59,955 nucleotides of DNA, taken from positions 1-59,955 of the IMG/VR virus record IMGVR_UViG_3300047409_000695; one strand, given 5' to 3'. The notes under the pieces were generated by a model that saw nothing but the letters and a program-made list of their open reading frames with translations, did no database searches and was not told the DNA's origin. The translations under genes and the position numbers were made by a program. Within the stretch, counting starts at the first letter, position 1. The number at the start of each line of letters is the position of its first letter. The stretch comes from a virus (taxonomy: Duplodnaviria > Caudoviricetes). Of this stretch, positions 1 to 59,955 are shown piece by piece.

Positions 1-127
1 GACGGCCGTAACGTTCGCCAGCGACAGCGACGGGTCCGTGCCGACCCGCTGCAGGTCTCGAATCTTGCACCGGAGCTCGAGCCACTGCAGGTTGCCGAGT
101 GCCAGCATCTTCGAGCCGGCTTGCGCG
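1..127. repeat. 127-bp terminal overlap identical to 59829-59955 (circular assembly)
   Basis: gacggccgtaacgttcgcc...ccggcttgcgcg occurs at both ends; 127 is a common assembler k-mer; a CDS reads in frame across the junction. Confidence 0.95.
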
Positions 128-1698
128 GCCGTCCCTGGCCCGAGCCCGCCGGCCGTTGCCGCCCCGGTCACGCCGTTGACGTCGACGACCAGGTCTTGAT
201 TGATCTGCGCGTTGCCGACGGCGAGAAACCGCGTGTCCTGTAACGATTCGATGACGGCCGCGTTCTGCGACTGGATCGCCGCCTGAATGTCGTTCGCCCG
301 CCATTCGAAGAAGTAGTAGTTATTCAGGAAGTCGGCATCGGATGGCGCCGAGCCGCCGGTCGGGTTCAGCGACAGATAGATCCGGAGCGTTTGAATCTGT
401 GAGACCAGCGACACTCGGCACGACAGGTTGAGGTCGTCGTCCGGCAACGTCGCCCGGTTGTAGATCCTCGAGAGGTCACGCGCCGCCCAGCCGGCCCCCG
501 TCCGAATCCCGCCGACGATATCCGTGCCGCCTGGCAGGATGTGCTCGAGCGCGGAATCCTGAAAGGTCTCGCCAGCGACGTGCGCGACCGTCAGGAATGC
601 CCGGACGGCCGGAATGCCCTGAATCGACTCCCCGGTGAAGTGCTGGATCGTTGTAAAGCAACGGAAGGACTGAATCCCATCCGGGCCGAGCGCAACCGAT
701 TCGATGCGAACGATCTCGCCGCCGTTCAGGGCGACCAGGCAGTTCACCGGAAAGTCGACCTGCCGCGTCCGAGCGTTGGCCGCGTTCAACGGGTCAGGCT
801 CCGGCGGCACGTCCCCGGGCGTCGGAATGAACCGAGCGGCGTAGTCCTGCTGAGAAGGGGCCTCGATCTGCCCGGTCCCCAGCGACGCGAGCGGCTGGAT
901 CGTGCAGTACCCCGTGACGCCGGCGTCGTAGATGATGGCCGCGATGACGGTCGTCGCGACCGCCAGGTTGACGTCAGTAATGAACACCGTTTCGGACGCG
1001 TCGAGGCCGACCATCATGCCCGCGTTGATCCCGTTGATCGACGTCGGGATGATCGACGCGTACGACGGCGCCGTGAACACCGTGCCGTGGTTGTTGTCGT
1101 AGAGCAACTGAAAGATCGTCGTGTTTGTGCGCGGGACCGTGGCGATCGGCCCCGTCGCCGCTCCGACCAGGTTCCACGGGATGAACGCCCCGCTGAAGAT
1201 GTCGATGACGTTGATCCCGATCTGCTGCAGAACCGCGGTCGGCTCGTTGACCGGCGGCGCGATGCCCACCTTGAAGACGTGCCCGTTCGCGTCGGCCTTG
1301 CGCGCCTTCGCCGTGTCGAAGACATAGAGCCACGGTTGCGCGGCCTGCGGGGGCGACGACGCGACCATCGACAACGGGTCGCCCGAGTAGCCGGCGTCGA
1401 TGTTCGTGAAGACCCCGCTGCCGACGACGCTCGAGAACAGGTTATTGCCGGCACCGACAAAGTACAGATGCGGGTTCGTGGCGAAGGACGTCGGATCGTC
1501 GAAGCGCTGAATCGCGTTGATTTGGGCGCCGAGGTTGCCGACCAGGGTCAGGCCAGGCCGAGCCGTGATCTGGTCGATCTCGTACGACCGGACGTTCTCG
1601 GCGAACCCGTACTTCCCTGGCGGCATGTCATCGATCGCCGTCGTCAGCTTCACGCCGGCCCAGAACATCCGACGCTGTTCTCGAGTAAAAGCACTCAT
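1..1698 (-). CDS. 5' part of large tail nozzle/tubular-like virion protein (joins 57861-59828; about 1221 aa in total)
   Basis: ATG at 1698 overlaps the upstream stop (ATGA); MSAFTREQRRMFWAGVKLTTAIDDMPPGKYGFAENVRSY...; in frame with the 57861..59936 ORF across the junction; missing from the ORF track because it runs off the edge; position after the adaptors matches P22 gp10/T7 gp12-type genes. Confidence 0.75.
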   Translation of the reverse strand, partial: MSAFTREQRRMFWAGVKLTTAIDDMPPGKYGFAENVRSYEIDQITARPGLTLVGNLGAQINAIQRFDDPTSFATNPHLYFVGAGNNLFSSVVGSGVFTNIDAGYSGDPLSMVASSPPQAAQPWLYVFDTAKARKADANGHVFKVGIAPPVNEPTAVLQQIGINVIDIFSGAFIPWNLVGAATGPIATVPRTNTTIFQLLYDNNHGTVFTAPSYASIIPTSINGINAGMMVGLDASETVFITDVNLAVATTVIAAIIYDAGVTGYCTIQPLASLGTGQIEAPSQQDYAARFIPTPGDVPPEPDPLNAANARTRQVDFPVNCLVALNGGEIVRIESVALGPDGIQSFRCFTTIQHFTGESIQGIPAVRAFLTVAHVAGETFQDSALEHILPGGTDIVGGIRTGAGWAARDLSRIYNRATLPDDDLNLSCRVSLVSQIQTLRIYLSLNPTGGSAPSDADFLNNYYFFEWRANDIQAAIQSQNAAVIESLQDTRFLAVGNAQINQDLVVDVNGVTGAATAGGLGPGTAAQAGSKMLALGNLQWLELRCKIRDLQRVGTDPSLSLANVTAV

Positions 1699-3494
1699 GG
1701 CGTCTCGGTCGCTTCTGGCGTATCAAGGTACGAGTTGACACGCATCTCCTGGACGGTCTGCTGCAGCATCGGGCCGCGGTTCGGCACGTCAGCCTGATCC
1801 AGCTTCATCGTCACGCCGCACGCCCCGAAGAACCGTTGTAGTAACTGGACGGCCTCATTCAACTGGCCGGCGCCTTCCTTCACCATCGCGAGGTACTCGG
1901 CGTAGTCGTACAGGGAGTCCAGCACGGAATCGTCAATCCCGAGGTTGATGCAATCCGTCGGGTTCACCGGGACCGGCATGTTCGCCACGACGTCGACCGT
2001 CACCACATAGCCGGCGCCGCCGTTCGTATCAGGCGGGGGCGCACACCCGACGATGTTCTGAGCGGTCGTCAGGAGCCTCGCCGGCGCACCGAGGGTCGTC
2101 TGCCAGGTGCGTTGGTACATGTCGACGTCGGTCACGCTGTTGACCTGCGTCACGGCCCCAGCAATGAAGCCGTCGAGCAGGACCGAGGCCTGCGTCGCGA
2201 GCTCGATCCCCTGCGTCCACCGGTCCTGGCAGTGCTTGGCGCGCGCCGGGTCGTTGGCGACCCCTTCCATCCCGAATAGGTCGGCGAGCGCTCCAAACTT
2301 GACCACCCAGGTCCAGTCGTCAGGCACGCCGAGCAGGGTCGCCGATACGGCCGGGTTGAACGTCGGCGACAGCACGACGGCCAGGAGCTCGAGCGTCCCC
2401 GCGACACTCGGGGGCGGCGCCAACTGCACCGACAACGGCGGGTTGACGCTGACCGAGTAGACCGTCGGCCAGCTATCCGTCGGCGGCGCGGCCGTTTGCC
2501 ACGCGCGGTTGTACTTCTGCAGGGACCACGAATCGTCGCGGACCAGAGGAATGACCGTGCCGTTCGCCATGATCCACGCGGCACGCCGGATCGAGATGAC
2601 ATTCGACGGGATCACGACGCGGCCGTTCGCGTCAGGCGTCAGGCCAGTGACAGCGCGCGTCACGACGGCGCCGGTCTCTCGGATGAACTGATCGGTCCGA
2701 CGCTGAATAGCCCCGACGACCTCGTTGAAGTTGAACATCGACGTGCCCGACCACCCGCTCGAGTTCGGCGGCTCCATGACCGAGTACTGGATATCGAGCA
2801 CGAGATCCCGGTCCGTGACGTTGTACGCCCGCAGGGCCGGAATGACCGTCGGCATGTCGTAGAACGCCGCGGCCGGCGCGGTCGTGAACGTGGCGCGGTT
2901 CCGGTACGTCTGCGTCAGGGCGTTGTACGTGCGGAGCGCCTCGACGAGATACCGCTGGATCTCGGCCGAGGTCCAATGCACCAGGTTCAGGTCACTGAGC
3001 CTCGAGGCCACGTCCAGAATCGCCTGCGAGAGCGGATAGCAGACCGACTGCCCGGGCACACCGCACTCACCGGTCGGCGGCGCCCAGCCGTCGCACACCG
3101 GGCTGTTGCCGAACTGCAAGTCGTAGTCGAGCAGAAATTCGGCGAGGACTTGATCGGCTTGCGCCGGAATACTGGCGCCGTTGACGAGAAAGACTCTCCC
3201 GGTCCACGTCGTCCCCGGTCCGATGATGACGTTGTTCAGGGACGTGATGAACGGCGCGTTACAAACGACCCGGTTCCGAGAGACTAACTGTAGGGCTGGA
3301 TTGATCGGGGGACACCCGTAGGTGTTCCCAAAGGCCGTGACGGTGGTGTTGTCGTCGAACAGACCGTTGCCGAAGAAGTCGTTCGAATCGAACTGAAAAA
3401 ATGCCGTCGAGAGGCCCGCGTTGCCGATGATGAAGTTACTGAACGTGAACGGCGGCGTCAGTGGACCGACAAGGGGCGGTGTGCCGCACGACAT
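1695..3494 (-). CDS. virion head-tail adaptor-like protein with N-terminal extra domain (599 aa)
   Basis: ILDVASRLSD...WTSAEIQRYLVEALR helical motif typical of podovirus adaptors; synteny. Confidence 0.55.
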   Translation of the reverse strand: MSCGTPPLVGPLTPPFTFSNFIIGNAGLSTAFFQFDSNDFFGNGLFDDNTTVTAFGNTYGCPPINPALQLVSRNRVVCNAPFITSLNNVIIGPGTTWTGRVFLVNGASIPAQADQVLAEFLLDYDLQFGNSPVCDGWAPPTGECGVPGQSVCYPLSQAILDVASRLSDLNLVHWTSAEIQRYLVEALRTYNALTQTYRNRATFTTAPAAAFYDMPTVIPALRAYNVTDRDLVLDIQYSVMEPPNSSGWSGTSMFNFNEVVGAIQRRTDQFIRETGAVVTRAVTGLTPDANGRVVIPSNVISIRRAAWIMANGTVIPLVRDDSWSLQKYNRAWQTAAPPTDSWPTVYSVSVNPPLSVQLAPPPSVAGTLELLAVVLSPTFNPAVSATLLGVPDDWTWVVKFGALADLFGMEGVANDPARAKHCQDRWTQGIELATQASVLLDGFIAGAVTQVNSVTDVDMYQRTWQTTLGAPARLLTTAQNIVGCAPPPDTNGGAGYVVTVDVVANMPVPVNPTDCINLGIDDSVLDSLYDYAEYLAMVKEGAGQLNEAVQLLQRFFGACGVTMKLDQADVPNRGPMLQQTVQEMRVNSYLDTPEATETP

Positions 3495-3496
3495 CG

Positions 3497-4690
3497 CTAC
3501 ACCTTCACCACGCCGAACTCGACGTTGCCGGCGGTCGTCGGGTCAGGCAGTAAGGACACATTCGCGAAGTTCCACGGCGCGTTGCCGTTCGTCGGATCCC
3601 CGTTCAAGGCCTCGAGGTAGTAGAGCGTCGAGCCGTTCGTGGCGGGCACGTTCGCGCTTTGACTGAGCGTGTCGCCGGCAAAGGTGCCCGTCACAATCTT
3701 TCGGACCAACCGCCCGAGGTTCACGCCGGCCGCGTTCGCCTGCACGCGCGCCGCCCATTGCACGCCGTAGAGCGGCCAAGGCGTCCCGTTCGAGAAGTAT
3801 CCCCAGGCCGTCCCATCCGGCTGGACCGTGCCGGCTCGAGGATGCCGGAAGACGTACGAATCTCTCATGCCGGCCGTCGGTCCCAGGTTGAACGCGGACC
3901 CGCTCGAGTCGTTCGCTTGCCTCGAATTGATCTGCGTGTAGTTTGTCGGCTGCCCGAGCGCCGTCGACCACTTCGTATTCCCGACGGTCAGGTTCGGGCC
4001 GTCGGCCGTCGCCAACATCGCCTGAATACTCATGTTGCCGAGGAAGTCGGCCAGGTGCGTGACGGTGCCATCCCGACGGGCGATCCCGCCGACCGGTAGC
4101 GTCGCGTTGCCGTCGAGCACGTATACGTCCGAGATATTGAACGTGCCGGCCTCGACACCCGACGCCCCGAACTGAAAACCCGTATACGTGTTGGCGACCG
4201 CAGGAAAGAGCGTCTGGGCGACCACCGACGTGTTGACGCGGACGATGACGGACCCGGCACCACTCCCGGCATTCGCGTTCCATTGAAATTCGACGTACGC
4301 CCCGACGGCCGCGCGCACCGTCGACGCCGGCGAGATCGCGATAGCCCCGACGACGCCGGACCGCAAGACCTGCAGTTGCCCGGTCGGCGTGACCTGTAGC
4401 GTCAGCGTGAGTCCGGCCGACAGCGTGAGCTTGAAGATCGTGAACGCGTTCGGCCCTGGAATCGTGAGCGGTCGTAGGGCGAAGCCGATCGTGAAGAGGT
4501 TCCCGCCGGCACCGAAGGCCGACGGCGTGACGGTTCTGGTGACGTTGGCGGTCAGGGCACCGTTGAAGAAGAGCGCGGCGCCCCCGAGTCGACCGGCCGC
4601 GGCCACGACGGTGACGTTATTCGCCGTGCTGTACTTCGTGGCGATTTGGGCCGTCGTGTAGTGGTTGGTCGAGTCGAGGAAAAGGATCAT
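3497..4690 (-). CDS. virion structural/tail appendage protein, beta-rich (LamG/ConA-like possible)
   Basis: 397 aa rich in T/G/A/N, beta-strand pattern, inside the tail module. Confidence 0.5.
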   Translation of the reverse strand: MILFLDSTNHYTTAQIATKYSTANNVTVVAAAGRLGGAALFFNGALTANVTRTVTPSAFGAGGNLFTIGFALRPLTIPGPNAFTIFKLTLSAGLTLTLQVTPTGQLQVLRSGVVGAIAISPASTVRAAVGAYVEFQWNANAGSGAGSVIVRVNTSVVAQTLFPAVANTYTGFQFGASGVEAGTFNISDVYVLDGNATLPVGGIARRDGTVTHLADFLGNMSIQAMLATADGPNLTVGNTKWSTALGQPTNYTQINSRQANDSSGSAFNLGPTAGMRDSYVFRHPRAGTVQPDGTAWGYFSNGTPWPLYGVQWAARVQANAAGVNLGRLVRKIVTGTFAGDTLSQSANVPATNGSTLYYLEALNGDPTNGNAPWNFANVSLLPDPTTAGNVEFGVVKV

Positions 4691-4704
4691 GCCTGATCAG
4701 CCGT

Positions 4705-4920
4705 CTACGGCTTCGCAGGCGGCGTCATCGCTTTCTGTTGCTGTTGTTGCTGGGCCTGCTGGACCTGCAGGATGTACTCGTACGCCATCTGCCCATGAAG
4801 CGACCGGACATAGACAATCCACCCGCCGGCGACAAGAGCGCCGACTAGCACAAGCGCCAGCGTGAAGCCGGCGCCCTTCAGCATCCACTTCGTCTGTTCT
4901 GACAGGGTCGGGAGCTTCAT
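4705..4920 (-). CDS. small single-TM protein with poly-Gln tail
   Basis: AGFTLALVLVGALVAGGWIVYV hydrophobic segment, then QVQQAQQQQQQK. Confidence 0.65.
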   Translation of the reverse strand: MKLPTLSEQTKWMLKGAGFTLALVLVGALVAGGWIVYVRSLHGQMAYEYILQVQQAQQQQQQKAMTPPAKP

Positions 4921-5175
4921 CTACGTGTCGGACTTGCCGTACCCGCGTTGTGTCGTCCCTGGCCGCGGCGATCGTGACTCCATGCCGGCCGTCTGCGTCG
5001 GCGTCGGCATCCGGCCAGGCTTCAGCGTGTCGTCCATGATCTTCAACGGCACGACGCCCCTCGAGGCCGGCTGCGTGAACGGCGCGTTCGGGTAGTGGTC
5101 GCACGCCGACGATCCGCCGCTCTTCGACAACGTCTTCGAATCCATCTGCGTGTTGACCGTTTTTCCTCGAGCCAT
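4921..5175 (-). CDS. small basic hypothetical protein
   Basis: GGAG RBS; abuts its neighbours. Confidence 0.6.
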   Translation of the reverse strand: MARGKTVNTQMDSKTLSKSGGSSACDHYPNAPFTQPASRGVVPLKIMDDTLKPGRMPTPTQTAGMESRSPRPGTTQRGYGKSDT

Positions 5176-5184
5176 CGTGCACTC

Positions 5185-6207
5185 CTACAGGTTGACCAAG
5201 TGACTCTGAATGAAGTTCGCGTCGACCGGGTACGGGAACGTCGGCGGCTGTCGCAAGCCATGCCCGCGGTTCCAGACCGATTGTGTGGCCTGATTATCGT
5301 CCTGCCGGATAGCGTCCTGCAAGAGCCCGACGTACCGCCCGCGAACCCCGTGAATCTGTTCCATCGCCTGATTGATGGCGGACGACCAGTTCACTTTCGC
5401 GAGCGCGGGAAAGTGCCCGACGTTGATGCGTGCCCACGGGTACGCGTAGTACGCCAGCGTCCACTGCACGATCAACTGGTCCGGGATGAGCAACGGTTGC
5501 GTGTCTGTCGGCGCTGAAAAGTCGAGACCCTGGCGCCGGTACCGGACGTAGAACGACTGCCCGTCGGTCGGACCCGGCCAGGCTTCATAGATCGGAATCG
5601 GCGGACTATCGAGCGACCCCTTGTAGAACCCCCAGTTGTACGCCTGGCCCAAACTCTGACGCTGCGGGTCGACCTTGTCGAAGTCGACGCTGGTGTAGTC
5701 CTGATTCATCTTCCAGCCGTTGACCATGTCGACGATCGAGATCCACCGTAGGAAGTCCGGAATCGGCGCCTGAATGTACGGGCGGTAGCACTGGTACTGC
5801 GAGGCCGCGGCCGTCGCTTCCACGATCGCCCGGTCCAGCGTGATGACGATGGCAGCCGGATTCGTGGTCGTGTCGACGCTGACGATGTTGTAGATCTCGG
5901 ACGTCGTCCCTGGCCCGCCGACCCGAATCGACAGCGCCTGAAACGGCGTCTCGATCAGCGTCCCGACGGCGATCAGCGCCGCCGAGGCCGTCGCGTCCGC
6001 CGTGACGACGTTGCTGTACTGCGTGATGTTGAGAGTGCCGGCCGTGATCAGGGCCGGACAGACGATCGAATCGTCGACGACCAGAAACGACCAGAGTCGT
6101 TTGTCTCGGATGGCTCGCCAGGCGCGTTTGACCCAGGTCTCGACGAGAATGGGCGACGCGCCTGGCAGGTTGCCGCTGACTTCTGCCGCGAGGTCTGCGA
6201 AAGCCAC
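5185..6207 (-). CDS. head-to-tail adaptor protein (P22 gp4/T7 gp11-like position)
   Basis: N-terminal helices ...LVETWVKRAWRAIRDKRLWSFL, WPGP motif; follows the capsid genes. Confidence 0.6.
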   Translation of the reverse strand: MAFADLAAEVSGNLPGASPILVETWVKRAWRAIRDKRLWSFLVVDDSIVCPALITAGTLNITQYSNVVTADATASAALIAVGTLIETPFQALSIRVGGPGTTSEIYNIVSVDTTTNPAAIVITLDRAIVEATAAASQYQCYRPYIQAPIPDFLRWISIVDMVNGWKMNQDYTSVDFDKVDPQRQSLGQAYNWGFYKGSLDSPPIPIYEAWPGPTDGQSFYVRYRRQGLDFSAPTDTQPLLIPDQLIVQWTLAYYAYPWARINVGHFPALAKVNWSSAINQAMEQIHGVRGRYVGLLQDAIRQDDNQATQSVWNRGHGLRQPPTFPYPVDANFIQSHLVNL

Positions 6208-6249
6208 GAGTCCGTGATCCTCCTATCCGGAGAACCGCTCCGGACCCGC

Positions 6250-6660
6250 CTACTTGGAAACGCCGAAGCCCTGCAGCCGCACGGTTTCGGTCGAGAGGTT
6301 CGTCGCCGCGATGGCTTCCGTATTGACGACCTGGGCCTGACCGCCGAACGCCCCGGTGAACGTGGCGATCCAGCGCAGTCTGTAGGTTGTCGCCGGAATC
6401 CCCGACAGTGAACTCGAGTTCTGACCGGTGACAGACGACGTGACCGGAATCGCCTCGACGCGGAACCGACCGCTATCGGTCACACCGTCCGACAGCAGGT
6501 CGAAGTTTTTCATCCCCGCTTCGGCAGCCGTCACCACGTCGCCGCCGACAACAGGCGGCGTGCCGTTCGTGACCTGCGTGTAACTGGCCGGGCCGGAGTG
6601 CGGGAAGATCGAAACGGGCTTCGAGCCCCACGCGTCGGGATAGCCGTTGAACGGTCGCAT
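6250..6660 (-). CDS. minor virion structural protein
   Basis: 136 aa, GGAG RBS, in the head module. Confidence 0.55.
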   Translation of the reverse strand: MRPFNGYPDAWGSKPVSIFPHSGPASYTQVTNGTPPVVGGDVVTAAEAGMKNFDLLSDGVTDSGRFRVEAIPVTSSVTGQNSSSLSGIPATTYRLRWIATFTGAFGGQAQVVNTEAIAATNLSTETVRLQGFGVSK

Positions 6661-6669
6661 CGGTGACTC

Positions 6670-7458
6670 CTACTGGCTCTGATACCGAACCAGAACGCCT
6701 GGCGTGTTCGTGATGGTCGCCGATGTCGTCGTATTCAGCAAGGCCACGGTCAGCAGCAACTGCTTCAGGTCGGTGGCAAACGGCAGCGTGCCGGTCGCCG
6801 GCGTGAACCGCTGGCTGACGAACGCGCCGGCGGTCGTCGTCGTGATGTTCGCAGACCCGCACACCGGCAAGTTTGTTGCCGTGCCTGAATCCGCCCTGAC
6901 AGGTGTGACAGTCGACGGTGTTTCGCCGGCTACCGGCGTCGGATACGTGATCGTCGAGAAGACGATGGCGCCGTTCCACGTTCCGGACGCGGGCACACAC
7001 GCCTGCGTGCCAAGGTTCGTGGTCTGAATGCCATACATGAAGTCGGCGCTCAGTACCTGTAACCCCGTGCCGGACGTCACGATGACGGACGGCGGCGTGA
7101 TGTTACAGACGAAGGTGTGCGTGTTCGGACCGCCCGCTGCGGTCGTCGACACCTGGCTGACGGCGGTCAAGGATGCACCGGCGGTCGTCAGACCGTTCGT
7201 GCCGCCCAGTGTGCCGGCCGTGCTGCCCTGGCACGCGCCAGGCGGTACCCAGTAGTTGTACGGGTTCGCGTTGCTCAGCCCCTGCGCGTGCAGGATGCCC
7301 ATGACCCGATCGAGCAGATGCACTCGAGGACTGAGGTCGACCGACTGGGCGACCGGAAACGGCGTCGGCTTTGGCGGCGCCGGAACGGGCCAGCAGACGA
7401 ACGCGACCGCCGCGAGCACTGCGGCCACCGACAGAACCTTCAACCTTGTGAAACGCAT
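6670..7458 (-). CDS. structural-module protein with N-terminal signal/TM segment and Cys-containing Thr-rich beta domain
   Basis: MRFTRLKVLSVAAVLAAVAFVCW, Pro-rich linker, ...ILHA|QGLSNANP, four further Cys. Confidence 0.6.
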   Translation of the reverse strand: MRFTRLKVLSVAAVLAAVAFVCWPVPAPPKPTPFPVAQSVDLSPRVHLLDRVMGILHAQGLSNANPYNYWVPPGACQGSTAGTLGGTNGLTTAGASLTAVSQVSTTAAGGPNTHTFVCNITPPSVIVTSGTGLQVLSADFMYGIQTTNLGTQACVPASGTWNGAIVFSTITYPTPVAGETPSTVTPVRADSGTATNLPVCGSANITTTTAGAFVSQRFTPATGTLPFATDLKQLLLTVALLNTTTSATITNTPGVLVRYQSQ

Positions 7459-7485
7459 GTCTACTTCTCCCTTTTCGGTCAGCGA

Positions 7486-8133
7486 CTAACCGCGCTCGTT
7501 CAGCCGTCGCAGGCTGACAAGTTTCAGACCGCCGTTCGTCGCCAACTGCTCGGTCGGTCCGAGGTAGCGGTTGGCGAAGAGCGAGTTATCCGACCACGTC
7601 GTCGGGTTCGCGTTCGCCACGGTGTCCGCGAAGCCGTTGTCCGCGCCGGCGCCTGCCGCCGCACAGAACGCCGCCTCGCCGATGCCCGTCGGCGCGTGCG
7701 TGAGAACGGCCCGGAACTTGACGAAGGTGGGCCCCCAGCACTGGATAAACGAGAAGTTGCCGACGCCCCAGGTCGACGACAGGACAATGCCGGCTGGGTA
7801 CTGCGCGCCTGGCACCGTGCCGCTCTCAAGGGTCGTCACGACGAACAGGCTGTCCGTCGAGCTCGCGAAGGCATCCCAGAACACGATCTGGCCAACCACG
7901 GGATTCGCCGTCGATCCGGCCGACAACTGGACGTACCGGAAGCCGCCCCCGAAGACGGTGCCGACCGCCGAGTTGAAAATCAGTTCGCTGTCGTCGAGCT
8001 CGAGGATCTTGCCCAACTGCCCGGGCGCCAACCCGACCTGCGGGCCGATGTTGCCACCGCCGCCGCCGGCAATCGAGTCGTTGACCTGGTTGATGTTGCC
8101 GGACGCGATCCGCTGAATCAGTTCCATCGACAT
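7486..8133 (-). CDS. capsid decoration/cement-like protein
   Basis: directly downstream of the major capsid gene; FRYVQL and GNFSFIQCWG motifs resemble capsid cement proteins. Confidence 0.5.
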   Translation of the reverse strand: MSMELIQRIASGNINQVNDSIAGGGGGNIGPQVGLAPGQLGKILELDDSELIFNSAVGTVFGGGFRYVQLSAGSTANPVVGQIVFWDAFASSTDSLFVVTTLESGTVPGAQYPAGIVLSSTWGVGNFSFIQCWGPTFVKFRAVLTHAPTGIGEAAFCAAAGAGADNGFADTVANANPTTWSDNSLFANRYLGPTEQLATNGGLKLVSLRRLNERG

Positions 8134-8172
8134 GATGAGTGTCCTTTACGTCTTGAGCAACCGTTCTTCTGA

Positions 8173-9366
8173 CTACCCGCCGATGCCGAGGAATTGCTTT
8201 TGCGTGCGCGGCGAGAGGCACTCGACGTTCACCATCGCCTTGACCTGGCCGACGACGCGCGTGTTGTTCTGCGCGGGCACAAACCCGGAGAACCCGAATC
8301 CGAACTGCTCGGTATCGCTGACTCGGAAGAGCCAGTCGAAGGTGTTGTACATGTTCAGAACTTCGCCGATCGTGCAGACCGTGTTCGCAGGGAAGTTTGA
8401 GGCCGCGGCAGGCGCGAGACCCGTCGTGTTGACGGTGCCGGTCAGGTAGTTGCCGAGGACCGGGTCGTTCTTCCCGTACTTCGCGGACGGGAAGTAGTCG
8501 GACTTCAGGACCATCGCGTTGTTGAAACGGAAGCCCATGACGCCCCAGACCGGATCCCGTTCCTGCTGGAACCGCTGTTGGACCTGCATCTTCTCTTTCA
8601 CGTACGCGATGCCGGCCTTGTTGCTGACCATCAGGTTCGGCTCTTTCTTGCCGATCGACGCGTCCTGGTAGCCTTCCTCGAGCGTCGAGTACTGCACGAC
8701 GCCCGTGCCGCCCGTCGGCGTGCCGCACCACACCGGAACCGAGTTCAGCGCCGAACCGACAGCGCCGTTCCGGGTCTGCCCGCCGTAGCTGGCGTAGACG
8801 CTGCCATCCCAGCCAGGCGTCACACCGTCGTTGATGGCCTCGACCCAGCCGTTAATCGCGAGCGACCGCGTGCCGACGCCGGAGTTCGCGAAGCCGACCG
8901 CCGTGATGGCGTTCGCTGTGTCGATGCCGTTCTGCATGTCGGCGTCGAGAATCGAGACCACCGCGTTCGGTCCCTTGTTCTGCACCGACAGTTCCTCGAG
9001 GTACTCGGGGATGCTGACATACAGATACTTGGGCTGGAACTGCAGGGCCGCGAGGGTCGTGCGCTTCGTGATGTTGAAGCTGGCGCCCGGTGCGTAGAAT
9101 CCGCCGATCATCGGCGCGTAGCGGAACACCGCCTGCATGAACGACCCGCCCCCGAACGGCACGAGGCAGTGGTCTCGGAAATACGCGAGCTCTGGAACGG
9201 CGAGAAAGAAGTTGTCCTCGACGGTCTGCGGATAGATCTCGAAGAGCGTCGTGGCGTTCAATTCGTCGACGTTCGGATCCGCGTGGTAGACGCCGCCCGG
9301 CGTCTCGGCGAGCAGGTTCGCAATAACGTTGAACCCGACCAGTGACTTGATGCCTGTACGGAACAT
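8173..9366 (-). CDS. major capsid protein (HK97 fold)
   Basis: 397 aa; DELNATTL...VEDNFF start; GFRFNNAMVLKSDY; lies after the scaffold. Confidence 0.8.
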   Translation of the reverse strand: MFRTGIKSLVGFNVIANLLAETPGGVYHADPNVDELNATTLFEIYPQTVEDNFFLAVPELAYFRDHCLVPFGGGSFMQAVFRYAPMIGGFYAPGASFNITKRTTLAALQFQPKYLYVSIPEYLEELSVQNKGPNAVVSILDADMQNGIDTANAITAVGFANSGVGTRSLAINGWVEAINDGVTPGWDGSVYASYGGQTRNGAVGSALNSVPVWCGTPTGGTGVVQYSTLEEGYQDASIGKKEPNLMVSNKAGIAYVKEKMQVQQRFQQERDPVWGVMGFRFNNAMVLKSDYFPSAKYGKNDPVLGNYLTGTVNTTGLAPAAASNFPANTVCTIGEVLNMYNTFDWLFRVSDTEQFGFGFSGFVPAQNNTRVVGQVKAMVNVECLSPRTQKQFLGIGG

Positions 9367-9408
9367 AGTGAGTCCTCTTGGCTACTCGCCGTTTTCAGTC
9401 TGCGGCCA

Positions 9409-10299
9409 CTACGCCGCGGGTTTCCGATACTTGCCGGTCGTCAGCGCCGACACCGCGCCCGACAGACGCTGGCTCGGTTGCGGACGCTGCATGACACTGC
9501 CCTTGACGACGTTCGACGTTTTGAAGACCGGCGACTCGTGGCCCTGCTGCGACTGGTGCCCGCCAGGGAGTGCGGCTTCGGACAAGCCGGCGACCCGGCC
9601 TTCCTCACGCGCGTTCTTGATGGCGGTCTCCCGCTCGAGCGTCGACGCCGCGATCCGCTTCTCGGGAATCCCGAACTGCGACTCCCAGCGCTTGACCGGA
9701 TCGAGGTTTTCGGTCTTGTTCGCCGCGATGTCTTTTTTGATGCCGTCGATGAATGCGCGACGGTTGAACTTCTCGCCGGTCAGTCGCTGATGCTCTTCGG
9801 CGATGTCGTCAATGGACGCGTTCAAATCGAGCATGTAGCTCGCGACGCCGCCGACCATCAGGTTCAGGTCTTTTCGCAGGGTCTTGTCATCGAACGCCAC
9901 GGCAGCCACCTTCTTCGGCTCGGGCGCTGGCTCGACATCGCCCAGCACAGTTTTCGGATCGACGCCGTGCTCTTCGGCCAGCCGCGTCAGCTTCTGCGTC
10001 AGGCGGAACGATCGGCTCTCTTCGGCTTCGATGCGCTCTTTCAGCTTCGTCGCGTTGCCCTGTTCGTCGGCGGTTAACGTCGCGAACTCGGCGAGGTCGG
10101 CATTCAGCCGCTCGTTCGCTTCGGCGAGCTCGTCTTTCGTTTTCTTGATTTTGTCCATCTCGCGGCTGTAGTCGGCCTGCATGAGTACGGACTTTTCGAG
10201 CTTGTCCGAGAACGGGGTCAGCTTCTCGAGGACGATGGCGATATCGGCATCGGCCATTCCCAGTTCACTTTTCAGGTACTTCTGTACGTCCAGTGCCAT
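9409..10299 (-). CDS. capsid scaffolding protein
   Basis: charged coiled-coil with MQADYSREMD motif, immediately upstream of the MCP. Confidence 0.7.
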   Translation of the reverse strand: MALDVQKYLKSELGMADADIAIVLEKLTPFSDKLEKSVLMQADYSREMDKIKKTKDELAEANERLNADLAEFATLTADEQGNATKLKERIEAEESRSFRLTQKLTRLAEEHGVDPKTVLGDVEPAPEPKKVAAVAFDDKTLRKDLNLMVGGVASYMLDLNASIDDIAEEHQRLTGEKFNRRAFIDGIKKDIAANKTENLDPVKRWESQFGIPEKRIAASTLERETAIKNAREEGRVAGLSEAALPGGHQSQQGHESPVFKTSNVVKGSVMQRPQPSQRLSGAVSALTTGKYRKPAA

Positions 10300-10351
10300 G
10301 GTCTTTCTACCTCCCCACCTTCCCGCGATGCTCTGCGGGGTCCAGTAGGAG

Positions 10352-10645
10352 TTATGGGAGTTCGTCTGCTGATGGCGTCTGTTTTGGCGCCTTCGCGGCG
10401 ATCCCGGTGATGACTTCCTGAATCAGCTTTCTGAACTTCTCTTGCTGGGGCTTGAGGAAGGGCAAGCCGGCCAGCAACTGATTGAACGACTCGCTCGCCG
10501 ACCGCACCTGACCGATCATCGCGTTCAGGTCCGGTCCACCGCCTTGCGGTGCGCCGGCCGGTGCGCCGGCTGCGGCCGGAGCGCCCCCGCCCGCGTTGGC
10601 GTCCATGCCCGTCGTCGGGCCGGCGCCTGGCACCATGGGCGGCAT
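10352..10645 (-). CDS. Pro/Gly/Ala-rich small protein
   Basis: 97 aa between portal and scaffold, coupled to the upstream peptide. Confidence 0.6.
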   Translation of the reverse strand: MPPMVPGAGPTTGMDANAGGGAPAAAGAPAGAPQGGGPDLNAMIGQVRSASESFNQLLAGLPFLKPQQEKFRKLIQEVITGIAAKAPKQTPSADELP

Positions 10646-10648
10646 CGA

Positions 10649-10774
10649 CTATCTCCGCGACTTGCCGCCGCGGCCTTTCATGCCTCGACCGAACGGGTTG
10701 TGCATCTGCGTCACGATGGACGCCTTCCGCCCGCCCTTTCGGCCTTTGCGGCCTTTGCTTCGTCGTCGCGCCAT
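10649..10774 (-). CDS. 41-aa Arg/Lys/Gly-rich (protamine-like) peptide
   Basis: MARRRSKGRKGRKGGRKASIVTQMHNPFGRGMKGRGGKSRR*, GAGG RBS; below the ORF-track cutoff. Confidence 0.7.
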   Translation of the reverse strand: MARRRSKGRKGRKGGRKASIVTQMHNPFGRGMKGRGGKSRR

Positions 10775-10813
10775 GGAAACCTCTGTGGAGAAAATGAATG
10801 ACTGCCCGGATCC

Positions 10814-10850
10814 GAGCGTGGGACGACGGTCAACACCGCCGTCCCCGCTC
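10814..10850. other. GC-rich hairpin in intergenic region
   Basis: gagcgtgggacgacggt-caac-accgccgtccccgctc. Confidence 0.6.
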
Positions 10851-10919
10851 GCCGCAAACCCTGTTTCGCCGAGGGGACCAACCGCCTATCCGCGGCTGCT
10901 CGTTTTCGGCGAGCGAGGT

Positions 10920-10979
10920 CTAGCGGTGCTTCTTGCGTCCGCCCTTGCGACCCTTGCGCCGGTCTCGAATCATGTCCAT
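10920..10979 (-). CDS. 19-aa basic micro-peptide
   Basis: MDMIRDRRKGRKGGRKKHR* preceded by GGAGGT Shine-Dalgarno; shares KGRKGGRK with 10649-10774. Confidence 0.6.
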   Translation of the reverse strand: MDMIRDRRKGRKGGRKKHR

Positions 10980-11060
10980 GTGGACCTCCACTTTCAGTCA
11001 CCCGAGGATCGGGCACTGCACGCCGGAAGAATGCGACAGGACGTCGCTGATTGGAAGAGG

Positions 11061-11297
11061 TTACGAGACGTTGTCGTGCAGTGGTTGCACGGATGCCGAC
11101 AAACCGGGCGGTGTTCGGCACGTCAATCGGACGCGCACCGATTCGATATCGACCCGCACGCCGCGATCGGGAGACTCGACGCCGATCAGAATCCGGTCAC
11201 GAATCCAGTAGTAGATCGTGCGTCGCGACACGCCGAAGATCTCCATGCACTCTTCGATCAACAGCGTCGTGCGTGTGGTCCGCGAGATATCGATCAT
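11061..11297 (-). CDS. excisionase/MerR-like HTH DNA-binding protein
   Basis: EECMEIFGVSRRTIYYWIRD; ATGA-coupled to the portal. Confidence 0.7.
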   Translation of the reverse strand: MIDISRTTRTTLLIEECMEIFGVSRRTIYYWIRDRILIGVESPDRGVRVDIESVRVRLTCRTPPGLSASVQPLHDNVS

Positions 11298-13303
11298 GAC
11301 GTCGTGATGGTCTGACGACTGCCGCCGTCTTTCCCTTTCAACTGCGGCGCCTTTTTATTCGTCGGCGGACGTCCTGGCCCCTGGCCGGCCGGACCGCCCT
11401 GTAGTTCTTCGGCGAGCTCTCGTGTGATGTGCTGCTCGGCGACCCAGCGCTCGAACATATTGTGCGTGCCCTCCGGCTCCGGCCCGAGGTTCGAGAGCTT
11501 GAACGACTTCCCGATCGTCCACCAATCGATCGGCAGCCCGGCTTTCCGCAACTGCAGCAGGGCCAGCCGGTTCACCATCCGATACATCTCGTGCACGCCG
11601 GATTCGGTGATGACGTACTTGAACTCGTTGAAGTACCGGCGTGCGCGCTCGATCTTGGCGTCTGGTTGCTCGCCTTCGATCGGCGGCACGAGTTGATCGG
11701 GGTTGAAGACTTCGTCGTGCATTCCTCTCGGGTCATCCGGCCCGAACTCCATGGCGTCGGTCTCGTCCTCCGATGGCCCGGCGACCTGAATGACCTTCGA
11801 GCGGCTGTAGAACTGGAAGTAGTACGCCAGGCGCCACGTCCCCAGTTGCCACAACGGCCGCTCGAGTTGACGCATGAGATCCTGCACCAACGGCCCGGCC
11901 ATCTCGATCAGCTTCTCGAGCGTGCCTTCACCCGGTACCTGTTTCGCCTTCGCAACAGCGACCAGGTCCGGCGTGCCCATCTGATTATCAAGGCGAGCCT
12001 CTTGTTGTTTGATCCACTCTGGAATAACGGCCGGCACGTCGTACAACTGATACGGCACCGGGAACTTGATCAGGTCGCCGGCGTCGAGGTTCGCACCGGC
12101 TCGAGACCCCGCCTTGCGCGGATCGAACGACTTCGCGAACCCTTCCGACGCTTTCTGGTCGTCGTAGATGTACGGCGGGTCCAGCCGAGCGGCACACGAG
12201 TCTTCGATATACCGCATCAGCGCGACGATGCCCTCTTGTAGCTTGTTCGGCGCCGCCAGCATCGATCGGCCGAGCGCTTCCCAGGCCAGGTCGTTGAACA
12301 GCGTGCGCGCGAGCGGCACCTGGCCGTGCCACCACGGCGAGCTCCCGTCGTAGATCGTGAACGTGCGCGTGAAGACCGTGTAGCGCCGGTACGGGAACAG
12401 CCGGCAGTCCTTCGCCGTCGCCGAGCGGGTCTCCGGCGTCTGCGTGCCTGGGACCATCCGTCCGGTCGGAATCGCCGACCCGAGGACCGGCACCTTGTAC
12501 GACCAGTTCGTGCCGTGCGTGCCCATCGTGACCGGCACCGGTTTCTCGTTCACGGCGTTGTCGAGCGTGTACATCTTGAAGATGTCGACGGTCGGAAACG
12601 ATCCGGTCTGCTTGCGGCCCGAATTTCCGGCGACGCGGAGCGCCGGCGACCCGCCCATCAGCCGTTGCAGCTTCCGGAGACCCTTCATCAGCCAGCCCGG
12701 GGCGTCACGATCGGCGACAAACCGGCTCGCGAAGAACGGGTATTCCCGTCGGGCCAGGTTGATCGGAACTTCTTCCTTGATGATGACGGCGTACGCCTTC
12801 TGGATATCGTGGTCGGCCGGCAACTGCAGAAACGTGACGTTGGCCGGGTTGACCGCCGTCAGTCGAATCTCCTGCTCGTCACGGTCGTAGTCTTCGTAGA
12901 GATAGCCCGTGCCGAGTGCGGCCGCGTACTGCAGGTTGGCGCGTTGCTTGTCGTGAGCGTTGGACTCGCGGTACCAGTGGCGGTCTAACTTCGTGAGGAT
13001 GTGGGCGCGGTCGTAGAGCTCTTTATTCCATCGCGCCTTGTACTCGCCGTCGTGTCGGAAATTGGCCAGCGACGCGACGATGTCCCTGAAATTTCGTTCG
13101 ACCTTGTCGTATCCAACGTTGCTGAGACCGTCGACCGGCATCGCGGCCATGTCCGGCCCGAGGCTGTCGAGCACCTTGTCCCATTCAGTTGTCGGACGCT
13201 GGGCGCCGAGCCAGGCTTCCCCCTCTGAGACGGCCTCGAGCAGCCACGGCAGCAGAATGTCGTTGGACGATCCGTAGCTTGGGATCTCGTGGGAGCCGGC
13301 CAT
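11294..13303 (-). CDS. portal protein (P22-like)
   Basis: 669 aa downstream of terL; helical; SSPWWHGQVPL...GRSML motif. Confidence 0.75.
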   Translation of the reverse strand: MAGSHEIPSYGSSNDILLPWLLEAVSEGEAWLGAQRPTTEWDKVLDSLGPDMAAMPVDGLSNVGYDKVERNFRDIVASLANFRHDGEYKARWNKELYDRAHILTKLDRHWYRESNAHDKQRANLQYAAALGTGYLYEDYDRDEQEIRLTAVNPANVTFLQLPADHDIQKAYAVIIKEEVPINLARREYPFFASRFVADRDAPGWLMKGLRKLQRLMGGSPALRVAGNSGRKQTGSFPTVDIFKMYTLDNAVNEKPVPVTMGTHGTNWSYKVPVLGSAIPTGRMVPGTQTPETRSATAKDCRLFPYRRYTVFTRTFTIYDGSSPWWHGQVPLARTLFNDLAWEALGRSMLAAPNKLQEGIVALMRYIEDSCAARLDPPYIYDDQKASEGFAKSFDPRKAGSRAGANLDAGDLIKFPVPYQLYDVPAVIPEWIKQQEARLDNQMGTPDLVAVAKAKQVPGEGTLEKLIEMAGPLVQDLMRQLERPLWQLGTWRLAYYFQFYSRSKVIQVAGPSEDETDAMEFGPDDPRGMHDEVFNPDQLVPPIEGEQPDAKIERARRYFNEFKYVITESGVHEMYRMVNRLALLQLRKAGLPIDWWTIGKSFKLSNLGPEPEGTHNMFERWVAEQHITRELAEELQGGPAGQGPGRPPTNKKAPQLKGKDGGSRQTITTS

Positions 13304-13944
13304 CAGTCGCGGAACCTGCGACCGTCAGAACCGCGCGAGTCGTCGCGATTCGATCGATCGTTCGAGTAGACCTCGACGAAGATCCCGCCTTCATAGGCCC
13401 GTGGCCGAGGCCGTTCGTAGTTCTGAGCTTGGGCTGCCTGCATGATCGCGATGCCGCGCTCGGACATCTTAACGGATTTCATCCGTCCGGTCCGCCGACC
13501 CTTCTCGTCCACTTCGGGAATCTGAAACGAGTTCCGCAAGCCGTGCGTGATCTCGGACCGACGACGCTTTTCCGCCATCTCTCGCATCTCGAGCCGACGT
13601 TCTACCTTGCGCGCGATCTCCGAGGCCTCGCGGGTGTTGACGTCCCGCTCGAACTTTCGGACTTCGGCGAACCCGCGGAGCTCCACACGCTGATAGCCCA
13701 GACGCTCGTAGTTGTCGACCGACCGGCCGCTCGTGGCGCCAGGGAACCGATACGATCCGTCCGGCGCCTTGAAGACGACGACGGCCGCGGCTGACGACCG
13801 GGACGAGATCAGCGAGTACTCCCGAATCGTTTCTGTGCCGCACTTCGGACACGGCGGCAGGACGTCCGACTGAGACATCGCCCGCATGTCGTTGAAGATG
13901 GCCTCGCACTCGGCGTTCGTGCACTTCTGCCCGTAAATCGGCAT
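13303..13944 (-). CDS. FmdB-like zinc-ribbon protein
   Basis: true start MPIYGQKCTNAEC...CPKCG at 13944, coupled to the terL stop. Confidence 0.75.
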   Translation of the reverse strand: MPIYGQKCTNAECEAIFNDMRAMSQSDVLPPCPKCGTETIREYSLISSRSSAAAVVVFKAPDGSYRFPGATSGRSVDNYERLGYQRVELRGFAEVRKFERDVNTREASEIARKVERRLEMREMAEKRRRSEITHGLRNSFQIPEVDEKGRRTGRMKSVKMSERGIAIMQAAQAQNYERPRPRAYEGGIFVEVYSNDRSNRDDSRGSDGRRFRD

Positions 13945-16166
13945 CACTGTCTCCCGTACGGCCGACGGAGCGGCCCCAGCGTCGCTTTCCCTCGCGGCGT
14001 GCGCTCTACTTGCAGCGCCAGCGCGTTCCCCGTGTCGACCGCCTGTAGGCCGGGCGACCACGTTGCGTAGTGGCCAACGCCCTGCAGCATGTGCGCCGTG
14101 TCCTCGCGGGCTTCCGGCATGTACTGCGGCAGGTTCCGCCGATAGCTCGTGCTCCGACGTGCGTCCGGGGGGTCGAGACTGAAGATGATAAACCCCAGCG
14201 CCATCACGCGGTCGTCTTTCGTGTTGTACGCGGCGCGCGCCGACACTTCTTCGGGATCGCGCTCGAGCGTCGCGAGCTCGCCGACCAGCCAGTAAGACCC
14301 GATGTCGAGGCACTCTTCGTCGATCAGCGTCAGGAACTTGTCCATCATCATCGAACGGAACCAGACGTTCGTGAACACTCCGAATTTGTGCACCTTGCCG
14401 TCGGGAATCTGCCGCTTGTTGTCGTACTTTTTCCACGGATGGAAATTCGTCCAGCCGCGGGACTGCATCTGTGACTGGACGATCTCGCCGTTGCCCTTGC
14501 ACTCGACGGCGACTCGGCACTGCGTCCGTCGACCGACCTTCGGGTTGAACACCGAATAGAAGCACGCTAGCGCCAGGGCCATCGGCCACAACTGATCGGC
14601 CTTCACGTACGGGCTCGCGAACTCGGCGCACTGCCCGAACGGTCGATCGGCTGAGAACTTTCGCGCGACCTCGAGTACCGACCAGTCCTCGCCGATGCCG
14701 TCCGACGTGTCGACGCCGAGGCCGTACGTTTCCCCGTCTTCTGGGAACTCGTAGATGAACAGCTTGAACATCGGGTCGTAGCCGGCGTAGCCGTCGAATT
14801 TCAGTGGGATGAACTGATAGACCTCAGTCGATCGGATGACGCCGGCGACGCGGACCGTGATGATCGGCGGGGCGTCCGGGCCGATCCACCACTGATTCTG
14901 GGGCGGAATCAGCGACCGATGAATCCCGGAGCCGATGATCGCATACACCCCGAGCGGTGGTCGGACCTGCTCCCGGTAGTTCAGGATCACGTCCTGATCG
15001 ACGACCGAGACCCCGGTGTTCTGGAAGGCTTCCTGATCGTCCGCCGGCATCTCGGCCAGGAACTTGTTCAGGGTCTTCTTCCGGATCGCCATGTCGCGCT
15101 CGAGCTCGTAGAACCACATCTGCTCCCGGGGCATCTGCCAATCGCGGTCGCCTTTCGCCAAGTGTTTCAGCAACGAAGGACGCGAGAGCACGTAAGCCCT
15201 CGCACGTTCGGCATGGTGAATCGTCCGGTCGCTGGGCACCCAGTCGCGCGGAATCGGCCGGGCGCGCAGGTCGGTCGGCGTCGGGTAGATGTCGATGCCC
15301 ACAAACCACGGCAAAAACTCGCCGCGGAGCCTCGATCGTCCTCGAGGCCATTCCGTCTTGACGATCTCCCAGGAGTCCGCCCACCAGTTGTCGCGGCCGA
15401 GCGCCGTCGACTCGAGCGACACGAAGACGTCCGGCGTTTCGTGGACGGCGCGAATGAATGACGAGTCGATGTCCTCTTCCGCGTTGTCCCATGACGAGAC
15501 CTCCGACAACTGGCCGACGTTCGGCGTGGCGCCTCGAGCGACCCCATGGAACTGGTTGCCGGCCTGAATCGACAACCGGGTGTTGATGGCGCCGAACTCG
15601 ACGATCATGTTCTTCTCGAACTTGTCCTTCGCCGAGCTCGGGAGCAACCACCACGGTTGTTCCTCGAGACAGAACTTGATCATCTGGCCCATCTCGACGG
15701 TCTTCTTCGGGTCGGCGGACGCCACGATCGCGTTGGTGCGCTGCCAGAACTGGAATCGGTGCGTGACGGCCATCTGATTGACCGTCGTGATCCCTAACTG
15801 CCGGGCCTTCAACTGCTGCAGCATGATGGCCAGGGCGAGCTCTTCGTGCTCGGCCCAGATATCCATCACGATCGACTGGGCGACGTTCGGCCGAAACGGC
15901 ACCACGTTCTTTTCCCAGTCGATGATGCGGGCGTAGTTCGAGGACCAGTACCGGAAATCGAGCGCACAGATCTTCCGCTCGTTCCGGATGAACTGCACTT
16001 CCTTTTCGTCCAGCCGGCGGATCAGCCGGCCGGTCTCTTTGTCGCGCAGGTCTTCGAAGTGCGAGATCGCGTCTTCGATTTGGCTTTCGGAGTGGTACTG
16101 CAGTTGCCAACCGACCTCGCGGCTGGCTTCCTCGATCATCTGGGCCGTGACGATCGGGCTATACAT
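13944..16166 (-). CDS. terL: terminase large subunit
   Basis: LKARQLGITT Walker A, ESTALG coupling motif, YGLGVDTSDG and DDRVMA RNase H-like nuclease residues. Confidence 0.9.
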   Translation of the reverse strand: MYSPIVTAQMIEEASREVGWQLQYHSESQIEDAISHFEDLRDKETGRLIRRLDEKEVQFIRNERKICALDFRYWSSNYARIIDWEKNVVPFRPNVAQSIVMDIWAEHEELALAIMLQQLKARQLGITTVNQMAVTHRFQFWQRTNAIVASADPKKTVEMGQMIKFCLEEQPWWLLPSSAKDKFEKNMIVEFGAINTRLSIQAGNQFHGVARGATPNVGQLSEVSSWDNAEEDIDSSFIRAVHETPDVFVSLESTALGRDNWWADSWEIVKTEWPRGRSRLRGEFLPWFVGIDIYPTPTDLRARPIPRDWVPSDRTIHHAERARAYVLSRPSLLKHLAKGDRDWQMPREQMWFYELERDMAIRKKTLNKFLAEMPADDQEAFQNTGVSVVDQDVILNYREQVRPPLGVYAIIGSGIHRSLIPPQNQWWIGPDAPPIITVRVAGVIRSTEVYQFIPLKFDGYAGYDPMFKLFIYEFPEDGETYGLGVDTSDGIGEDWSVLEVARKFSADRPFGQCAEFASPYVKADQLWPMALALACFYSVFNPKVGRRTQCRVAVECKGNGEIVQSQMQSRGWTNFHPWKKYDNKRQIPDGKVHKFGVFTNVWFRSMMMDKFLTLIDEECLDIGSYWLVGELATLERDPEEVSARAAYNTKDDRVMALGFIIFSLDPPDARRSTSYRRNLPQYMPEAREDTAHMLQGVGHYATWSPGLQAVDTGNALALQVERTPRGKATLGPLRRPYGRQ

Positions 16167-16767
16167 CAGCGTCCACGTCGACGGACCGCTCGGGCGGCGT
16201 GCGCTCGAGTAATCGACGCTGGACGCGGTCCTTTGCCGGATGCAGGTCTTCCATGTCGTCCAGAAAGCTCGGGACGGACGCGTCAGAACTAGTCACGGCT
16301 GCGGCTGCGGCTTTCGATTCGGCGTTGGCGTTCGCGTTGACGTTGATCGTCTGCCCGTGCGGCGATGGCAGGAACCCGCCGTGCTGCAAGACCTTGTGTC
16401 GATCAAGCATCGCGATCTGGGCGTGCGGTCCGCCAATCCGCGTCGCCGACTTCATCATCTGGCGAACGACCCTCGGCGCGAACGCGGCGTAGACCATCTC
16501 ACTGGTCTGACTGTTGATCAGCATCGCGGCGCTGACGGCCGCGGCCATGAGCTCGTTCGGATGCACGCCGGCGACCATGGCGACCTCATCGAACGGCACG
16601 ACGTTCTGCTCACGGTCGCTCAGCGTCTGCCAGATCTGCCAGAACGCGACGCCGACCGGATCTTGGCTTTGCGCGGAGAGATAGACGGCCTCAATGAACT
16701 TCTTCCGGCCGATGAATTTCGTGGCTTCCGACAACGGCCGCATCCCTTTGACGGTCTGCAGCGTCAT
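16159..16767 (-). CDS. putative terminase small subunit
   Basis: 202 aa helical protein overlapping the terL start; ATG at 16767 (MTLQTVKG); positional call only. Confidence 0.45.
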   Translation of the reverse strand: MTLQTVKGMRPLSEATKFIGRKKFIEAVYLSAQSQDPVGVAFWQIWQTLSDREQNVVPFDEVAMVAGVHPNELMAAAVSAAMLINSQTSEMVYAAFAPRVVRQMMKSATRIGGPHAQIAMLDRHKVLQHGGFLPSPHGQTINVNANANAESKAAAAAVTSSDASVPSFLDDMEDLHPAKDRVQRRLLERTPPERSVDVDADV

Positions 16768-16781
16768 CTTCTGCTTGCGGG

Positions 16782-17057
16782 CTACACGTTGGAGTTTTCG
16801 TTGGGTACGATCGTAGCCGGTACTTCGTTCGAGTCCGACCGCTTCCGGCGCGCGTCCTCCTGAATCCGCGTTTCCCGGGTGGCCCGGTACACGTTTTTCT
16901 CCGTCACCTTGTCCGTCGACCGCCTCGCTGAAAAAGCACGTATCGGGGAATCGTCGAGTACGACTCCGCATTTCGATAACAGGGCTCGGAGCGCGGCGTT
17001 CTCCCGTTTCAGGCTTTCGATCAGGCCGTCCTTCAGTTGACCCTTGGTCTTCCACAC
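16782..17057 (-). CDS. hypothetical coiled-coil protein
   Basis: IESLKRENAALRALL heptads; tight operon packing. Confidence 0.6.
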   Translation of the reverse strand: MWKTKGQLKDGLIESLKRENAALRALLSKCGVVLDDSPIRAFSARRSTDKVTEKNVYRATRETRIQEDARRKRSDSNEVPATIVPNENSNV

Positions 17058-17069
17058 CGTCCACCTGTC

Positions 17070-17333
17070 CTATCGGCGCTTGCCGCCGCGTCGACGGGCG
17101 CGGCCACGACGCCCGCGGCCTGATTTCGGATCACGACCCGCCATCGACCGCCCGACGCGAGACAGCGCGTCCATCTGCTCGCCGTGGGCACGCGTCGCGC
17201 CCTGCATCCGGCCTTTGTCGCCGCGGATCTCTTCGGCGCGCGTGAGCGTCCGGAGATCGTCTTCGGCCCGGTACTTGTCGTGTTCTTTCGACTGGACCGG
17301 ACTCGCCAGGTTCTTGCCTTTGTCTTTTTTCAT
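17070..17333 (-). CDS. basic protein with Arg-rich C-terminus
   Basis: RAEDDLRTLTRAEEIRGD...GRGRRGRARRRGGKRR. Confidence 0.7.
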   Translation of the reverse strand: MKKDKGKNLASPVQSKEHDKYRAEDDLRTLTRAEEIRGDKGRMQGATRAHGEQMDALSRVGRSMAGRDPKSGRGRRGRARRRGGKRR

Positions 17334-17512
17334 CGACGGCCTCGACGGCTGCGTTTACGACCTTTTTTCCGGCCCACGCGTTCCGGCAGTTTCTTGCCCT
17401 TCGACGCTCGAGCGCGGCCGACCGCGTCTTCCATCGAAACCTCGCCGCGGTTGGCCTTCGCGAACATCAGCCGTTGCTGGGCCTTGCTCTTGTTCTGGCT
17501 GAACGGCGGCAT
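17330..17512 (-). CDS. small basic protein (KSKAQQRLMFA / KKLPERV type phage late protein)
   Basis: 60 aa, very basic, AGGA RBS. Confidence 0.7.
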   Translation of the reverse strand: MPPFSQNKSKAQQRLMFAKANRGEVSMEDAVGRARASKGKKLPERVGRKKGRKRSRRGRR

Positions 17513-17530
17513 CGGTTCCTTCTGGCCTTG

Positions 17531-17560
17531 GCCCGGTGAACGATGGTCTGTTCACCGGGC
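17531..17560. promoter_or_regulatory. perfect 11-bp inverted repeat just upstream of the late operon
   Basis: gcccggtgaac-gatggtct-gttcaccgggc. Confidence 0.55.
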
Positions 17561-17677
17561 TTCGGCTCTTTGTAATGGCGCCAGCGGGTACGTTGCCACG
17601 AACTCAGTTACGGACGATCCCGCCTTTTTCTACACATCCCGGTTTCCCGGAGTGCGCCTGCTCGTTGGGGTATAGCG

Positions 17678-18538
17678 CTACAGCCCCAGTGGCGGCAGGT
17701 CCGCCATCAACGGGCCGAATTTTCCTTGTGTCACGATCCGTCGGCCCGGTACCTCGAGGCCTAGTTGCTCGCGGAGCGCGTCCGGCGGCGTCTCGACCTC
17801 GCCGGTTTCGTCAAACTCTCGACGTTCCCGCTTCAGCACGAACACGACCTTGTCGCAGTACTGCTCGGCGATCTCTTCGGGCAGCGCTTCCTTCTGGCGG
17901 ATCATCGTGATGTCGAAGCTCTGATCGCCGGCTTCAGCCTCGACGGTCACAACCAGTTTCACGGCGTACCGCGGATACGACGCGGCGACGCCGAACCGCA
18001 GGTCCGACGTCAACTGGGGCGCGAGTTCGTCCATCAGTTGTTTGATCGTCTCGGCGATCTCCGTACCGTCCAGCGCGAAGTACTCGCCGGCGCCGCCGCC
18101 GAAACCGCCCGTGACCTCGAGCGGGTTCTTACTGCGGTGCGCTGAGTACGCCGTGCCTGGTATCCCGCGGGCCGGACCGGCGTTCACCGGATCTTCCTCG
18201 AGGGACGCGGCCGGACGTGTGAGATCGGCGGGTCGCTGATGTGGGGGAGCGCTGGCGGCGATGACGCTGGGCGGCGTCTGGACGGTGTGGGCCGCGGCGA
18301 CGACGCCGTTACCCGATCCCGGGGCGCCGGTCGCCTTCAGCGGTTCAAGCTGGCGTTCGTTCTGTCGGGCCATCTCGGCCGGCGTCCGCACGACGCCCGT
18401 CGGTAGACCGGTCTCGCGAGAGAACTCGTGGATCGCGCCGGCATCATGCTGCAACGGCTGCGTCGGCTGCATCGGCGCGTCTGGGGGCGGTACGGCACCG
18501 ATCGTGCCTGTCGGCGGAAGTGGTTCAGTCGTTCGCAT
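17678..18538 (-). CDS. hypothetical protein, Pro-rich N-terminus
   Basis: GAGGA RBS before MRTTEPLPP. Confidence 0.65.
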   Translation of the reverse strand: MRTTEPLPPTGTIGAVPPPDAPMQPTQPLQHDAGAIHEFSRETGLPTGVVRTPAEMARQNERQLEPLKATGAPGSGNGVVAAAHTVQTPPSVIAASAPPHQRPADLTRPAASLEEDPVNAGPARGIPGTAYSAHRSKNPLEVTGGFGGGAGEYFALDGTEIAETIKQLMDELAPQLTSDLRFGVAASYPRYAVKLVVTVEAEAGDQSFDITMIRQKEALPEEIAEQYCDKVVFVLKRERREFDETGEVETPPDALREQLGLEVPGRRIVTQGKFGPLMADLPPLGL

Positions 18539-18992
18539 CGCACGTCCTCTCGGGTCGACGGGCAGTATCGGTCTCAACCGGAGCCGGGGTCAAGTCCGGA
18601 AACAACTCGCCGTTTGATTTCTTCAGCCGGCGGGTCGCCGCGGCCGTCTCTTGATGATGCTCGCTGTCGTACCGCAAGTGGTGTAGCTGACAGCCGGCCT
18701 TCAGGTTTTCGTCCCGACAATCCGTCGGGTCGTGATTCAGGTGCGCGATCGTTAGAACCACCTTCACCGGGTACCACAACGTCGTTTCCATGTAGTTCAG
18801 CGCCGTCTCGAAGGGCCACCACTGCTCGCGGTCCTCGAACGACCGGCCGATCAGGTCGCCGTTGTGGGCGTTGCAGCGTGACCCGTCGGCCCGTTCGAAC
18901 TCACACCGGTAGTCGGCGCGCACCAGAATCCGGTCTCGAACCGCGTTCCAGTCCGGCGGGTATTTCGCTGCGTTTTCTGGCTTGATCGGCAT
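18525..18992 (-). CDS. HNH-like phage protein
   Basis: MPIKPENAAKYPPDW...VVLTIAHLNHDPTDCRDENLKAGCQLHHLRYD. Confidence 0.75.
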   Translation of the reverse strand: MPIKPENAAKYPPDWNAVRDRILVRADYRCEFERADGSRCNAHNGDLIGRSFEDREQWWPFETALNYMETTLWYPVKVVLTIAHLNHDPTDCRDENLKAGCQLHHLRYDSEHHQETAAATRRLKKSNGELFPDLTPAPVETDTARRPERTCDAND

Positions 18993-19009
18993 CCTGGCTC
19001 TGCTATAGT
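18982..19009 (+). promoter_or_regulatory. putative sigma70 promoter for the antisense TM peptide
   Basis: TTGATC-N16-TATAGT with TG at the extended -10 position. Confidence 0.45.
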
Positions 19010-19033
19010 GCCCGCATACTGCTGAGTTCACCG

Positions 19034-19138
19034 ATGCGAACCTTCTCGCTCGATCTGACGGTCGCGATCCTGATCTTCCTGTTCGGACTCGTGTGCGGGT
19101 TCGGCGCGTGCGTCGCCGTTATCTTGTGGCAACTGTAG
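19034..19138 (+). CDS. 34-aa hydrophobic peptide, opposite strand to its operon
   Basis: MRTFSLDLTVAILIFLFGLVCGFGACVAVILWQL* fills the intergenic gap. Confidence 0.55.
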   Translation: MRTFSLDLTVAILIFLFGLVCGFGACVAVILWQL

Positions 19139-19139
19139 T

Positions 19140-19793
19140 TCACCCGTTCAACTCGGCGAGCGCAATGTCTCGAGCGGCGTTCAGCCGGGCCATTTCATCC
19201 ACCGATCCGCCTGCGTCCGGATGCGCGCGCTTCGCCCGATCGCGAAACCGTGCCTCGACGACGTTCGGACTCACCATCTCGTTGGTTCCAAAGCCGAGCG
19301 TCTGACGCCAGTCGTGCCCGACGGCCGGCGGTAAGGCCGTGTAGCCCGCAAACGCTTGCTCGAGGAATCCGACACCGTACCGATCGACCGCGCGTAACGC
19401 TTCGATGTGCTTGCCGACGGCCATCAGGTTGTCAGCGACCGAGTTCCACTTGTCGCACGCCAGCACGCGCGACGCCCCGCGCAACCGGAAGTAGACCGCG
19501 ACGCCCGGATCCTCGAGCATCCGTTTCTGGTCGGCGTACGGCGTGCCGGTGTCCTTGAGTCGCAGGTTCGAGCTCACGACGATCCGCGACGCCCCGAGCC
19601 GACGGAGCTCGCCGCGCAGAAATTCATTCGAATCGCCGACGGTCAGGGACCGCTTCGTCGTCCAGTTCGTTGTCTCGCCGTACTGACGCTGGCGTTTGTG
19701 GAACGCGGCCGGGCGGCGCGCGTGATACGGCGTCCGTTTCCACGCGGCCGGCCAGGTCAACGGAAACGCCGGGATGGTATCGACCGGATTCAT
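19140..19793 (-). CDS. J-domain-containing phage protein
   Basis: FPLTWP...DPGVAVYF...CDKW N-domain; C-terminal AKRAHPDAGGS (HPD motif). Confidence 0.85.
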   Translation of the reverse strand: MNPVDTIPAFPLTWPAAWKRTPYHARRPAAFHKRQRQYGETTNWTTKRSLTVGDSNEFLRGELRRLGASRIVVSSNLRLKDTGTPYADQKRMLEDPGVAVYFRLRGASRVLACDKWNSVADNLMAVGKHIEALRAVDRYGVGFLEQAFAGYTALPPAVGHDWRQTLGFGTNEMVSPNVVEARFRDRAKRAHPDAGGSVDEMARLNAARDIALAELNG

Positions 19794-20185
19794 GCCCGAA
19801 CGACCTCTCGAGCTCGATCCCAGAACCGATCTGCAGCCTCTTCGGTTTGGAACGTGATCCCTTTGATGTAGAGCAGGCCTTCGACGTTCTCGAGTAGCAC
19901 TTGGGACGGTGTTTCGTCGACGTCGATCAGGAGACCGAACACGCGCAACTGCCGGCAGATCCGATCGTAGAGCTCGGGCACGTCGACGACGCGCTCGGCG
20001 AGCAACTTCAGTTCATCGATCCTGGCCACGAGCACGGTTGTGGGCAAGTCGTCGCCGCTCAGCTTTGCGTTCGGCGGGACTGAACCCGTACATGTCGTAC
20101 TCGCCGGCTTCGTAGAGCCGCCACGCTTCTTTGATGCTCGCTTCGCACGCTTGTCGACAGCCATCACAGCCTTTCCCGGTGCCAA
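19790..20185 (-). CDS. hypothetical protein (true start probably near 20030)
   Basis: coupled to the J-domain gene; 5' part overlaps another plausible small ORF (20013-about 20260). Confidence 0.4.
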   Translation of the reverse strand: MAPGKAVMAVDKRAKRASKKRGGSTKPASTTCTGSVPPNAKLSGDDLPTTVLVARIDELKLLAERVVDVPELYDRICRQLRVFGLLIDVDETPSQVLLENVEGLLYIKGITFQTEEAADRFWDRAREVVRA

Positions 20186-20241
20186 TGGGGGGTTGAAAGT
20201 GATCCAGCCAGGGCGTCCCCGACGAACACGTCAACGGCGCG

Positions 20242-20538
20242 TCAGACTTGTCGTCCACCGAGGTCTCGCATGAACGCGTGAATTTCGGCGAGCGCCGACA
20301 GCGGGTAAACGGACTCGCCGTACTCGCCGGCCGCGCGGAACATCCACGCCCGCCACTGCGGCGACCACTCAATCCGCCCCATCGCGAACGCGCCGCGTCT
20401 CGAGATCACGGCGTACGACGTTTGGTGGGCGATGATCGGTCCGTCGATGAACCGCAGATAGCGCCCTTCGCGACGCGTCGGCGGAACGTGCCCGACCGGT
20501 CGACGACGGATCCATGCGATCAAAGCCTTTGGCGTCAT
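20242..20538 (-). CDS. hypothetical protein
   Basis: MGRIEWSPQWRAWMF motif seen in small phage proteins; TGATG-coupled. Confidence 0.6.
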   Translation of the reverse strand: MTPKALIAWIRRRPVGHVPPTRREGRYLRFIDGPIIAHQTSYAVISRRGAFAMGRIEWSPQWRAWMFRAAGEYGESVYPLSALAEIHAFMRDLGGRQV

Positions 20539-21092
20539 CAGAACCCCAGATCCGGATCGACGCCGGTATCGACGCCTTTGACTACGACTGGCCGTTCAGC
20601 GCGATCGACGCGTTCGCCGTCATCACGCACTCCCGGAGCTTCCGGAGCGCTGCCGTCTGGTCCGCGCTCGGCGGTGTGTGCTCGAGCAGGATCTTGGCGA
20701 AGTCCTTCGCCGCCGTTCGAATCGCTTCGTACGACTGGGGCTGATCCCCCGTGGGCGGGTGATACGTGAACAGATTCTCGAGTCGCTCGGTCTCGGCCTG
20801 GCTCAGCACTCTGATCATTCGGCCCTCCTATGGGCTCGTACGTGAGTTCTCGGACGACGCGTTCGACGGGCGGCGTCACCACGATCGGAATTTCTCCGGT
20901 TGCAAGGACCGCGCGTTCGCCGGCGTCGTCGAGGTTGAGGTACGCCATGATCGCCTGGTCGACGACCCACGAACACGGCTTGTTCTGCTTCTTCGCGCAC
21001 GCCTTAACGGCCGGCCAGAACCGTTTCGCCACGCGGACGTTCACGTCTCCGGTCCGATCGACCGGCGCACTCTTCTTCCGGACCCGCTTCAT
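20538..21092 (-). CDS. RHH-like DNA-binding protein with long C-terminal tail overprinting 20582-20818
   Basis: VNVRVAKRFWPAVKACAKKQNKPCSWVVDQAIMAYL; start and stop both overlap the neighbouring genes. Confidence 0.5.
   Translation of the reverse strand: MKRVRKKSAPVDRTGDVNVRVAKRFWPAVKACAKKQNKPCSWVVDQAIMAYLNLDDAGERAVLATGEIPIVVTPPVERVVRELTYEPIGGPNDQSAEPGRDRATRESVHVSPAHGGSAPVVRSDSNGGEGLRQDPARAHTAERGPDGSAPEAPGVRDDGERVDRAERPVVVKGVDTGVDPDLGF
20582..20818 (-). CDS. Acb2/Tad1-like helical hairpin (candidate immune-signal sponge)
   Basis: NLFTYHPP..DQ..SYEAIR..AK.FA..L....P.SADQTAALRKLRECVMTANASIA; own GGAGG RBS. Confidence 0.7.
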   Translation of the reverse strand: MIRVLSQAETERLENLFTYHPPTGDQPQSYEAIRTAAKDFAKILLEHTPPSADQTAALRKLRECVMTANASIALNGQS

Positions 21093-21520
21093 GAGTTCAG
21101 TGCTCCGAGAATGTCTTCGAGGTCCGACGTGACCAACTCGGCCATCTTGACCATCAGATCTGGTTCGCGCAGACCGGGCACGTAGACGAACAGCCGCTTG
21201 CCAGCGCCACACGCGTAGCCCGCCTCGAGGCTCGCCGACACACCGCACGGCATGACGTACACGCAGATCTCCGCGGCCTTCAGCGCGTCCATGTCGAATT
21301 TGAAACCGCGTTCGGCTGTCGGATGCTGCAGCCCCTCGAGGTACTTCGGGATATCGTCCGGCCAGGATTGCCAGTCCGGATGGACCTCTCGCCAGCTAAA
21401 ACCGTGCTGGCCCGGTGCCGGGTTCCTGAAGTCGTACACCTCGTGTCCGTCTTGACGCAGGCGCTCGACGACCATCGGTTGAAACTCGTTCCTCCATGAA
21501 CTCGCCACGTAAATCTTCAC
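21089..21520 (-). CDS. nucleoside 2-deoxyribosyltransferase-like protein
   Basis: KIYVASSWRN...DMDALKAAEICVYVMPCGVSASLEAGYACG; GTG start at 21520. Confidence 0.75.
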   Translation of the reverse strand: MKIYVASSWRNEFQPMVVERLRQDGHEVYDFRNPAPGQHGFSWREVHPDWQSWPDDIPKYLEGLQHPTAERGFKFDMDALKAAEICVYVMPCGVSASLEAGYACGAGKRLFVYVPGLREPDLMVKMAELVTSDLEDILGALNS

Positions 21521-21894
21521 GCCGTCTCCTTCGGAATGAGCGCTTTCAATTTGTCGATGTACGGCTGCCAGATCGCCTCGAGTTCCGCGTTCGGCGATGG
21601 CCCGATGCAAAAGTGTTCGAGCGCTTCGATCAGCACTTCGACGTCGGCGACCGACAGCGCCTGTACCGGCAACGGCGGACGCTGCTGCCACACTTCCTCG
21701 ACGTAGAAGGCGACCAGCATCGGGATCGGGTCGACGAAGTCGTAGCCGTCCTTCGTCCGGATGAACGCGCGCCGCGTCATCTCGATCAGGCGGACGTTCG
21801 AGCCTTCGCGGGCCTCGAACACGCGCCCGGGCACGAATACGACGTCACCGACCTGGGCACCGTGGTCGTCAAGCTCGATCCGTTTGGCGGTCAT
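21517..21894 (-). CDS. hypothetical protein
   Basis: coupled operon gene. Confidence 0.55.
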   Translation of the reverse strand: MTAKRIELDDHGAQVGDVVFVPGRVFEAREGSNVRLIEMTRRAFIRTKDGYDFVDPIPMLVAFYVEEVWQQRPPLPVQALSVADVEVLIEALEHFCIGPSPNAELEAIWQPYIDKLKALIPKETA

Positions 21895-22211
21895 CAGTGC
21901 ACCAGTTCTTTCGCGGGGACTTCGATCAGCCCGCCGAGGTCAACGTGCTCACGGATCGCGCGATGGAACCGCGGGCTCTGCTTTCGGAGAAAGTTCGCGA
22001 GCTCCTGGGGCGTCGGCTTGATCCACATCAGGTCCGGCGTCAGGGTCTGGTCGACGCGGTAACACGCCGACTGCATCGACCCCTTACACCGCGGCGTCGC
22101 GCGACACGAGATCATGAACGGCGTCGTGCCTTCGTCGCGGTTCTTCGTGACCGTGGCCTTACCGCACACGTCGCATCGGTAGACGTTGATCAGGTTCGCT
22201 TGCTCGCTCAC
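21894..22211 (-). CDS. Cys-rich (Zn-binding) phage protein
   Basis: YRCDVCG...DEGTTPFMISC...C...CY. Confidence 0.65.
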   Translation of the reverse strand: MSEQANLINVYRCDVCGKATVTKNRDEGTTPFMISCRATPRCKGSMQSACYRVDQTLTPDLMWIKPTPQELANFLRKQSPRFHRAIREHVDLGGLIEVPAKELVH

Positions 22212-22590
22212 TTGAACTCCGGCACGTTCTCGCCGACCGCGCGCCGCGTCTTCGATGCCCGCGGCGCCAGGCCCTTTCGTGCGGCCTTAGCATCGGCTTC
22301 GGTCTGGAACGGCTGCAGCGTGATGTCGTAGTCGTGTTGATGCTCGACGCGCGACACGCGGTCACTCGTGCATTCAATCGCGGCGCACACCGGACAGAGC
22401 CAGTAGACGATGCCGCTCATGACTTCAGCTTCGGCCGCGTCCGGCGCCAGGGCTTCACGCGCGGTCCTTCGATCGCCTGGCCGCGGAACCGCCGTTGACA
22501 CGCGAGCAACTGACACTGTGGCGAACAGTATTTGGCGCCGCGACGCACGCGCGTTTCCGGAACATCAGCCGGACAGACCGCGCACGTCAT
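22208..22590 (-). CDS. two small Zn-finger proteins (22208-22420 CPVC/C/H/H; 22417-22590 CAVC...YCSPQC)
   Basis: ATGA-coupled short ORFs with CxxC motifs. Confidence 0.5.
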
Positions 22591-23250
22591 GAGACCCGCT
22601 CGAGTGCCGTCAATACGCGCTGACGATGGAACTGCTTGCGCTTCTCGGCCGACGCGCGCACACCGGGCGGCGCAGTCAACCGTTGCCCCGTCACCGTCGA
22701 GTGCCCGCCGGCCCACGTCACCAGCACCTGCTTCCGCGGCACCGACCGCGAGTCCGTCGGCCCGAACGCCGACGCCGTCGAACGCTCAATCACCAGCGCC
22801 AGTTCGTCGGCGACTTCCTGCTCGGTCATGACACGCGCTCGCAGTCCGGCGGATCCGTGACGGTCTGCATGGCCGTGAAGCCTGGCGACGCGATCCGCTC
22901 GACGTGGGCGCCTTCTTCCCAGCCGTTCAGGGCCGGCTGTCCCTCTGGCACCATCGAATGCCGGTGGTCCGTCAACACGACGTCGCATCGGGTGCACCGT
23001 TGCACCAGGTCGATATACGGCCCGGCTAGATGAATCACGCGCGCCCCCGTTGCAGCATCTCGAGTGCGTCGGCAAACGACGCGCACGGCGTCGCCGCCCC
23101 GTTCAGGAGATCCCCGTCGCGGCGCACCGGCGTCAACAGGAACCACTGCGTCTGAGACCCCCGCGTGACGCCGACATGGAGCTTCCGGACCGCCGGCTTC
23201 CGCAACGGCCGCGCCAGCGCTTCCCGCAACGTCTGACACTCAGTCGGCAT
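22587..23250 (-). CDS. three coupled small hypothetical ORFs (22587-22829, 22826-23038, 23035-23250)
   Basis: chained by ATGA/GTGA overlaps; G-ending codon bias. Confidence 0.5.
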
Positions 23251-23347
23251 CCGACCCGCCGCCCTTCCCGTCGTCCAGCATCCCCGCCACCAACAGCACA
23301 ATCAGAAAGACCACGACGACCGCCAGCGCGACCTGCAGGACCGTCAT
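23240..23347 (-). CDS. 35-aa single-TM peptide
   Basis: MTVLQVALAVVVVFLIVLLVAGMLDDGKGGGSDAD*. Confidence 0.55.
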   Translation of the reverse strand: MTVLQVALAVVVVFLIVLLVAGMLDDGKGGGSDAD

Positions 23348-23574
23348 TCCTGACTCGGCCGCTCGGCGCTGCGCGCGTCTTTTCCCGGCTCAGCCACCGA
23401 CGCCGGCTGCTCACCCGACCGATCCCTCAACGGCGACGCCATCCACGCCCGTTGCGCCAGATACCACCGCAACGCCGAGTCCACCAGGCCGGGCAACAGC
23501 ACCCCATCGCTCGCCGCCTGGCTCTTCATCTGCTGCCACACGACCTCATCCACCATCACGCTGACCGTTTTCAT
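23344..23574 (-). CDS. ribbon-helix-helix-like regulator, first gene of the leftward operon
   Basis: MKTVSVMVDEVVWQQMKSQAASDG...LVDSALRWYL. Confidence 0.6.
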   Translation of the reverse strand: MKTVSVMVDEVVWQQMKSQAASDGVLLPGLVDSALRWYLAQRAWMASPLRDRSGEQPASVAEPGKDARSAERPSQE

Positions 23575-23585
23575 GACCGCCGTGC

Positions 23586-23614
23586 ACTCTATTTGAACTT
23601 TCTTAAAAAGGCAA
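23586..23614 (-). promoter_or_regulatory. sigma70-type promoter
   Basis: TTGCCT-N17-TAGAGT in an AT-rich patch, 11 nt before the ATG at 23574. Confidence 0.65.
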
Positions 23615-23730
23615 GGCTCAGTCTGGAAAACCCCAGAAAAACACATGCGACTCCTGATAGCGCTCACGACCGCTGCCTTGGCCGGCCCCCGCAGACAATG
23701 CCCGCGGCTGCCTACCGTTGCGCACTTTTG

Positions 23731-24165
23731 CTCGAGCCTGCACGCCGGTGCACCGTTTGGCCCACGGTTGCACGGTTCGGCGCGTGGCTGCTCGAGGGTG
23801 CCCGCGGCGACCCGTCGCTGCGACATTCCGCCGACTATTGCCCAGGCCTGCACGCCGGTGCACACCCCGGCACACCGGCCGATCCGTGCGTGGCTATTCG
23901 GCCACACCGCACACCGGCCGAGCCGAGCTCGAGGCCTCGAGCCCCGAGCCGAGCCCCCCAGGCCTCGAGGCCGGCAAGCACGCGCGATCTTTGGCTACGG
24001 TGCGGTCCGACGTGCGGTCGGTCGGTCTCGAGGCCTGACGCGTCGACGGTGCGGTGTGCGAGCTCGAGGCCTCGAGGCCGGCCGCGTCGACGGTCCGACG
24101 TGCGGTCGTTCGAGCTCGAGGCCGGCCGCGGTTCGAGCTCGAGGCCTCGAGGCCGGCCGCGGTCG
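23731..24165. repeat. non-coding array of overlapping palindromes (GAGCTC/CTCGAG/AGGCCT/GGCCGGCC/CCGCGG) and short direct repeats
   Basis: 11 CTCGAG counted in 23731-24151; cggtccgacgtgcggtcg at 24003 and 24091; gagctcgagg(cctcgagg)ccggccgcg units. Confidence 0.85.
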
Positions 24166-24170
24166 TTGCG

Positions 24171-24211
24171 CGTGTTCCGATTTGTCATCTCGCGACACGA
24201 AAACGGAACAC
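24171..24211. promoter_or_regulatory. palindromic enhancer-like element, copy 1
   Basis: CGTGTTCCGATTTGTCATCTCGCGACACGAAAACGGAACAC; near-identical copy at 26924. Confidence 0.75.
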
Positions 24212-24273
24212 GGCCGCGGCGAGCCGGCGCCACGCCTGCCCGCGGTTGCACACCGCGGCGCACGACGACACCG

Positions 24274-24289
24274 CGGCACGGCCTCTGCT
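24274..24289 (+). promoter_or_regulatory. sigma54 (-24/-12) promoter 1
   Basis: CGGCACGGCCTCTGCT: GG at 24275-76, GC at 24287-88, compared with consensus TGGCACG-N4-TTGC. Confidence 0.65.
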
Positions 24290-24301
24290 CTGTATGTGGC
24301 C

Positions 24302-24523
24302 ATGGCGACGACGACACGGCATAGCGGGGATTGTCGGATGGCATTCGGCCGGCTTGATCCTGCGCACTGCGATCGTTGTCTCGAGCTCGCGAACGGTGCG
24401 AGGCCTCGCGAATGGGCGTCGACGCGTCGCAATCGCGACGATGCACGCCGGCTCGCCGAGATCCGCGCGCATAAGTGCACGTCGGCCGGTTGCGGTCCGG
24501 TGTGCACGTTTGGAGACTGGTAA
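24302..24523 (+). CDS. Cys/His-rich small early protein (73 aa)
   Basis: MATTTRHSGDC...HCDRCLEL..G...IRAHKC...CGPVCTFGDW. Confidence 0.65.
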   Translation: MATTTRHSGDCRMAFGRLDPAHCDRCLELANGARPREWASTRRNRDDARRLAEIRAHKCTSAGCGPVCTFGDW

Positions 24524-24525
24524 AC

Positions 24526-24678
24526 ATGAGCGAATACGTTCAAGTGACACTCGCGACGATCGCACTACTGCAGAAGTGCAACGGCGGTACGGTCGGCACT
24601 GGCGACATGATCGTGTTCCGGATGGTACGCCGGCTCGAACGTGAGCTAGACGCGTATCTGACAGGCGGTTCGGAATGA
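24526..24678 (+). CDS. hypothetical early protein (50 aa)
   Basis: GGAG RBS, MSEYVQVTLAT. Confidence 0.55.
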   Translation: MSEYVQVTLATIALLQKCNGGTVGTGDMIVFRMVRRLERELDAYLTGGSE

Positions 24679-24827
24679 TCCGCGCGTTGTCTCTTCTGCT
24701 CGGCCTGATCTGCATCGGCTTTGCTGGCTTGTTCGCGTACAACGGCCTGGCTGATTTCGCTCGAGCGGCGCTAGTCGAGGCCTTTTGTGTGGTGGTTATG
24801 GGCCAAGTGCTGAGGTACCCGAAGTGA
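24675..24827 (+). CDS. two-TM small membrane protein (50 aa)
   Basis: MIRALSLLLGLICIGFAGLFAYNGLADFARAALVEAFCVVVMGQVLRYPK*; ATGA/GTGA coupling. Confidence 0.55.
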   Translation: MIRALSLLLGLICIGFAGLFAYNGLADFARAALVEAFCVVVMGQVLRYPK

Positions 24828-25162
24828 GCTCACAAGCCGACCGGAACACCGCACACCGCGAAGAGCTCGAGACCGCAGGTATTACGATTACTGCACTCGA
24901 GCGATCGGAATGGTCCCGACTGGCGATCGACGCGTACCGGCTCGGCCTGACAGCCGTCGGCCATCGGTTCTCAGTAGCCGCGGCGACCGGCGTGCATATG
25001 CCGATCGCGCAATTCGACGCGTTACAGACGGAGTACCGCAGTTGGTTAACAGCCGGTTTCCCAGGCCTCGAGGCCGAAACCTTGCGAGCTCGGGAGACCC
25101 GCGGCGACGACACAAGTAAAGAGCTCGCACACTACCGCGCGAACCACGACACGAAAGGCTAA
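24824..25162 (+). CDS. hypothetical early protein
   Basis: GTG start coupled to the upstream stop. Confidence 0.6.
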   Translation: MSSQADRNTAHREELETAGITITALERSEWSRLAIDAYRLGLTAVGHRFSVAAATGVHMPIAQFDALQTEYRSWLTAGFPGLEAETLRARETRGDDTSKELAHYRANHDTKG

Positions 25163-25165
25163 CCG

Positions 25166-25495
25166 ATGGCCGAGCCGATTAGACACAAGGTATCCGGTTG
25201 GACACGCACGCCGGCCGGTTGGGGGAATTGGACGATCCGGCCGACCGATGGCACTGGCGATCGTGTCGTCGCGTTTCTGTCGGCCGGTACCTGGCAGAAC
25301 CTGCCAGGCGACGATCGCGCAAAGGCCGAGACCGATCGCGTAGTGCTGATCTCGGGAGACCCGTTACCCGACTGGGCCGTTACCTGGCTCGAGACCGCGA
25401 ACCGCAAGCAATGCACGCGAGCTCGCGAAGCCTTTCGCTCGGCTTTGGACGATGCAGACTGGGCCGACGATCGGCGTACGTTTGGAGACTCGTAA
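25166..25495 (+). CDS. hypothetical early protein
   Basis: 109 aa, operon packing. Confidence 0.6.
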   Translation: MAEPIRHKVSGWTRTPAGWGNWTIRPTDGTGDRVVAFLSAGTWQNLPGDDRAKAETDRVVLISGDPLPDWAVTWLETANRKQCTRAREAFRSALDDADWADDRRTFGDS

Positions 25496-25496
25496 C

Positions 25497-25818
25497 ATGC
25501 TGAAACGCGAAGAGCTTGCGATCTTGGACCGCGCGATCGGCGAGCCTCGGTTCTCAGTCGTATCTCGGCCCATGGTTAACCGAGGTACGCGCCGAAGTGG
25601 CGGCAATGATTACCTCAGATCTCGAGCCGGCTTTGATGCCGTCGGCCGCGGTCGCACAAGCACGCGCAACCGTCGACGAAGCCAAACGACTGGCCGAGCT
25701 CTTTCGAGCCGAGGCCGACAAGCACGCCGAACAGACCGCGGCAAACATGCGTAAACGCGTCGACGAATTTAGGACGCGTGCACGTCATGAGCTCGAGCGG
25801 GTAGCCGGTCAAATCTAA
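25497..25818 (+). pseudogene. early gene apparently split by a +1 frameshift near 25539-25546
   Basis: RBS+ATG frame MLKREELAILDRAI, continued in another frame as (A/E)LGSQSYLGPWLTEVRAEV...AGQI*. Confidence 0.5.
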
Positions 25819-25829
25819 CGGGAGATCTC

Positions 25830-26072
25830 ATGCTGATCATTGCTACTCGAGGTAAGCCGATCGTGATCCGTCGGACCGTCAAGCGACTGACGAAAGCGTT
25901 AGCCGGCCGGCGTGCACTCTTTCACGGGTACGACGGGAAAGAGTACGACTGCACGATCATGTCTGTTTTTCGCGGTACCGCCACGATTCACTACTACGTA
26001 CCAGGCCGGCCGGAAATTGTGACCGGCTACACAAGTGATCCGGCTCGGCTCGAGCTCGAGACACACGGTTAA
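25830..26072 (+). CDS. hypothetical early protein
   Basis: GGAG RBS, 80 aa. Confidence 0.6.
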   Translation: MLIIATRGKPIVIRRTVKRLTKALAGRRALFHGYDGKEYDCTIMSVFRGTATIHYYVPGRPEIVTGYTSDPARLELETHG

Positions 26073-26077
26073 CCGCC

Positions 26078-26410
26078 ATGCCGATCGTTATCCTGCACAC
26101 CGCAGAACCGCGGCCGGACGATCCGCCGTTCGATTTCGAGGCCTGGCAAGCACGCCGGCTCGAGCAACGACAAGCACGCCGGCTCGAGCTCGAGACCGCA
26201 CTAGCGGCCGGCAAGGTGGTATCCCAGGCGGGTACGTTCTGGACTGTCGACGCGGTTATTTCTACGCGGTTCGGTCCGGCCTCGAGCTTTCGGCCGTTCG
26301 TCGATCGGTGTATGCACGCCGGCTATCTGGCCGAGCACTTAGAGAACCGCGAAAACGGTTTCGGCTTCGACACGTTCATTCTGTCAACCAAGGGAGACCG
26401 CACACCATGA
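26078..26410 (+). CDS. hypothetical early protein
   Basis: 110 aa, contains an ARRLE tandem repeat. Confidence 0.55.
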   Translation: MPIVILHTAEPRPDDPPFDFEAWQARRLEQRQARRLELETALAAGKVVSQAGTFWTVDAVISTRFGPASSFRPFVDRCMHAGYLAEHLENRENGFGFDTFILSTKGDRTP

Positions 26411-26721
26411 AGATCAAGATCACGCTAAACGATCGTGGTAATCCGCCCGGCAAGGTAGCCGAGGCCGAACTACATTTCACGGACGGACCGTTAGCCGGCC
26501 TGAAACTGATCGGCTTTTCCATCTGGGAAACTCGCCAGTCGTCCGGCCTGAATGTCACGTACCCGGCTCGAACCTACAGCGTAAACGGCGAGCGGCGATC
26601 GTTTGCCTTGCTCCGTCCGACTGGCGACGCAACCGAGCAAAACCGTATCCGTAACCTGATCTGCGACGCGTACCGCGAAGAGCTCGAGCGGGTAAGCACG
26701 CCGGCCGCGGTGTCAGCATGA
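26407..26721 (+). CDS. SpoVG-like nucleic-acid-binding protein
   Basis: PPGKVAEAELHFTDGPLAGLKLIGFSIWE...NVTYPARTYSVNGERRSFALLRP...IRNLICDAY. Confidence 0.65.
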   Translation: MKIKITLNDRGNPPGKVAEAELHFTDGPLAGLKLIGFSIWETRQSSGLNVTYPARTYSVNGERRSFALLRPTGDATEQNRIRNLICDAYREELERVSTPAAVSA

Positions 26722-26921
26722 CACGACAAGCGGCGATCGACTGGGCGCGCAAACGTGCACGCCGGATTAACGCCGAAGTTTTCGTCATTTGGTCGGCCGA
26801 AGAGACCGATCCGCCTGGCGAGCACTACCAGACCGCAACCGACGAAGATCTAGCCGGCTTTTATCACGGTTGCGGCGAGCCGATCGCAGTCGTCCAACCG
26901 GACGGCACAATCGAGGCCTGA
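26718..26921 (+). CDS. hypothetical early protein
   Basis: ATGA-coupled, 67 aa. Confidence 0.6.
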   Translation: MTRQAAIDWARKRARRINAEVFVIWSAEETDPPGEHYQTATDEDLAGFYHGCGEPIAVVQPDGTIEA

Positions 26922-26923
26922 TC

Positions 26924-26964
26924 CGTGTTCCGTTTTGTCAAAACGGGACACCAAAACGGAACAC
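26924..26964. promoter_or_regulatory. palindromic enhancer-like element, copy 2
   Basis: CGTGTTCCGTTTTGTCAAAACGGGACACCAAAACGGAACAC. Confidence 0.75.
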
Positions 26965-27014
26965 AACCGAGCTCGAGGCCTGGTACCGGCGTGCACCGGC
27001 GTGCAGTTGTGAGC

Positions 27015-27030
27015 CGGCACACCGAATGCA
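27015..27030 (+). promoter_or_regulatory. sigma54 (-24/-12) promoter 2
   Basis: CGGCACACCGAATGCA: GG at 27016-17, GC at 27028-29; ATG at 27043. Confidence 0.65.
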
Positions 27031-27042
27031 ATTACCTCGAGC

Positions 27043-27249
27043 ATGAAGCCGACCTATGAGATCACCGACCGCAACCACTTCGCGGCGATCGTTCGGACCG
27101 CTCGAGCGGCGCGTACGTTGATCTCTTACGGTCGACTGCCGAATTTCGGCCGGTCGATCATTACGACCGACTACCGCGCGATCTTCCCGTATTGGAACCC
27201 CAGACCGCCGATGAACATTCACCGTACCACCGGAGATCAGAACCGATGA
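27043..27249 (+). CDS. hypothetical early protein (no SD, probably leaderless)
   Basis: 68 aa, starts about 2 nt after the predicted sigma54 TSS. Confidence 0.55.
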   Translation: MKPTYEITDRNHFAAIVRTARAARTLISYGRLPNFGRSIITTDYRAIFPYWNPRPPMNIHRTTGDQNR

Positions 27250-27731
27250 AACCGACAAGCACGCCGGCGCCAGGCCTCGAGCCGATCCATTGCCCAAAAT
27301 GCCGGCATACCTGGACACCGCGGCCGGCTCGAGTTCGCAGGTTCCGAGTACCTAAGGCCTCGAGCTCGAGGCCGGCCGCGGTAAGCACGCCGGCCGCGGT
27401 CGACACGGCCGCTATGTCGACCGCCGATCTTTTAAAGCACTTCAAGCAAACGGCGCCGCTTGAAGATGTTCGGTTCATGCTGAAACACGCGCGTATGTCG
27501 GCCGGCTTGCGGTTCGCGTTCGAAGTACTCGAGGCCTCAATTCTCGAGCTCAGAATACGCAACCGAGCGGACATCTACCGCGAGTACTCGAGCCTGCAGC
27601 AGATTTGGCGCCATGAGTCCAACCGGTACCACTGGGCGATCGGTTTCCTGGCGCAATTCGTCCCGACCATGCCGGCCGATCGGTTGCTGCCGGCCGCACC
27701 GGCCGAGCTCGAGGCCGAGGCCGCGGCGTGA
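27246..27731 (+). CDS. hypothetical protein with CPKCRHTWTPR half zinc ribbon
   Basis: ATGA-coupled; GGAG RBS. Confidence 0.6.
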   Translation: MKPTSTPAPGLEPIHCPKCRHTWTPRPARVRRFRVPKASSSRPAAVSTPAAVDTAAMSTADLLKHFKQTAPLEDVRFMLKHARMSAGLRFAFEVLEASILELRIRNRADIYREYSSLQQIWRHESNRYHWAIGFLAQFVPTMPADRLLPAAPAELEAEAAA

Positions 27732-27825
27732 GTGCACGCCGGCCGGCCTCGAGACCCCACGATCCGCACTGCACTTGTAAAGGCCGCTCGAGCCGTACGC
27801 CAGGCGATCGGCTACACGTACGCCG

Positions 27826-28050
27826 ATGACAAGATCACGTTCTAATCGAGGCCGGCTCTTACGGTTTCCGCCCGTCGGCGGTACGCACTGGGCGCCAGGC
27901 CGTACGCTTTGCAGGCAATGCGGCGATCGGTTTACCCGGCTCGGAACGTGCCCGGACTGCGAACGCGGCCGGCTTGCCGATCTTCGAGCTCGAGGCCAAC
28001 TAGACCCGCTACCACTTCCGAAGCTCAAACGACGGAGATCCGCCCGATGA
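27826..28050 (+). CDS. small Zn-finger protein
   Basis: CRQCG...CPDC. Confidence 0.5.
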   Translation: MTRSRSNRGRLLRFPPVGGTHWAPGRTLCRQCGDRFTRLGTCPDCERGRLADLRARGQLDPLPLPKLKRRRSAR

Positions 28051-28154
28051 CGGCCGAAACGATCGCCTATCTGCTGATTCTGTTCGGCCTGGGGGGCGGT
28101 CTCGCACTGCTCGAGACCGAACCGCCAGCCCGCAAACGGAGATCGAAACGATGA
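28047..28154 (+). CDS. 35-aa TM peptide with basic tail
   Basis: MTAETIAYLLILFGLGGGLALLETEPPARKRRSKR*. Confidence 0.5.
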   Translation: MTAETIAYLLILFGLGGGLALLETEPPARKRRSKR

Positions 28155-30124
28155 CGTCTTCCGCTACGTATTCGCCTGATGACAACAAATTGCGGTTGTA
28201 CGCCAGTCAGCGCTTAGACGCCGAGGACTACGCCCGCGTCAAGGCTGCCGGCTTCAAATGGGCGCCACAACAAAAGATCTTCGTGGCTCCGATGTGGACT
28301 CCGGACCGCGCCGATCTTTTGCTCGAGCTCGCCGGTGAGATCGGCGACGAAGATACAAGCCTGTTAGACCGCGCCGAGGAACGGGCCGATCGTTTCGGCG
28401 ACTACAGCCAAAGCCGAAAGGCCGACGCGGTGTCAGCCGAAAACGCCGTTGATCGGATTGCTGGCGGTATTCCGTTCGGGCAACCGATCCTAGTCGGCCA
28501 TCATTCCGAACGGCACGCCAGGCGCGACGCCGAGAAGATCGAAAACGGTACCCGCCGAGCGATCAAGATGTGGGAAACCGCGAAGTACTGGCAGGACCGA
28601 GCGGCCGGCGCCATTCGGCACGCCAAGTACAAAGAGCGGCCGGACGTTCGGCACCGTCGGATCAAGGGTATCGAGGCCGATCGGCGGAAGTCTGACAAGT
28701 ACGTGACTGAGGCCCGCGGTTGGATCAAGGCCTGGGCTCAGTTGAATCACCCGTACAAAGACGGCCGGCCGGCTGACGATGACCTGCGGCAAAAGCGCGC
28801 GGAGTACATCGCGAACTATTCCCACATACATCTAGCGGCCGGCCCTGATCGACCGTTCGGCGACTCGCTATGGTCGGCCCTGGACAAGCGCACGATCACG
28901 CCTCGAGCGGCCATGCTGATCGCGCTGAAGTGTCACGGCCGGACGATCAAAGCGAACCGCCGATGGCTCGAGCACTACGACAACCGGTTAGCGTACGAAC
29001 GCGCGATGCTCGCCGAGGCCGGCGGACTGGTGACCGACCGAACCGCGTACCCGATCGTTCCTGGCGGACGCGTCCTTATCCGCGGTCAATGGCTGATGGT
29101 TTACAAAGTGAACCGCTCGAACGGCGCGATCTCGAGCGTCACAACGCAGCCGACGAAAGACGGCGGATACAGTCGGCGAGCCATCTGGCAGATCGAAAAC
29201 ATCAAGGACTATCAGCCGCCGACCGACGCGGCCGACATCAAGACGGCGAAGGCCTCGACGAAGCAACCGCCGATCGTGAATTACCCGGGCGACGGCTTCC
29301 GACCGATGACCGCGGCCGAGTTCAAGGATGCACAGAAATTCCAGTCGACCGGCTACACCGTGATCAAGGCGACCGCGACGCACGCCGCACACCGGCAGCG
29401 CTACCGAATCCGCGGCGGCGAGTACATCTACCTGTTCATTACCGACGCCAAGGTCGTAGAGCGGCCGTTACTGGACGACACACCGACACCGCCCGATCCG
29501 CCTAAACGGGTCTACGCCGAGACTCCCGAGCCGGCGCCGCGGCCGTACGTGCCAGCACCCGAGACCACTCGAGCCGAAGAGCTCCGGAACAGCATCAAGG
29601 GGGGCGTGCAAGTGGTCTCGGCCCCGCAACTGTTCCCGACGCCGGCGCCAGTCGCTGAGAAGATGGCCGAGCTCGCCGACCTGCAAGACGGCTTGTGCGT
29701 GCTCGAGCCGTCGGCCGGCACGGGCAACCTCGTTGCCGCAGTCCTCGATCGGGTCGATACCGAGGTACTCGCGTACGAGATCAATTCCGAGCTCTGCAAA
29801 CAGCTTGCGAAGAAGTGGCCATCGTTCAAGCTGCAGGTTCGGCGAGCCGATTTCCTCGAGGTCACGGATTACCAAGGGTGTTACCCGCGGATCCTGATGA
29901 ATCCGCCCTTTGTGAACGGGTCCGACATCAAGCACATACAGCACGCGCGTACGTTCCTGGCGCCTGGCGGTGTGCTGGTCTCGGTCTGCGCGGACGGACC
30001 GCGCCAGCGTGAACAACTGATGCCCGAGGCCGAGGCCTGGATCCCGTTGCCGGCCGGCTCATTCGCCGACCAGGGCACCAACGTCAACACCGCGATCGTG
30101 ATCTTCACACGTCCAAAGGAGTAG
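28151..30124 (+). CDS. DUF3560 domain fused to amino (N6A/N4C-type) DNA methyltransferase
   Basis: ATYSPDDNKLRLY...GFKWAP...GQPILVGHHSERHARRD (DUF3560); VLEPSAGTG (motif I) and ILMNPPF (motif IV). Confidence 0.85.
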   Translation: MTSSATYSPDDNKLRLYASQRLDAEDYARVKAAGFKWAPQQKIFVAPMWTPDRADLLLELAGEIGDEDTSLLDRAEERADRFGDYSQSRKADAVSAENAVDRIAGGIPFGQPILVGHHSERHARRDAEKIENGTRRAIKMWETAKYWQDRAAGAIRHAKYKERPDVRHRRIKGIEADRRKSDKYVTEARGWIKAWAQLNHPYKDGRPADDDLRQKRAEYIANYSHIHLAAGPDRPFGDSLWSALDKRTITPRAAMLIALKCHGRTIKANRRWLEHYDNRLAYERAMLAEAGGLVTDRTAYPIVPGGRVLIRGQWLMVYKVNRSNGAISSVTTQPTKDGGYSRRAIWQIENIKDYQPPTDAADIKTAKASTKQPPIVNYPGDGFRPMTAAEFKDAQKFQSTGYTVIKATATHAAHRQRYRIRGGEYIYLFITDAKVVERPLLDDTPTPPDPPKRVYAETPEPAPRPYVPAPETTRAEELRNSIKGGVQVVSAPQLFPTPAPVAEKMAELADLQDGLCVLEPSAGTGNLVAAVLDRVDTEVLAYEINSELCKQLAKKWPSFKLQVRRADFLEVTDYQGCYPRILMNPPFVNGSDIKHIQHARTFLAPGGVLVSVCADGPRQREQLMPEAEAWIPLPAGSFADQGTNVNTAIVIFTRPKE

Positions 30125-30127
30125 ACC

Positions 30128-30355
30128 ATGAGACCGAATCGATCCCGCATTGCCCTGGCTGCCGTCCTGCTCGCCGTCCTGGCCTCGAGCGCCGTTGCTC
30201 AGTCGAAGGTGTACGTGTCGGCGAGCGGGAAGAAGTACCACACGCACGCCGACTGCCGAGCGCTGAAGTCCTCGACGGTCAAAACGATCGACCTGAAAGA
30301 CATCGGCGATCGGACGCTTTGCGCGATCTGCGCACACCGGAAAGCCGGCAAGTGA
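30128..30355 (+). CDS. secreted small protein with KYH...C...CxxC metal-binding domain
   Basis: signal peptide ...SSAVA|QSK; VYVSASGKKYHTHADCRAL...CAIC. Confidence 0.7.
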   Translation: MRPNRSRIALAAVLLAVLASSAVAQSKVYVSASGKKYHTHADCRALKSSTVKTIDLKDIGDRTLCAICAHRKAGK

Positions 30356-30901
30356 TCCGCCGACTCCGTATCGGCTCGAGGGACTCAACACACGTCGTCG
30401 ACCTGTCGTGGGCGGGCTGGATTTCCTGCCAGGAACTTGACCGCGTCAAGGCCCTGGCCGTCGACGAAACCGCGATCAATGTCACGTTTCGATCGGGAGC
30501 CGGCAAAACGAACATGGACGTAACACGACTGGCCGACGACGCCGAGCTCTCCCGGTGAACGACACGATCCGAATCGAGTACGACCGCGGCCGGCAGCTTG
30601 TGAACCTGATGATGGGGAACTACTGCATTGATCAGATGACGATCCGGCAGTACGAAGGCATCTTCGGGCTGATGGCCGCGGTCGACCTGGCGAGGGACCG
30701 ATGAATCTCGACGAAGTGATCCGACTGATTACCGAGGCTTGGCCACAACGGTACACTCGAGGCCGGTTGACGCACATTCACCGGAACGCCGTGAAAACCT
30801 CGAGCGGCGCGACGGTGCACTTGCGGGTCATGATCCAAACGATCGACGAAAGCCCGAACCCTGAGCCGACTCCCCCAAGGAAGATCGTGACTGAGCTATG
30901 A
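30352..30901 (+). CDS. three small coupled ORFs (30352-30558, 30555-30704, 30701-30901)
   Basis: GTGA/ATGA overlaps. Confidence 0.45.
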
Positions 30902-31173
30902 AGACCCTATTTGTCGCCTTAGCGCTGGCTCGAGCTCTCGACGCGGCGAGTACGTGCGATGCGCTGAGTCGCGGCGCGACGGAACGTAACCCCTTGGTCG
31001 CCGGCGGTTCGTGTAAGGCCTCGATCGTCTTCGAGGCCGGCGTGACAACCGGGCAAACGATCGCCCTGCACTCGTTGAACAAGACGCACCCGAAGATTGC
31101 GAAAACCCTGGCGATCGTGTCCATCGCCGTCGAAGGCTGGATGATCGCGCACAATTCCCAGGTCAACCGATGA
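30898..31173 (+). CDS. DUF5658-like membrane protein
   Basis: LDAAST...L.RGATERNPL motif plus hydrophobic helices. Confidence 0.6.
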   Translation: MKTLFVALALARALDAASTCDALSRGATERNPLVAGGSCKASIVFEAGVTTGQTIALHSLNKTHPKIAKTLAIVSIAVEGWMIAHNSQVNR

Positions 31174-31409
31174 ATCCACTACTCGAGACGCCGGCTCTTC
31201 GCGACATGCGTCAGATTGCCTCTGATATCGGGCTGTCGGGCCGCGTGCGAGCCATTCTCGAGTGTCAACGCCATCACACCGGCCGGTGCGATCTGTGTAT
31301 CCACCGCGCCGAAGAAGCCTTGATCCTTCTGGGCGTACCGCCCGAACAGACTCGGCTGATCGGCCGGCTCGAACAACTCGAGCCGGGCGACGTCGATCCA
31401 CGCGACTAA
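31170..31409 (+). CDS. hypothetical protein (C/H-rich)
   Basis: CQRHHTGRCDLC. Confidence 0.5.
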   Translation: MNPLLETPALRDMRQIASDIGLSGRVRAILECQRHHTGRCDLCIHRAEEALILLGVPPEQTRLIGRLEQLEPGDVDPRD

Positions 31410-31431
31410 CAACCGAAAGGGGGTGACAACA

Positions 31432-31509
31432 ATGGACTTCACAATCTACGCCGTGCTGGTCTGGGGCGCGTTCTGCGACGGCCTTGACTCCGTCATCTGG
31501 GACAACTAA
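31432..31509 (+). CDS. 25-aa hydrophobic peptide
   Basis: AGGGGGTG RBS; MDFTIYAVLVWGAFCDGLDSVIWDN*. Confidence 0.4.
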   Translation: MDFTIYAVLVWGAFCDGLDSVIWDN

Positions 31510-31514
31510 CGACC

Positions 31515-31550
31515 AAGGGGCGGGAACGGCTGGTACCCGTTTCCGCCCTT
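31515..31550. terminator. hairpin between the convergent early and replication operons
   Basis: aaggggcgggaacgg-ctggtac-ccgtttccgccctt. Confidence 0.65.
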
Positions 31551-31553
31551 CGA

Positions 31554-32906
31554 CTATAACGCCAGGTTCTCGAATTTCGTAATCTCTTTCCGAAACAACA
31601 CCCGGACCGATCCCGTCGACAGGCCGCGGTTCTTCGCCACAATCAGTTCAACGACGCCTTTCTGGATTTCCTCTTCCACGATTTGATCCGTTCGCTTTTT
31701 GGCGCGTACCTTCCGCTTGGGCGCCTTCGACGGGTCGAAAATCAGGATGACCGAATCGGCGTCTTGCTCGAGCGAGCCCGAGCCTCGCAGGTCGCTGAGT
31801 AGCGGCCGGCCGTCTTGCCGAGCATCCGGCGCGCGGTTCAACTGGCAGCAGATGATGATCGGCACGCCGAGGTCTTTCGACAAGACTTTCAGGGACCGAG
31901 AGATCCCGGTCAGCTTCTCGTTTTCGTTCTCGTTTTTCCTCGAGGTCGGAAGGCCGTTCATCAACTGGACGTAGTCGACCACGACCAGGGCTAACCCGTG
32001 TTCCAACTGCATTCGGCGAGCCTTGGCCCGCAACGTGATCGGCGTCAGGTCCGTTGTGTCGTCGATGTACAACGGAATCGTTTCGAACATCTCGACGGCG
32101 CGGTTGATGCGGTTCCAGTCGTCCGGCGTGCACTTTTCGTCGGCGAGGTCTTCGATGTTCACCCGAGACTCGCTCGAGACCAACTGCAGCCGGAGCTCTT
32201 CCCGCGATTGCTCGAGCGCGAACACCGCAACCGGGTCGCCCCCCTTCGCGACGGCCGTGGCGAGGTTCAGGACCAGGCTTGTCTTGCCGTCCCCGGGCCG
32301 TCCTGCGACGACCAGGAGCTTACCCGGCCGCAACCCCCTGATCTTCCGGTCGAGCGCCTGTAGGCCCGTTCTGTGGCCCCAGGCCGTGCTTGACGGGTCG
32401 GCCAGGGCCAACAGTTGCGTCATGGTTTCGGAGAGGCCGTCTTGGACCGGCACGAGGCCGACGCCGGTCGCTTGCTGCGACAACAGCAGGAGATCGGTAA
32501 AGGCGACGTCGACGATCGCCCCGGCCGGTTCCTTGGCTTCGTACGCCTGGCTGACGGCCTTCGTGCCGGCGGCGATGATCCCGCGGAGTATCGCCAGGTC
32601 TCGGACGATCGTCGCGTAGTGGTCGACGTTGGTCGACCGCGGCACGCCATCGGTCAACGACGCCACGTACGCCGGCCCGCCTACCTTCTCGAGCTCGCCG
32701 GCTTTCAACAACCCGTCGACCATGAGGACGGTATCGACGGCCGGCATCTTGAGAATCAGGCGGAAGATGACCGAGTGCGCCATCCGGAAGAAGTCTTCCG
32801 GCTTCAGGATGCTGGCCGCGGTCGGAATGAGGTCGCCGTATAGAAGGCAAGCGCCGAGCACGGCTTTCTCGGCCTCGAGGTTATGAGGGGCGACGCGGTC
32901 CGACAT
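31554..32906 (-). CDS. dnaB: replicative DNA helicase
   Basis: APHNLEAEKAVLG N-domain; AGRPGDGKT Walker A; VVDYVQL; QLNR; DLRGSGSLEQDAD. Confidence 0.95.
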   Translation of the reverse strand: MSDRVAPHNLEAEKAVLGACLLYGDLIPTAASILKPEDFFRMAHSVIFRLILKMPAVDTVLMVDGLLKAGELEKVGGPAYVASLTDGVPRSTNVDHYATIVRDLAILRGIIAAGTKAVSQAYEAKEPAGAIVDVAFTDLLLLSQQATGVGLVPVQDGLSETMTQLLALADPSSTAWGHRTGLQALDRKIRGLRPGKLLVVAGRPGDGKTSLVLNLATAVAKGGDPVAVFALEQSREELRLQLVSSESRVNIEDLADEKCTPDDWNRINRAVEMFETIPLYIDDTTDLTPITLRAKARRMQLEHGLALVVVDYVQLMNGLPTSRKNENENEKLTGISRSLKVLSKDLGVPIIICCQLNRAPDARQDGRPLLSDLRGSGSLEQDADSVILIFDPSKAPKRKVRAKKRTDQIVEEEIQKGVVELIVAKNRGLSTGSVRVLFRKEITKFENLAL

Positions 32907-33688
32907 TATGCCCGAGCCGCCGACGCGCCGCCGAACTCGTCCTTGAGCATCTCCGCAAAGCACTTCTCGAGGTACAACGCCGGATGATCGGTGCCTGAGA
33001 ACTCGGCATCCCAGTCGTGGTACATGCCGGTCCGGTCAGGGTCGGAGATCAGTAGGTAGTTCCCAGGCTCCCCCCCAGCCGCCTGAATCCTGGCCTCGAA
33101 CCGCAGGTGCTTGTCGAGGTCGACGCAGAAGTGCGACCCGCAGAACACATGCCCGTCGTGCCGGCTCCGTCTCTTCCGGCGTGCAGTCACCGGTACCGGC
33201 TTCAAATCCGGTCGGCGGTTGTGTAGTTCTTCGGTTGCGTTTCGAGGGACGCCTGTACTGGGTATGGGTACTTGGGTATGGATCTCCTTATTGCTACCGC
33301 AGATCTGCGGCTGGGTAGCCGCAGGATTGCGTCTTAGGGGGTCGCCCTGAACCGCAGGATTGCGGTTTAGGGTTGGGTCGACTTGAACCAGGTGGTACTT
33401 GAGCCGTTCAAGGTGCCCTGACTCCCCAGAGACCCGCTCGGTCAGAATCGCCCCGACATCTCGCAACGCTTTGAGGTCACGTTGGATACGGTCAACGGAA
33501 CACGACAGATCGTCGGCCAGTGCGGTCTGTAGCGGCCAACACTCGAGGTCGTGCCCTGCACAGTATTTCGCGGCCAACCAGGCGTACAGCCGCAAGGCGC
33601 CAGGACTTTTACATCGAAGAATCAACCAGAGGGGAACGATCGCGAACGGACCGATCTGTAACGTGATAGGACGTGGACTAGCGGCCAA
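32906..33688 (-). CDS. HTH replication initiator (lambda O-like arrangement)
   Basis: FAIVPLWL...ALRLYAWL...CWPLQTALADDLSCSVDRIQRDLKALRDVG wHTH; upstream of dnaB; internal iterons. Confidence 0.75.
   Translation of the reverse strand: MAASPRPITLQIGPFAIVPLWLILRCKSPGALRLYAWLAAKYCAGHDLECWPLQTALADDLSCSVDRIQRDLKALRDVGAILTERVSGESGHLERLKYHLVQVDPTLNRNPAVQGDPLRRNPAATQPQICGSNKEIHTQVPIPSTGVPRNATEELHNRRPDLKPVPVTARRKRRSRHDGHVFCGSHFCVDLDKHLRFEARIQAAGGEPGNYLLISDPDRTGMYHDWDAEFSGTDHPALYLEKCFAEMLKDEFGGASAARA
33257..33366. repeat. putative replication origin: iterons inside the initiator gene
   Basis: ccgcagatctgcgg (33297), ccgcaggattgcgt (33319), accgcaggattgcggt (33351); tgggtatgg twice at 33259-33281. Confidence 0.65.
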
Positions 33689-33694
33689 TCTTCA

Positions 33695-33793
33695 CCCCAG
33701 GACTGAAAGTTAAGCCGGGCCGCTCCGTCATTACCGACAGATCCTGGGCTGTCGATTCTGACAGAGCGCGCGGGCGCTGGCGCACCACCCGGC
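33695..33793 (-). ncRNA. structured 5' leader (three-way junction plus pseudoknot) of the initiator gene
   Basis: P1 gccggg/cccggc; P2 ggugc/gcgcc; P3 cgcucuguca/ugacggagcg; P4 ucgacag/cugucgg; loop cccagga pairs with uccuggg at the RBS. Confidence 0.55.
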
Positions 33794-33828
33794 GCCGCAG
33801 AGCTTACTACAGGTTTCGACAGGTCAGA

Positions 33829-34275
33829 TCAAGCGATTCGAACAGGCTCGGCGACGTTCGCCACTTCCATCGTCATCGGTTCCTTAGCTAAGGAAGCCGC
33901 GGCGACCAGAGCGACGAAGGCCTCGAGCGCGGCGCGGGAATCGATCAGGCCGGCGCCGTTCCGTGTGCCCGTGGCGACACACCCGAGTAGTTGCATGGCC
34001 CGGTTCGCGGCGTGCACGCGGATCCCGACGCGCGGGTCTTCCGTGATCAGGTGATGGTCGGGCACGATGATTTCCGGTAGCCGGTACTGCGGGTCCGGCG
34101 TCCAGAGCTCGCCTTTCGCGGCGCGCGCAGAGACCGTGAACAACATCGCGAAGACGCCGAGCGGAATCCGTTTCGAGGTCCGCTCGAGGCACGCGCAGAA
34201 CTTCCGGTCGTTCACGTACAGATCCCCAGGCAACGACTCGCCGTCGGCCGGCAACCTCTCGACTCTGACGATCAT
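33829..34275 (-). CDS. DUF5675-family protein (candidate endolysin)
   Basis: GDLYVND.KFC.CLE...IP.G...R.GIRVHAAN...LLGCVATG...SRAA. Confidence 0.75.
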   Translation of the reverse strand: MIVRVERLPADGESLPGDLYVNDRKFCACLERTSKRIPLGVFAMLFTVSARAAKGELWTPDPQYRLPEIIVPDHHLITEDPRVGIRVHAANRAMQLLGCVATGTRNGAGLIDSRAALEAFVALVAAASLAKEPMTMEVANVAEPVRIA

Positions 34276-35681
34276 GTGAGCTCCACAAGGAAAGCGTCTT
34301 GCCGGAACGAGTTCCCTTCCCAGGCCGCGGCGCCGGCGTCCGCCCCCAAGGTCTTTTCCCAGTTCGACGTGAACAGGCACCACTTGCCGTCAGGCGACAC
34401 CTGGGGTTTCGGCAGGTACCAGTAGCCGTAATTCCCGTTCGGGTTGACGTCGGACGCGATGTTCGAGCGGTGATGACAGAACCGATACACGACGGTCGGA
34501 CCGACGCGGGTCTCGATCGCCACGATCTCATCGTCCCATTCCCGCCAGGCGATCAGGTTGTTCCCGTAGTACCGGTAGTTCCCGACGAACACCGGCAGCA
34601 AGGCGCCCGGCTTCGCGTTCCACCAGGACATATGGTTGCTGATTTGGAAATTCGTCGGCTTCGGGTACGGGGTAATCAGTTCCCGCACGCTGTTGACCGT
34701 GAGGTAGTCCCGGAACAGGGTTTCCGCGCCGTCGTTGTCGTCCGGGCTGTTGATCCCGCACGCAAAGCCCGCGGCCCCATGCCCGCCGTTTTCCGTCGTC
34801 ACGGGCGTAATCGTGCCGGCCTGGGTATCCCAGAGGTACGCCGGAATGACTTTCGGGTTCGCGGCCATGCTCGCCGACGACGGGCCGAGCCACACGTACC
34901 GGCCGGTGAGGTCGATCCCGGCAAAATGCAGCTTCGTCGACGGAATCCGCGCGTCGTTCAACGTGTCGAGCACTCGGATCTTGTTCTGGTCGAGTGAGAG
35001 TCCATCAGCCGACAACCCCGCGCAGAGCACGTAATGGTCGTCATCCTGCGACTGCCCGCCGAAGAGCGCGATCAGGACGTTGTTCCGGACGGCGATCCCC
35101 CGCGCGTACGTCCGCGGGTTCAACAGGTTGACGCTCGAGGGAAGCAACGTCTGCAGTTGCACCACGTCCTTGACGGTGCCGGCCACGGCTTCCCAGGCGG
35201 CAACGGTGGGCGCCGGATTCGCCCCGCCGACGTTCCGACTGACACGGCCGTACGCCAGTACGCCGGCGTCCCCGAAGTCCGGCTCGGTCTCGAGCGGCGC
35301 GTCGATCAACATCGACGCCTGCATCGAATCCGGGTTGAGCTTGAACGATCGGTTCGTCCCGCCCGTGGTCGTCAGGACGAATGTTCTCGAGTCCGCGGCC
35401 CAGCATCGGCCCGTCGACGGCGTCCGGAACGACGACCCGCCCATGCTCTTGTCGTCGGTCACTCGCAAGATCCGCTGACCGAACGTCGGGTCGGGAAAGA
35501 TGAACCCGGCCGGCCCGAGCGACGGCCGAGCCGGCTTCGGACGAACGATCCGATCCGTGATGGCTTTCGGATACGGCACGACCGGTGCAGATGGCAGCAT
35601 CAGCGCGATCGTTTCGGCATCGGCCTGGATAGTCAGGGCGTTTGTTTGAATGCGGGCAAGCAGCGTCTGGGGGGTATCCAT
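34272..35681 (-). CDS. beta-propeller (TolB/PD40-like) protein
   Basis: DPTFGQRILRVTD...WAADS...PQVSPDGKWCLFTSNW; ATG 35681 lies after a TAAGAT -10. Confidence 0.6.
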   Translation of the reverse strand: MDTPQTLLARIQTNALTIQADAETIALMLPSAPVVPYPKAITDRIVRPKPARPSLGPAGFIFPDPTFGQRILRVTDDKSMGGSSFRTPSTGRCWAADSRTFVLTTTGGTNRSFKLNPDSMQASMLIDAPLETEPDFGDAGVLAYGRVSRNVGGANPAPTVAAWEAVAGTVKDVVQLQTLLPSSVNLLNPRTYARGIAVRNNVLIALFGGQSQDDDHYVLCAGLSADGLSLDQNKIRVLDTLNDARIPSTKLHFAGIDLTGRYVWLGPSSASMAANPKVIPAYLWDTQAGTITPVTTENGGHGAAGFACGINSPDDNDGAETLFRDYLTVNSVRELITPYPKPTNFQISNHMSWWNAKPGALLPVFVGNYRYYGNNLIAWREWDDEIVAIETRVGPTVVYRFCHHRSNIASDVNPNGNYGYWYLPKPQVSPDGKWCLFTSNWEKTLGADAGAAAWEGNSFRQDAFLVELT

Positions 35682-35689
35682 GGCGGTGG

Positions 35690-35719
35690 ATCTTACGCCC
35701 GCCGGTCTTGAAAGGACAA
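35690..35719 (-). promoter_or_regulatory. sigma70-type promoter, leaderless
   Basis: TTGTCC-N18-TAAGAT, 8 nt before the ATG at 35681. Confidence 0.5.
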
Positions 35720-35723
35720 CGTG

Positions 35724-35879
35724 ATGCCAGTCACCGTGGTCGCCCTGTTCGTTCTGATAGCGCTCTTCTGCACGATCGCGCACTTATGTGGATACCGACC
35801 GATGCAGTCGCTGGGCGTCGCCGTCCTTCTGCTCTGTGTCGTAGAACTGCTGAAGTTCTATCCCGCCGGCGGGCACTGA
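35724..35879 (+). CDS. 51-aa two-TM membrane protein, opposite strand
   Basis: AAAGGA RBS; MPVTVVALFVLIALFCTIAHLCGYRPMQSLGVAVLLLCVVELLKFYPAGGH*. Confidence 0.6.
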   Translation: MPVTVVALFVLIALFCTIAHLCGYRPMQSLGVAVLLLCVVELLKFYPAGGH

Positions 35880-36027
35880 CCTGTCGCAAACCGAACAGAT
35901 TTCGATCCGCTCGGGTCGCTAGACTTGCTCTTTCCGCATGGCGATCGAGCGAGACCATGCCGCCGAACGGGCGGCACGTATTGATGCTTTCCTACAGGCC
36001 GTCAGGCGACAGCGCCCGATGACGGCG

Positions 36028-36264
36028 TCAGGACGACTCCCCTGTGTCCCCTTTTCCATTCGCGGAGTCCGTCCCCCCGAACGCCCATTGCGCGAACCCG
36101 CCCGACAGCGTCGCCAGAGCGACGATTAACGGCATCAGGCCGTAGCTCGATTGCTCTTCGACCTTGCCGAGCGCGATGGCCGCGGCGAGCCCCGCCAGGA
36201 TGACCAGCAACATGAACCCGTAGATCATCTTCAGCCGGGTGAGTGGATGTGAGCTTGTATCCAT
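36028..36264 (-). CDS. two-TM holin-like membrane protein
   Basis: MIYGFMLLVILAGLAAAIALG...LMPLIVALATLSGGFAQWAFG; TACAGT -10 lies 7 nt before the ATG. Confidence 0.55.
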   Translation of the reverse strand: MDTSSHPLTRLKMIYGFMLLVILAGLAAAIALGKVEEQSSYGLMPLIVALATLSGGFAQWAFGGTDSANGKGDTGESS

Positions 36265-36322
36265 CCCAGCGACTGTAAACGCGAAAAGTCTTTTTCTTCG
36301 TGCGTCGTGTGTCGGCTCATGG

Positions 36323-36601
36323 CTAGGACGTCTGCGCAGGCGGGGCCGACGGGAGCGGCATCCACGCAATTGGCGTGACAGTCAACCCGTGCAGTCGAAG
36401 GCCCGCTTGTGGACGCCACGCGCCATCGAGCCAGTAGCAGTTGTTGACGCGACCCTGCCAGAGTTTTTCGTCCTTCACCCCGCAGAACTCAGGGCAATAG
36501 AACTCAATCGACTCACGATCCCCGACGCACCACAGATCGACAACCTTGCGGCGGCCATGCTCCGGGCGGGGCGCAGTTTCCATTGGCTGCCATTCACTCA
36601 T
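36323..36601 (-). CDS. DUF551-like phage protein
   Basis: MSEWQPMETAP...PIAWMPLPSAP. Confidence 0.75.
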   Translation of the reverse strand: MSEWQPMETAPRPEHGRRKVVDLWCVGDRESIEFYCPEFCGVKDEKLWQGRVNNCYWLDGAWRPQAGLRLHGLTVTPIAWMPLPSAPPAQTS

Positions 36602-36603
36602 GT

Positions 36604-37113
36604 CTACGTCTCCTCCTGCGGGGCGGGCGGCTCCGTCGCCTGCTTACCGTCGATGACTTGCTGAAACGACATGCGGAACCCTTTGATGATGTCGGCGGTC
36701 TCATGGTCGGCTCGATTGCCGTTCGTCTCTGGATCGCGCAAATCGGCTTCGGTCCTTCGCATGTCGTTGAGGATCAACGCCAACGCGCGATCTTTGGCGG
36801 TGAATGCAGTGTCAGGCCAAGTTCGCGAGGGCGGCTCCGTCGCTCGGCGGCGCCCCGCGGCGAGTTCTGGGATGTGACGGCGCATCTTCCGCAGAAGGTA
36901 GGTCGCGATGTAGCGATAGGCGACGTCCGAAGTGTTCTCGCCGTTAAACCCGACGGAGTACGCGCCCCCTACGTATTTGCGGATGATCGCCTCGATCCGT
37001 TCTTCGAGGGTGAAGGACGGCAGAATCGCCTCGAGTTCCTTATCCGTCGGCACCTTGGCGGCGAACAGGTCGTCCACTCGGCCGCCTTTCGGCGGTTGCC
37101 AGCCCACACTCAT
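36604..37113 (-). CDS. hypothetical protein
   Basis: 169 aa, GAGGAG RBS. Confidence 0.55.
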   Translation of the reverse strand: MSVGWQPPKGGRVDDLFAAKVPTDKELEAILPSFTLEERIEAIIRKYVGGAYSVGFNGENTSDVAYRYIATYLLRKMRRHIPELAAGRRRATEPPSRTWPDTAFTAKDRALALILNDMRRTEADLRDPETNGNRADHETADIIKGFRMSFQQVIDGKQATEPPAPQEET

Positions 37114-37180
37114 CTCGTCTCCTCACAGAACGCGATCTGCTCCGCGATCGATCGCTTGGCCAACGCGACCTCACTACCGG

Positions 37181-37645
37181 TTAGTTCGATTGTGACCATC
37201 GTCGGCTATGGAACTCCCGCCACTTGACGTCACCGGCAAATCCGTTATCTCCGAGGTCGGCTATCAGCGTCCCGCGTTCGTACATGCCGTGATGCTTCCG
37301 ACACTGCATACACGACGCCTTCGTCGTGTGTCGACGTTCGGGCGCCTGCCCGCGAGTCCTCGACCGCTTGTGATCCGTGGCGTGCGACCATTCCGACGGC
37401 CCCGAACACTTTCCAAAATCGTTGATGTCGCGTCCGTACCGGCAGTACCCATCTCGTACGACGCAGTGTGATCGGACAATGCCTTTGATGACACGTTCGG
37501 CGGCGTCTTCTTCATCCTTGATCTGACGGCGGGTCTTCCCGATCCCCAGGGGCTGACGTTGCTTGAACCGGAGCAGAGCGCGTTGTCGAGCGGTCCGCTT
37601 TCTTTTTCGAAACACGGTACCCCCTGAGCGCCGCTCGAGCCTCAT
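37181..37645 (-). CDS. HNH/NinG-like Zn-binding nuclease candidate (start uncertain)
   Basis: RDGYCRY...CSGPSEWSH...CMQCRKHH. Confidence 0.5.
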   Translation of the reverse strand: MRLERRSGGTVFRKRKRTARQRALLRFKQRQPLGIGKTRRQIKDEEDAAERVIKGIVRSHCVVRDGYCRYGRDINDFGKCSGPSEWSHATDHKRSRTRGQAPERRHTTKASCMQCRKHHGMYERGTLIADLGDNGFAGDVKWREFHSRRWSQSN

Positions 37646-37802
37646 CCTGAATGTTGTCGTACGCGTACTCGAGAGCTTCGGATGCCTCGAGTCCGTGCTG
37701 ACCGGCGTGCGCCATGACGCGACGCGACGAACCGTAACCGTTCGCGATGCGGTTCAGTGACTCGTAGAACCGCGCTTCCCAGTCAATCCGTGGACGACTC
37801 AT
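37512..37802 (-). CDS. hypothetical protein
   Basis: GLEASEALEYAYDNIQDEARAAL. Confidence 0.55.
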   Translation of the reverse strand: MSRPRIDWEARFYESLNRIANGYGSSRRVMAHAGQHGLEASEALEYAYDNIQDEARAALRGYRVSKKKADRSTTRSAPVQATSAPGDREDPPSDQG

Positions 37803-38215
37803 TACGTCGGCGGTTCGTCGGCCGGCGGCACTACCGACAGATTCGGGCGGGATTCTGACGCGCCATCTGACGCCGGATCCGCGGGCTGCCCATTGCTCCC
37901 GGGCGGTTCCGCCGACAGCGCCTGCCGGCCGTAGATGTGCGCTTGCCGGTACGGGATGCCGCCCTGTGTCTTGAGCTCGAACGTCGCCGTCAGTTTGACG
38001 TTCATCAGGCCGGGCGGTCCGTTCCGATCAAGCGACGGGCCGACCTCGAGGACCGTAAACAGTAGGTCGACGTCGGTCCGGAGCATCAGCAGATCCCCCG
38101 GCTCGATCTTCTTCCCGAACCGGTCCAGCGCGTTCACGTTGCCGGCTGCAACCTGCTGACGAAAGACGTTATGCGCGCGGTTCAACTGCTCCCGTTGCTT
38201 CTCGAGTTCGTTCAT
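37802..38215 (-). CDS. hypothetical protein (DRFGKKIEPGDLL, SH3-like)
   Basis: ATG at 38215 coupled to the upstream stop. Confidence 0.55.
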   Translation of the reverse strand: MNELEKQREQLNRAHNVFRQQVAAGNVNALDRFGKKIEPGDLLMLRTDVDLLFTVLEVGPSLDRNGPPGLMNVKLTATFELKTQGGIPYRQAHIYGRQALSAEPPGSNGQPADPASDGASESRPNLSVVPPADEPPT

Positions 38216-38445
38216 TTCCCTGTCTCCCGCATTGTGAGGATTCGAGCGCCGCACGGACAGATCAGCCAGTACGCCGGATAGCCTTCAGGCGCGTGCTCTA
38301 GCGGAGCTTCGGTGTAGCCGCTCCCGTGGCCGATGTGCCCGTTGTGATGGTTTTCCCACGACTCGAGCGTCATGGTCCGCGACTTCATCCGGTTGCAGAA
38401 GACACACCCGCAACCGCCTTCGTGTTTCAGCCCCGAGTCCGTCAC
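38212..38445 (-). CDS. Cys/His-rich small protein
   Basis: CGCVFC...HHNGH...CPCG; GTGA-coupled. Confidence 0.5.
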   Translation of the reverse strand: MTDSGLKHEGGCGCVFCNRMKSRTMTLESWENHHNGHIGHGSGYTEAPLEHAPEGYPAYWLICPCGARILTMRETGK

Positions 38446-40301
38446 GCGGCAACCCCCTGCGAGTGCTCGAGCACGACGGACCGCCCCGTTACCCCTTTCC
38501 CGAGCCGGACGCAGATCATGCCGGCAATCTTCGACGCGTCCGGCAACGGCTGATTCACTTCTCGCGTGCTCAGCAGAATGACCTGGTCGAGCGTCGAGCC
38601 ATACAGGGCGCGCGCCATCAGTTCCCGGTTCTGCACGTCCAGCATGTCGAGTTCGTCGACGATCGCGAACTTCAGGCCGGACTTCTCGGCAATCGCCAAC
38701 TGCAAGGCCACGCCGATCCGATGCTGCTCGGACCTCGAGTAAGTGTCGACCAGCCGGCCGTTGATCAACACCGCCCACGGGTCGACCTGAAAACCGACCG
38801 TCCATCCAAACGGTTGGAGATAGCTATTGATGACGGCTTCGAACGGGCCGAGTGCCTTCGCTAAGGCCTGCACACGGGCGCCATTTGGCCCCAGGACGTC
38901 GACCAGCGCTTCCAGACGTGTGACGTCCGCCTCGAGCGTCGTTCGATGCGCTATGGCGTCGGCATGGGCCTGCAACCCGGCATAAAACGCAATCGCCGCC
39001 TTCTCGATCGCCTGGCCGTTGTTGACCCGTTCGGTCAGCACCCCGAGGTCGGTTTCGAGCGCCGACGTGTCGGGCACGGCCGCGATCTCGGCCTCGAGCT
39101 CCCGGACCAGCCGCTGATCCTGCTCGGCAGCCTGGGCATACGCCACAAACGCGGCCTTCTTGGCCTGCAGGTCGGCGAGCTCGGCGACCAGGGGATTCTT
39201 CGGCTTCGGTGCAACCGGTTCGGCCGGAGCCGGCGGCGCCAGCTTCTCGATCGCGTCCTCGATATCCCGCGCCCGGCTGAAGAACTTCACCTTGGCGACC
39301 GGGCACGGCGTCCGGCTGTCGAGCACACACCCGCCTTTCGGGTCGAACGTCCGGAGCGCCGCGGCCTTCTTCCGTTGCGTGTCGATGTCGACGTTGTCGG
39401 CTGGACGCTGGACCGGAGCCGGCTCTTCGGTCTGGGCCTCTTCCATCATCCCCAGCCGTTCCTCGACGTCGACGATCTTCGCGACGACGTCTTCGTACAG
39501 GCCTTCAGGCTTGACAGGAATCGGCGACGTGAGCCAACCGGTCGCCTTCAGCCGTTCCTGCTTGGCGACGAGATCCTTTCGTTGCGCGACGGACCCGCCG
39601 ATCTTTTGCTGCAGGTCGCCGACGGCTAACCGGAGATCGACCAGGAGCTTGGCAATGCCGGCGAGATGCGCGTCCTTGTCGGCCAGGGTCTTGTTCTGCA
39701 GCGATGGCAGCGTCGACGTCGCCACCGGCGGCACGAACGCCCCCTTCACCTTGTCCTTGGCCGACTTCCGGTCCTTGAACGCCTTCTGGTACGCCGCCTC
39801 GAGGCCGTCCAACGTGTATTCCGTGTCGCCGACCGGCACCTTGACGTCGAGCAGGGCCAGCATCAGGGCCTTCGCGTCCGCGTGATGCAGGTTCCGGAAC
39901 ACCGTCGTGTCGAGCGCTGCGTCGACGTACGCTTCGTCACAGTGCAACAGGTCCGCGTAGATCGCGCGCTGTTGTTCGGTCGCCGAGCCGGCGAACCCCT
40001 CGACCTCGAGGCTCGAGCCGTTCGGTGCCCACGACCGCTCGATCCCGACCACGTCGTTGACCCGCAGGGCGACGTCGACGGTCTGCGACCCGGGCGAATA
40101 ACTGGGAATCAACTTATCCCCGCCGGCGCCTTTCCCGTCGAGACCCTGACAGCGACCGGTCAGCGCCCACTTGATCGCCTCGCGGATCGTGCTCTTGCCG
40201 GACCCGTTCAGGCCGGCCAGGAACACCCGCGGCGCGTTCAACAGGATCTCCGTGTCGCTGAACGACCGAAAACTCTTCAACTGCAGACTCGTGATCATCA
40301 T
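38442..40301 (-). CDS. SbcC/Rad50-like SMC ATPase
   Basis: GLNGSGKST Walker A, coiled-coil with central CVLDSRTPCP, YSRSEQ signature, IVDELD Walker B. Confidence 0.85.
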   Translation of the reverse strand: MMITSLQLKSFRSFSDTEILLNAPRVFLAGLNGSGKSTIREAIKWALTGRCQGLDGKGAGGDKLIPSYSPGSQTVDVALRVNDVVGIERSWAPNGSSLEVEGFAGSATEQQRAIYADLLHCDEAYVDAALDTTVFRNLHHADAKALMLALLDVKVPVGDTEYTLDGLEAAYQKAFKDRKSAKDKVKGAFVPPVATSTLPSLQNKTLADKDAHLAGIAKLLVDLRLAVGDLQQKIGGSVAQRKDLVAKQERLKATGWLTSPIPVKPEGLYEDVVAKIVDVEERLGMMEEAQTEEPAPVQRPADNVDIDTQRKKAAALRTFDPKGGCVLDSRTPCPVAKVKFFSRARDIEDAIEKLAPPAPAEPVAPKPKNPLVAELADLQAKKAAFVAYAQAAEQDQRLVRELEAEIAAVPDTSALETDLGVLTERVNNGQAIEKAAIAFYAGLQAHADAIAHRTTLEADVTRLEALVDVLGPNGARVQALAKALGPFEAVINSYLQPFGWTVGFQVDPWAVLINGRLVDTYSRSEQHRIGVALQLAIAEKSGLKFAIVDELDMLDVQNRELMARALYGSTLDQVILLSTREVNQPLPDASKIAGMICVRLGKGVTGRSVVLEHSQGVAA

Positions 40302-40747
40302 GATCTGGCTCTCTCCCGTTCGATGTCGCCCAGTAATGACGCCGGCACGTCCCACAATCCCGGCATCCCTCGAGCCAATATCGGCTTTTCGAAGATGCAG
40401 AGGTCGACGAAGATCCACGCCCAGCGCCCCATCTCGTAGTTCCCGAACGCGGCTTCCTTGTCGTCGATAGACTTCCGCACGTCCATCGCCGGCCGCACGT
40501 CCTCGAGCGATCCGACGCCGAGAATAGCTCCGACAGGCAGGCCCGCCGGCTCGTCAAACCCGAGTCGAATCAGGGCCGACGAAAACGACTGCGTGTAACA
40601 CAACCGGTAGTCGGCTTCGTGGAACGCCTTCGACGCGTGAATCGCGATCCGGCCACGCTCCTGCGTCTTCCACGACCGCGTCTCGATTCGCTTCTCCCCG
40701 CCGGCGAGCAGCGAGGCCCACGGTTGCAGCAGTGACAGTGCCTTCAT
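40298..40747 (-). CDS. ASCH domain protein
   Basis: MKALSLLQPWASLL..GEKRIETRSW...RGRIAIHASK. Confidence 0.9.
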   Translation of the reverse strand: MKALSLLQPWASLLAGGEKRIETRSWKTQERGRIAIHASKAFHEADYRLCYTQSFSSALIRLGFDEPAGLPVGAILGVGSLEDVRPAMDVRKSIDDKEAAFGNYEMGRWAWIFVDLCIFEKPILARGMPGLWDVPASLLGDIERERARS

Positions 40748-40959
40748 GTCTTCACCTTCGGATCGAGCTCTTGGAACCGAGCGATCGCCGCACTGATAGC
40801 GGCCGAGACTTCAGACTTTTCATTGCCGACCGCCTTCAGCGCGATCCGCGACATGATCAGCCGGTCGACCACGGCCTGCGTGTGTCGCGTGTTCTCGACC
40901 GTCCATTGCGCCTTCCGAATCTTCTCGATCGGTTCCGGCGTCTGGTGCGGGCTATACAT
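40744..40959 (-). CDS. hypothetical protein
   Basis: coupled operon gene. Confidence 0.5.
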   Translation of the reverse strand: MYSPHQTPEPIEKIRKAQWTVENTRHTQAVVDRLIMSRIALKAVGNEKSEVSAAISAAIARFQELDPKVKT

Positions 40960-41132
40960 CCTTCTTCACCGGCTTTCCGCGGTACGTGTTCGTCACGATC
41001 GCCCCCTTGAACTGACGTCGCAGGTCGGCCGCGATCCGGAACAACTGCGCGCGCGTCGTCGTGTGCTCCGGTTGCGTGTTCGCCATCCCCTCGAGCTCGG
41101 CGATCGTCGCGAGGATGGCATCCCGCTCGAGG

Positions 41133-41432
41133 TCACTTATGACCACTGGCCCAGTCCTTGAAATCCTTGAACGTCTTACAGGTCTCGACGTTGTCGACCA
41201 GGGCACAAATCAGCGACCGATCCGGATAGCCGGCCTCGAAGATGACCCGGCTCGGCACCTTGTCGTTGCAGTGCTTCAGGTCGTCGCACGGCCACGACAG
41301 CCATACCTTCGACTGCACGACCAGGGCGTTCTCGGAGAACTTCAACGTCGGCTTCTGCGGCTTCTGCTGCGCGGCAAGCCCGGCGAGCCACAACGCCAGC
41401 ACCACGACCCCGGCCACGATCCAGTCTTTCAT
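41133..41432 (-). CDS. secreted/membrane-anchored protein with four Cys
   Basis: MKDWIVAGVVVLALWLAGLAA|QQK. Confidence 0.6.
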   Translation of the reverse strand: MKDWIVAGVVVLALWLAGLAAQQKPQKPTLKFSENALVVQSKVWLSWPCDDLKHCNDKVPSRVIFEAGYPDRSLICALVDNVETCKTFKDFKDWASGHK

Positions 41433-42547
41433 TCCTCACCATCCCCGTCGCCGAACGGCTTTTCGTTCGGGTCGATCTTCTTCAGGCCAAACCGGTACGT
41501 GGTCTTTTCCTGCAGCACTTCGGCGAGGTCGTCGACCAACGCGGGGAACTGCTTGAATAGCTTCGCCAGGGCCGAGTGCGACACCGTCAGGCCTTCCTTC
41601 TCGAACGCGCCCATGATGTTCCGCTGCCCGAGCACCCGCAGAACGACGTCGAGCGGATACTTGCGCTCCGTCACCGGCCAGTTGCCCCAGACCGTGTCTT
41701 TGCCGACCTTCACCGGCCCGTTGGCGACACAGTGCTGCTTGAACGCCTTTTTGATGGCCTTCATCTTCTTCTCGGCCGGCACCAGCAACGTCCCGACCTG
41801 TAGGGCCGTCGCCGTATCGAACCGGACCGGTAAGACCATCTCCCGATCGGCCAGGGGACACTTGAGCTCGCAGTACCGACACGCCGGCCCGACGTGCGCC
41901 GGATACGTGTTCGTCTCCTGGGCGTACCGGATCCGGGCGACGTCCGCCTGCACTTCGATCTCCATCTGTTCGAGCTCGGCGACCGTGAACTTGACCGACG
42001 TCGCTTTGTTGAACCGGACGAAGACGAACGTGATCCGATACGACGGGAAATTCGGCCAGCGCTTCATCGCCTGCCAGCCGTAGAACCGGGCCTGATACGT
42101 GTCCTTGATCTCGGCTTCGGTCAGCACGACCCAGTACGTCTTGTCGTCCTTGATCTCGAGCTCGCCAGGGTGTGCGTAGACCAGGTCCGGCGCGAACGAC
42201 ACGCCGTCGCCGACCTGCCGCTCTTCCGACGTGACGTAGCGCTCGAGGTCCAGCGCGAAGAACTCGGCATGGCGGACCCAGAGCTCGCGGAGCTCCGGAA
42301 TCAACCGCTGCGGCGTCTGATGCTCGGCGATCCCCTGCACGAACGCCCGCATCGCGAGATCCTGATCCTGCGGCGTGCCGGCGGCGACCAGAGCCAGGAT
42401 GTACAGATGCTTGATGTGGGCGAACGCCTGGCCACGCAACGCGTAGTCGCTCGAGTCGTCGACGCCCTTCTGATGAACCTCGTTGAACCGATAGAGGCAG
42501 TCGGCGTCCTCGAGCGCGGACCGACGGAAGACCTGCAGTTGTGTCAT
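41429..42547 (-). CDS. PD-(D/E)XK (RecB/AddB-like) exonuclease
   Basis: PDLVY...IKDDKT...QARFY...CRYCELKCP. Confidence 0.8.
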   Translation of the reverse strand: MTQLQVFRRSALEDADCLYRFNEVHQKGVDDSSDYALRGQAFAHIKHLYILALVAAGTPQDQDLAMRAFVQGIAEHQTPQRLIPELRELWVRHAEFFALDLERYVTSEERQVGDGVSFAPDLVYAHPGELEIKDDKTYWVVLTEAEIKDTYQARFYGWQAMKRWPNFPSYRITFVFVRFNKATSVKFTVAELEQMEIEVQADVARIRYAQETNTYPAHVGPACRYCELKCPLADREMVLPVRFDTATALQVGTLLVPAEKKMKAIKKAFKQHCVANGPVKVGKDTVWGNWPVTERKYPLDVVLRVLGQRNIMGAFEKEGLTVSHSALAKLFKQFPALVDDLAEVLQEKTTYRFGLKKIDPNEKPFGDGDGEE

Positions 42548-42873
42548 TCGGAGAGCCCCATCGGATGTTTCAGCCGACGCACGACGTCGACGTTCCCTCG
42601 CTCTTGATAGGCCGTCACCCCGCGCGCCCCGACAGCCATCGCGAACCGCACAATGTCGGCCGTCAGCGCCTTCGACTGGCTTGTGTGTATCAGTTCCACA
42701 AGCGGACTCACGTTGTCTTCGATGCCGAGCTCGCGACAGAGGTCGGCAGGCGTCTTCATGTCTTCAGTCACTCGCCGATCCTCCGGTTTGATCTTCGTCA
42801 TCGTCGTCCTTCGAAACCCAAACCACAGATCGTCGACCGTGGCTCGAGTAAAAACCTCTTCAGGAATCGGCAT
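42544..42873 (-). CDS. hypothetical protein
   Basis: 109 aa, coupled. Confidence 0.5.
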   Translation of the reverse strand: MPIPEEVFTRATVDDLWFGFRRTTMTKIKPEDRRVTEDMKTPADLCRELGIEDNVSPLVELIHTSQSKALTADIVRFAMAVGARGVTAYQERGNVDVVRRLKHPMGLSE

Positions 42874-42875
42874 CG

Positions 42876-43895
42876 TCAGAACCCGAACTGAATATCCGTC
42901 GCTTTGAGCGGCGCCGTCACTCCGGCCGGCGCCACCGTGCTCGCTTCAGGCCCGGCAGCCCTATCACCCGAATCTCCCCGGCTCGGATCCCCGCCGGTGG
43001 TCGCTGCGGGCGCCGTCGACGTCGCGGCCGGCGTCGGCGTGCTCACAACGGGAGCTTGCACCTTACTGTTCTGCGGTCCCTTGACGCGTTCGCGGCCCTG
43101 GCGCGCGGCGTACTCATCCCGACACCAGTCAAGTAGGGCCTTCGCCCCGAGCTCCGGGTCGACGTCCGCGGACCCCAGGAACTCGTTCAGCTTCGTCAAC
43201 CGCAGGCCTCGAGGCAGGTCGAGCATCGCGAACGCCTTTTCGACGTTGTCGCGCATCGGCTCGGGAATCTTGTTGAAGACGTCCGGCACGGCCTCGACGC
43301 TGACCACCGTACCTTCGATCGCCGGCGCGTAGTCCTGCGCTTCCTCGACCAGCACGAGCCCCATCAGGCAGTCGGCCGCGGCATCGCGCAACGCGAACGA
43401 CCGGGCGCGCATTTGGAGCATCCGATCCGGATAGGTCTGCCAAGTGCCGGCCTTCGTCCAGAGCCCGGCTTTCTTCGCGTCGCCGACCGAGAACTTGCGA
43501 ACGATCGCGTCCGGCCAGCCCTTGCGCTTGACCTCGCAGACCGCCGTCCAGTCGTCCGTGCCCTTCTTTCCCTCGAACGTCTCTTTCACGTACTCGATCA
43601 GGTCGGAGTTCTGCACCAGGGCCAGCGCGGCGTCTCCCCAGATCGACGGTCGGCCGTTGATGACCGCGATGTTCTGCAGGGCCTGCATCGGCTTGAGACC
43701 GATGTCGAGTCCCATCTGGATGGCCACAAGCACGTTGCCCGGTTTGTTGACGTAGTCTTTCGGCGCGAAGTCCGATTTGGCGATCATCTCGGCCATTCGC
43801 ATGGCGTCGCTCAGCGTGTCCGGCACCAGCGAAAACGTCCGGCGACGCGCGATGGCCGCTTCGACAACCGGCTCGAGCTTTTGCTGTTCACTCAT
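42876..43895 (-). CDS. RecT/Redbeta-like single-strand annealing protein
   Basis: KPGNVLVAIQMGLDIGLKPMQALQNIAVINGRPSIWGDA...WQTYPDRMLQMRARSFALRD. Confidence 0.85.
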   Translation of the reverse strand: MSEQQKLEPVVEAAIARRRTFSLVPDTLSDAMRMAEMIAKSDFAPKDYVNKPGNVLVAIQMGLDIGLKPMQALQNIAVINGRPSIWGDAALALVQNSDLIEYVKETFEGKKGTDDWTAVCEVKRKGWPDAIVRKFSVGDAKKAGLWTKAGTWQTYPDRMLQMRARSFALRDAAADCLMGLVLVEEAQDYAPAIEGTVVSVEAVPDVFNKIPEPMRDNVEKAFAMLDLPRGLRLTKLNEFLGSADVDPELGAKALLDWCRDEYAARQGRERVKGPQNSKVQAPVVSTPTPAATSTAPAATTGGDPSRGDSGDRAAGPEASTVAPAGVTAPLKATDIQFGF

Positions 43896-43897
43896 AA

Positions 43898-44569
43898 TCA
43901 GAACTCCGACGTCATGACGTCCACTTTGTCGCCCTCACCGAACCGCATCGGGCAATCGTTTTTCGTCACTTCGCAAAAACTACACTCGTTGAAGCTGGGC
44001 ACCGGTTCCGGCGCCACGTCCGCGGTCGCTAGTTCTTTGATCAACTGAAACAACGGCGTTCGAATCGTCTCGGCGTCCGCCCACGTCACCGGCAGAATCG
44101 CCGACTTGTACACGACCTCGCCGGTCGGCTTCAGGTCCGGCTGACCCAGATACATCGGCAAGATCAGCATGTAGATGGCGACCTGAATCGTGTTCGAATC
44201 CCGCACAACTCCGCTCTTCGCGTCCGAGACCAGAAACTCGCCAGGCTTCCGGCCGACGATATCCGGCTTGCCCGACACGATCGCCGTGTTCCCTTTCAGC
44301 TTGAACGCGTTCTGTCCCTCGAGCGCGACCTGGTAGCCGGCCGCTTTGAGCTCGAGATGTCGCGTGCTCAACAGGGCCGAGTGCTCGATCCGCCACTTCA
44401 CGAAATCGAAGGAGCTCGGTTCCTTGTCGATCGTGTACCGGCTCCGGAGCCAGGGACTGAACCGACACGAGTTCTCGCCGGCCAGGAGTCCCGCCAGCCA
44501 CTTCGCGCTGAAGTACGGCAGGCCGTCTTTCTTGATCGGCGGCGTGTGCACGGTCGTTCGTGGCGGCAT
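43898..44569 (-). CDS. PD-(D/E)XK nuclease (Cas4-like Cys pattern)
   Basis: GKPDIV...VSDAKSG...QVAIY...CSFC...C. Confidence 0.75.
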   Translation of the reverse strand: MPPRTTVHTPPIKKDGLPYFSAKWLAGLLAGENSCRFSPWLRSRYTIDKEPSSFDFVKWRIEHSALLSTRHLELKAAGYQVALEGQNAFKLKGNTAIVSGKPDIVGRKPGEFLVSDAKSGVVRDSNTIQVAIYMLILPMYLGQPDLKPTGEVVYKSAILPVTWADAETIRTPLFQLIKELATADVAPEPVPSFNECSFCEVTKNDCPMRFGEGDKVDVMTSEF

Positions 44570-44755
44570 CTACTTGGCCTCGTGCTCGAGATTGGCGGCG
44601 ATGACGTTCCGTGGCCAGTCGTGGCCGTCGAGTTTCACGCGAAAGCCGGCAACCGTCGTGTTCACGATGACCCCAGGCAGACGGACCGGCGTCGGCCGGC
44701 GCCCCTTCTGTGTCGGGAGCACATACACGATCCGGTCGCCGACCTTGAACGCCAT
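44570..44755 (-). CDS. small SH3/KOW-like protein
   Basis: MAFKVGDRIVY. Confidence 0.55.
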   Translation of the reverse strand: MAFKVGDRIVYVLPTQKGRRPTPVRLPGVIVNTTVAGFRVKLDGHDWPRNVIAANLEHEAK

Positions 44756-45213
44756 CAGCCTTCGGTCCCTGTCGAGTCCGCCGGCGTCTCCGTGACGGCC
44801 TCGCTGACCTTGCCGCCCGCGTCCAACATGCTGCGCTGATCGGTCTCCCGTTGCGCCGCGTCGAAGAGCGGCAACGACTTCGGATGTGTGAACCCGCGGA
44901 CCTTCTCCATGAACAGGTTCACCTTGGATTCGTACGTCGACTTCGCGGTCTTGGCGGCTTCGGCCTTTTCGTCGGCGACGCCCTTGGCCTTGGCCACTTC
45001 TTCGAGCAACTCGCCGAGCTCTTCCATCTGGTCGGCCGCGGCGACCTTGTCGATCTTCATCGCCCCGAGGTTCACGGCGAAATTCTTCACCGCTTTAGCG
45101 ACCGCCCCACCGATGACGGCCGCGGTCTTCGCGACCTTGGCGACGACCTTCTTACCGGCCCGCTTTCGCTTACTGCCCGCCGACTTCTTTTGCTGTCGCG
45201 ACTTCTTCGCCAT
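44755..45213 (-). CDS. Lys/Ala-rich coiled-coil protein
   Basis: basic N-terminus MAKKSRQQKKSAGSKRKRAGKK; LPLFD C-terminal motif. Confidence 0.6.
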   Translation of the reverse strand: MAKKSRQQKKSAGSKRKRAGKKVVAKVAKTAAVIGGAVAKAVKNFAVNLGAMKIDKVAAADQMEELGELLEEVAKAKGVADEKAEAAKTAKSTYESKVNLFMEKVRGFTHPKSLPLFDAAQRETDQRSMLDAGGKVSEAVTETPADSTGTEG

Positions 45214-45397
45214 CTGCGTCCCCCCATTCCTCAATGTTGACTTTCACGACGACGTCGACCCTGGCTCCGATCCGCAGGTTCCTCGCCTCGACCACCGGCA
45301 CCGGCACCGTCACGCTCGCGGCCCGGTAGTCGTCGAGCTTCACGGACAAGCTGATGAACGTCGGATACTCCATCAGGCCGAACACCGTGCCTTTCAC
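45170..45397 (-). CDS. small OB-fold-like hypothetical protein
   Basis: GTG coupled to the KGG gene stop. Confidence 0.45.
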   Translation of the reverse strand: MKGTVFGLMEYPTFISLSVKLDDYRAASVTVPVPVVEARNLRIGARVDVVVKVNIEEWGDADGEEVATAKEVGGQ

Positions 45398-45588
45398 GAC
45401 TGCACCGGCTTCGTCTTGCCGCGGCCGATGCCGCCGGCGAGCCCGCCCTTGCGACCCGCGGCCTTCGCCTGCTCTCGCGTCCACTCGTGTGCTGTGCCCT
45501 TCTCGTGCGCGGCCTTCCCGCCCTTGCTCGCGATCCGAGCCCGCTTGACCGGGTCCATGCCGGCGAACCCTCGATTGGCTGTGCTCAT
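45394..45588 (-). CDS. KGG-repeat stress-induced protein (YciG/GsiB-like)
   Basis: RGFAGMDPVKRARIASKGGKAAHEKGTAHEWTREQAKAAGRKGG. Confidence 0.9.
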   Translation of the reverse strand: MSTANRGFAGMDPVKRARIASKGGKAAHEKGTAHEWTREQAKAAGRKGGLAGGIGRGKTKPVQS

Positions 45589-45589
45589 C

Positions 45590-45784
45590 TCAATCCTCTG
45601 CTTCCCATTTGGCGTGTTCCGCGGGGAACCGCTTTTGAAACACCGTCTGGGCCACGACCAGCTTGTTCAACAACCCGTCGCAGAAGAGCCGAAGCTGCTC
45701 CGGGCCGAACTGCGCGCTCTCGAGCGTCTCTTTCAACTGCATCAGCGCGTCGTCTTCGCGATCCTGGCGATTCAGTCTCGGCAT
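45590..45784 (-). CDS. hypothetical protein
   Basis: MPRLNRQDRED, TGATG-coupled. Confidence 0.5.
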   Translation of the reverse strand: MPRLNRQDREDDALMQLKETLESAQFGPEQLRLFCDGLLNKLVVAQTVFQKRFPAEHAKWEAED

Positions 45785-46311
45785 CAGAACTCCGGTACGA
45801 AGACCCCTGGTCGCACTTCCTGGGGCTTGTGCCCGTTCACGTCGTACCAGACCACCGCGATAGCCAGGGCACTCCACTCGTGCGACTTCACGCCGAACAA
45901 CGGGCCGGGCGTTTTCTTCAACCCGATCGCCTGTTCCTTGTACGGCCCGAACCGCTCGATCAGCGCTTGCCGGACCGCCGCGTCGCCGCCACGAATCGCG
46001 CCCAGATGCCCGCGGACCTTCGACCTCAGAATCCGATCCCAGCGTCGAGGCTTCCAGGCCTGCGTAAACATGCCGGCCCAGAAGACGCTGTCGAAGACCT
46101 CGACGCCGACCCCGTGCGCGGTCGCAAACATCTGCATCTGTTCCGTGACGAGCACAACGTCGCCGTCATAGTGCCGGGCCGACTCCTTCGCCTGATCCAG
46201 CCGGACCAGCATCTCTTCGTTGTCGAGAATGTCTTTGTTCACAATCGACGTGCCGTTGAAGCTGACGAACGCGCTTTCCTTATGGCCAGGATCGATGGCA
46301 ATGACGATCAC
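45784..46311 (-). CDS. RuvC-like Holliday junction resolvase
   Basis: IAIDPG...LVTEQM...SHEWSALAIAV. Confidence 0.7.
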   Translation of the reverse strand: MIVIAIDPGHKESAFVSFNGTSIVNKDILDNEEMLVRLDQAKESARHYDGDVVLVTEQMQMFATAHGVGVEVFDSVFWAGMFTQAWKPRRWDRILRSKVRGHLGAIRGGDAAVRQALIERFGPYKEQAIGLKKTPGPLFGVKSHEWSALAIAVVWYDVNGHKPQEVRPGVFVPEF

Positions 46312-46580
46312 AGGACGATCCGTTCTTCGTGGGGCGGCATGGCCTGCGGCACGCGTTCCCAGTAGAGCCGGCGCGGCGACTTGCCGATCTGGATGTTCGT
46401 CCGAACGATCAGGCCGTCCTTCTGCAGCCGCGTCCACAACCCCTGACCCGCCGACATGCGAAACCCCAACTGCACGGCGACGTTGAAAATGTCGTTCGCG
46501 CGGAACAACGGCGTCGGCAGCAACGCTAGTGCTCTCGAGAGATCGCCGTCGGAGTAGCGGTGCCCCTTCACTTCAACCAC
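46308..46580 (-). CDS. winged-helix-like small protein
   Basis: GQGLWTRLQKDGLIVRT. Confidence 0.5.
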   Translation of the reverse strand: MVEVKGHRYSDGDLSRALALLPTPLFRANDIFNVAVQLGFRMSAGQGLWTRLQKDGLIVRTNIQIGKSPRRLYWERVPQAMPPHEERIVL

Positions 46581-46777
46581 CTGGCGTGACGTTCCGCCTC
46601 TTCGCGCTCGGCCCAGATCTGCTCGAGTCGCTCTTCAACTAACACCTGAATCGTGTTGGCCTTCGACCGATGCGTCTCTTTCATCAGGAACTCGACCTGC
46701 TCCATCTGGGTTTTCGCCAGCCGAAACGAGACCCGCTCGGTGCCAGGTTTCCACTGACCTCTCGGCAGCCCAGGCAC
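46568..46777 (-). CDS. ribbon-helix-helix-like regulator
   Basis: ERVSFRLAKTQMEQVEFLMKETHRSKANTIQVLVEERL; TAGTG-coupled. Confidence 0.6.
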   Translation of the reverse strand: MPGLPRGQWKPGTERVSFRLAKTQMEQVEFLMKETHRSKANTIQVLVEERLEQIWAEREEAERHARWLK

Positions 46778-46917
46778 TACTTCGTTCCTTTCGGGACGTT
46801 CCACTTCGGCGACTTACAGTTCGGGCAGACGTAGACGGGCGCCTTTCGCGGAATCCACGAATGGTCGCAGCGTTTGCAGTGCATCGTCGGAATGATCGGC
46901 GTGTCCGACTTACTCAT
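46777..46917 (-). CDS. 46-aa zinc-ribbon protein, first gene of the replication operon
   Basis: MSKSDTPIIPTMHCKRCDHSWIPRKAPVYVCPNCKSPKWNVPKGTK*; below the ORF-track cutoff. Confidence 0.7.
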   Translation of the reverse strand: MSKSDTPIIPTMHCKRCDHSWIPRKAPVYVCPNCKSPKWNVPKGTK

Positions 46918-46924
46918 GCGGAAG

Positions 46925-46954
46925 ACTATACGGATGATGATACGGAAGTGTCAA
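46925..46954 (-). promoter_or_regulatory. near-consensus sigma70 promoter (leaderless) with direct repeats
   Basis: TTGACA-N18-TATAGT, 7 nt before the ATG at 46917; atacgga twice around the spacer, cggaagtgt at 46943 and 46976. Confidence 0.75.
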
Positions 46955-46988
46955 GAGCGGGTGAACGATTCAGTGCGGAAGTGTGAAC

Positions 46989-47063
46989 TGGCTGGCCAGG
47001 GTGGATTCGAACCACCGACTTTCCGGTTAACAGCCGGACGTTCTGCCGCTGAACTACCGGCCA
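46989..47063 (-). tRNA. tRNA-Asn(GTT) with encoded CCA
   Basis: TGGCCGG TA GTTC AGCGGCA GAAC G TCCGG CTGTTAA CCGGA AAGTC GGTGG TTCGAAT CCACC CTGGCCA G CCA; complete 75-nt cloverleaf. Confidence 0.95.
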
Positions 47064-47145
47064 GTAGAGCACGCACGGTCGGAGTACCCGGACACCGGGG
47101 CGGCGTCCGTTTCCCAGTACCCGCGACCGTGCGTGGGAGCTCGAG

Positions 47146-47640
47146 TTACTTCGAGAGACCCGTCGTCGGGTGCACGTCGGGGGAAAGCCCGGCACCTTCC
47201 GTCGCGTCCGTGACCGGCGCGTCGATCGCCGGCTCGGCAATCGGAGCCACGGGCACCGTACCCGTCGGGGCCACCGGCGGCTCGCCAATCGGCGTCGGAG
47301 CCGGGGTCGGCGGCTGGAACGGCGCCACGGCCGCGGCGAGGCCGTCCGCGATGTCCTGCGCTTCGGATGCCAGTGCGTCCAACTGGGTCTGCGTGACCGG
47401 AGCGCCGGCCGCAAGCTGGGCCTGCAGATCCGCGATCGTCTTCGCCTGGGCGTCTGCCTTGGCCGACAGGTCGGTGACGACAACGATGATCTGGCCCGTC
47501 TCGGTCTTGATCGTGTCGAGGGTGTCCTGTAGGTTCTGTTCGCTCTTCATGATGCGATCCGCCTTTTCGTGCAGCGCCTTGAGTGAATGACGGTTGCCCA
47601 GTAGTAGCGCTCTCAACACTGAGAACCAACGGTACTCCAC
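47146..47640 (-). CDS. coiled-coil protein with Pro-rich tail
   Basis: KTIADLQAQLAAG...LDALASEAQDI; start uncertain. Confidence 0.55.
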   Translation of the reverse strand: MEYRWFSVLRALLLGNRHSLKALHEKADRIMKSEQNLQDTLDTIKTETGQIIVVVTDLSAKADAQAKTIADLQAQLAAGAPVTQTQLDALASEAQDIADGLAAAVAPFQPPTPAPTPIGEPPVAPTGTVPVAPIAEPAIDAPVTDATEGAGLSPDVHPTTGLSK

Positions 47641-47644
47641 CGCC

Positions 47645-48049
47645 TTACGCCTTCTTGTCCGTCGTGTCGACCTTGTCCTCGAGGGACGACAGAATATCGG
47701 CGACACCGCCCGTGATCTTCTCGACGCCGGCCTTGAACTTCACCGGGTCGCTGATCTTGTGCTTTGCCAGCAGGTCGGACGACAGAATGATCTGCTCCAC
47801 CAACGGCGCGGCCATGACGAGTTTCTGAGGCCCAGCGAGCGGCGTGCCGGCCGCGGTCGCCGCCGCCGCCGCAACCTCGATCGCCTGCACGATCCCGCTG
47901 ATCGAACTGAGGTCGTTGGCGACCTGCGTCACGACGCCGGCGTCCTTCGGGTCGATCATCTGGATGACCGGTGCCGCGAACGGCGCGATGCCCGTCGCGA
48001 TCTTCAACCCGGCGGCAGCAATCTGGCCGAGCTTCTTCAGGAATCCCAT
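47645..48049 (-). CDS. amphipathic helical (possibly membrane-active) protein
   Basis: MGFLKKLGQIAAAGLKIATGIAPFAAP; AAAGGA RBS. Confidence 0.65.
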   Translation of the reverse strand: MGFLKKLGQIAAAGLKIATGIAPFAAPVIQMIDPKDAGVVTQVANDLSSISGIVQAIEVAAAAATAAGTPLAGPQKLVMAAPLVEQIILSSDLLAKHKISDPVKFKAGVEKITGGVADILSSLEDKVDTTDKKA

Positions 48050-48063
48050 CTCGAACGTCCTTT

Positions 48064-48384
48064 CTACGGTTTTGGATCTTCGGTGACTTTGACTTCAGTC
48101 GTGTGGGCCGTGGTCTCCGTGATCGTGCTTGTCGTGCCTGGCAGGAACGACCCCAACGGGCCGAGTAGTTGCTTGACGTCGACGCCCGCGGCGAACAGCG
48201 CACCGACGAGGCCGAAGACGCCGGCTCTCCATAGTTGAGAAATCAGCTTCGGCTTGTCCCAGTCGTTGAACGACGCGATATCCGCAATCGCCGACGACCC
48301 GTACCACCCTGACACGATCAGGAAGGCGATGAACGCGATGAACAGCGATCGGTTCGTGTTCGTGCTTGTCGGCATCATGGCCAT
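48064..48384 (-). CDS. two-TM holin-like protein
   Basis: LFIAFIAFLIVSGWY and GVFGLVGALFAAG segments; tandem Met starts (MAMM). Confidence 0.55.
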   Translation of the reverse strand: MAMMPTSTNTNRSLFIAFIAFLIVSGWYGSSAIADIASFNDWDKPKLISQLWRAGVFGLVGALFAAGVDVKQLLGPLGSFLPGTTSTITETTAHTTEVKVTEDPKP

Positions 48385-48442
48385 GACGGTTCCCCTCGCG
48401 ACTGTCGGGTTGTGCGGGGGATTCTACACCGAAACCGTCGGG

Positions 48443-48742
48443 CTATTGGTGGTCCCGGATGCGATTCACGTCGGCCCGGAGTTCGTCGAGCCGAGCATCG
48501 GTAAAACGGAAGTGTTCTTCCTGGCGGACCTTCGTCATCTCGAGGTTCCCGATCCCGTCTTGAATCTCTCCCCATTTCTCGCTGAACCGCGTCGAGGCTT
48601 CGACGAACCGCTTCTCGAGGGACGTTAGGCGGGCCTCGATCGACGGTTCACCCGTGACGCGGCGCACGAACTTTTCGGCCGTGAGCAGGACGACGCACAC
48701 GAAGTTTATAAGGACCGTGACGCCGACCAGCGCGGCAATCAT
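48443..48742 (-). CDS. TM plus coiled-coil protein
   Basis: MIAALVGVTVLINFVCVVLL then heptads. Confidence 0.6.
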   Translation of the reverse strand: MIAALVGVTVLINFVCVVLLTAEKFVRRVTGEPSIEARLTSLEKRFVEASTRFSEKWGEIQDGIGNLEMTKVRQEEHFRFTDARLDELRADVNRIRDHQ

Positions 48743-48960
48743 CGGGCACTAGCCACCAGGATTATCTCGAGCACCGTGGTCGCCACGAACAGAATCCAGA
48801 CGACCGGTTTCAGGTCCGGCATGTAGTACTTCCGGTGCACGTCGACGACCCAGCGCCCGAGCCAGTTGCGTCGACGGTAGTAGTACGCCCGCGATCGGAT
48901 GCGACGGTCCATGTCGTCCTCTTGCCAGAGAAGAAACGTGGACGAGGGTCTATTCGCCAA
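48739..48960 (-). CDS. small membrane protein
   Basis: C-terminal VVWILFVATTVLEIILVA; start may be near 48912. Confidence 0.5.
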   Translation of the reverse strand: MANRPSSTFLLWQEDDMDRRIRSRAYYYRRRNWLGRWVVDVHRKYYMPDLKPVVWILFVATTVLEIILVASAR

Positions 48961-51235
48961 ATAACAACGCCTTCACTTTCGACATCTCACTCGGGGTCGC
49001 CTTGATCTCTCGGCCCGCGGACTCGAACGCCTTCTTCTGGGCCGCGGACATCGTCGAGGACTCGGCCTCTTCCGCCATGGTCCCGCCGAACTTCTTCATC
49101 AGTTCATCGAACCGCGTCGACGACAACAACTGGGCGACCTTCGGGTTCTGCCTCGCCGACGCGATGATCTCCATCGCCGCTTCAGGACTCCGCTCGGCCA
49201 GCTTCAAGATCATCCGGCCCGCCGGCAGAATCGGCATCTCGGCGCGCGCTTGCGGGTCGACCTTGCCGAGCCCCCGTTTCTGGCGATCGTCGTTCAGGGC
49301 CGTGGTTGCGGCGTCGAGTCGTGTCGGCCCGATCCCGGTCGCCTTCGATGCCGCGGTCGCTACGCGCTGATCGAACGACGGCTTCGCGTTCGACGCACTC
49401 GGCTTCCCCTGCGGACCCGCGGCCGGCGTGCTGCCATCCCCTTGCTGCTGCGGCTGATTCGCACGCCGGTACAGTTCGCCCAGCCGGATGATAGCCCCCG
49501 TCGACACCGCGGGGTTGTCCGCTTTGACACCTTCGATGAACCACTTCGTCGCCTGGGGATCGTGGATGACCCAGGTGAAGAAATCCGGAAACCCTTCCCA
49601 GGTGATTGCTGCGGCTGTCGTGCCAACCGTCGGATGGCCCATGGCCGTGGCGCCTACTGTTGAGACAATGCGGCCGATCTCGAAGATCTTCCGCAGGTTG
49701 CCGGCCATCGGCTCAGTTCGCTTCTCGAGCAGGCTCGCGACGCGCGTCAGGTTCGTGATGACCTTCTGTCCAGTCGGGTCGTTGAAGTCCTTTCCGATCC
49801 GTCCGCTCTCGACCGCCTTGCGAAGCCGGCCGGCCATGCCCGTGAGAATGTCGTGGGCATCGGCCTCGCTCGTGGGCACCGGCTTGTGCCCGAGGATGAT
49901 GTTCTCTCGCAGGTAGTCCCCGCGGACCAGGTCTCGGTACTGCCCCATCGCCTGCGCGAACTGCGGTGCCGCGGCGTTCAACGACTCCCGGAGCTTCCCG
50001 CGGAACAGCGTCGCCAGCCGTTGCTTGTCGTCCTTCGCGTAGAGCTCGTCCGCCGGCGTCGACATCGCGCGCAACGACTTGAGCTCTTCCCAGAGGCCTC
50101 GAGCCTTGGTCTGGTCTTCCATGCCGACGACACGACGTAACAGTTGTAACGTCGGCGACTTGTGCTTCTCGAGGATGGCGTCGGCGACCAGCAACATCTG
50201 CGGCCGTGGCAACCGCTGAATCAGCGTCGGGTCGTTCCGTAGCTGCCGGATGATCGCCGCGACCTTCGGATTGGCGACGTCCGGAACCGCCTTCAGATGC
50301 TGGACGATGCCTTTGTTCAGTTCGTCGACAGCCAGTTGTTTCACCGCCGTGACGTCGACGGGCGGCGCCTTGTCGGCCGCGAAGTCCAGGAGCTTGCCGA
50401 CCTGTTCTCGAGCGGCCTGCGCGGACCCCTTCGAGGTCGCCGTCGGTCCGCCCTTGATGCCCGGATGCCCGAGCAGGCTCAGCGCGTCGTCGATAACCTT
50501 CGTGGCCGCGGCCGTGCCCTTCTCACGCGTGATCCGCTGAATCGGACCGCCGCCGAACGACCCGGCCGAATAGGACTGGATGGTCTTTGCGATGTCACCT
50601 GGGATCGACCCGCTCGCGATCTCCGGTCCGGAAAGTCTCGTGCCAAGTGCGCGATCTTCCCGCAACGTCGACATGACCTGACGGTTATTCTTGAGAAAAC
50701 CGCCCCGACGCACCCATCCGAGCGGCGCCGCGACGCCCTGACCGAGCATCTCGGTCTCCATCTGGGTCGTCGCTTCCCCGCCGGCCTGCTTTGCCGTCTT
50801 CTCGGTCTCCTTCACGATCGACGGGTCCGGTGGGGGGATGCCGAACACGTCCTGGCCGATCTTCGTTTTGCCGGCCGTCTCTCGCAGTAAGAACTGGATG
50901 TAACGACCGTACATCCCGCCCGTACCGGCACCGACGACCGCCCCGCCGGCGACGCCTGGGGGACCACCTGGCGCCCCTGCCGTGCCGCCGAGCATCCCGC
51001 CCGCCGACGCTGTCACCAACGGCACCGACTCGTACAGCACACCGCCAGCCGGCCCGATCGACGCCGGCTTGCGCGGGTCGCCGAGGATCCCTTTCGGTTC
51101 GGTCTTCTTCTTCGGTTCGTCGGCTTGAACTGGGAACGCGCCCGGATCGAGACCGCCCCCGGCTGGCGGCGTCGCTTTGGCCGACGTGCCTTGATCCGGG
51201 AACGCTTTCGGGTCGAGCGTCTGGGCTTGCGCCAT
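48950..51235 (-). CDS. internal virion/DNA ejection protein
   Basis: 761 aa helical, Gly-zipper AGGMLGGTAG...GGAVVGAGTGG; last of three ejection-type genes. Confidence 0.6.
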   Translation of the reverse strand: MAQAQTLDPKAFPDQGTSAKATPPAGGGLDPGAFPVQADEPKKKTEPKGILGDPRKPASIGPAGGVLYESVPLVTASAGGMLGGTAGAPGGPPGVAGGAVVGAGTGGMYGRYIQFLLRETAGKTKIGQDVFGIPPPDPSIVKETEKTAKQAGGEATTQMETEMLGQGVAAPLGWVRRGGFLKNNRQVMSTLREDRALGTRLSGPEIASGSIPGDIAKTIQSYSAGSFGGGPIQRITREKGTAAATKVIDDALSLLGHPGIKGGPTATSKGSAQAAREQVGKLLDFAADKAPPVDVTAVKQLAVDELNKGIVQHLKAVPDVANPKVAAIIRQLRNDPTLIQRLPRPQMLLVADAILEKHKSPTLQLLRRVVGMEDQTKARGLWEELKSLRAMSTPADELYAKDDKQRLATLFRGKLRESLNAAAPQFAQAMGQYRDLVRGDYLRENIILGHKPVPTSEADAHDILTGMAGRLRKAVESGRIGKDFNDPTGQKVITNLTRVASLLEKRTEPMAGNLRKIFEIGRIVSTVGATAMGHPTVGTTAAAITWEGFPDFFTWVIHDPQATKWFIEGVKADNPAVSTGAIIRLGELYRRANQPQQQGDGSTPAAGPQGKPSASNAKPSFDQRVATAASKATGIGPTRLDAATTALNDDRQKRGLGKVDPQARAEMPILPAGRMILKLAERSPEAAMEIIASARQNPKVAQLLSSTRFDELMKKFGGTMAEEAESSTMSAAQKKAFESAGREIKATPSEMSKVKALLFGE

Positions 51236-51237
51236 GG

Positions 51238-52719
51238 CTACGGCGCTTCGGCCGCTGCTGGCGCCGCCTCAACCGGTGCCGTGACGAGGTAGTGCTTGAT
51301 GTTCGCTTCGTTGACCGGCAACCGGTTCTGTTGCAGGTACTGCCGGGCCGCGATGCGTCGACGTGGCGTGTCCTGGGTCTTCGTCGGCGTGTCGGACTGC
51401 CCGCCGCCGCCCCCCGCTTTCGGACCACCCTTGTTGTCGCTGCTCCCGCCTTTGTCGTCGGCCGGCGACACGGCCAGCCGGGCCTGCATCTCGACGACGT
51501 CCGGATCCTCGCCGCCCGACATCTCTTGAATCAGGTTCCGTCGAATCGCCTTTTCGTCGTCCTCGAGGCCGAGCGCTTTCAGGATCGTGCTTTCCTTGCC
51601 GGCGAGTGCTGCGGCTTGTTTGGTCGCCGCCTGGACGATCTTCGACGCCGCGGCCGAGGCCTTCGCCGCGTTCGCGCCCGGGCCGAGCGTCGCCGCCTTG
51701 TACTCCGTGATGGCCGCGCGATAGTTCGCCGTGTCGGACCCGGACATGCGGGTCGCCAGCAGGTACGGAAACGACTCCTGCATCTCGGCCAGGCGTTCCT
51801 TGCTTGTCAACAGGGCCGCTCGAGAGGACTGTAGGTACGCGTCGAGCCGTGTCGCGCGATCCCGTTGCAACTGACCGCGCTCGGTCTCCATCTGCTTGGC
51901 GGCAACGGCCGGCGCGCGGTCAGGCGGAATCCCCTGCGCGACCAACTGTTTCACGCGTTCGGCGAGCGCACCGGTTTGCTTCGGCCCGTTCGACGGCTGC
52001 TCGTAGATGACGTTGCCTTCAGGGTCTCGGACCTTGATCGTCCACTTGCCGTCGGCGTTCTGCGTCGGTTCCTTGTCGGCCGTGCCTTTCTTCCCGGTCT
52101 GCTGCAGGGCCAGTTCTTCCATCCGACGCCGATGGTTCGCCGCGGCCTGGGGTTCCGTGATCTCCGACTGCTGACGCTTCTGGAACGCGATGTTCTGGTC
52201 GTCCCGTTGCGACTGTGACAGGAACCGTGGCGTGTTACCGCCCGGCTTGGCTGCCGCCGGACCTGGCTGACCCGGCGTCGCTGCGGCCGGCTTCGGTGCG
52301 ACCGGCGTGCCTGGCGACATGGACGAATCCTGTTCCGTCTGGGCCTGTTCGGCCGTCGGTGCCGGTGCGCCGGTAGGTTGCGGCTGGGTATTCTGCGGTC
52401 CGCCGGCGGGCGCTCCGGTCGGCTGCTGCTGCGTCGCACCCCCGCCCCCGAACAGATGCTTCGTCGAGCCGATCAGCGTCTTGAGCATCGGCGGCAGGTC
52501 TTTCGGCTTCTTCCCAGACTTGCCGCCGTTCACCAGGAACTGAAAGGCGTCGTTCGGATTCTCGATCGTGCCCGACTCGATCCCGGCCGACACCATCCGT
52601 GTCAGCATCTCGTGGTCGGACTTCTCTTTTTCGTACTTTTGGTCGTTCTTCTTCTGGATGGCGGCTGCGACCCCGCTGGCGAGGTTCCCGAGCGCTTCGT
52701 ATCGCTCTTGGCCGGCCAT
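51238..52719 (-). CDS. internal virion/DNA ejection protein
   Basis: 493 aa, Ala/Gln/Pro-rich helical. Confidence 0.55.
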   Translation of the reverse strand: MAGQERYEALGNLASGVAAAIQKKNDQKYEKEKSDHEMLTRMVSAGIESGTIENPNDAFQFLVNGGKSGKKPKDLPPMLKTLIGSTKHLFGGGGATQQQPTGAPAGGPQNTQPQPTGAPAPTAEQAQTEQDSSMSPGTPVAPKPAAATPGQPGPAAAKPGGNTPRFLSQSQRDDQNIAFQKRQQSEITEPQAAANHRRRMEELALQQTGKKGTADKEPTQNADGKWTIKVRDPEGNVIYEQPSNGPKQTGALAERVKQLVAQGIPPDRAPAVAAKQMETERGQLQRDRATRLDAYLQSSRAALLTSKERLAEMQESFPYLLATRMSGSDTANYRAAITEYKAATLGPGANAAKASAAASKIVQAATKQAAALAGKESTILKALGLEDDEKAIRRNLIQEMSGGEDPDVVEMQARLAVSPADDKGGSSDNKGGPKAGGGGGQSDTPTKTQDTPRRRIAARQYLQQNRLPVNEANIKHYLVTAPVEAAPAAAEAP

Positions 52720-53381
52720 TACAGTGCCCCCAGCGCGGCGCCGGCGAGCTCACCGAGCCCCTTCCAGAACCCCCCGGAGCTTTGATTCGCCTGCTTCTGC
52801 TGCTCGAGCAACGGCCCCAGCGTGTCGGCCAGCGCCTTGTTCGCCGACTCTTCCGCGCTGAGCCCGGTTTTCGTGACGTCCGACCCGAGCTCGGCGAGCT
52901 TCGACGCCCCTTCCGATCGCGCCTGCGACGTGATGTCAGCGAGTTGCCCGGCTTCCTTCGATCGGCTCTCGAGCTCGGACGACGCCTGTCCACCGCCTCG
53001 AGCTCCGAACTGGCCGGCCGACCGGCGTGCCGCGTCGTACTGGTCGATGACCCGGCCGCGTTGTGGCTGCGTCGCCGCGAGCGCTTGTGACGGATCCCCG
53101 CTCGCCAGCGCCTTGAAGTAGTTCATGGCTGGGCCGAGCGCGTCGGTTCCTGCGCTGAACAGGCTCGAGCCCTGCCCTTGTAACTGGGACGCGCCCGCGT
53201 TGACCTTGTTGATCTGCGGTGAGATCTTGTCTTCGTTGTGCGTGCCGAAGAGCGCTCCGAGTAGACCACCCGCGGCCGGCGCGACCTTGCCCAGCTTCTT
53301 CCAAATGCTGTCGCCGCCGCTGTCGGAATTGTCGCTTCCGCCGCCGCTGCCTGTATCTTCCGGATCAGATCCGCCTGGCAT
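52719..53381 (-). CDS. DNA pilot/ejection protein (P22 gp7-like pattern)
   Basis: AAGGLLGALFG N-terminus and GFWKGLGELAGAALGAL C-terminus. Confidence 0.6.
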   Translation of the reverse strand: MPGGSDPEDTGSGGGSDNSDSGGDSIWKKLGKVAPAAGGLLGALFGTHNEDKISPQINKVNAGASQLQGQGSSLFSAGTDALGPAMNYFKALASGDPSQALAATQPQRGRVIDQYDAARRSAGQFGARGGGQASSELESRSKEAGQLADITSQARSEGASKLAELGSDVTKTGLSAEESANKALADTLGPLLEQQKQANQSSGGFWKGLGELAGAALGAL

Positions 53382-53406
53382 GGTTCGTGTCCTCGAAAGT
53401 ATACGA

Positions 53407-53643
53407 CTACGGCGGGGTCGGTTTGCCCGTCAGCCCCGTGATGTTCAACGGATGCGTCCCCGTCGCCGACAACGACTTCTGCACTTGCGCGAGTTGTGCC
53501 GGCGTAAACTGGTCGGCGCTCTTCCCGAATTTCTGTAACGCGACGATCGACTCTTCCAACTGGTTGATGTACCGCTGCGCTTTCTGCAGGGCATCCCGTG
53601 TCGTGCCGTCGACGCCGGAGAGCGATCCGAGGTCGAGTGGCAT
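53407..53643 (-). CDS. small tail-associated protein
   Basis: 78 aa coiled-coil, TAATG-coupled. Confidence 0.55.
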   Translation of the reverse strand: MPLDLGSLSGVDGTTRDALQKAQRYINQLEESIVALQKFGKSADQFTPAQLAQVQKSLSATGTHPLNITGLTGKPTPP

Positions 53644-55499
53644 TACTGCAACGTCACGCCCGACGCATTGGCGTTCTGAAGTTCAGCGACCGTCATGACC
53701 GTGTGGTTGTTCGAGCCGCCGCCGCCCTTCGTGACCGTCACGTTCACAGTAAACGTCTGAGTGGCGCCAACGCCACCCGCAACCGCCGATACCGCGTAGG
53801 CCAGCGTTTCCGTCGTGGCACCCGCGACGCACGAGGTTGCGGTAATTGCCGCAGTCGCTGCAGTCGCCACAGTCGCCACACCTGTCGTCCGAGTAATGAC
53901 AATGTTGCCCTCGAGGATGTTCGTGCACTCGTTCGCACCGATGGCGCCCCCAGCGCCCAGCGAGCCGGCGACACGAACATGCAGGTTCGCCGACTGAGCC
54001 GCGTTCGGAATCGAGACCGTGAACGTCGGCGTCGACACCCCGTCGGCCAACCCGGTCGTCGCATACGTCTTCGTGGCCGTCGTCGTCGCCGCACCGGCGA
54101 CCGCCGTACCACCGACGACCGTCGACGTCGTCGCGCCCAAGGTCGTGATAAGCGGCGAGGCCGTGTACGCCGGCACCGTGCCGACACCGCCAGACGCGAG
54201 CACCTGGCCCACCGCGACGTCGGCCAGCGAGCCGATCGTGTTCGCCCCCGTGGCGACCATCAGATCGCCCTGCGTCGCCGCGTTCGGCAGGACCAGGGTC
54301 GAGCAGATCGGGTCCGCCCCCGTGGCGCCGCGGACGTACGTGCCGTTCGTGCAGACCGCCATCGGCGTGATGGCACCGGTCCCCTCGCCGAGCAGGATGC
54401 CGTGTGCGGTCAACGTCGTGGCGCCAGTGCCCCCAAACGGCACCGTGATGGCCGTTCCGTTCCAGACCCCGGTCGAGATCGTCCCGACCGTCGACAACGA
54501 CGCCAGGGCTGTGACCGTGGTCGTGACCAGTGTGCCCGCGGTCGGTAGTGTCAGGTTCGTGGGCGCCGTGACGGTCAGGACCGTCGCAAAGGCGCCGGAG
54601 AAGGTCAGGGCGCCGCCCAGCGACACCGCCTTACCGCCGATCTGTCCAACGGTCGTCGCCAGCGTCGCGCCCGCACTGGTGACGTCACCGGTCAGAGCAG
54701 GGAAGTTCGCCGCGAGGATCGTGCCGGTCAACTGAGCGGCCGGCAAAGCCGTCAGGTTCGCCCCTGACAGCGACGAAAAGAACGTGCCGGTCAGCGTCAA
54801 CTGCGGCGAGACCGTCGTCTTGACGGTCGCCCGACCTTTCGCGTCGAAGGTAATCTGCGGAATCGCCGTCGCCGATCCAACGGTTCCCGCGCCGACGCCG
54901 GTCGTGGCCAAGGTCGTGACGAGTGACGCGCCTGGCGTCGTGATGTCTCCGGTCAGCGCGGGGAAGTTTGCCGCCGGCAACTGGCCCGAGATCGTGGCCC
55001 CTGTAACCGACGCACACGTTGTCGTGCCCGTGGAACTGATGGTCGTGACGAACTGATTCACGCACGCCGACGATCCCGGGTAGATCGACAGCACGCCGGT
55101 ACCGGTCGTATTGAAGACCAGGCCCGAAGCCAGCACGCCGAGGATCTGGGCGTTCGCCGGCGCGTTCGTCGACGTCTGCACGATGTAGGTGCCGGCGCCG
55201 TTCGCGCCGCCCGCCGGCGCCGTCCACGCGCCGCCGTTGTTCTTGATCTCGATCGTGCCGTTGTTGTCTCGGACGCCGTAGCCGTTCACGCCGCGGAGCG
55301 TGCCGTACGACAGGTACCCGTTGGCGACGATCGCCGCGTTGTTGAACGCGTACGTGATCCCGCTCGAGGTCGAGCCGAACCGGAGCAGGTTCCAAAAGTT
55401 GTTGATCTGGGCCGTGACGACCGACTGGGCCTGCGGCGTCGCCGACACCACGCCCAGCAACAGGGCGACGACAGCGAGCGCTCGCAGGCGGTTGGTCAT
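53643..55499 (-). CDS. tail-fibre-like protein with Sec signal peptide
   Basis: MTNRLRALAVVALLLGVVSATPQA|Q; T/G/A-rich; AANFPALTGD(I/V)T repeated twice; GGTGATT fibre motif; three Cys pairs. Confidence 0.7.
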   Translation of the reverse strand: MTNRLRALAVVALLLGVVSATPQAQSVVTAQINNFWNLLRFGSTSSGITYAFNNAAIVANGYLSYGTLRGVNGYGVRDNNGTIEIKNNGGAWTAPAGGANGAGTYIVQTSTNAPANAQILGVLASGLVFNTTGTGVLSIYPGSSACVNQFVTTISSTGTTTCASVTGATISGQLPAANFPALTGDITTPGASLVTTLATTGVGAGTVGSATAIPQITFDAKGRATVKTTVSPQLTLTGTFFSSLSGANLTALPAAQLTGTILAANFPALTGDVTSAGATLATTVGQIGGKAVSLGGALTFSGAFATVLTVTAPTNLTLPTAGTLVTTTVTALASLSTVGTISTGVWNGTAITVPFGGTGATTLTAHGILLGEGTGAITPMAVCTNGTYVRGATGADPICSTLVLPNAATQGDLMVATGANTIGSLADVAVGQVLASGGVGTVPAYTASPLITTLGATTSTVVGGTAVAGAATTTATKTYATTGLADGVSTPTFTVSIPNAAQSANLHVRVAGSLGAGGAIGANECTNILEGNIVITRTTGVATVATAATAAITATSCVAGATTETLAYAVSAVAGGVGATQTFTVNVTVTKGGGGSNNHTVMTVAELQNANASGVTLQ

Positions 55500-55550
55500 A
55501 TCAGCATCCTGGCGGAATGGGCCGGTGCAGTACGAGATACAACATCTTGA

Positions 55551-56009
55551 TTAACGGCCAAAAAATCCCACCGGGGCAACCGGACCCGCCGGAACTGGAT
55601 TGACCGTCAAGGCGAAAGGGTTCGATTTCAGCGACTCCTTCGCGTTGCACGTCGGCCCCAGCACACAGTTCGCACCGGTCGCCGTGACCTGCAACGTGTG
55701 CGTGCCCGTCGTCGACGGCACGATCCACGGTCCCGTAAACTGCGACAGGTTCGTCACCGTCGACGTCGCGCCCTTCGTCATCGCGAGCGCGGTCGCCACG
55801 CCGTTGTCGTACACCGTCCAGCCCGTGATCACCACCAACGGCGTGCCATCCGTCGCGGTCGGTGCCAAACAGGCCGAGAACTGGATCGTCGAATTGACGA
55901 CGGCCGTACCGGTTGCCGGGGTCGTGTTCGGGTTGTCGCAGGGGTTCTGCGCGAACGCGCCCGTCGCGTAGAGCAGAGCAAGTAGTGTCAGTCCGAGTAG
56001 CCGTCGCAT
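55551..56009 (-). CDS. secreted Ig/FN3-like protein in the tail module
   Basis: MRRLLGLTLLALLYATGAFA|QNPC; GTHTLQVTA...ESLKSNP; four Cys. Confidence 0.7.
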   Translation of the reverse strand: MRRLLGLTLLALLYATGAFAQNPCDNPNTTPATGTAVVNSTIQFSACLAPTATDGTPLVVITGWTVYDNGVATALAMTKGATSTVTNLSQFTGPWIVPSTTGTHTLQVTATGANCVLGPTCNAKESLKSNPFALTVNPVPAGPVAPVGFFGR

Positions 56010-56027
56010 CGTCGTCTCCTTGTCGCG

Positions 56028-57338
56028 TTACGAAATCTGCTGTATCGAACACTCGTGGTTGTAAACGGCCGTGCTCGGCGTCCCTGTCGTGGACACCGTG
56101 ATCGCCGTCGCCGCCTGGGCACGGATGACGATCGGGACGCCGTAGTAGCCGACCGTTCCCGCGGCCGTCAGCACGTTCGTCACCGTCCCGCCTGCCGCCA
56201 ACTGCCATACGACCGCCACTGACCGCGCCGTGCCTTCCTCTGTCTTGAACGCAATCGTGCCGTTCATGTTCGTGGCGGCGCCCGCGGTCGTGACAAGGAT
56301 GTAGTCCCAGACCTCAAACGTGCCGTCGGCGGCTGGGGTAAAGGTGCAACGGTTGGCGTCGAGTGAACTGGTGATGGCGACGCCGCGACCACTCTGTAGG
56401 ACGTACGGTACGCCGGAACCGGTCGTCGTCAGGTTGTTGTAGGCCGTGATCTTCGCGCCGATATCTAGGTTGCCGGTGCCCGCGGTCAACGCTCGGCCGC
56501 GGAGCTTCAGCGTGCTGTCTGTCGCTACATCGATCCCGATGCCGGCCGCGCCAGCCCCGTTCGACATGACGAGTTGGCCGTCAGTCGCGCCGTTGAGCGC
56601 CCACGTAAATTTATTCGTGCCGCCGCTCTGTAGATGCAACGTGGCGCTGTTGAACCAGACGTTCGACCCGTCCATCGCGATCGGCTGATTACCATTGACG
56701 CACAACCGCTGCGTCGTCCCATCCCACGACAGCCCACCGTTCAGGGCACCAATGAACGCGTAAGAGGTCGCCGCACAGTTACCGCTGGCGATGGCTTGGA
56801 CCTGACCGCTATTGGCCATGAGCAACCCGGTAGAGTTGATCCTGACCCGCTCGCCAGCGATGCCGTCCGTCGTGTTCGTGAAGAACCTTGTGCTACAGCC
56901 AGTTGGAGTCGCCGAGAAGCACGACACGATGTCCCAGCCAGGAGTACCGTTCGTACAGCCGACGCCGCAGTTGTCGTACAACGTCGCCCGTTGAGGCTCA
57001 GTAGTGACGTTGAGACCTTGAGCCGAGATACACCCAACCGAAGTGTCTGACCTGAAACACCCTTCCGCGGACGCCGCGTTGCCCGCGTTATTGTTCCACC
57101 ACAAAAACTGCACGTTGCTGTTCTGGTTGAAGACCGCGCTGAACGGGTGCCCAGCGTCCGGCGTGCCCGCCCCCATCTTGATAAAGGTGCCGACGTTCAA
57201 CGTCGTGAATGAGATCGAGCCCGTCCGGAGCAGGTTCCAAAACTGCTGAATCTGGGCCGTGAACGTCTGCGCGTGCAGGTCGACGCCGGCAACCAATAGA
57301 CCGATCAAGACCGCGAGTACGAATCGACGCTTCGTCAT
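56028..57338 (-). CDS. tail-fibre/spike-like protein with Sec signal peptide
   Basis: MTKRRFVLAVLIGLLVAGVDLHA|Q; ERVRINSTG fibre motif; ten Cys. Confidence 0.7.
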   Translation of the reverse strand: MTKRRFVLAVLIGLLVAGVDLHAQTFTAQIQQFWNLLRTGSISFTTLNVGTFIKMGAGTPDAGHPFSAVFNQNSNVQFLWWNNNAGNAASAEGCFRSDTSVGCISAQGLNVTTEPQRATLYDNCGVGCTNGTPGWDIVSCFSATPTGCSTRFFTNTTDGIAGERVRINSTGLLMANSGQVQAIASGNCAATSYAFIGALNGGLSWDGTTQRLCVNGNQPIAMDGSNVWFNSATLHLQSGGTNKFTWALNGATDGQLVMSNGAGAAGIGIDVATDSTLKLRGRALTAGTGNLDIGAKITAYNNLTTTGSGVPYVLQSGRGVAITSSLDANRCTFTPAADGTFEVWDYILVTTAGAATNMNGTIAFKTEEGTARSVAVVWQLAAGGTVTNVLTAAGTVGYYGVPIVIRAQAATAITVSTTGTPSTAVYNHECSIQQIS

Positions 57339-57347
57339 GCCTACTCC

Positions 57348-57854
57348 TTAGTACGACTGCATCGGCTCGAGCCAGAACGTCGCATTGACCGCCCCGCCCG
57401 CGCCGGCACTCTTCGCGACCGTGTCGACATTCTGGGCGGCGACGTGCAGCGTCGGCGGGTTGACCGTGTTGATCGTGTCGAGGTCGACGTACGGAATCGC
57501 CAGGCCGTCGATGTAGAACCGGAACAGTCCGCCGCCGAGCGCGACTGAGTTGAACTGCTGGCCCTGCACAGTCGCGAACTGAAAGCGGCTGATGAACCCG
57601 TCGGTGCCGATGACGTTCGTTAGTCCGGTCGCCGAGTTGAAGAAATCGAACTCTAGGCCGACCTGCTGCACACATAGATACTCGATCGCTCGAATGAGGA
57701 AGCGCCTCGAGGCAATCGCCGGCACGCCCGGAATATTGTTCATGGCCGTGCCGACAAAGGGCGGCGTGTTGAAGCCGGCCGCGGCACCCAGGGCCTCGAG
57801 GAAGTTGACCGTCGGCAGCGCGTTGACCGGATACAGGAAGCTCTGAGGCATCAT
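57348..57854 (-). CDS. minor virion structural protein (beta-sandwich)
   Basis: 168 aa, GGAG RBS, tail module. Confidence 0.55.
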   Translation of the reverse strand: MMPQSFLYPVNALPTVNFLEALGAAAGFNTPPFVGTAMNNIPGVPAIASRRFLIRAIEYLCVQQVGLEFDFFNSATGLTNVIGTDGFISRFQFATVQGQQFNSVALGGGLFRFYIDGLAIPYVDLDTINTVNPPTLHVAAQNVDTVAKSAGAGGAVNATFWLEPMQSY

Positions 57855-57860
57855 GCACTC

Positions 57861-59955
57861 CTAAAACGGACGGACGATCTGGTAGCCGCCAGGCTCACCC
57901 CACACGTTGACCCACGCTTCGAAGTCCTGATCGAACAACATGAACGGCGTCGCCGACTGAAAGCCGTACTGGAACGCCATCCCCTTCACTGACTGCAGGA
58001 TGACCGGTATTTTCGCATAGATGCCCCCGGACGACGGCAAGTTATACGTCAGCACGTTCCCGTCGACGATCAGACTGAAGACCACCGGACTGGTCGAGAG
58101 GTAAGCGACGACGATCTGCTTGCACTGCTGGAAGCTCCGTTGCCCGTGGGCGGTCGGACCACTCAACCAACTAGATGCGAGCTCCGGCGCCGTCTGGAAG
58201 GCCACATCCCAGGCGTACAGGATGGTCGGCGTCGCGGTCGGCGCCCATTGCACGACCGTCGTTAGGTTCGTGCCGAAGTTTCCGGTCTGCAGCGTCGCGT
58301 TGATGTCCTGCTGCGTGCGCGTCGGTCCCGCGCCGGCGAGCGCGACGGGCGCCAGGACGGCGGTGTTATTCGTGAACCCGATCGTGACCGAGACCGGATC
58401 GAGGTTCTGGCCGTCGAGCATCAGATCCCGATACAGCTTCTGCCGGCGGGTGTCCTTCTGGTTCTCTACCCATTGAAGCGTCGACGTGAACGCGACGCCG
58501 TTGTCGGTGATGCCCGCCGGCGTCGACAGTGCCCCGCTCGCCTGGCCGATCAGCATCTGGTGCACGGACTGGCCGACACCGGCCGCTCGAGCCGACACGC
58601 CCGACGCGTACGTGTCGTAGTGCCACGACCCATCGAGCTCTCGGTACCCGAGCGAATGAGCGACGCCGTTGATATCGCGGTAGTCGAAATACACCCAGCC
58701 GTCGATCGCGTTCAACTGCAGGATCGTCCCTGCCATGTTCGGCGGTTGGATCCCGTTGACGGCGACCCCGGCCTGGCCATCGTGCGGGAAGATCGGATAC
58801 AGGTCGTCGTCTGTCACCATGACGGCTCGGCTGCCGCCCTTCGTGACCGCGATGCCGTCTTTCGTGAGGAAGTACGTGCCTTTCAACCCGTGGCAGAAGG
58901 CCCAGCGCGTCCAGAACCCCCGTCCACAGTCCGTCACCAACGGCACGAACGTCGACACCTGCCCGAAGGTCGGCTCGAGACGATAGATGTCTTCCGTCGA
59001 TGCCACGTACGACACGCCGTCGTCCATGAATCCGGCCATGAGCGGTTCGTTCGCCGGCGTGACGTCGAGCGTGTTCTTGTCCGAGGCCGTTTCCGGGTCG
59101 TTGCCGTTCGTCCAGTGAACCTGGCCCGGGTTGATCGAGTCCGCACACCCGAAGAGGAACGTGGCGCCGGCGATCGGACCGCCCCAGGCGGACGCGATGA
59201 CCTGATTCAGCAACGTCGCGCCTTTGACCGTAAAGGCCTGCGCGTTCAGGTTCCCGATGTTCTCGTTCGTGAAGAGCAGGTTCGTCGACGGCGGTTGCGA
59301 GTACAGGGTGTACGTGTTCCCGTTGATGATGATCTCGGAACCCGGTGCCCAGTTGACGTTGAACGGATCGCCGCTGACCCGAACGACCGCGTTGCCCGCG
59401 TAGTTGCACACCCCGCTATGTGGCGCGTCCTGCGTCGGCCAGGGCGGGAAGTTGTTGTAGTCCGGAGTCTCCCCGCCGCTGATCGCCGAATCCGAATAGT
59501 CGTGGTTGTACGGTTGCCCGCTCGGCACCGTCCCGCCGTACGTCCAACGATTCAGCGTCGCGCCGAGGATGAACCAATCGACCAGGTCGGCCTGCGGGTC
59601 CGGCGAGACCGTGTGGTTGAAGACGATCCGCTGACGCTTGGCGGGCACGCCCCCGCGCAACGGCGGTGAGAAGTTACTACGCCCGCCGGTCAACGAGGAC
59701 CGGTACCGGTACATCCCGACGTACGGGATCGCCGTCACGCCCGAGTCCGGTCCGAAGCCGCCCGTGATCGACAGGCCATCCCAGTCGACTGAGATCGGAT
59801 TCGGGCCGGTCTGATGCACCAAGAGTTCGACGGCCGTAACGTTCGCCAGCGACAGCGACGGGTCCGTGCCGACCCGCTGCAGGTCTCGAATCTTGCACCG
59901 GAGCTCGAGCCACTGCAGGTTGCCGAGTGCCAGCATCTTCGAGCCGGCTTGCGCG
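57861..59955 (-). CDS. 3' part of the tail nozzle/tubular-like protein (continues from 1698 across the junction)
   Basis: open frame to the window end; propeller-like GTYFLTKDGI, K(L)YRDLMLD motifs. Confidence 0.75.
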   Translation of the reverse strand, partial: AQAGSKMLALGNLQWLELRCKIRDLQRVGTDPSLSLANVTAVELLVHQTGPNPISVDWDGLSITGGFGPDSGVTAIPYVGMYRYRSSLTGGRSNFSPPLRGGVPAKRQRIVFNHTVSPDPQADLVDWFILGATLNRWTYGGTVPSGQPYNHDYSDSAISGGETPDYNNFPPWPTQDAPHSGVCNYAGNAVVRVSGDPFNVNWAPGSEIIINGNTYTLYSQPPSTNLLFTNENIGNLNAQAFTVKGATLLNQVIASAWGGPIAGATFLFGCADSINPGQVHWTNGNDPETASDKNTLDVTPANEPLMAGFMDDGVSYVASTEDIYRLEPTFGQVSTFVPLVTDCGRGFWTRWAFCHGLKGTYFLTKDGIAVTKGGSRAVMVTDDDLYPIFPHDGQAGVAVNGIQPPNMAGTILQLNAIDGWVYFDYRDINGVAHSLGYRELDGSWHYDTYASGVSARAAGVGQSVHQMLIGQASGALSTPAGITDNGVAFTSTLQWVENQKDTRRQKLYRDLMLDGQNLDPVSVTIGFTNNTAVLAPVALAGAGPTRTQQDINATLQTGNFGTNLTTVVQWAPTATPTILYAWDVAFQTAPELASSWLSGPTAHGQRSFQQCKQIVVAYLSTSPVVFSLIVDGNVLTYNLPSSGGIYAKIPVILQSVKGMAFQYGFQSATPFMLFDQDFEAWVNVWGEPGGYQIVRPF
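59829..59955. repeat. second copy of the terminal overlap
   Basis: identical to 1-127. Confidence 0.95.

Follow-up and report, generated by a model that had tools for sequence, protein, structure and literature searches.

Duplicated promoter cassettes of a possible sigma-54 type in a phage without an enhancer-binding activator gene

The genome of the uncultured soil phage IMGVR_UViG_3300047409_000695 (G+C content of 63%), here analyzed as a single stretch of 59,955 nt (hereafter, the window), carries two copies of a cassette in which a palindromic array is followed by a GC-rich block, a box of the -24/-12 type and an ATG. This cassette is a real, duplicated, constrained module. We put the probability that the two copies are promoters of the sigma-54 type that give near-leaderless mRNAs and depend on an activator from the host at about 0.4. 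This interpretation, first proposed in a sequence-only reading of the same DNA, is favored by the duplication and constraint of the module, the -24/-12 core, the enhancer-like distance and the lack of genes for an enhancer-binding protein (bEBP) or a sigma factor, but comparative support for it is absent. The two cassettes consist of the following features:

24171..24211, no strand: palindromic array A1, three 13-bp units (inverted, degenerate direct, direct)
24246..24266, + strand: GC-rich block TTGCACACCGCGGCGCACGAC, similar to motif B (below), at about -54 to -34 of cassette 1
24274..24289, + strand: -24/-12-type box 1, CGGCACGGCCTCTGCT (GG at 24275-24276, GC at 24287-24288; two mismatches to TGGCACGNNNNTTGCW)
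24302..24523, + strand: first gene of rightward unit 1; its product, 73 aa long and rich in Cys and His, belongs to a conserved phage family
26924..26964, no strand: palindromic array A2, identical to A1 in geometry
26982..27005, + strand: motif B, tandem 10-bp units GGTACCGGCG and TGCACCGGCG followed by TGCA, at about -59 to -36 of cassette 2
27015..27030, + strand: -24/-12-type box 2, CGGCACACCGAATGCA (GG at 27016-27017, GC at 27028-27029)
27043..27249, + strand: ORFan of 68 aa (GC3 of 0.74) that opens rightward unit 2

In both boxes, the GG and GC doublets are separated by exactly 10 bp (GGCACGGCCTCTGC, 24275-24288, and GGCACACCGAATGC, 27016-27029), and in both cassettes, the ATG (24302 and 27043) starts 14 nt after the C of the GC; the distance from the end of the palindrome to the GG is 64 positions in cassette 1 and 52 in cassette 2. 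The doublet spacing, the ATG positions and these distances, together with the two copies of a 41-bp imperfect palindrome, had been given in the sequence-only reading and are reproduced base for base. When the cassettes are aligned, only the palindrome, the GC-rich block, CGGCAC, TGC and the ATG are conserved, with identical CGGCAC-N6-TGC-N13-ATG spacing, whereas the sequence between these blocks has diverged, which implies constraint on the blocks and on the distances that separate them.

Against the extended consensus TGGCACG-N4-TTGCW, box 1 matches 10 and box 2 matches 9 of the 12 informative positions, with C replacing T before the GG in both, and the window contains 10 sites with at most two mismatches compared with 7.99 expected, so that the boxes are unremarkable as such. 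None of the other sites listed in the -24/-12 scan, however, combines an ATG, a distance of 13-15 nt and an intergenic position. The GGCAC-N6-TGC pattern alone is not enriched either (six matches on both strands, compared with 2.85 expected; 10 of 100 shuffles reach six) and occurs at a rate of ~2.4e-5 per position and strand; as estimated from this background rate, the chance that both palindromes are followed by a match on the right strand in the next 100 nt is ~6e-6. No TAnnnT box precedes either ATG, and a consensus scan yields no sigma-70 sites in 23300-27400. Among the known promoter classes, the -24/-12 class fits the cassette core best.

The arrays A1 and A2 make up one family in the repeat listing (D16; 46 nt, 83% identical). 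Each consists of an inverted unit, GTGTTCCGwTTTG, and two direct units, namely, CAAAACGGGACAC or a degenerate unit and then AAAACGGAACAC, with the half-site centers spaced by 19 and 13 bp in both arrays. The palindrome 11-mer AAACGGAACAC, with at most one mismatch allowed, is found seven times in the window compared with 1.08 expected (none of the 100 shuffles reaches seven), and five of the seven matches lie within A1 or A2. Array A1 is located in the divergent control region, and A2 begins 3 nt past the stop codon of the gene at 26718-26921; the array centers precede the predicted +1 of their respective cassettes by ~109 bp (A1) and ~97 bp (A2). Such distances are typical of enhancers, and the difference between them, 12 bp, is about one helical turn, so that the two copies are in phase.

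Transcription from sigma-54 promoters starts 11-13 nt after the GC; the cassette mRNAs would carry leaders of only 0-2 nt. The ATGs at 24302 and 27043 both lack a GGAG-type Shine-Dalgarno sequence, which is present at 7 of the 14 listed starts of the plus-strand block (24526, 25497, 25830, 26407, 27246, 28151 and 30128), with GAGG at the start 24824. The start at 24302 is supported by the homologue P0124, which begins at the same residue. These two genes head the rightward units 24302-26921 and 27043-31173, respectively, the second of which includes a DUF3560-methyltransferase gene (28151-30124).

Across the control region from cassette 1, the leftward side is organized as follows:

23344..23574, - strand: first leftward gene, encoding a 76-aa ribbon-helix-helix (RHH)-type protein (P0126), putatively DNA-binding by transitive homology
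23586..23614, - strand: promoter of the sigma-70 type, TTGCCT-N17-TAGAGT, with the ATG at 23574 located 11 nt downstream
23739-23752 and 23849-23862, - strand: non-coding DNA of the leftward region with two perfect matches to motif B at a distance of 110 bp
24003..24130, no strand: 44-bp tandem repeat in 2.9 copies, with flanking CTCGAGGC runs, located between A1 and the leftward region

The window has only five AT-rich islands, one of which contains the promoter at 23586..23614. This promoter heads the divergent leftward operon and is one of three that show the arrangement TTGnnn-N17/18-TAnnnT 7-11 nt before the ATG at heads of minus-strand operons (23574, 35681 and 46917). Overall, this arrangement before an ATG yields four matches, a number reached in 3 of 100 simulations, compared with 1.35 expected. 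The presence of such ordinary promoters elsewhere in the phage implies that the rightward cassettes represent a distinct promoter class. The sigma-70-type minus-strand promoters are the ones that the host RNA polymerase would read first, and an Acb2/Tad1-like anti-defense gene lies within the leftward block. The claim that the cassettes head the early genes is accordingly doubtful, given the ordinary promoters at the three minus-strand operon heads, that of the divergent leftward operon included; probably, the rightward units are not ‘the' early genes.

Between the palindrome and the promoter lies a second repeated, operator-like box, TGCACCGGCGTGCA (motif B). With up to two mismatches, its 14-mer has five matches compared with 0.95 expected, and 1 of 100 shuffles reaches five. 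The GC-rich block of cassette 1 probably belongs to the same motif; at the promoter of the RHH gene itself, the start region is overlapped by a variant with a single unit. The RHH assignment of the 76-aa protein comes from its match to the protein P0128 (E = 3.9e-5), to all three repeats of which it aligns; P0128, in turn, matches the Pfam families ParD (37.2 bits), Omega_Repress (34.4) and FitA-like_RHH (30.1), all above the cut-off. A Pfam search with the 76-aa sequence itself gives no match, and the model of the monomer consists of two helices with a mean pLDDT of 65.8, i.e. low confidence. The RHH protein is a candidate phage-encoded binder of the palindromes (motif A) or of motif B.

The statement that the phage encodes no bEBP is borne out by the search of the record with the ATPase profile PF00158, which gives no matches in the phage and is positive in all 14 control genomes; nor does the record contain a match to the sigma-54 profile PF04552 or a gene for a sigma-70-family factor. 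The sequence-only reading missed the RHH protein at 23344-23574, a possible phage-encoded binder. Binding of the palindrome by a phage RHH repressor had been named there as an outcome that would overturn the sigma-54 interpretation, and the product of this gene, assigned by transitive homology and encoded in the same control region, is a candidate of just that kind. As for the host, the terminase large subunit (TerL), portal and capsid proteins match, among 50,697 records, only phages of Tunturiibacter (Acidobacteriota); phages of this phylum are the nearest cultured kin, with an amino acid identity of ~28-30%. All named hosts among the 37 TerL matches are Gram-negative, with no actinobacteria. 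Acidobacteriota possess rpoN.

Comparison with other genomes, proposed earlier as a check on the palindrome, lends no support to the sigma-54 interpretation. The palindrome is found in none of the viral contigs, and in the collections searched, no related phage carries the cassette in which the GG/GC spacing could be shown to be conserved. The contig of the only close methyltransferase relative (L001) has a different, private repeated motif before its first genes. Across 80 methyltransferase loci (935 kb), GGCAC-N6-TGC occurs at the background rate (21 matches on the + strand and 19 on the - strand), and only 3 of these 40 matches have an ATG 10-18 nt downstream. Homologues of gene 24302 were found at 36 viral loci, 32 of which have an assignable start; a box like that of the cassette is present at only one of the 32 (L130), 1 nt further from the ATG and with AGGAAGG before it. 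The closest homologue (L124, 72% identity) has instead TGGTATATT 6 nt before the ATG, a TATATT-type leaderless promoter. The strict palindrome pattern has three matches in 185,579 genomes and matches in five metagenome contigs: two of the former (L002 and L003) are located in mobile elements, whereas the third (L004) and the five contigs represent hairpins, terminators or nested REP-like palindromes. None of these matches lies beside an activator gene, and the palindrome is not enriched in Planctomycetota (5 of 401 genomes, compared with 6 of 401 for the reversed control).

Under the sigma-54 interpretation, the two cassettes would be paralogous enhancer-type promoters starting the two rightward units. 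The sigma-54 RNA polymerase of a host that has rpoN would dock at CGGCAC-N6-TGC and form a closed complex, to be opened by a host-supplied AAA+ activator bound to the three-unit palindrome ~100 bp upstream, and transcription starting 0-2 nt before the ATG would give an mRNA translated in the leaderless mode. The RHH protein, produced from the ordinary sigma-70-type leaderless promoter across the control region, would probably modulate the cassettes, acting at either the palindromes or the GC-rich 10-bp repeats that separate promoter from enhancer. A more specific scenario, which we consider rather unlikely, is that a 7-kb block including the DNA methyltransferase is not expressed before a specific enhancer-binding ATPase of the host becomes active, with leaderless mRNAs transcribed by the host sigma-54 polymerase and the RHH protein, made immediately from its ordinary promoter, acting as an anti-activator on the enhancer-promoter repeats.

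A distinct possibility, short of an even chance, is a switch controlled by the phage itself without sigma-54, in which the palindromes and/or the TGCACCGGCG repeats are operators for the RHH protein or another early phage protein, and CGGCAC/TGC is a non-canonical promoter that only looks like -24/-12; the host RNA polymerase would then read the cassettes only after phage-directed activation or modification, as at the middle and late promoters of many phages. RHH proteins such as Arc, Mnt, omega and CopG recognize short repeats arrayed in direct or inverted orientation, and here, the RHH gene comes first in the divergent operon, behind an ordinary promoter, with the tandem 10-bp repeat of motif B at about -36 to -59 of cassette 2, twice more in the leftward region and, as the one-unit variant, at the RHH promoter. 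The private motif of L001 suggests phage-specific rather than host-wide sites, the palindrome is enriched in no genome set searched, and the TG of the TGC box would occupy the extended -10 TG position if +1 is the A of the ATG. However, in the hexamers after TGC, TCTGTA and AATTAC, the A-11/T-7 pair retained by the ordinary promoters of the phage is missing, CGGCAC at -28 to -23 matches no -35 position, and ~100 bp from the start is far for a repressor operator; the RHH call itself is transitive, with no direct Pfam match and a low-confidence monomer model.

It is improbable that the host is a GC-rich bacterium lacking sigma-54, with the cassettes representing a class of early or middle promoters specific to the phage and only similar to -24/-12. 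GC-rich phyla, e.g. Actinomycetota, typically have leaderless starts with TAnnnT boxes, the phage has three such starts along with its high G+C content, and in the Streptomyces phage phiC31, conserved early promoters lie near repressor-bound conserved inverted repeats. Actinophages, however, are heavily sampled and yet do not appear among the TerL, capsid and portal matches, the SU10-type adaptor and P22-type portal matches point to phages of Gram-negative hosts, and the nearest cultured kin infect Acidobacteriota. Even less probable is that the palindromes are structural hairpins, i.e. terminators or insulators between units, and that the spacing from box to ATG has no role in a promoter. The position of A2 just past a stop codon, the folding of both copies as RNA (-20 to -23 kcal/mol; A2 hairpin, -20) and the terminator-like hairpins among most database matches to the pattern would fit this explanation, but the fold z-scores are only -1.8 and -2.2, and the conserved CGGCAC-N6-TGC-N13-ATG is left unexplained. 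Furthermore, the terminator scan lists neither palindrome, no plus-strand gene lies upstream of A1, and no U-tract follows either array, which argues against plain terminators.

Among the known systems, the cassettes resemble the classical enhancer-dependent sigma-54 promoters (NtrC at glnAp2, NifA at nifH, PspF at pspA) in the GG-N10-GC core, the dyad-symmetric site ~100 bp upstream, an activator that would be encoded elsewhere and the helical phasing of the two copies. Unlike these, they reside on a lytic-type phage without an activator gene, have C for T before the GG, an upstream element of three 13-bp units (19 and 13 bp between centers) rather than a 16-18-bp dyad, and a predicted start 0-2 nt before the ATG. 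The small RHH gene at a divergent control region and the short direct and inverted repeat arrays near promoters recall the RHH switches of P22 (Arc/Mnt), the omega repressor of pSM19035 and CopG; the known operators, however, overlap positions -35 to +1 of sigma-70 promoters, whereas the phage palindromes are ~100 bp upstream, and the phage RHH assignment is transitive. With the leaderless sigma-70 promoters of GC-rich bacteria and phages (TAnnnT 6-9 nt before the ATG), a layout used by this phage at its three minus-strand operon heads and by L124, the cassettes share the unit-head ATG without Shine-Dalgarno but have GG-N10-GC instead of the TAnnnT box. A literature search, with supplements outside its reach, found no description of sigma-54-driven early or middle genes in phages.

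If the RHH protein runs the switch, this is an ordinary phage regulatory region, and it would caution against calling sigma-54 in GC-rich phages from GG-N10-GC look-alikes alone. If sigma-54 reads the cassettes, part of the phage program hangs on a signal-transducing ATPase of the host, and sigma-54 would join the promoter classes that yield leaderless mRNAs. The phage would then read a physiological signal of the host via the sigma-54 system while encoding no part of that system, a host-sensing strategy hardly documented for phages.

The rightward genes of the window are headed by two copies of a cassette in which a 41-bp palindrome (24171-24211 and 26924-26964) precedes a CGGCAC-N6-TGC box of the -24/-12 (sigma-54-like) type (24274-24289 and 27015-27030, plus strand) and an ATG (24302 and 27043). 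All the cassette features on which the sequence-only reading built a sigma-54 promoter proposal are in the sequence at the positions it reported. The palindrome, too, has the sequence and positions described but is better viewed as an array of three 13-bp units, one inverted and two direct, with half-sites GTGTTCCG, CG(C/G)GACAC and CGGAACAC, centres 19 and 13 bp apart and identical unit spacing in both copies; written as patterns, the array is GTGTTCCG-N24-CGGAACAC and GTGTTCCG-N11-CGGGACAC. The core 11-mer, with one mismatch at most, occurs 7 times in the window compared with 1.08 expected, and five of the seven occurrences lie inside the two palindrome sites. Over the whole window, GGCAC-N6-TGC is not enriched (6 matches compared with 2.85 expected); two of the six matches, both on the coding strand, follow the palindromes at distances of 52 and 64 nt, and each has the ATG of a real gene exactly 14 nt further on. 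When the cassettes are aligned, conservation is confined to the palindrome, a GC-rich block, CGGCAC, TGC and the ATG, the remainder having diverged, and copy 2 lacks 12 bp. The persistence of these blocks amid diverged sequence, along with the 12-bp loss, is the mark of selection acting both on the blocks and on the CGGCAC-N6-TGC-N13-ATG spacing. A homologue starting with the same residue backs the 24302 start, and the ORFan at 27043 shows a strong coding signal.

The phage genome comes from soil metagenomes, with near-identical or partial contigs in three soil DNA runs, and has a G+C content of about 63%, a terminal direct repeat of 127 bp and a CheckV completeness estimate of 78% for the 59,955-bp record. 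Third-position GC places almost all genes on the minus strand and the plus-strand genes in a single 7-kb block (24302-31173). The structural and packaging genes identified are those for the terminase, portal, major head protein and an SU10-type adaptor, and the genes of DNA metabolism include DnaB, an SbcC-like ATPase, a PD-(D/E)XK nuclease and a RecT-like protein. Two further genes were identified:

20582-20818, minus strand: ORF with an Acb2/Tad1 hairpin domain in the leftward block (54 bits, over the cut-off)
28151-30124, plus strand: DUF3560-methyltransferase fusion in the plus block

Acb2 and Tad1 act as sponges, sequestering cyclic-nucleotide signals of defence. PHROGs and Pfam yielded nothing useful for 20 small ORFs of the plus block and its neighbourhood. 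Judged by its sequence, the phage is only distantly related to cultured phages: blastn of the window against 50,697 phage records gave no match, and the terminase large subunit (TerL), capsid and portal match only the Tunturiibacter (Acidobacteriota) phages Tunturi_1 and Tunturi_2, at 28-30% identity. Searches with DnaB found no kin among viral contigs and, in the Atlas search, only generic helicase clusters.

The genome has 174 copies of CTCGAG, compared with 110.7 expected from shorter words, and 53 of them fall in a 7.3-kb stretch (23900-31200) where palindromic hexamers are very dense; CTCGAGGCC runs and GGCCGGCC cluster in the control region as well. All six copies of AAGCACGCC in the window, mostly in the form AAGCACGCCGG, are on the plus strand of the rightward block, in different genes (25720-27390). 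The gene junction ACGTTTGGAGACT(G/C)GTAA(A)CATG, at which a gene takes its GGAGA ribosome site from the C-terminal TFGDW/TFGDS codons of the gene before it, is found twice in the window (24507-24528 and 25478-25499) and again at 760-784 of L124, the locus of the closest homologue of gene 24302. The ATG at 25497 (plus strand) has a good GGAGA site, yet its frame ends at 25754 with poor third-position GC, whereas the better-coding frame, 25516-25818 (plus strand), has no good start; this conflict (25497-25818) may reflect a frameshift or an assembly error.

The first leftward and first rightward genes are separated by about 730 bp (23575-24301), rather than the 400 bp suggested by the longest ORF. 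This divergent control region contains a tandem repeat, and three candidate promoters lie on the minus strand of the window:

23574-23614, minus strand: TTGCCT-N17-TAGAGT, 11 nt before the ATG at 23574, within one of the five AT-rich islands of the window
24003-24130: 44-bp tandem repeat, 2.9 copies, in the divergent control region
35681-35719, minus strand: TTGTCC-N18-TAAGAT, 8 nt before an ATG
46917-46954, minus strand: TTGACA-N18-TATAGT, 7 nt before an ATG, with a 46-aa zinc-ribbon ORF downstream

The layout TTGnnn-N17/18-TAnnnT plus ATG has 4 matches in the window compared with 1.35 expected, and the real start of the 503-aa ORF at 34272-35783 is probably at 35681. The positions of these boxes before ATGs indicate that, outside the cassettes, phage genes are read from ordinary host-type promoters and have leaderless or near-leaderless starts. 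The cassettes of the rightward genes have no TAnnnT box and form a separate promoter class. An ECF-type reading, with GGAACA-N17-GTT drawn from the palindrome arm, was rejected for want of a -10 partner. A second repeat, TGCACCGGCGTGCA, has exactly three occurrences, two in the leftward non-coding region and one at about -59 to -36 of cassette 2, where it takes the form of 2.4 tandem 10-bp units; cassette 1 carries a similar GC-rich block in the corresponding place. The 10-mer TGCACCGGCG alone is not enriched (15 matches compared with 11.5 expected). The 44-bp tandem repeats could be origin iterons or further protein-binding sites.

The first leftward gene (23344-23574, start at 23574) encodes a 76-aa protein, P0126, whose relatives among 1.84 billion representative sequences include P0128 (E = 3.9e-5). 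The latter contains three repeats, each of which aligns with P0126, and exceeds the Pfam thresholds of three ribbon-helix-helix (RHH) families. Pfam has no direct match to P0126 itself, its monomer model is weak, and PDB sequence searches with both proteins returned nothing informative. Given its similarity to P0128 and the Pfam matches of the latter, P0126 is called, by transitive evidence, a putative RHH DNA-binding protein. The sequence-only reading had also held that the phage encodes no activator of its own, and this was borne out: the ATPase domain of the sigma-54 enhancer-binding activators (PF00158) is unmatched in the record, as are the sigma-54 DNA-binding domain and sigma-70 regions 2 and 4, with all controls positive in the expected genomes. 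Among 50 further ORFs searched with Pfam, the only helix-turn-helix candidate (11061-11297; 24.8 bits) is below the cut-off.

The comparative tests, in which the box and its spacing were sought in relatives and the palindrome in viral contigs, representative genomes and metagenome contigs, gave no support to the proposal. Relatives of the methyltransferase number more than 3,600, this being a widespread phage and plasmid protein; in 80 viral methyltransferase loci, GGCAC-N6-TGC is present at the background rate, with an ATG 10-18 nt downstream in only 3 of 40 matches, and in L001, the locus of the nearest relative, the first genes are preceded by repeats of another, private motif. The Cys-rich product of gene 24302 has homologues in 36 viral loci, none of which shares any other plus-block gene of the window. 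Of the 32 loci whose start could be assigned, only L130 carries a similar box, AGGCACGTTCAGTGC, which is one base more distant from the ATG, with AGGAAGG in between. In the closest homologue (L124; 72% identity), the ATG is preceded at 6 nt by TGGTATATT, an ordinary leaderless promoter. The divergent region of Tunturi_1 contains AT-rich TTGACA-type promoters. A perfect TGGCAC-N5-TTGCA (TGGCACCAATATTGCA) inside gp85 of this phage, at about 7010 of locus L117 (PP887698.1 position 57010, minus strand), is probably due to chance; it has a DNA methyltransferase gene about 335 nt downstream, and about 0.1 matches are expected by chance in the genome.

The strict palindrome pattern matches no viral contig, 3 of 185,579 representative genomes and five metagenome contigs, and the database matches are mostly hairpins or terminators. 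The five metagenome matches are all hairpins or REP-like, with no phage kin among them. Two of the three genome matches are in mobile elements of Planctomycetota. In L002 (Pirellulales), an apparent mobile element that also has a helicase-like gene, a 117-aa gene is flanked by two copies of AAGTGTTCCG(A/T)TTTG...CGGAACACTT (930-973 and 1347-1387), with 37 bp between outer ends; in L003 (Anaerohalosphaeraceae), a near-identical palindrome (996-1032) lies upstream of an HTH_17 gene, whose product has no similarity to the ORF at 11061-11297. Planctomycetota were rejected as host or regulator source. No protein is common to the two elements or to either and the phage, TerL is found in none of 401 Planctomycetota genomes, and the palindrome is no commoner there than its reversed control (5 compared with 6 of 401). 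The groES loci of Planctomycetota carry sigma-54 boxes, e.g. TGGCACGAGGGTTGC in locus L025; the palindrome was not found in these loci. A relaxed pattern added two viral contigs that are unrelated to the window and share no protein with it. Both of these, L015 (7060-7300; 65% G+C) and L016 (7950-8220; 44% G+C), which are unrelated to each other, contain inverted TGTTCCG(C) arrays around a spacer of about 100 bp, one between primase-helicase and small-terminase genes and the other adjoining an integrase gene.

Of the known promoter classes, only -24/-12 accounts for the bipartite element, its spacing, the distance to the start and the dyad array about 100 bp upstream. Because of this unique fit, and because an ordinary promoter class is used elsewhere in the phage, the sigma-54 reading of the cassettes would be the best single explanation, with a probability of about 0.4. 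The unexceptional match of the boxes to the consensus, together with the negative comparative tests, holds the figure at this level; so do the putative RHH protein encoded by the phage and the plausible operator-like repeats in the same region. Full-text literature searches turned up no account of sigma-54 promoters that, with a host activator, drive early or middle genes of a phage; for a Pectobacterium phage, a putative sigma-54-like protein, not promoters, is reported (PMC7693777).

The rightward units had been labelled early genes. This label is doubtful given that the leftward operon has an ordinary promoter, an RHH gene in first position and an anti-defence gene further on. The leftward operon is what the host polymerase would read at once, and the term ‘early' is probably wrong for the rightward genes.

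Follow-up and report, generated by a model that had tools for sequence, protein, structure and literature searches.

The tail of podophage SU10 (Kuravirus) bears trimeric fibres of two kinds, attached by their N-terminal residues to the adaptor and the nozzle (PMC9509320). The phage analysed here, uncultured, short-tailed and with a 60-kb genome, resembles SU10 in its short tail, SU10-type adaptor domain, two kinds of putative fibre and nearby ejection protein genes, but differs in that both fibres open with a Sec-type leader, whereas SU10 fibres dock through their own first residues and the available text of that report mentions no leader (PMC9509320). Unlike those of SU10, to which no sequence match was found, both fibres here also share one N-terminal helix and sit downstream of the large tail protein.

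In Bdellovibrio bacteriovorus, 21 of 21 fibre adhesins (the mosaic adhesive trimer fibre Bd2133 and 20 others) combine a signal peptide, a conserved N-terminal domain and variable tips (PMC10769870). The proteins studied here resemble them in signal peptide, N-terminal module, exchangeable tips and trimeric phage-fibre-like shaft, which by analogy makes fibre export feasible; the Bdellovibrio fibres differ in being cellular proteins on the predator's surface with a beta-rich conserved module of ~130 aa rather than a short helix (PMC10769870). Five leader genes of unknown function in phages of Porphyromonas gingivalis (PMC10367356) follow the Bacteroidetes Q-rule (PMC5837995). Their signal peptidase I-type leaders likewise expose an N-terminal Gln, but the available description does not present the products as fibres (PMC10367356), and the host here is probably not a member of the Bacteroidota, given a G+C content of 63%, an O-glycosylation motif that is not enriched and Shine-Dalgarno-like sequences upstream of 18 of 38 genes. 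Our literature search found no description of exported tail fibres joining virions, and tblastn with both fibres (436 and 618 aa) against 50,697 phage records returned no matches and no cultured relative.

The tail-module gene block

The window is the complete 59,955-nt IMG/VR record IMGVR_UViG_3300047409_000695; because it covers the entire virus and its ends carry a 127-bp terminal repeat, the 1221-aa gene at the "nozzle" position spans the record ends as a joined frame, beginning at 1698 and continuing into its C-terminal part at 57861..59955 (minus strand). Its homologues measure 1251-1365 aa in four related loci (L003, L021, L022 and L023), and no Pfam or PHROG family was found for it. 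The names "nozzle" and "ejection" in the original prediction stand as descriptions of position only, a family match being available for the 599-aa adaptor-like protein alone (1695..3494, minus strand; PF24175 SU10_adaptor, E 2e-15; phrog_399, structural protein).

P0004 (57348..57854, minus strand; 168 aa, without a leader) separates fibre 1 from the large tail protein. Homologues 63-70% identical to it hold this position in L003, L021 and L022, and L023 has none; its ESM Atlas neighbours are viral proteins that belong to no named family. A P0004-like gene is accordingly present in four of the five loci. Three consecutive minus-strand ORFs with ATG starts follow: 56028-57338 (fibre 1, 436 aa), 55551-56009 (152 aa) and 53643-55499 (fibre 2, 618 aa). 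AAGGAG precedes each of the first two ATGs by 6-7 nt, and AGGA lies ahead of the third. The next gene encodes a leaderless 78-aa protein (53407..53643, minus strand); the corresponding family in relatives is 407-616 aa long, and this protein represents its N-terminal module alone. The order large tail protein, P0004-like gene, fibre 1, fibre 2, leaderless stub-family gene and ejection-type genes is common to the window, L021 and L022; the L003 contig stops after its two fibres, and L023 has a single fibre. In all five loci examined the leader-bearing fibres hold the same tail-module slot. The fibre genes are tightly packed inside the late block, and no promoter-like site was seen inside the gene block.

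The leader-bearing fibres need not be the sole receptor binders, since long leaderless fibre-like proteins adjoin them in relatives, one with Ig-like domains, and the window holds other candidate appendages (a 397-aa protein at 3497-4690, the adaptor's first 256 residues and the very large tail protein). The 152-aa leader protein (P0002; 55551..56009, minus strand; four Cys) between fibres 1 and 2 found no match in family searches and, in the ESM Atlas, yielded no more than weak Ig-like hints scoring at best 0.82; with no counterpart at the same position in L003, L021, L022 or L023, it is by this comparison an accessory peculiar to this phage.

Leaders, conserved helix and distal domains

That three neighbouring genes open with signal peptides, as first proposed, was borne out by their Shine-Dalgarno-like ATG starts and by a simple home-made n/h/c-region test, which flags small membrane proteins too and which all three passed. 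The leaders read MTKRRFVLAVLIGLLVAGVDLHA then Q in fibre 1 (residues 1-23, 57270..57338, minus strand; predicted cleavage before Gln24), MRRLLGLTLLALLYATGAFA then Q in the 152-aa protein (in 55551..56009, minus strand) and MTNRLRALAVVALLLGVVSATPQA then Q in fibre 2 (residues 1-24, 55428..55499, minus strand). Each begins with basic residues, continues through a hydrophobic core of 12-15 residues and ends in a small-residue site ahead of Gln, with net charges ahead of the core of +3, +2 and +2 and best 10-residue Kyte-Doolittle means of 3.4, 2.7 and 3.1 in the 436-, 152- and 618-aa proteins, respectively. Scanned across the whole window, the same test returned one further convincing leader protein only (30128-30355, plus strand), its other positives being spurious frames, antisense or internal, and a handful of small membrane proteins; Gln stands at +1 in four of the four leader proteins. 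In the alignment of 21 fibre 2 homologues, all 21 have Gln25 and at least 90% keep Ala24.

Judged by its distribution, the leader is a family trait of these fibre-type proteins, seen in dozens of relatives: the test was passed by 25 of the 26 closest fibre 2 homologues (P0020-P0045; the sole exception, P0039, begins inside the repeats) and by 11 of 15 homologues of fibre 1. Pairwise identity is 45% in the leader versus 83% in the helix behind it for fibre 1, and 27% versus 60% for fibre 2. The claim that the two long proteins share a mature N-terminal peptide and are otherwise unrelated agrees with BLASTP, which aligns residues 1-45 alone (53% identity, E 1e-6), and the suggested search for this peptide in other phages recovered the conserved helix directly behind the leader in homologues of both fibres. 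A profile of the fibre 2 helix and adjoining domain hit 2091 cluster representatives at E <= 0.001; among the best 150 hits, 49 proteins carry helix and domain at the N-terminus, 44 of them leader-bearing (42 by script plus 2 with longer extensions), and the remaining 5 begin 5-8 residues ahead of the helix. Leaderless homologues, which are rare, start almost exactly at the predicted mature N-terminus. A distant low-GC branch has both forms: leaderless genes (L054, L064, L081, L082 and L089) start with MARTDDQW and have a stop codon 2-6 codons ahead of that start, and leader-bearing genes (L039, L063, L065, L083 and L088) read ...VFA / ARTDNYW; on this comparison the helix is a true protein start.

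Fibre 1 (P0001; 56028..57338, minus strand) comprises the leader, the conserved helix QTFTAQIQQFWNLLRTGS (residues 24-41, 57216..57269, minus strand; invariant columns in alignment A4, predicted helical), a variable middle with eight Cys and a predicted C1q/TNF-like jelly-roll head (residues 307-436, 56031..56420, minus strand). Its helix is identical or near-identical in P0012 and P0014-P0017, whose distal parts differ, comparative evidence that fits the proposed interchangeability of the fibres. The AF2 model has a mean pLDDT of 63.8, rising to 70-93 in the C-terminal part, where VIA-align, with which Foldseek agrees, matches the head to Cbln1 and ExsFA (Z 8.3), PRD1 spike P5 (8.2), the lactococcal phage 1358 receptor-binding protein (8.0) and the Bdellovibrio Bd2133 fibre tip (7.8; rmsd 3.7, 116 residues aligned). 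The head recurs in the leaderless fibre-like proteins P0010, P0011, P0018 and P0019.

In fibre 2 (P0003; 53643..55499, minus strand), the leader is followed by the helix QSVVTAQINNFWNLLRF (residues 25-41, 55377..55427, minus strand), which aligns with that of fibre 1 and is modelled by AF2 as helical over residues 23-38, an N-terminal beta domain extending to about residue 95, with the unit GYGxRDNxGxIExKNxGGxW (55215..55322, minus strand; invariant columns G73-W92), fibre repeats and a C-terminal beta domain predicted from sequence and model (residues 474-608, minus strand). The central repeats match ordinary fibres that have no leader and contain PF03406, PF13884 and PF12708, and the best predicted viral structure matches are tail fibres. 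Together with the head of fibre 1 and the tail-module synteny, these shared repeats support the fibre-like nature ascribed to both long proteins.

Cysteines and a candidate export route

A recount gave the same even numbers of cysteines as first reported, 10 in the 436-aa, 4 in the 152-aa and 6 in the 618-aa protein; the pairs quoted there, C146...C162 and C383...C399, both belong to the last, and all 21 aligned homologues retain C146 and C162. The even numbering also extends to the family: outside the leader, all 36 homologues with a leader among P0005-P0045 have an even cysteine number (2 to 10), the four leaderless ones having 2, 1, 1 and 0, and among the best 150 profile hits with a full-length N-terminal match the number is even in 40 of 44 leader-bearing proteins, the five leaderless ones having 1, 0, 0, 1 and 2. 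As points against the export route set out below, the adaptor and the large tail protein, neither of which has a leader, contain 10 Cys each, and disulfides also occur in cytoplasm-built tails (PMC13576161).

The family-wide leader, even cysteine numbers outside it, fibre-like build, synteny and nearly cysteine-free leaderless homologues together make export through Sec-type leaders well supported and, in our judgement, highly probable. Export signals and paired cysteines on fibre-type proteins further suggest that these host-recognition fibres probably fold outside the cytoplasm, the site of phage particle building. The sequences show the leader pattern, the conserved helix, the fibre-like build, the even cysteine numbers and the synteny; from these, export, the position of cleavage, disulfide bonding and the docking step with its timing are inferred. 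Late in infection, the fibres would cross the inner membrane unfolded into an assumed periplasm, where signal peptidase I would cut before Gln24 (fibre 1) or Gln25 (fibre 2) and leave the conserved amphipathic helix TAQIxxFWNLLR as the new N-terminus. There the fibres would trimerise and their cysteine pairs be oxidised, with heads and tails assembled in the cytoplasm as usual, until holin lesions or lysis merge the compartments and the fibres dock on the tail via the exposed helix and the next domain; distal parts would be swapped between phages and the leader-plus-helix module retained.

Possible virion attachment and other readings

Fibre-like proteins with Sec-type leaders, paired cysteines, a conserved peptide behind the cleavage site and interchangeable distal parts all stand from the original prediction on comparative evidence; its further step, the joining of exported fibres to virions, seems to us evenly balanced. 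With similarly middling confidence, the 436- and 618-aa proteins may be synthesised as Sec pre-proteins and serve the phage as trimeric tail fibres that bind its receptor. The same tail-module place in five of five loci and leaderless homologues that start near the mature N-terminus favour attachment; against it count the leaderless fibre-like family adjoining in relatives and the occurrence of the fibre 1 distal domain at a non-fibre position in a siphophage (L002), whose homologue (78% identity over the distal 384 residues) follows an unrelated leader, sits between head-tail connector genes rather than tail-tip genes and looks like an accessory exported protein.

These latter observations leave some room for the possible, though less probable, reading that the proteins are exported, never join the particle and act on the infected cell's own envelope, masking or removing the receptor so that superinfection is excluded and progeny are kept off debris, or serving as adhesins, with the conserved helix as anchor to an envelope component. 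The leader evidence fits this equally well, the siphophage position is moron-like, and the relatives' leaderless fibre-like genes could be the true fibres, but the leaderless neighbour here is a mere 78-aa stub. T5 Llp and Cor of T1/phi80-like phages are receptor-blocking small lipoproteins adjoining receptor-binding genes; the window proteins resemble them as predicted exported products beside such a gene, but are long, fibre-like and without a lipobox, none being seen in any of the leader proteins. Bdellovibrio fibres sit on the cell surface through their conserved N-terminal domain (PMC10769870), and modification of the host envelope is the suspected role of the P. gingivalis phage leader proteins (PMC10367356). 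Against an envelope role, however, stand the fixed slot and tight packing in the late block, the start of leaderless members at the same helix, which suits a docking element of cytoplasmic fibres better than an envelope anchor, and the further secretion step that a periplasmic protein would need to reach the receptor's outer face, for which no signal was seen.

Improbable is an uncleaved N-terminus serving as membrane anchor or buried hydrophobic plug, which would tether the fibres to the inner membrane until tail pick-up or insert into the host membrane at infection. AF2 does model fibre 1 residues 2-38 as a single continuous helix, and in the 618-aa protein a cut before Gln25 would place Pro at -3, an imperfect site to which AQS / V may be the alternative. 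Yet positive residues at the start with a hydrophobic core after them predict translocation of most of the chain, small residues at -1/-3 and helix breakers before the site are retained while the core sequence drifts, leaderless homologues manage entirely without this segment, and strictly even cysteine counts suit an oxidising compartment.

We consider it most improbable that gene calling misplaced the starts, leaving the "leaders" untranslated or in another frame: high G+C with its many open frames is the sole basis for this, whereas Shine-Dalgarno-like sequences at the ATGs and leader codon differences from L003 speak against downstream starts, the next Met of the 436-aa protein falls beyond the conserved helix, and the same build recurs in dozens of independent homologues. 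Relative to L003, the 436-aa gene shows 9 synonymous and 4 non-synonymous differences in leader codons 1-23, and 4 and 0 in codons 24-41; by this pattern the leader is translated and its codons are under purifying selection.

Leader-bearing genes of the tail module

Three consecutive genes on the minus strand of the window encode proteins with predicted signal peptides, and every particular of the original prediction on this point, from reading frames and start codons to leaders, cysteines and the shared N-terminus, was confirmed. Fibre 1 (56028-57338, minus strand, 436 aa) and a small leader protein (55551-56009, minus strand, 152 aa) both start with ATG behind AAGGAG, and fibre 2 (53643-55499, minus strand, 618 aa) starts with ATG behind AGGA. 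The leaders are predicted from a simple home-made scan for n-, h- and c-regions. For the 436-, 152- and 618-aa proteins, respectively, the net charge ahead of the hydrophobic core is +3, +2 and +2, and the best 10-residue Kyte-Doolittle means are 3.4, 2.7 and 3.1, with cores of 12-15 residues. Predicted cleavage falls between Ala and Gln in all three: the site of the 152-aa protein (AFA before Q) is canonical at -1 and -3, that of fibre 1 (LHA before Q) has Leu at -3, and that of fibre 2 (PQA before Q) has Pro at -3, with a canonical alternative at AQS before V.

Tat signals are long leaders in which the twin-arginine motif S/T-R-R-x-F-L-K is combined with a core of low hydrophobicity. Tat export was rejected for the three proteins: the leaders measure 20-26 residues and their cores are strongly hydrophobic, KRRF is present in the 436-aa protein, with KKR or KRK in relatives, and the family of the 618-aa protein has no conserved RR. 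Lipoprotein sorting was likewise rejected, as none of the three leader proteins has a lipobox with Cys at +1. Scanning the whole window returned one more convincing leader protein, the remaining rows being small membrane proteins or spurious frames; its 75 aa (30128-30355, plus strand, early/replication region) begin with the leader MRPNRSRIALAAVLLAVLASSAVA followed by QS and matched no Pfam family. Gln occupies +1 in all four leader proteins of the window.

The surrounding genome (59,955 bases including a terminal repeat of 127, hence a circle of 59,828 bases) has a G+C content of ~63% and carries most genes on the minus strand. Family searches named terminase-like, portal-like and major head proteins, as well as DnaB, nucleases, an SMC-like ATPase and a methyltransferase. 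A 599-aa protein contains the SU10 adaptor domain (PF24175, E 2e-15), which the window has in common with SU10-like (Kuravirus-type) tails, and a 340-aa protein matches the same family weakly, below the cut-off (E 1.8e-4). Downstream of the adaptor lies the 1221-aa large tail gene, which spans the record's ends and is followed by the gene of the leaderless 168-aa protein P0004 (57348-57854, minus strand), the three leader genes and a 78-aa gene; the next three products lack Cys (220, 493 and 761 aa), and small membrane proteins follow. Neither half of the large tail protein, the candidate counterpart by position of the SU10 nozzle protein gp17, nor the proteins at the ejection position matched a family in these searches, so that "nozzle" and "ejection proteins" are positional names only. 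No internal promoter-like site was found in the leader-fibre block, and the one element noted is a weak terminator-like hairpin where the large tail gene ends. Cys-free proteins with MILFLDS.NHY-type starts lie ahead of the adaptor gene in the window (3497-4690, minus strand) and in the related contigs L003 (840-2027) and L021 (402-1715 and 1715-4657), and the 980-aa adaptor-position protein of L021 has a similar start; the family search with the proteins ahead of the adaptor was negative, and they are possible further appendages.

Fibre-like build and paired cysteines

The fibre-like character ascribed to the two long proteins is supported by repeats, the fold of the fibre 1 head, matches to viral structures and their slot in the tail module. 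Fibre 1 and fibre 2 themselves gave no Pfam or PHROG match above threshold; more distant homologues of fibre 2 belong to the ordinary tail fibres that have no leader, and carry Phage_fiber_2, Peptidase_S74 or pectate-lyase domains (PF03406, PF13884, PF12708). The AF2 model of fibre 1 is confident in residues 307-436 only, which adopt a C1q/TNF-like jelly roll matching Cbln1 and ExsFA (Z 8.3), the PRD1 spike P5 (8.2), the receptor-binding protein of lactococcal phage 1358 (8.0) and the Bdellovibrio Bd2133 fibre tip (7.8); Z values of ~8 are middling for the method, but a single fold class makes up most of the matches, and the Foldseek results are concordant. Against predicted viral structures, the top matches of the fibre 1 model are tail fibres. 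The monomer model of fibre 2 is poor (mean pLDDT 45.5), as expected of a trimeric fibre, and was left out of the fold searches; it shows the leader helix, a second helix at residues 23-38 and a C-terminal beta domain. A profile of the 618-aa family found among solved structures only a chance-level match, to a cyclophilin (E 0.0033).

Homologue searches covering 5.8 billion proteins extended the leader build beyond the window, where it recurs among homologues of both long proteins and is thus a family trait. Eleven of the 15 fibre 1 homologues passed the leader test. Five of them (P0012, P0014-P0017) share with fibre 1 the leader and the peptide QTFTAQIQQFWNLLRTGS and differ in their distal parts, P0005-P0009 share only its last ~130 residues and have unrelated leaders, and P0010, P0011, P0018 and P0019 share the same ~130 residues and are leaderless; the fibre 1-type N-terminus is joined to at least four different distal parts. 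Fibre 2 has 171 homologues at E <= 0.001, and 25 of the 26 closest (P0020-P0045) passed the test, the exception beginning inside the repeats. Fibre 1 and fibre 2 align with each other over residues 1-45 only (53% identity). Directly behind the leader, a conserved helix (residues 24-41 of fibre 1, 25-41 of fibre 2) retains 83% identity in the fibre 1-type alignment A4 vs 23% for the remainder. Among 21 fibre 2 homologues, Gln25 is invariant (21/21) and Ala24 nearly so, and pairwise identity is 27% in the leader, 60% in the helix and 62% in the domain behind it; such retention of leader grammar while the sequence drifts is the signature of a signal peptide. A conserved N-terminal module with an exchangeable distal part is a feature of tailed-phage tail fibres.

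The even cysteine counts initially reported for the 436-, 152- and 618-aa proteins (10, 4 and 6) were reproduced and extend to their relatives, with the reservation that parity counts from related sequences are not independent trials: all 36 leader-bearing homologues among P0005-P0045 have an even number outside the leader (range 2-10), and the four leaderless ones have 2, 1, 1 and 0. In the set retrieved with the profile of the mature start described below, 40 of 44 leader-bearing proteins have even counts, the four odd cases including two short, possibly partial records, and the five leaderless proteins have 1, 0, 0, 1 and 2. Across differing distal architectures the number shifts in steps of two. 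A caveat to this argument is that the adaptor and the large tail protein, although leaderless, have 10 Cys apiece, and disulfides are also described in cytoplasm-built tails in the accessible text of PMC13576161. Together, leader grammar and cysteine pattern argue that the proteins are very probably exported via Sec and cleaved before Gln.

Gene order and leaderless counterparts

In the window and all four related contigs with context (L003, L021, L022 and L023), leader fibres occupy the same slot of the tail module. The order in L003, L021 and L022 is large tail protein, P0004-like gene and two leader fibres, the pair comprising one of each N-terminal type in L021 and L022 and two with the QTFTAQIQQFWNLLRTGS start in L003, which ends soon after; L023 has a single leader fibre directly behind the large tail protein. 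Within this set the 152-aa leader protein is found at this place in the window only. Trailing the fibres in the window, L021, L022 and L023 is a leaderless family with a common N-terminal module of ~75 residues, represented by the module alone in the window (53407-53643, minus strand, 78 aa), by proteins of 540 aa in L021 (13808-15430) and 407 aa in L022 (8691-9914), and by a stub and a long form in L023 (10221-10466, 81 aa; 10459-12309, 616 aa), the latter with the Ig-like domains Big_7 and Ig_J; possible roles of this family are those of a needle or of a third fibre. The type-2 fibre gene of L021 is split into a 140-aa ORF with leader, helix and N-terminal domain (11263-11685) and a 671-aa ORF (11755-13770), a break that may be genuine or stem from a frameshift or faulty assembly. 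In L022, a Cys/His-rich 180-aa ORF on the opposite strand (4784-5326), which looks like an HNH endonuclease, separates the P0004-like gene from fibre 1.

A siphophage contig, L002, encodes a leader-bearing protein (7536-8804; listed as 422 aa, 405 aa from its MKKF start) that shares 78% identity with fibre 1 over residues 53-436 of the latter, is devoid of the FWNLLR helix and sits between head-tail connector genes. The distal module of fibre 1 thus moves between podophages and siphophages accompanied by an export signal. The non-fibre position of this copy and the leaderless fibre-like neighbours in relatives favour an alternative that the original prediction had itself raised, namely that the exported proteins act on the host envelope; we regard this as the less likely reading. 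The tail-module slot, the modular build and the leaderless twins point instead to fibres that would dock on the tail through the helix.

Leaderless twins were retrieved with a profile built on the mature start alone (helix and following domain, leader excluded). In this search, 2091 of 1.84 billion cluster representatives matched at E <= 0.001, many of them over the second half of the profile only, a part that giant proteins likewise contain as an internal repeat. That unit, GYGxRDNxGxIExKNxGGxW, recurs up to 12 times in proteins of 2000-6000 aa (P0141-P0176). Of the 150 top hits, 49 cover the full profile at their own N-terminus; 42 of these pass the leader test, in two more a longer extension precedes the leader, and the remaining five, which are leaderless, have 5-8 residues ahead of the helix. 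Metagenome loci of a distant low-G+C branch contain both forms: five genes begin with MARTDDQW or a similar sequence and have a stop codon 2-6 codons before the start, and five others read ARTDNYW behind a leader ending in VFA. Since leaderless proteins start just before the helix, the predicted cleavage recreates their native N-terminus, and we consider these N-termini the best argument that the helix would be the working end of the fibre and the leader a rerouting add-on. An uncleaved leader serving as N-terminal anchor is improbable beside these leaderless starts, even with Pro at -3 in fibre 2. A gene-calling artefact has next to no probability: compared with L003, the fibre 1 leader codons show nine synonymous and four non-synonymous differences and the next 18 codons four and none, and this excess of synonymous changes indicates a translated and constrained leader.

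Viral-contig scans with two leaderless members (P0075 and P0221) did not recover their N-terminal regions, and tblastn of both fibres against 50,697 phage records gave no match and hence no cultured relative. The distant leader fibres of contigs L063 and L105 had no matches beyond unrelated fibre segments in phages of Pelagibacter, Synechococcus and Thermus. In L105, a phage contig of 36% G+C, the major capsid gene is immediately followed by one for a 571-aa protein with a leader (5104-6819), and the contig also encodes a leader-bearing fibre with the GYGFRD unit (9839-10828). In one further distant relative (L062, from 4420), the N-terminal fibre domain follows the lipobox LIAG before Cys, and the protein would by its sequence be a lipid-anchored version of the fibre.

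Proposed assembly route and host

Assembly of tailed-phage particles is regarded as a wholly cytoplasmic process. We propose that the exported fibres would trimerise and oxidise in the periplasm, which is feasible by analogy with Bdellovibrio adhesins, and that the exposed helix would dock each fibre on the tail once holin lesions or lysis join the two compartments. The chances that this whole chain holds, from export and cleavage through periplasmic folding to docking at lysis, appear to us evenly balanced. Somewhat more tentatively, tailed phages of a widespread group may finish their particles in two compartments, with heads and tails made in the cytoplasm and fibres Sec-exported, cut, disulfide-bonded in the periplasm and added at lysis, and with a leader repeatedly gained or lost by an otherwise unchanged fibre, whose folding could thereby be switched between cytoplasm and periplasm. 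Co-folding of three copies of fibre 1 residues 24-100 with P0004 scored 0.00 and is uninformative either way.

No description of Sec-exported tail fibres of tailed phages was found in the literature outside subscription journals and supplements. The closest published cases are proteins with leaders but no known function, encoded by Porphyromonas gingivalis phages (PMC10367356), and the fibres of Bdellovibrio. The accessible text of PMC10769870 describes 21 phage-fibre-like adhesins of the latter, each with signal peptide, conserved N-terminal module and variable tip, the conserved N-terminal domain of the family being beta-rich and ~130 aa long; these mosaic adhesive trimers share the order of parts with the window fibres, a likeness of build that does not imply homology. 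In SU10, N-terminal residues of the fibres bind adaptor and nozzle, according to the part of PMC9509320 available.

Should fibres be routinely exported and oxidised, host Sec, signal peptidase and disulfide-forming enzymes would become phage dependency factors, and fibre attachment would be tied to the timing of lysis. Such fibres may carry disulfides and, in some hosts, sugars unavailable to cytoplasmic proteins, and their expression or engineering would need deliberate keeping or handling of leaders. Fibres that share a mature start and occur in nature both with and without a leader offer a direct experimental handle.

A host periplasm is assumed here from phage type and leader type. Gln at +1 recalls the Q-rule of Bacteroidetes export substrates, as set out in the accessible text of PMC5837995, and the window leader proteins match it. 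High G+C, frequent Shine-Dalgarno-like sequences (ahead of 18 of the 38 genes) and absence of the sugar-attachment motif disfavour a Bacteroidota host, and the high-G+C lineage of the window is probably not one of that phylum; Bacteroidota O-glycosylation was rejected on the same motif, D(S/T)(A/I/L/V/M/T), which occurs 1, 0 and 0 times in the 436-, 152- and 618-aa proteins. A scan of genome contigs for the host gave weak fibre-repeat matches only, in MAGs of three different phyla, none of which (0/3) matched the large tail protein; among 401 Acidobacteriota genomes, one matched that protein weakly. Near the putative lysis genes no lipoprotein spanin partner was found; a 99-aa protein (48443-48742) that opens with a membrane helix and continues as a coiled coil looks like a candidate inner-membrane spanin. 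A tRNA-Asn (GTT) gene (46989-47063, minus strand) adjoins the putative lysis genes.
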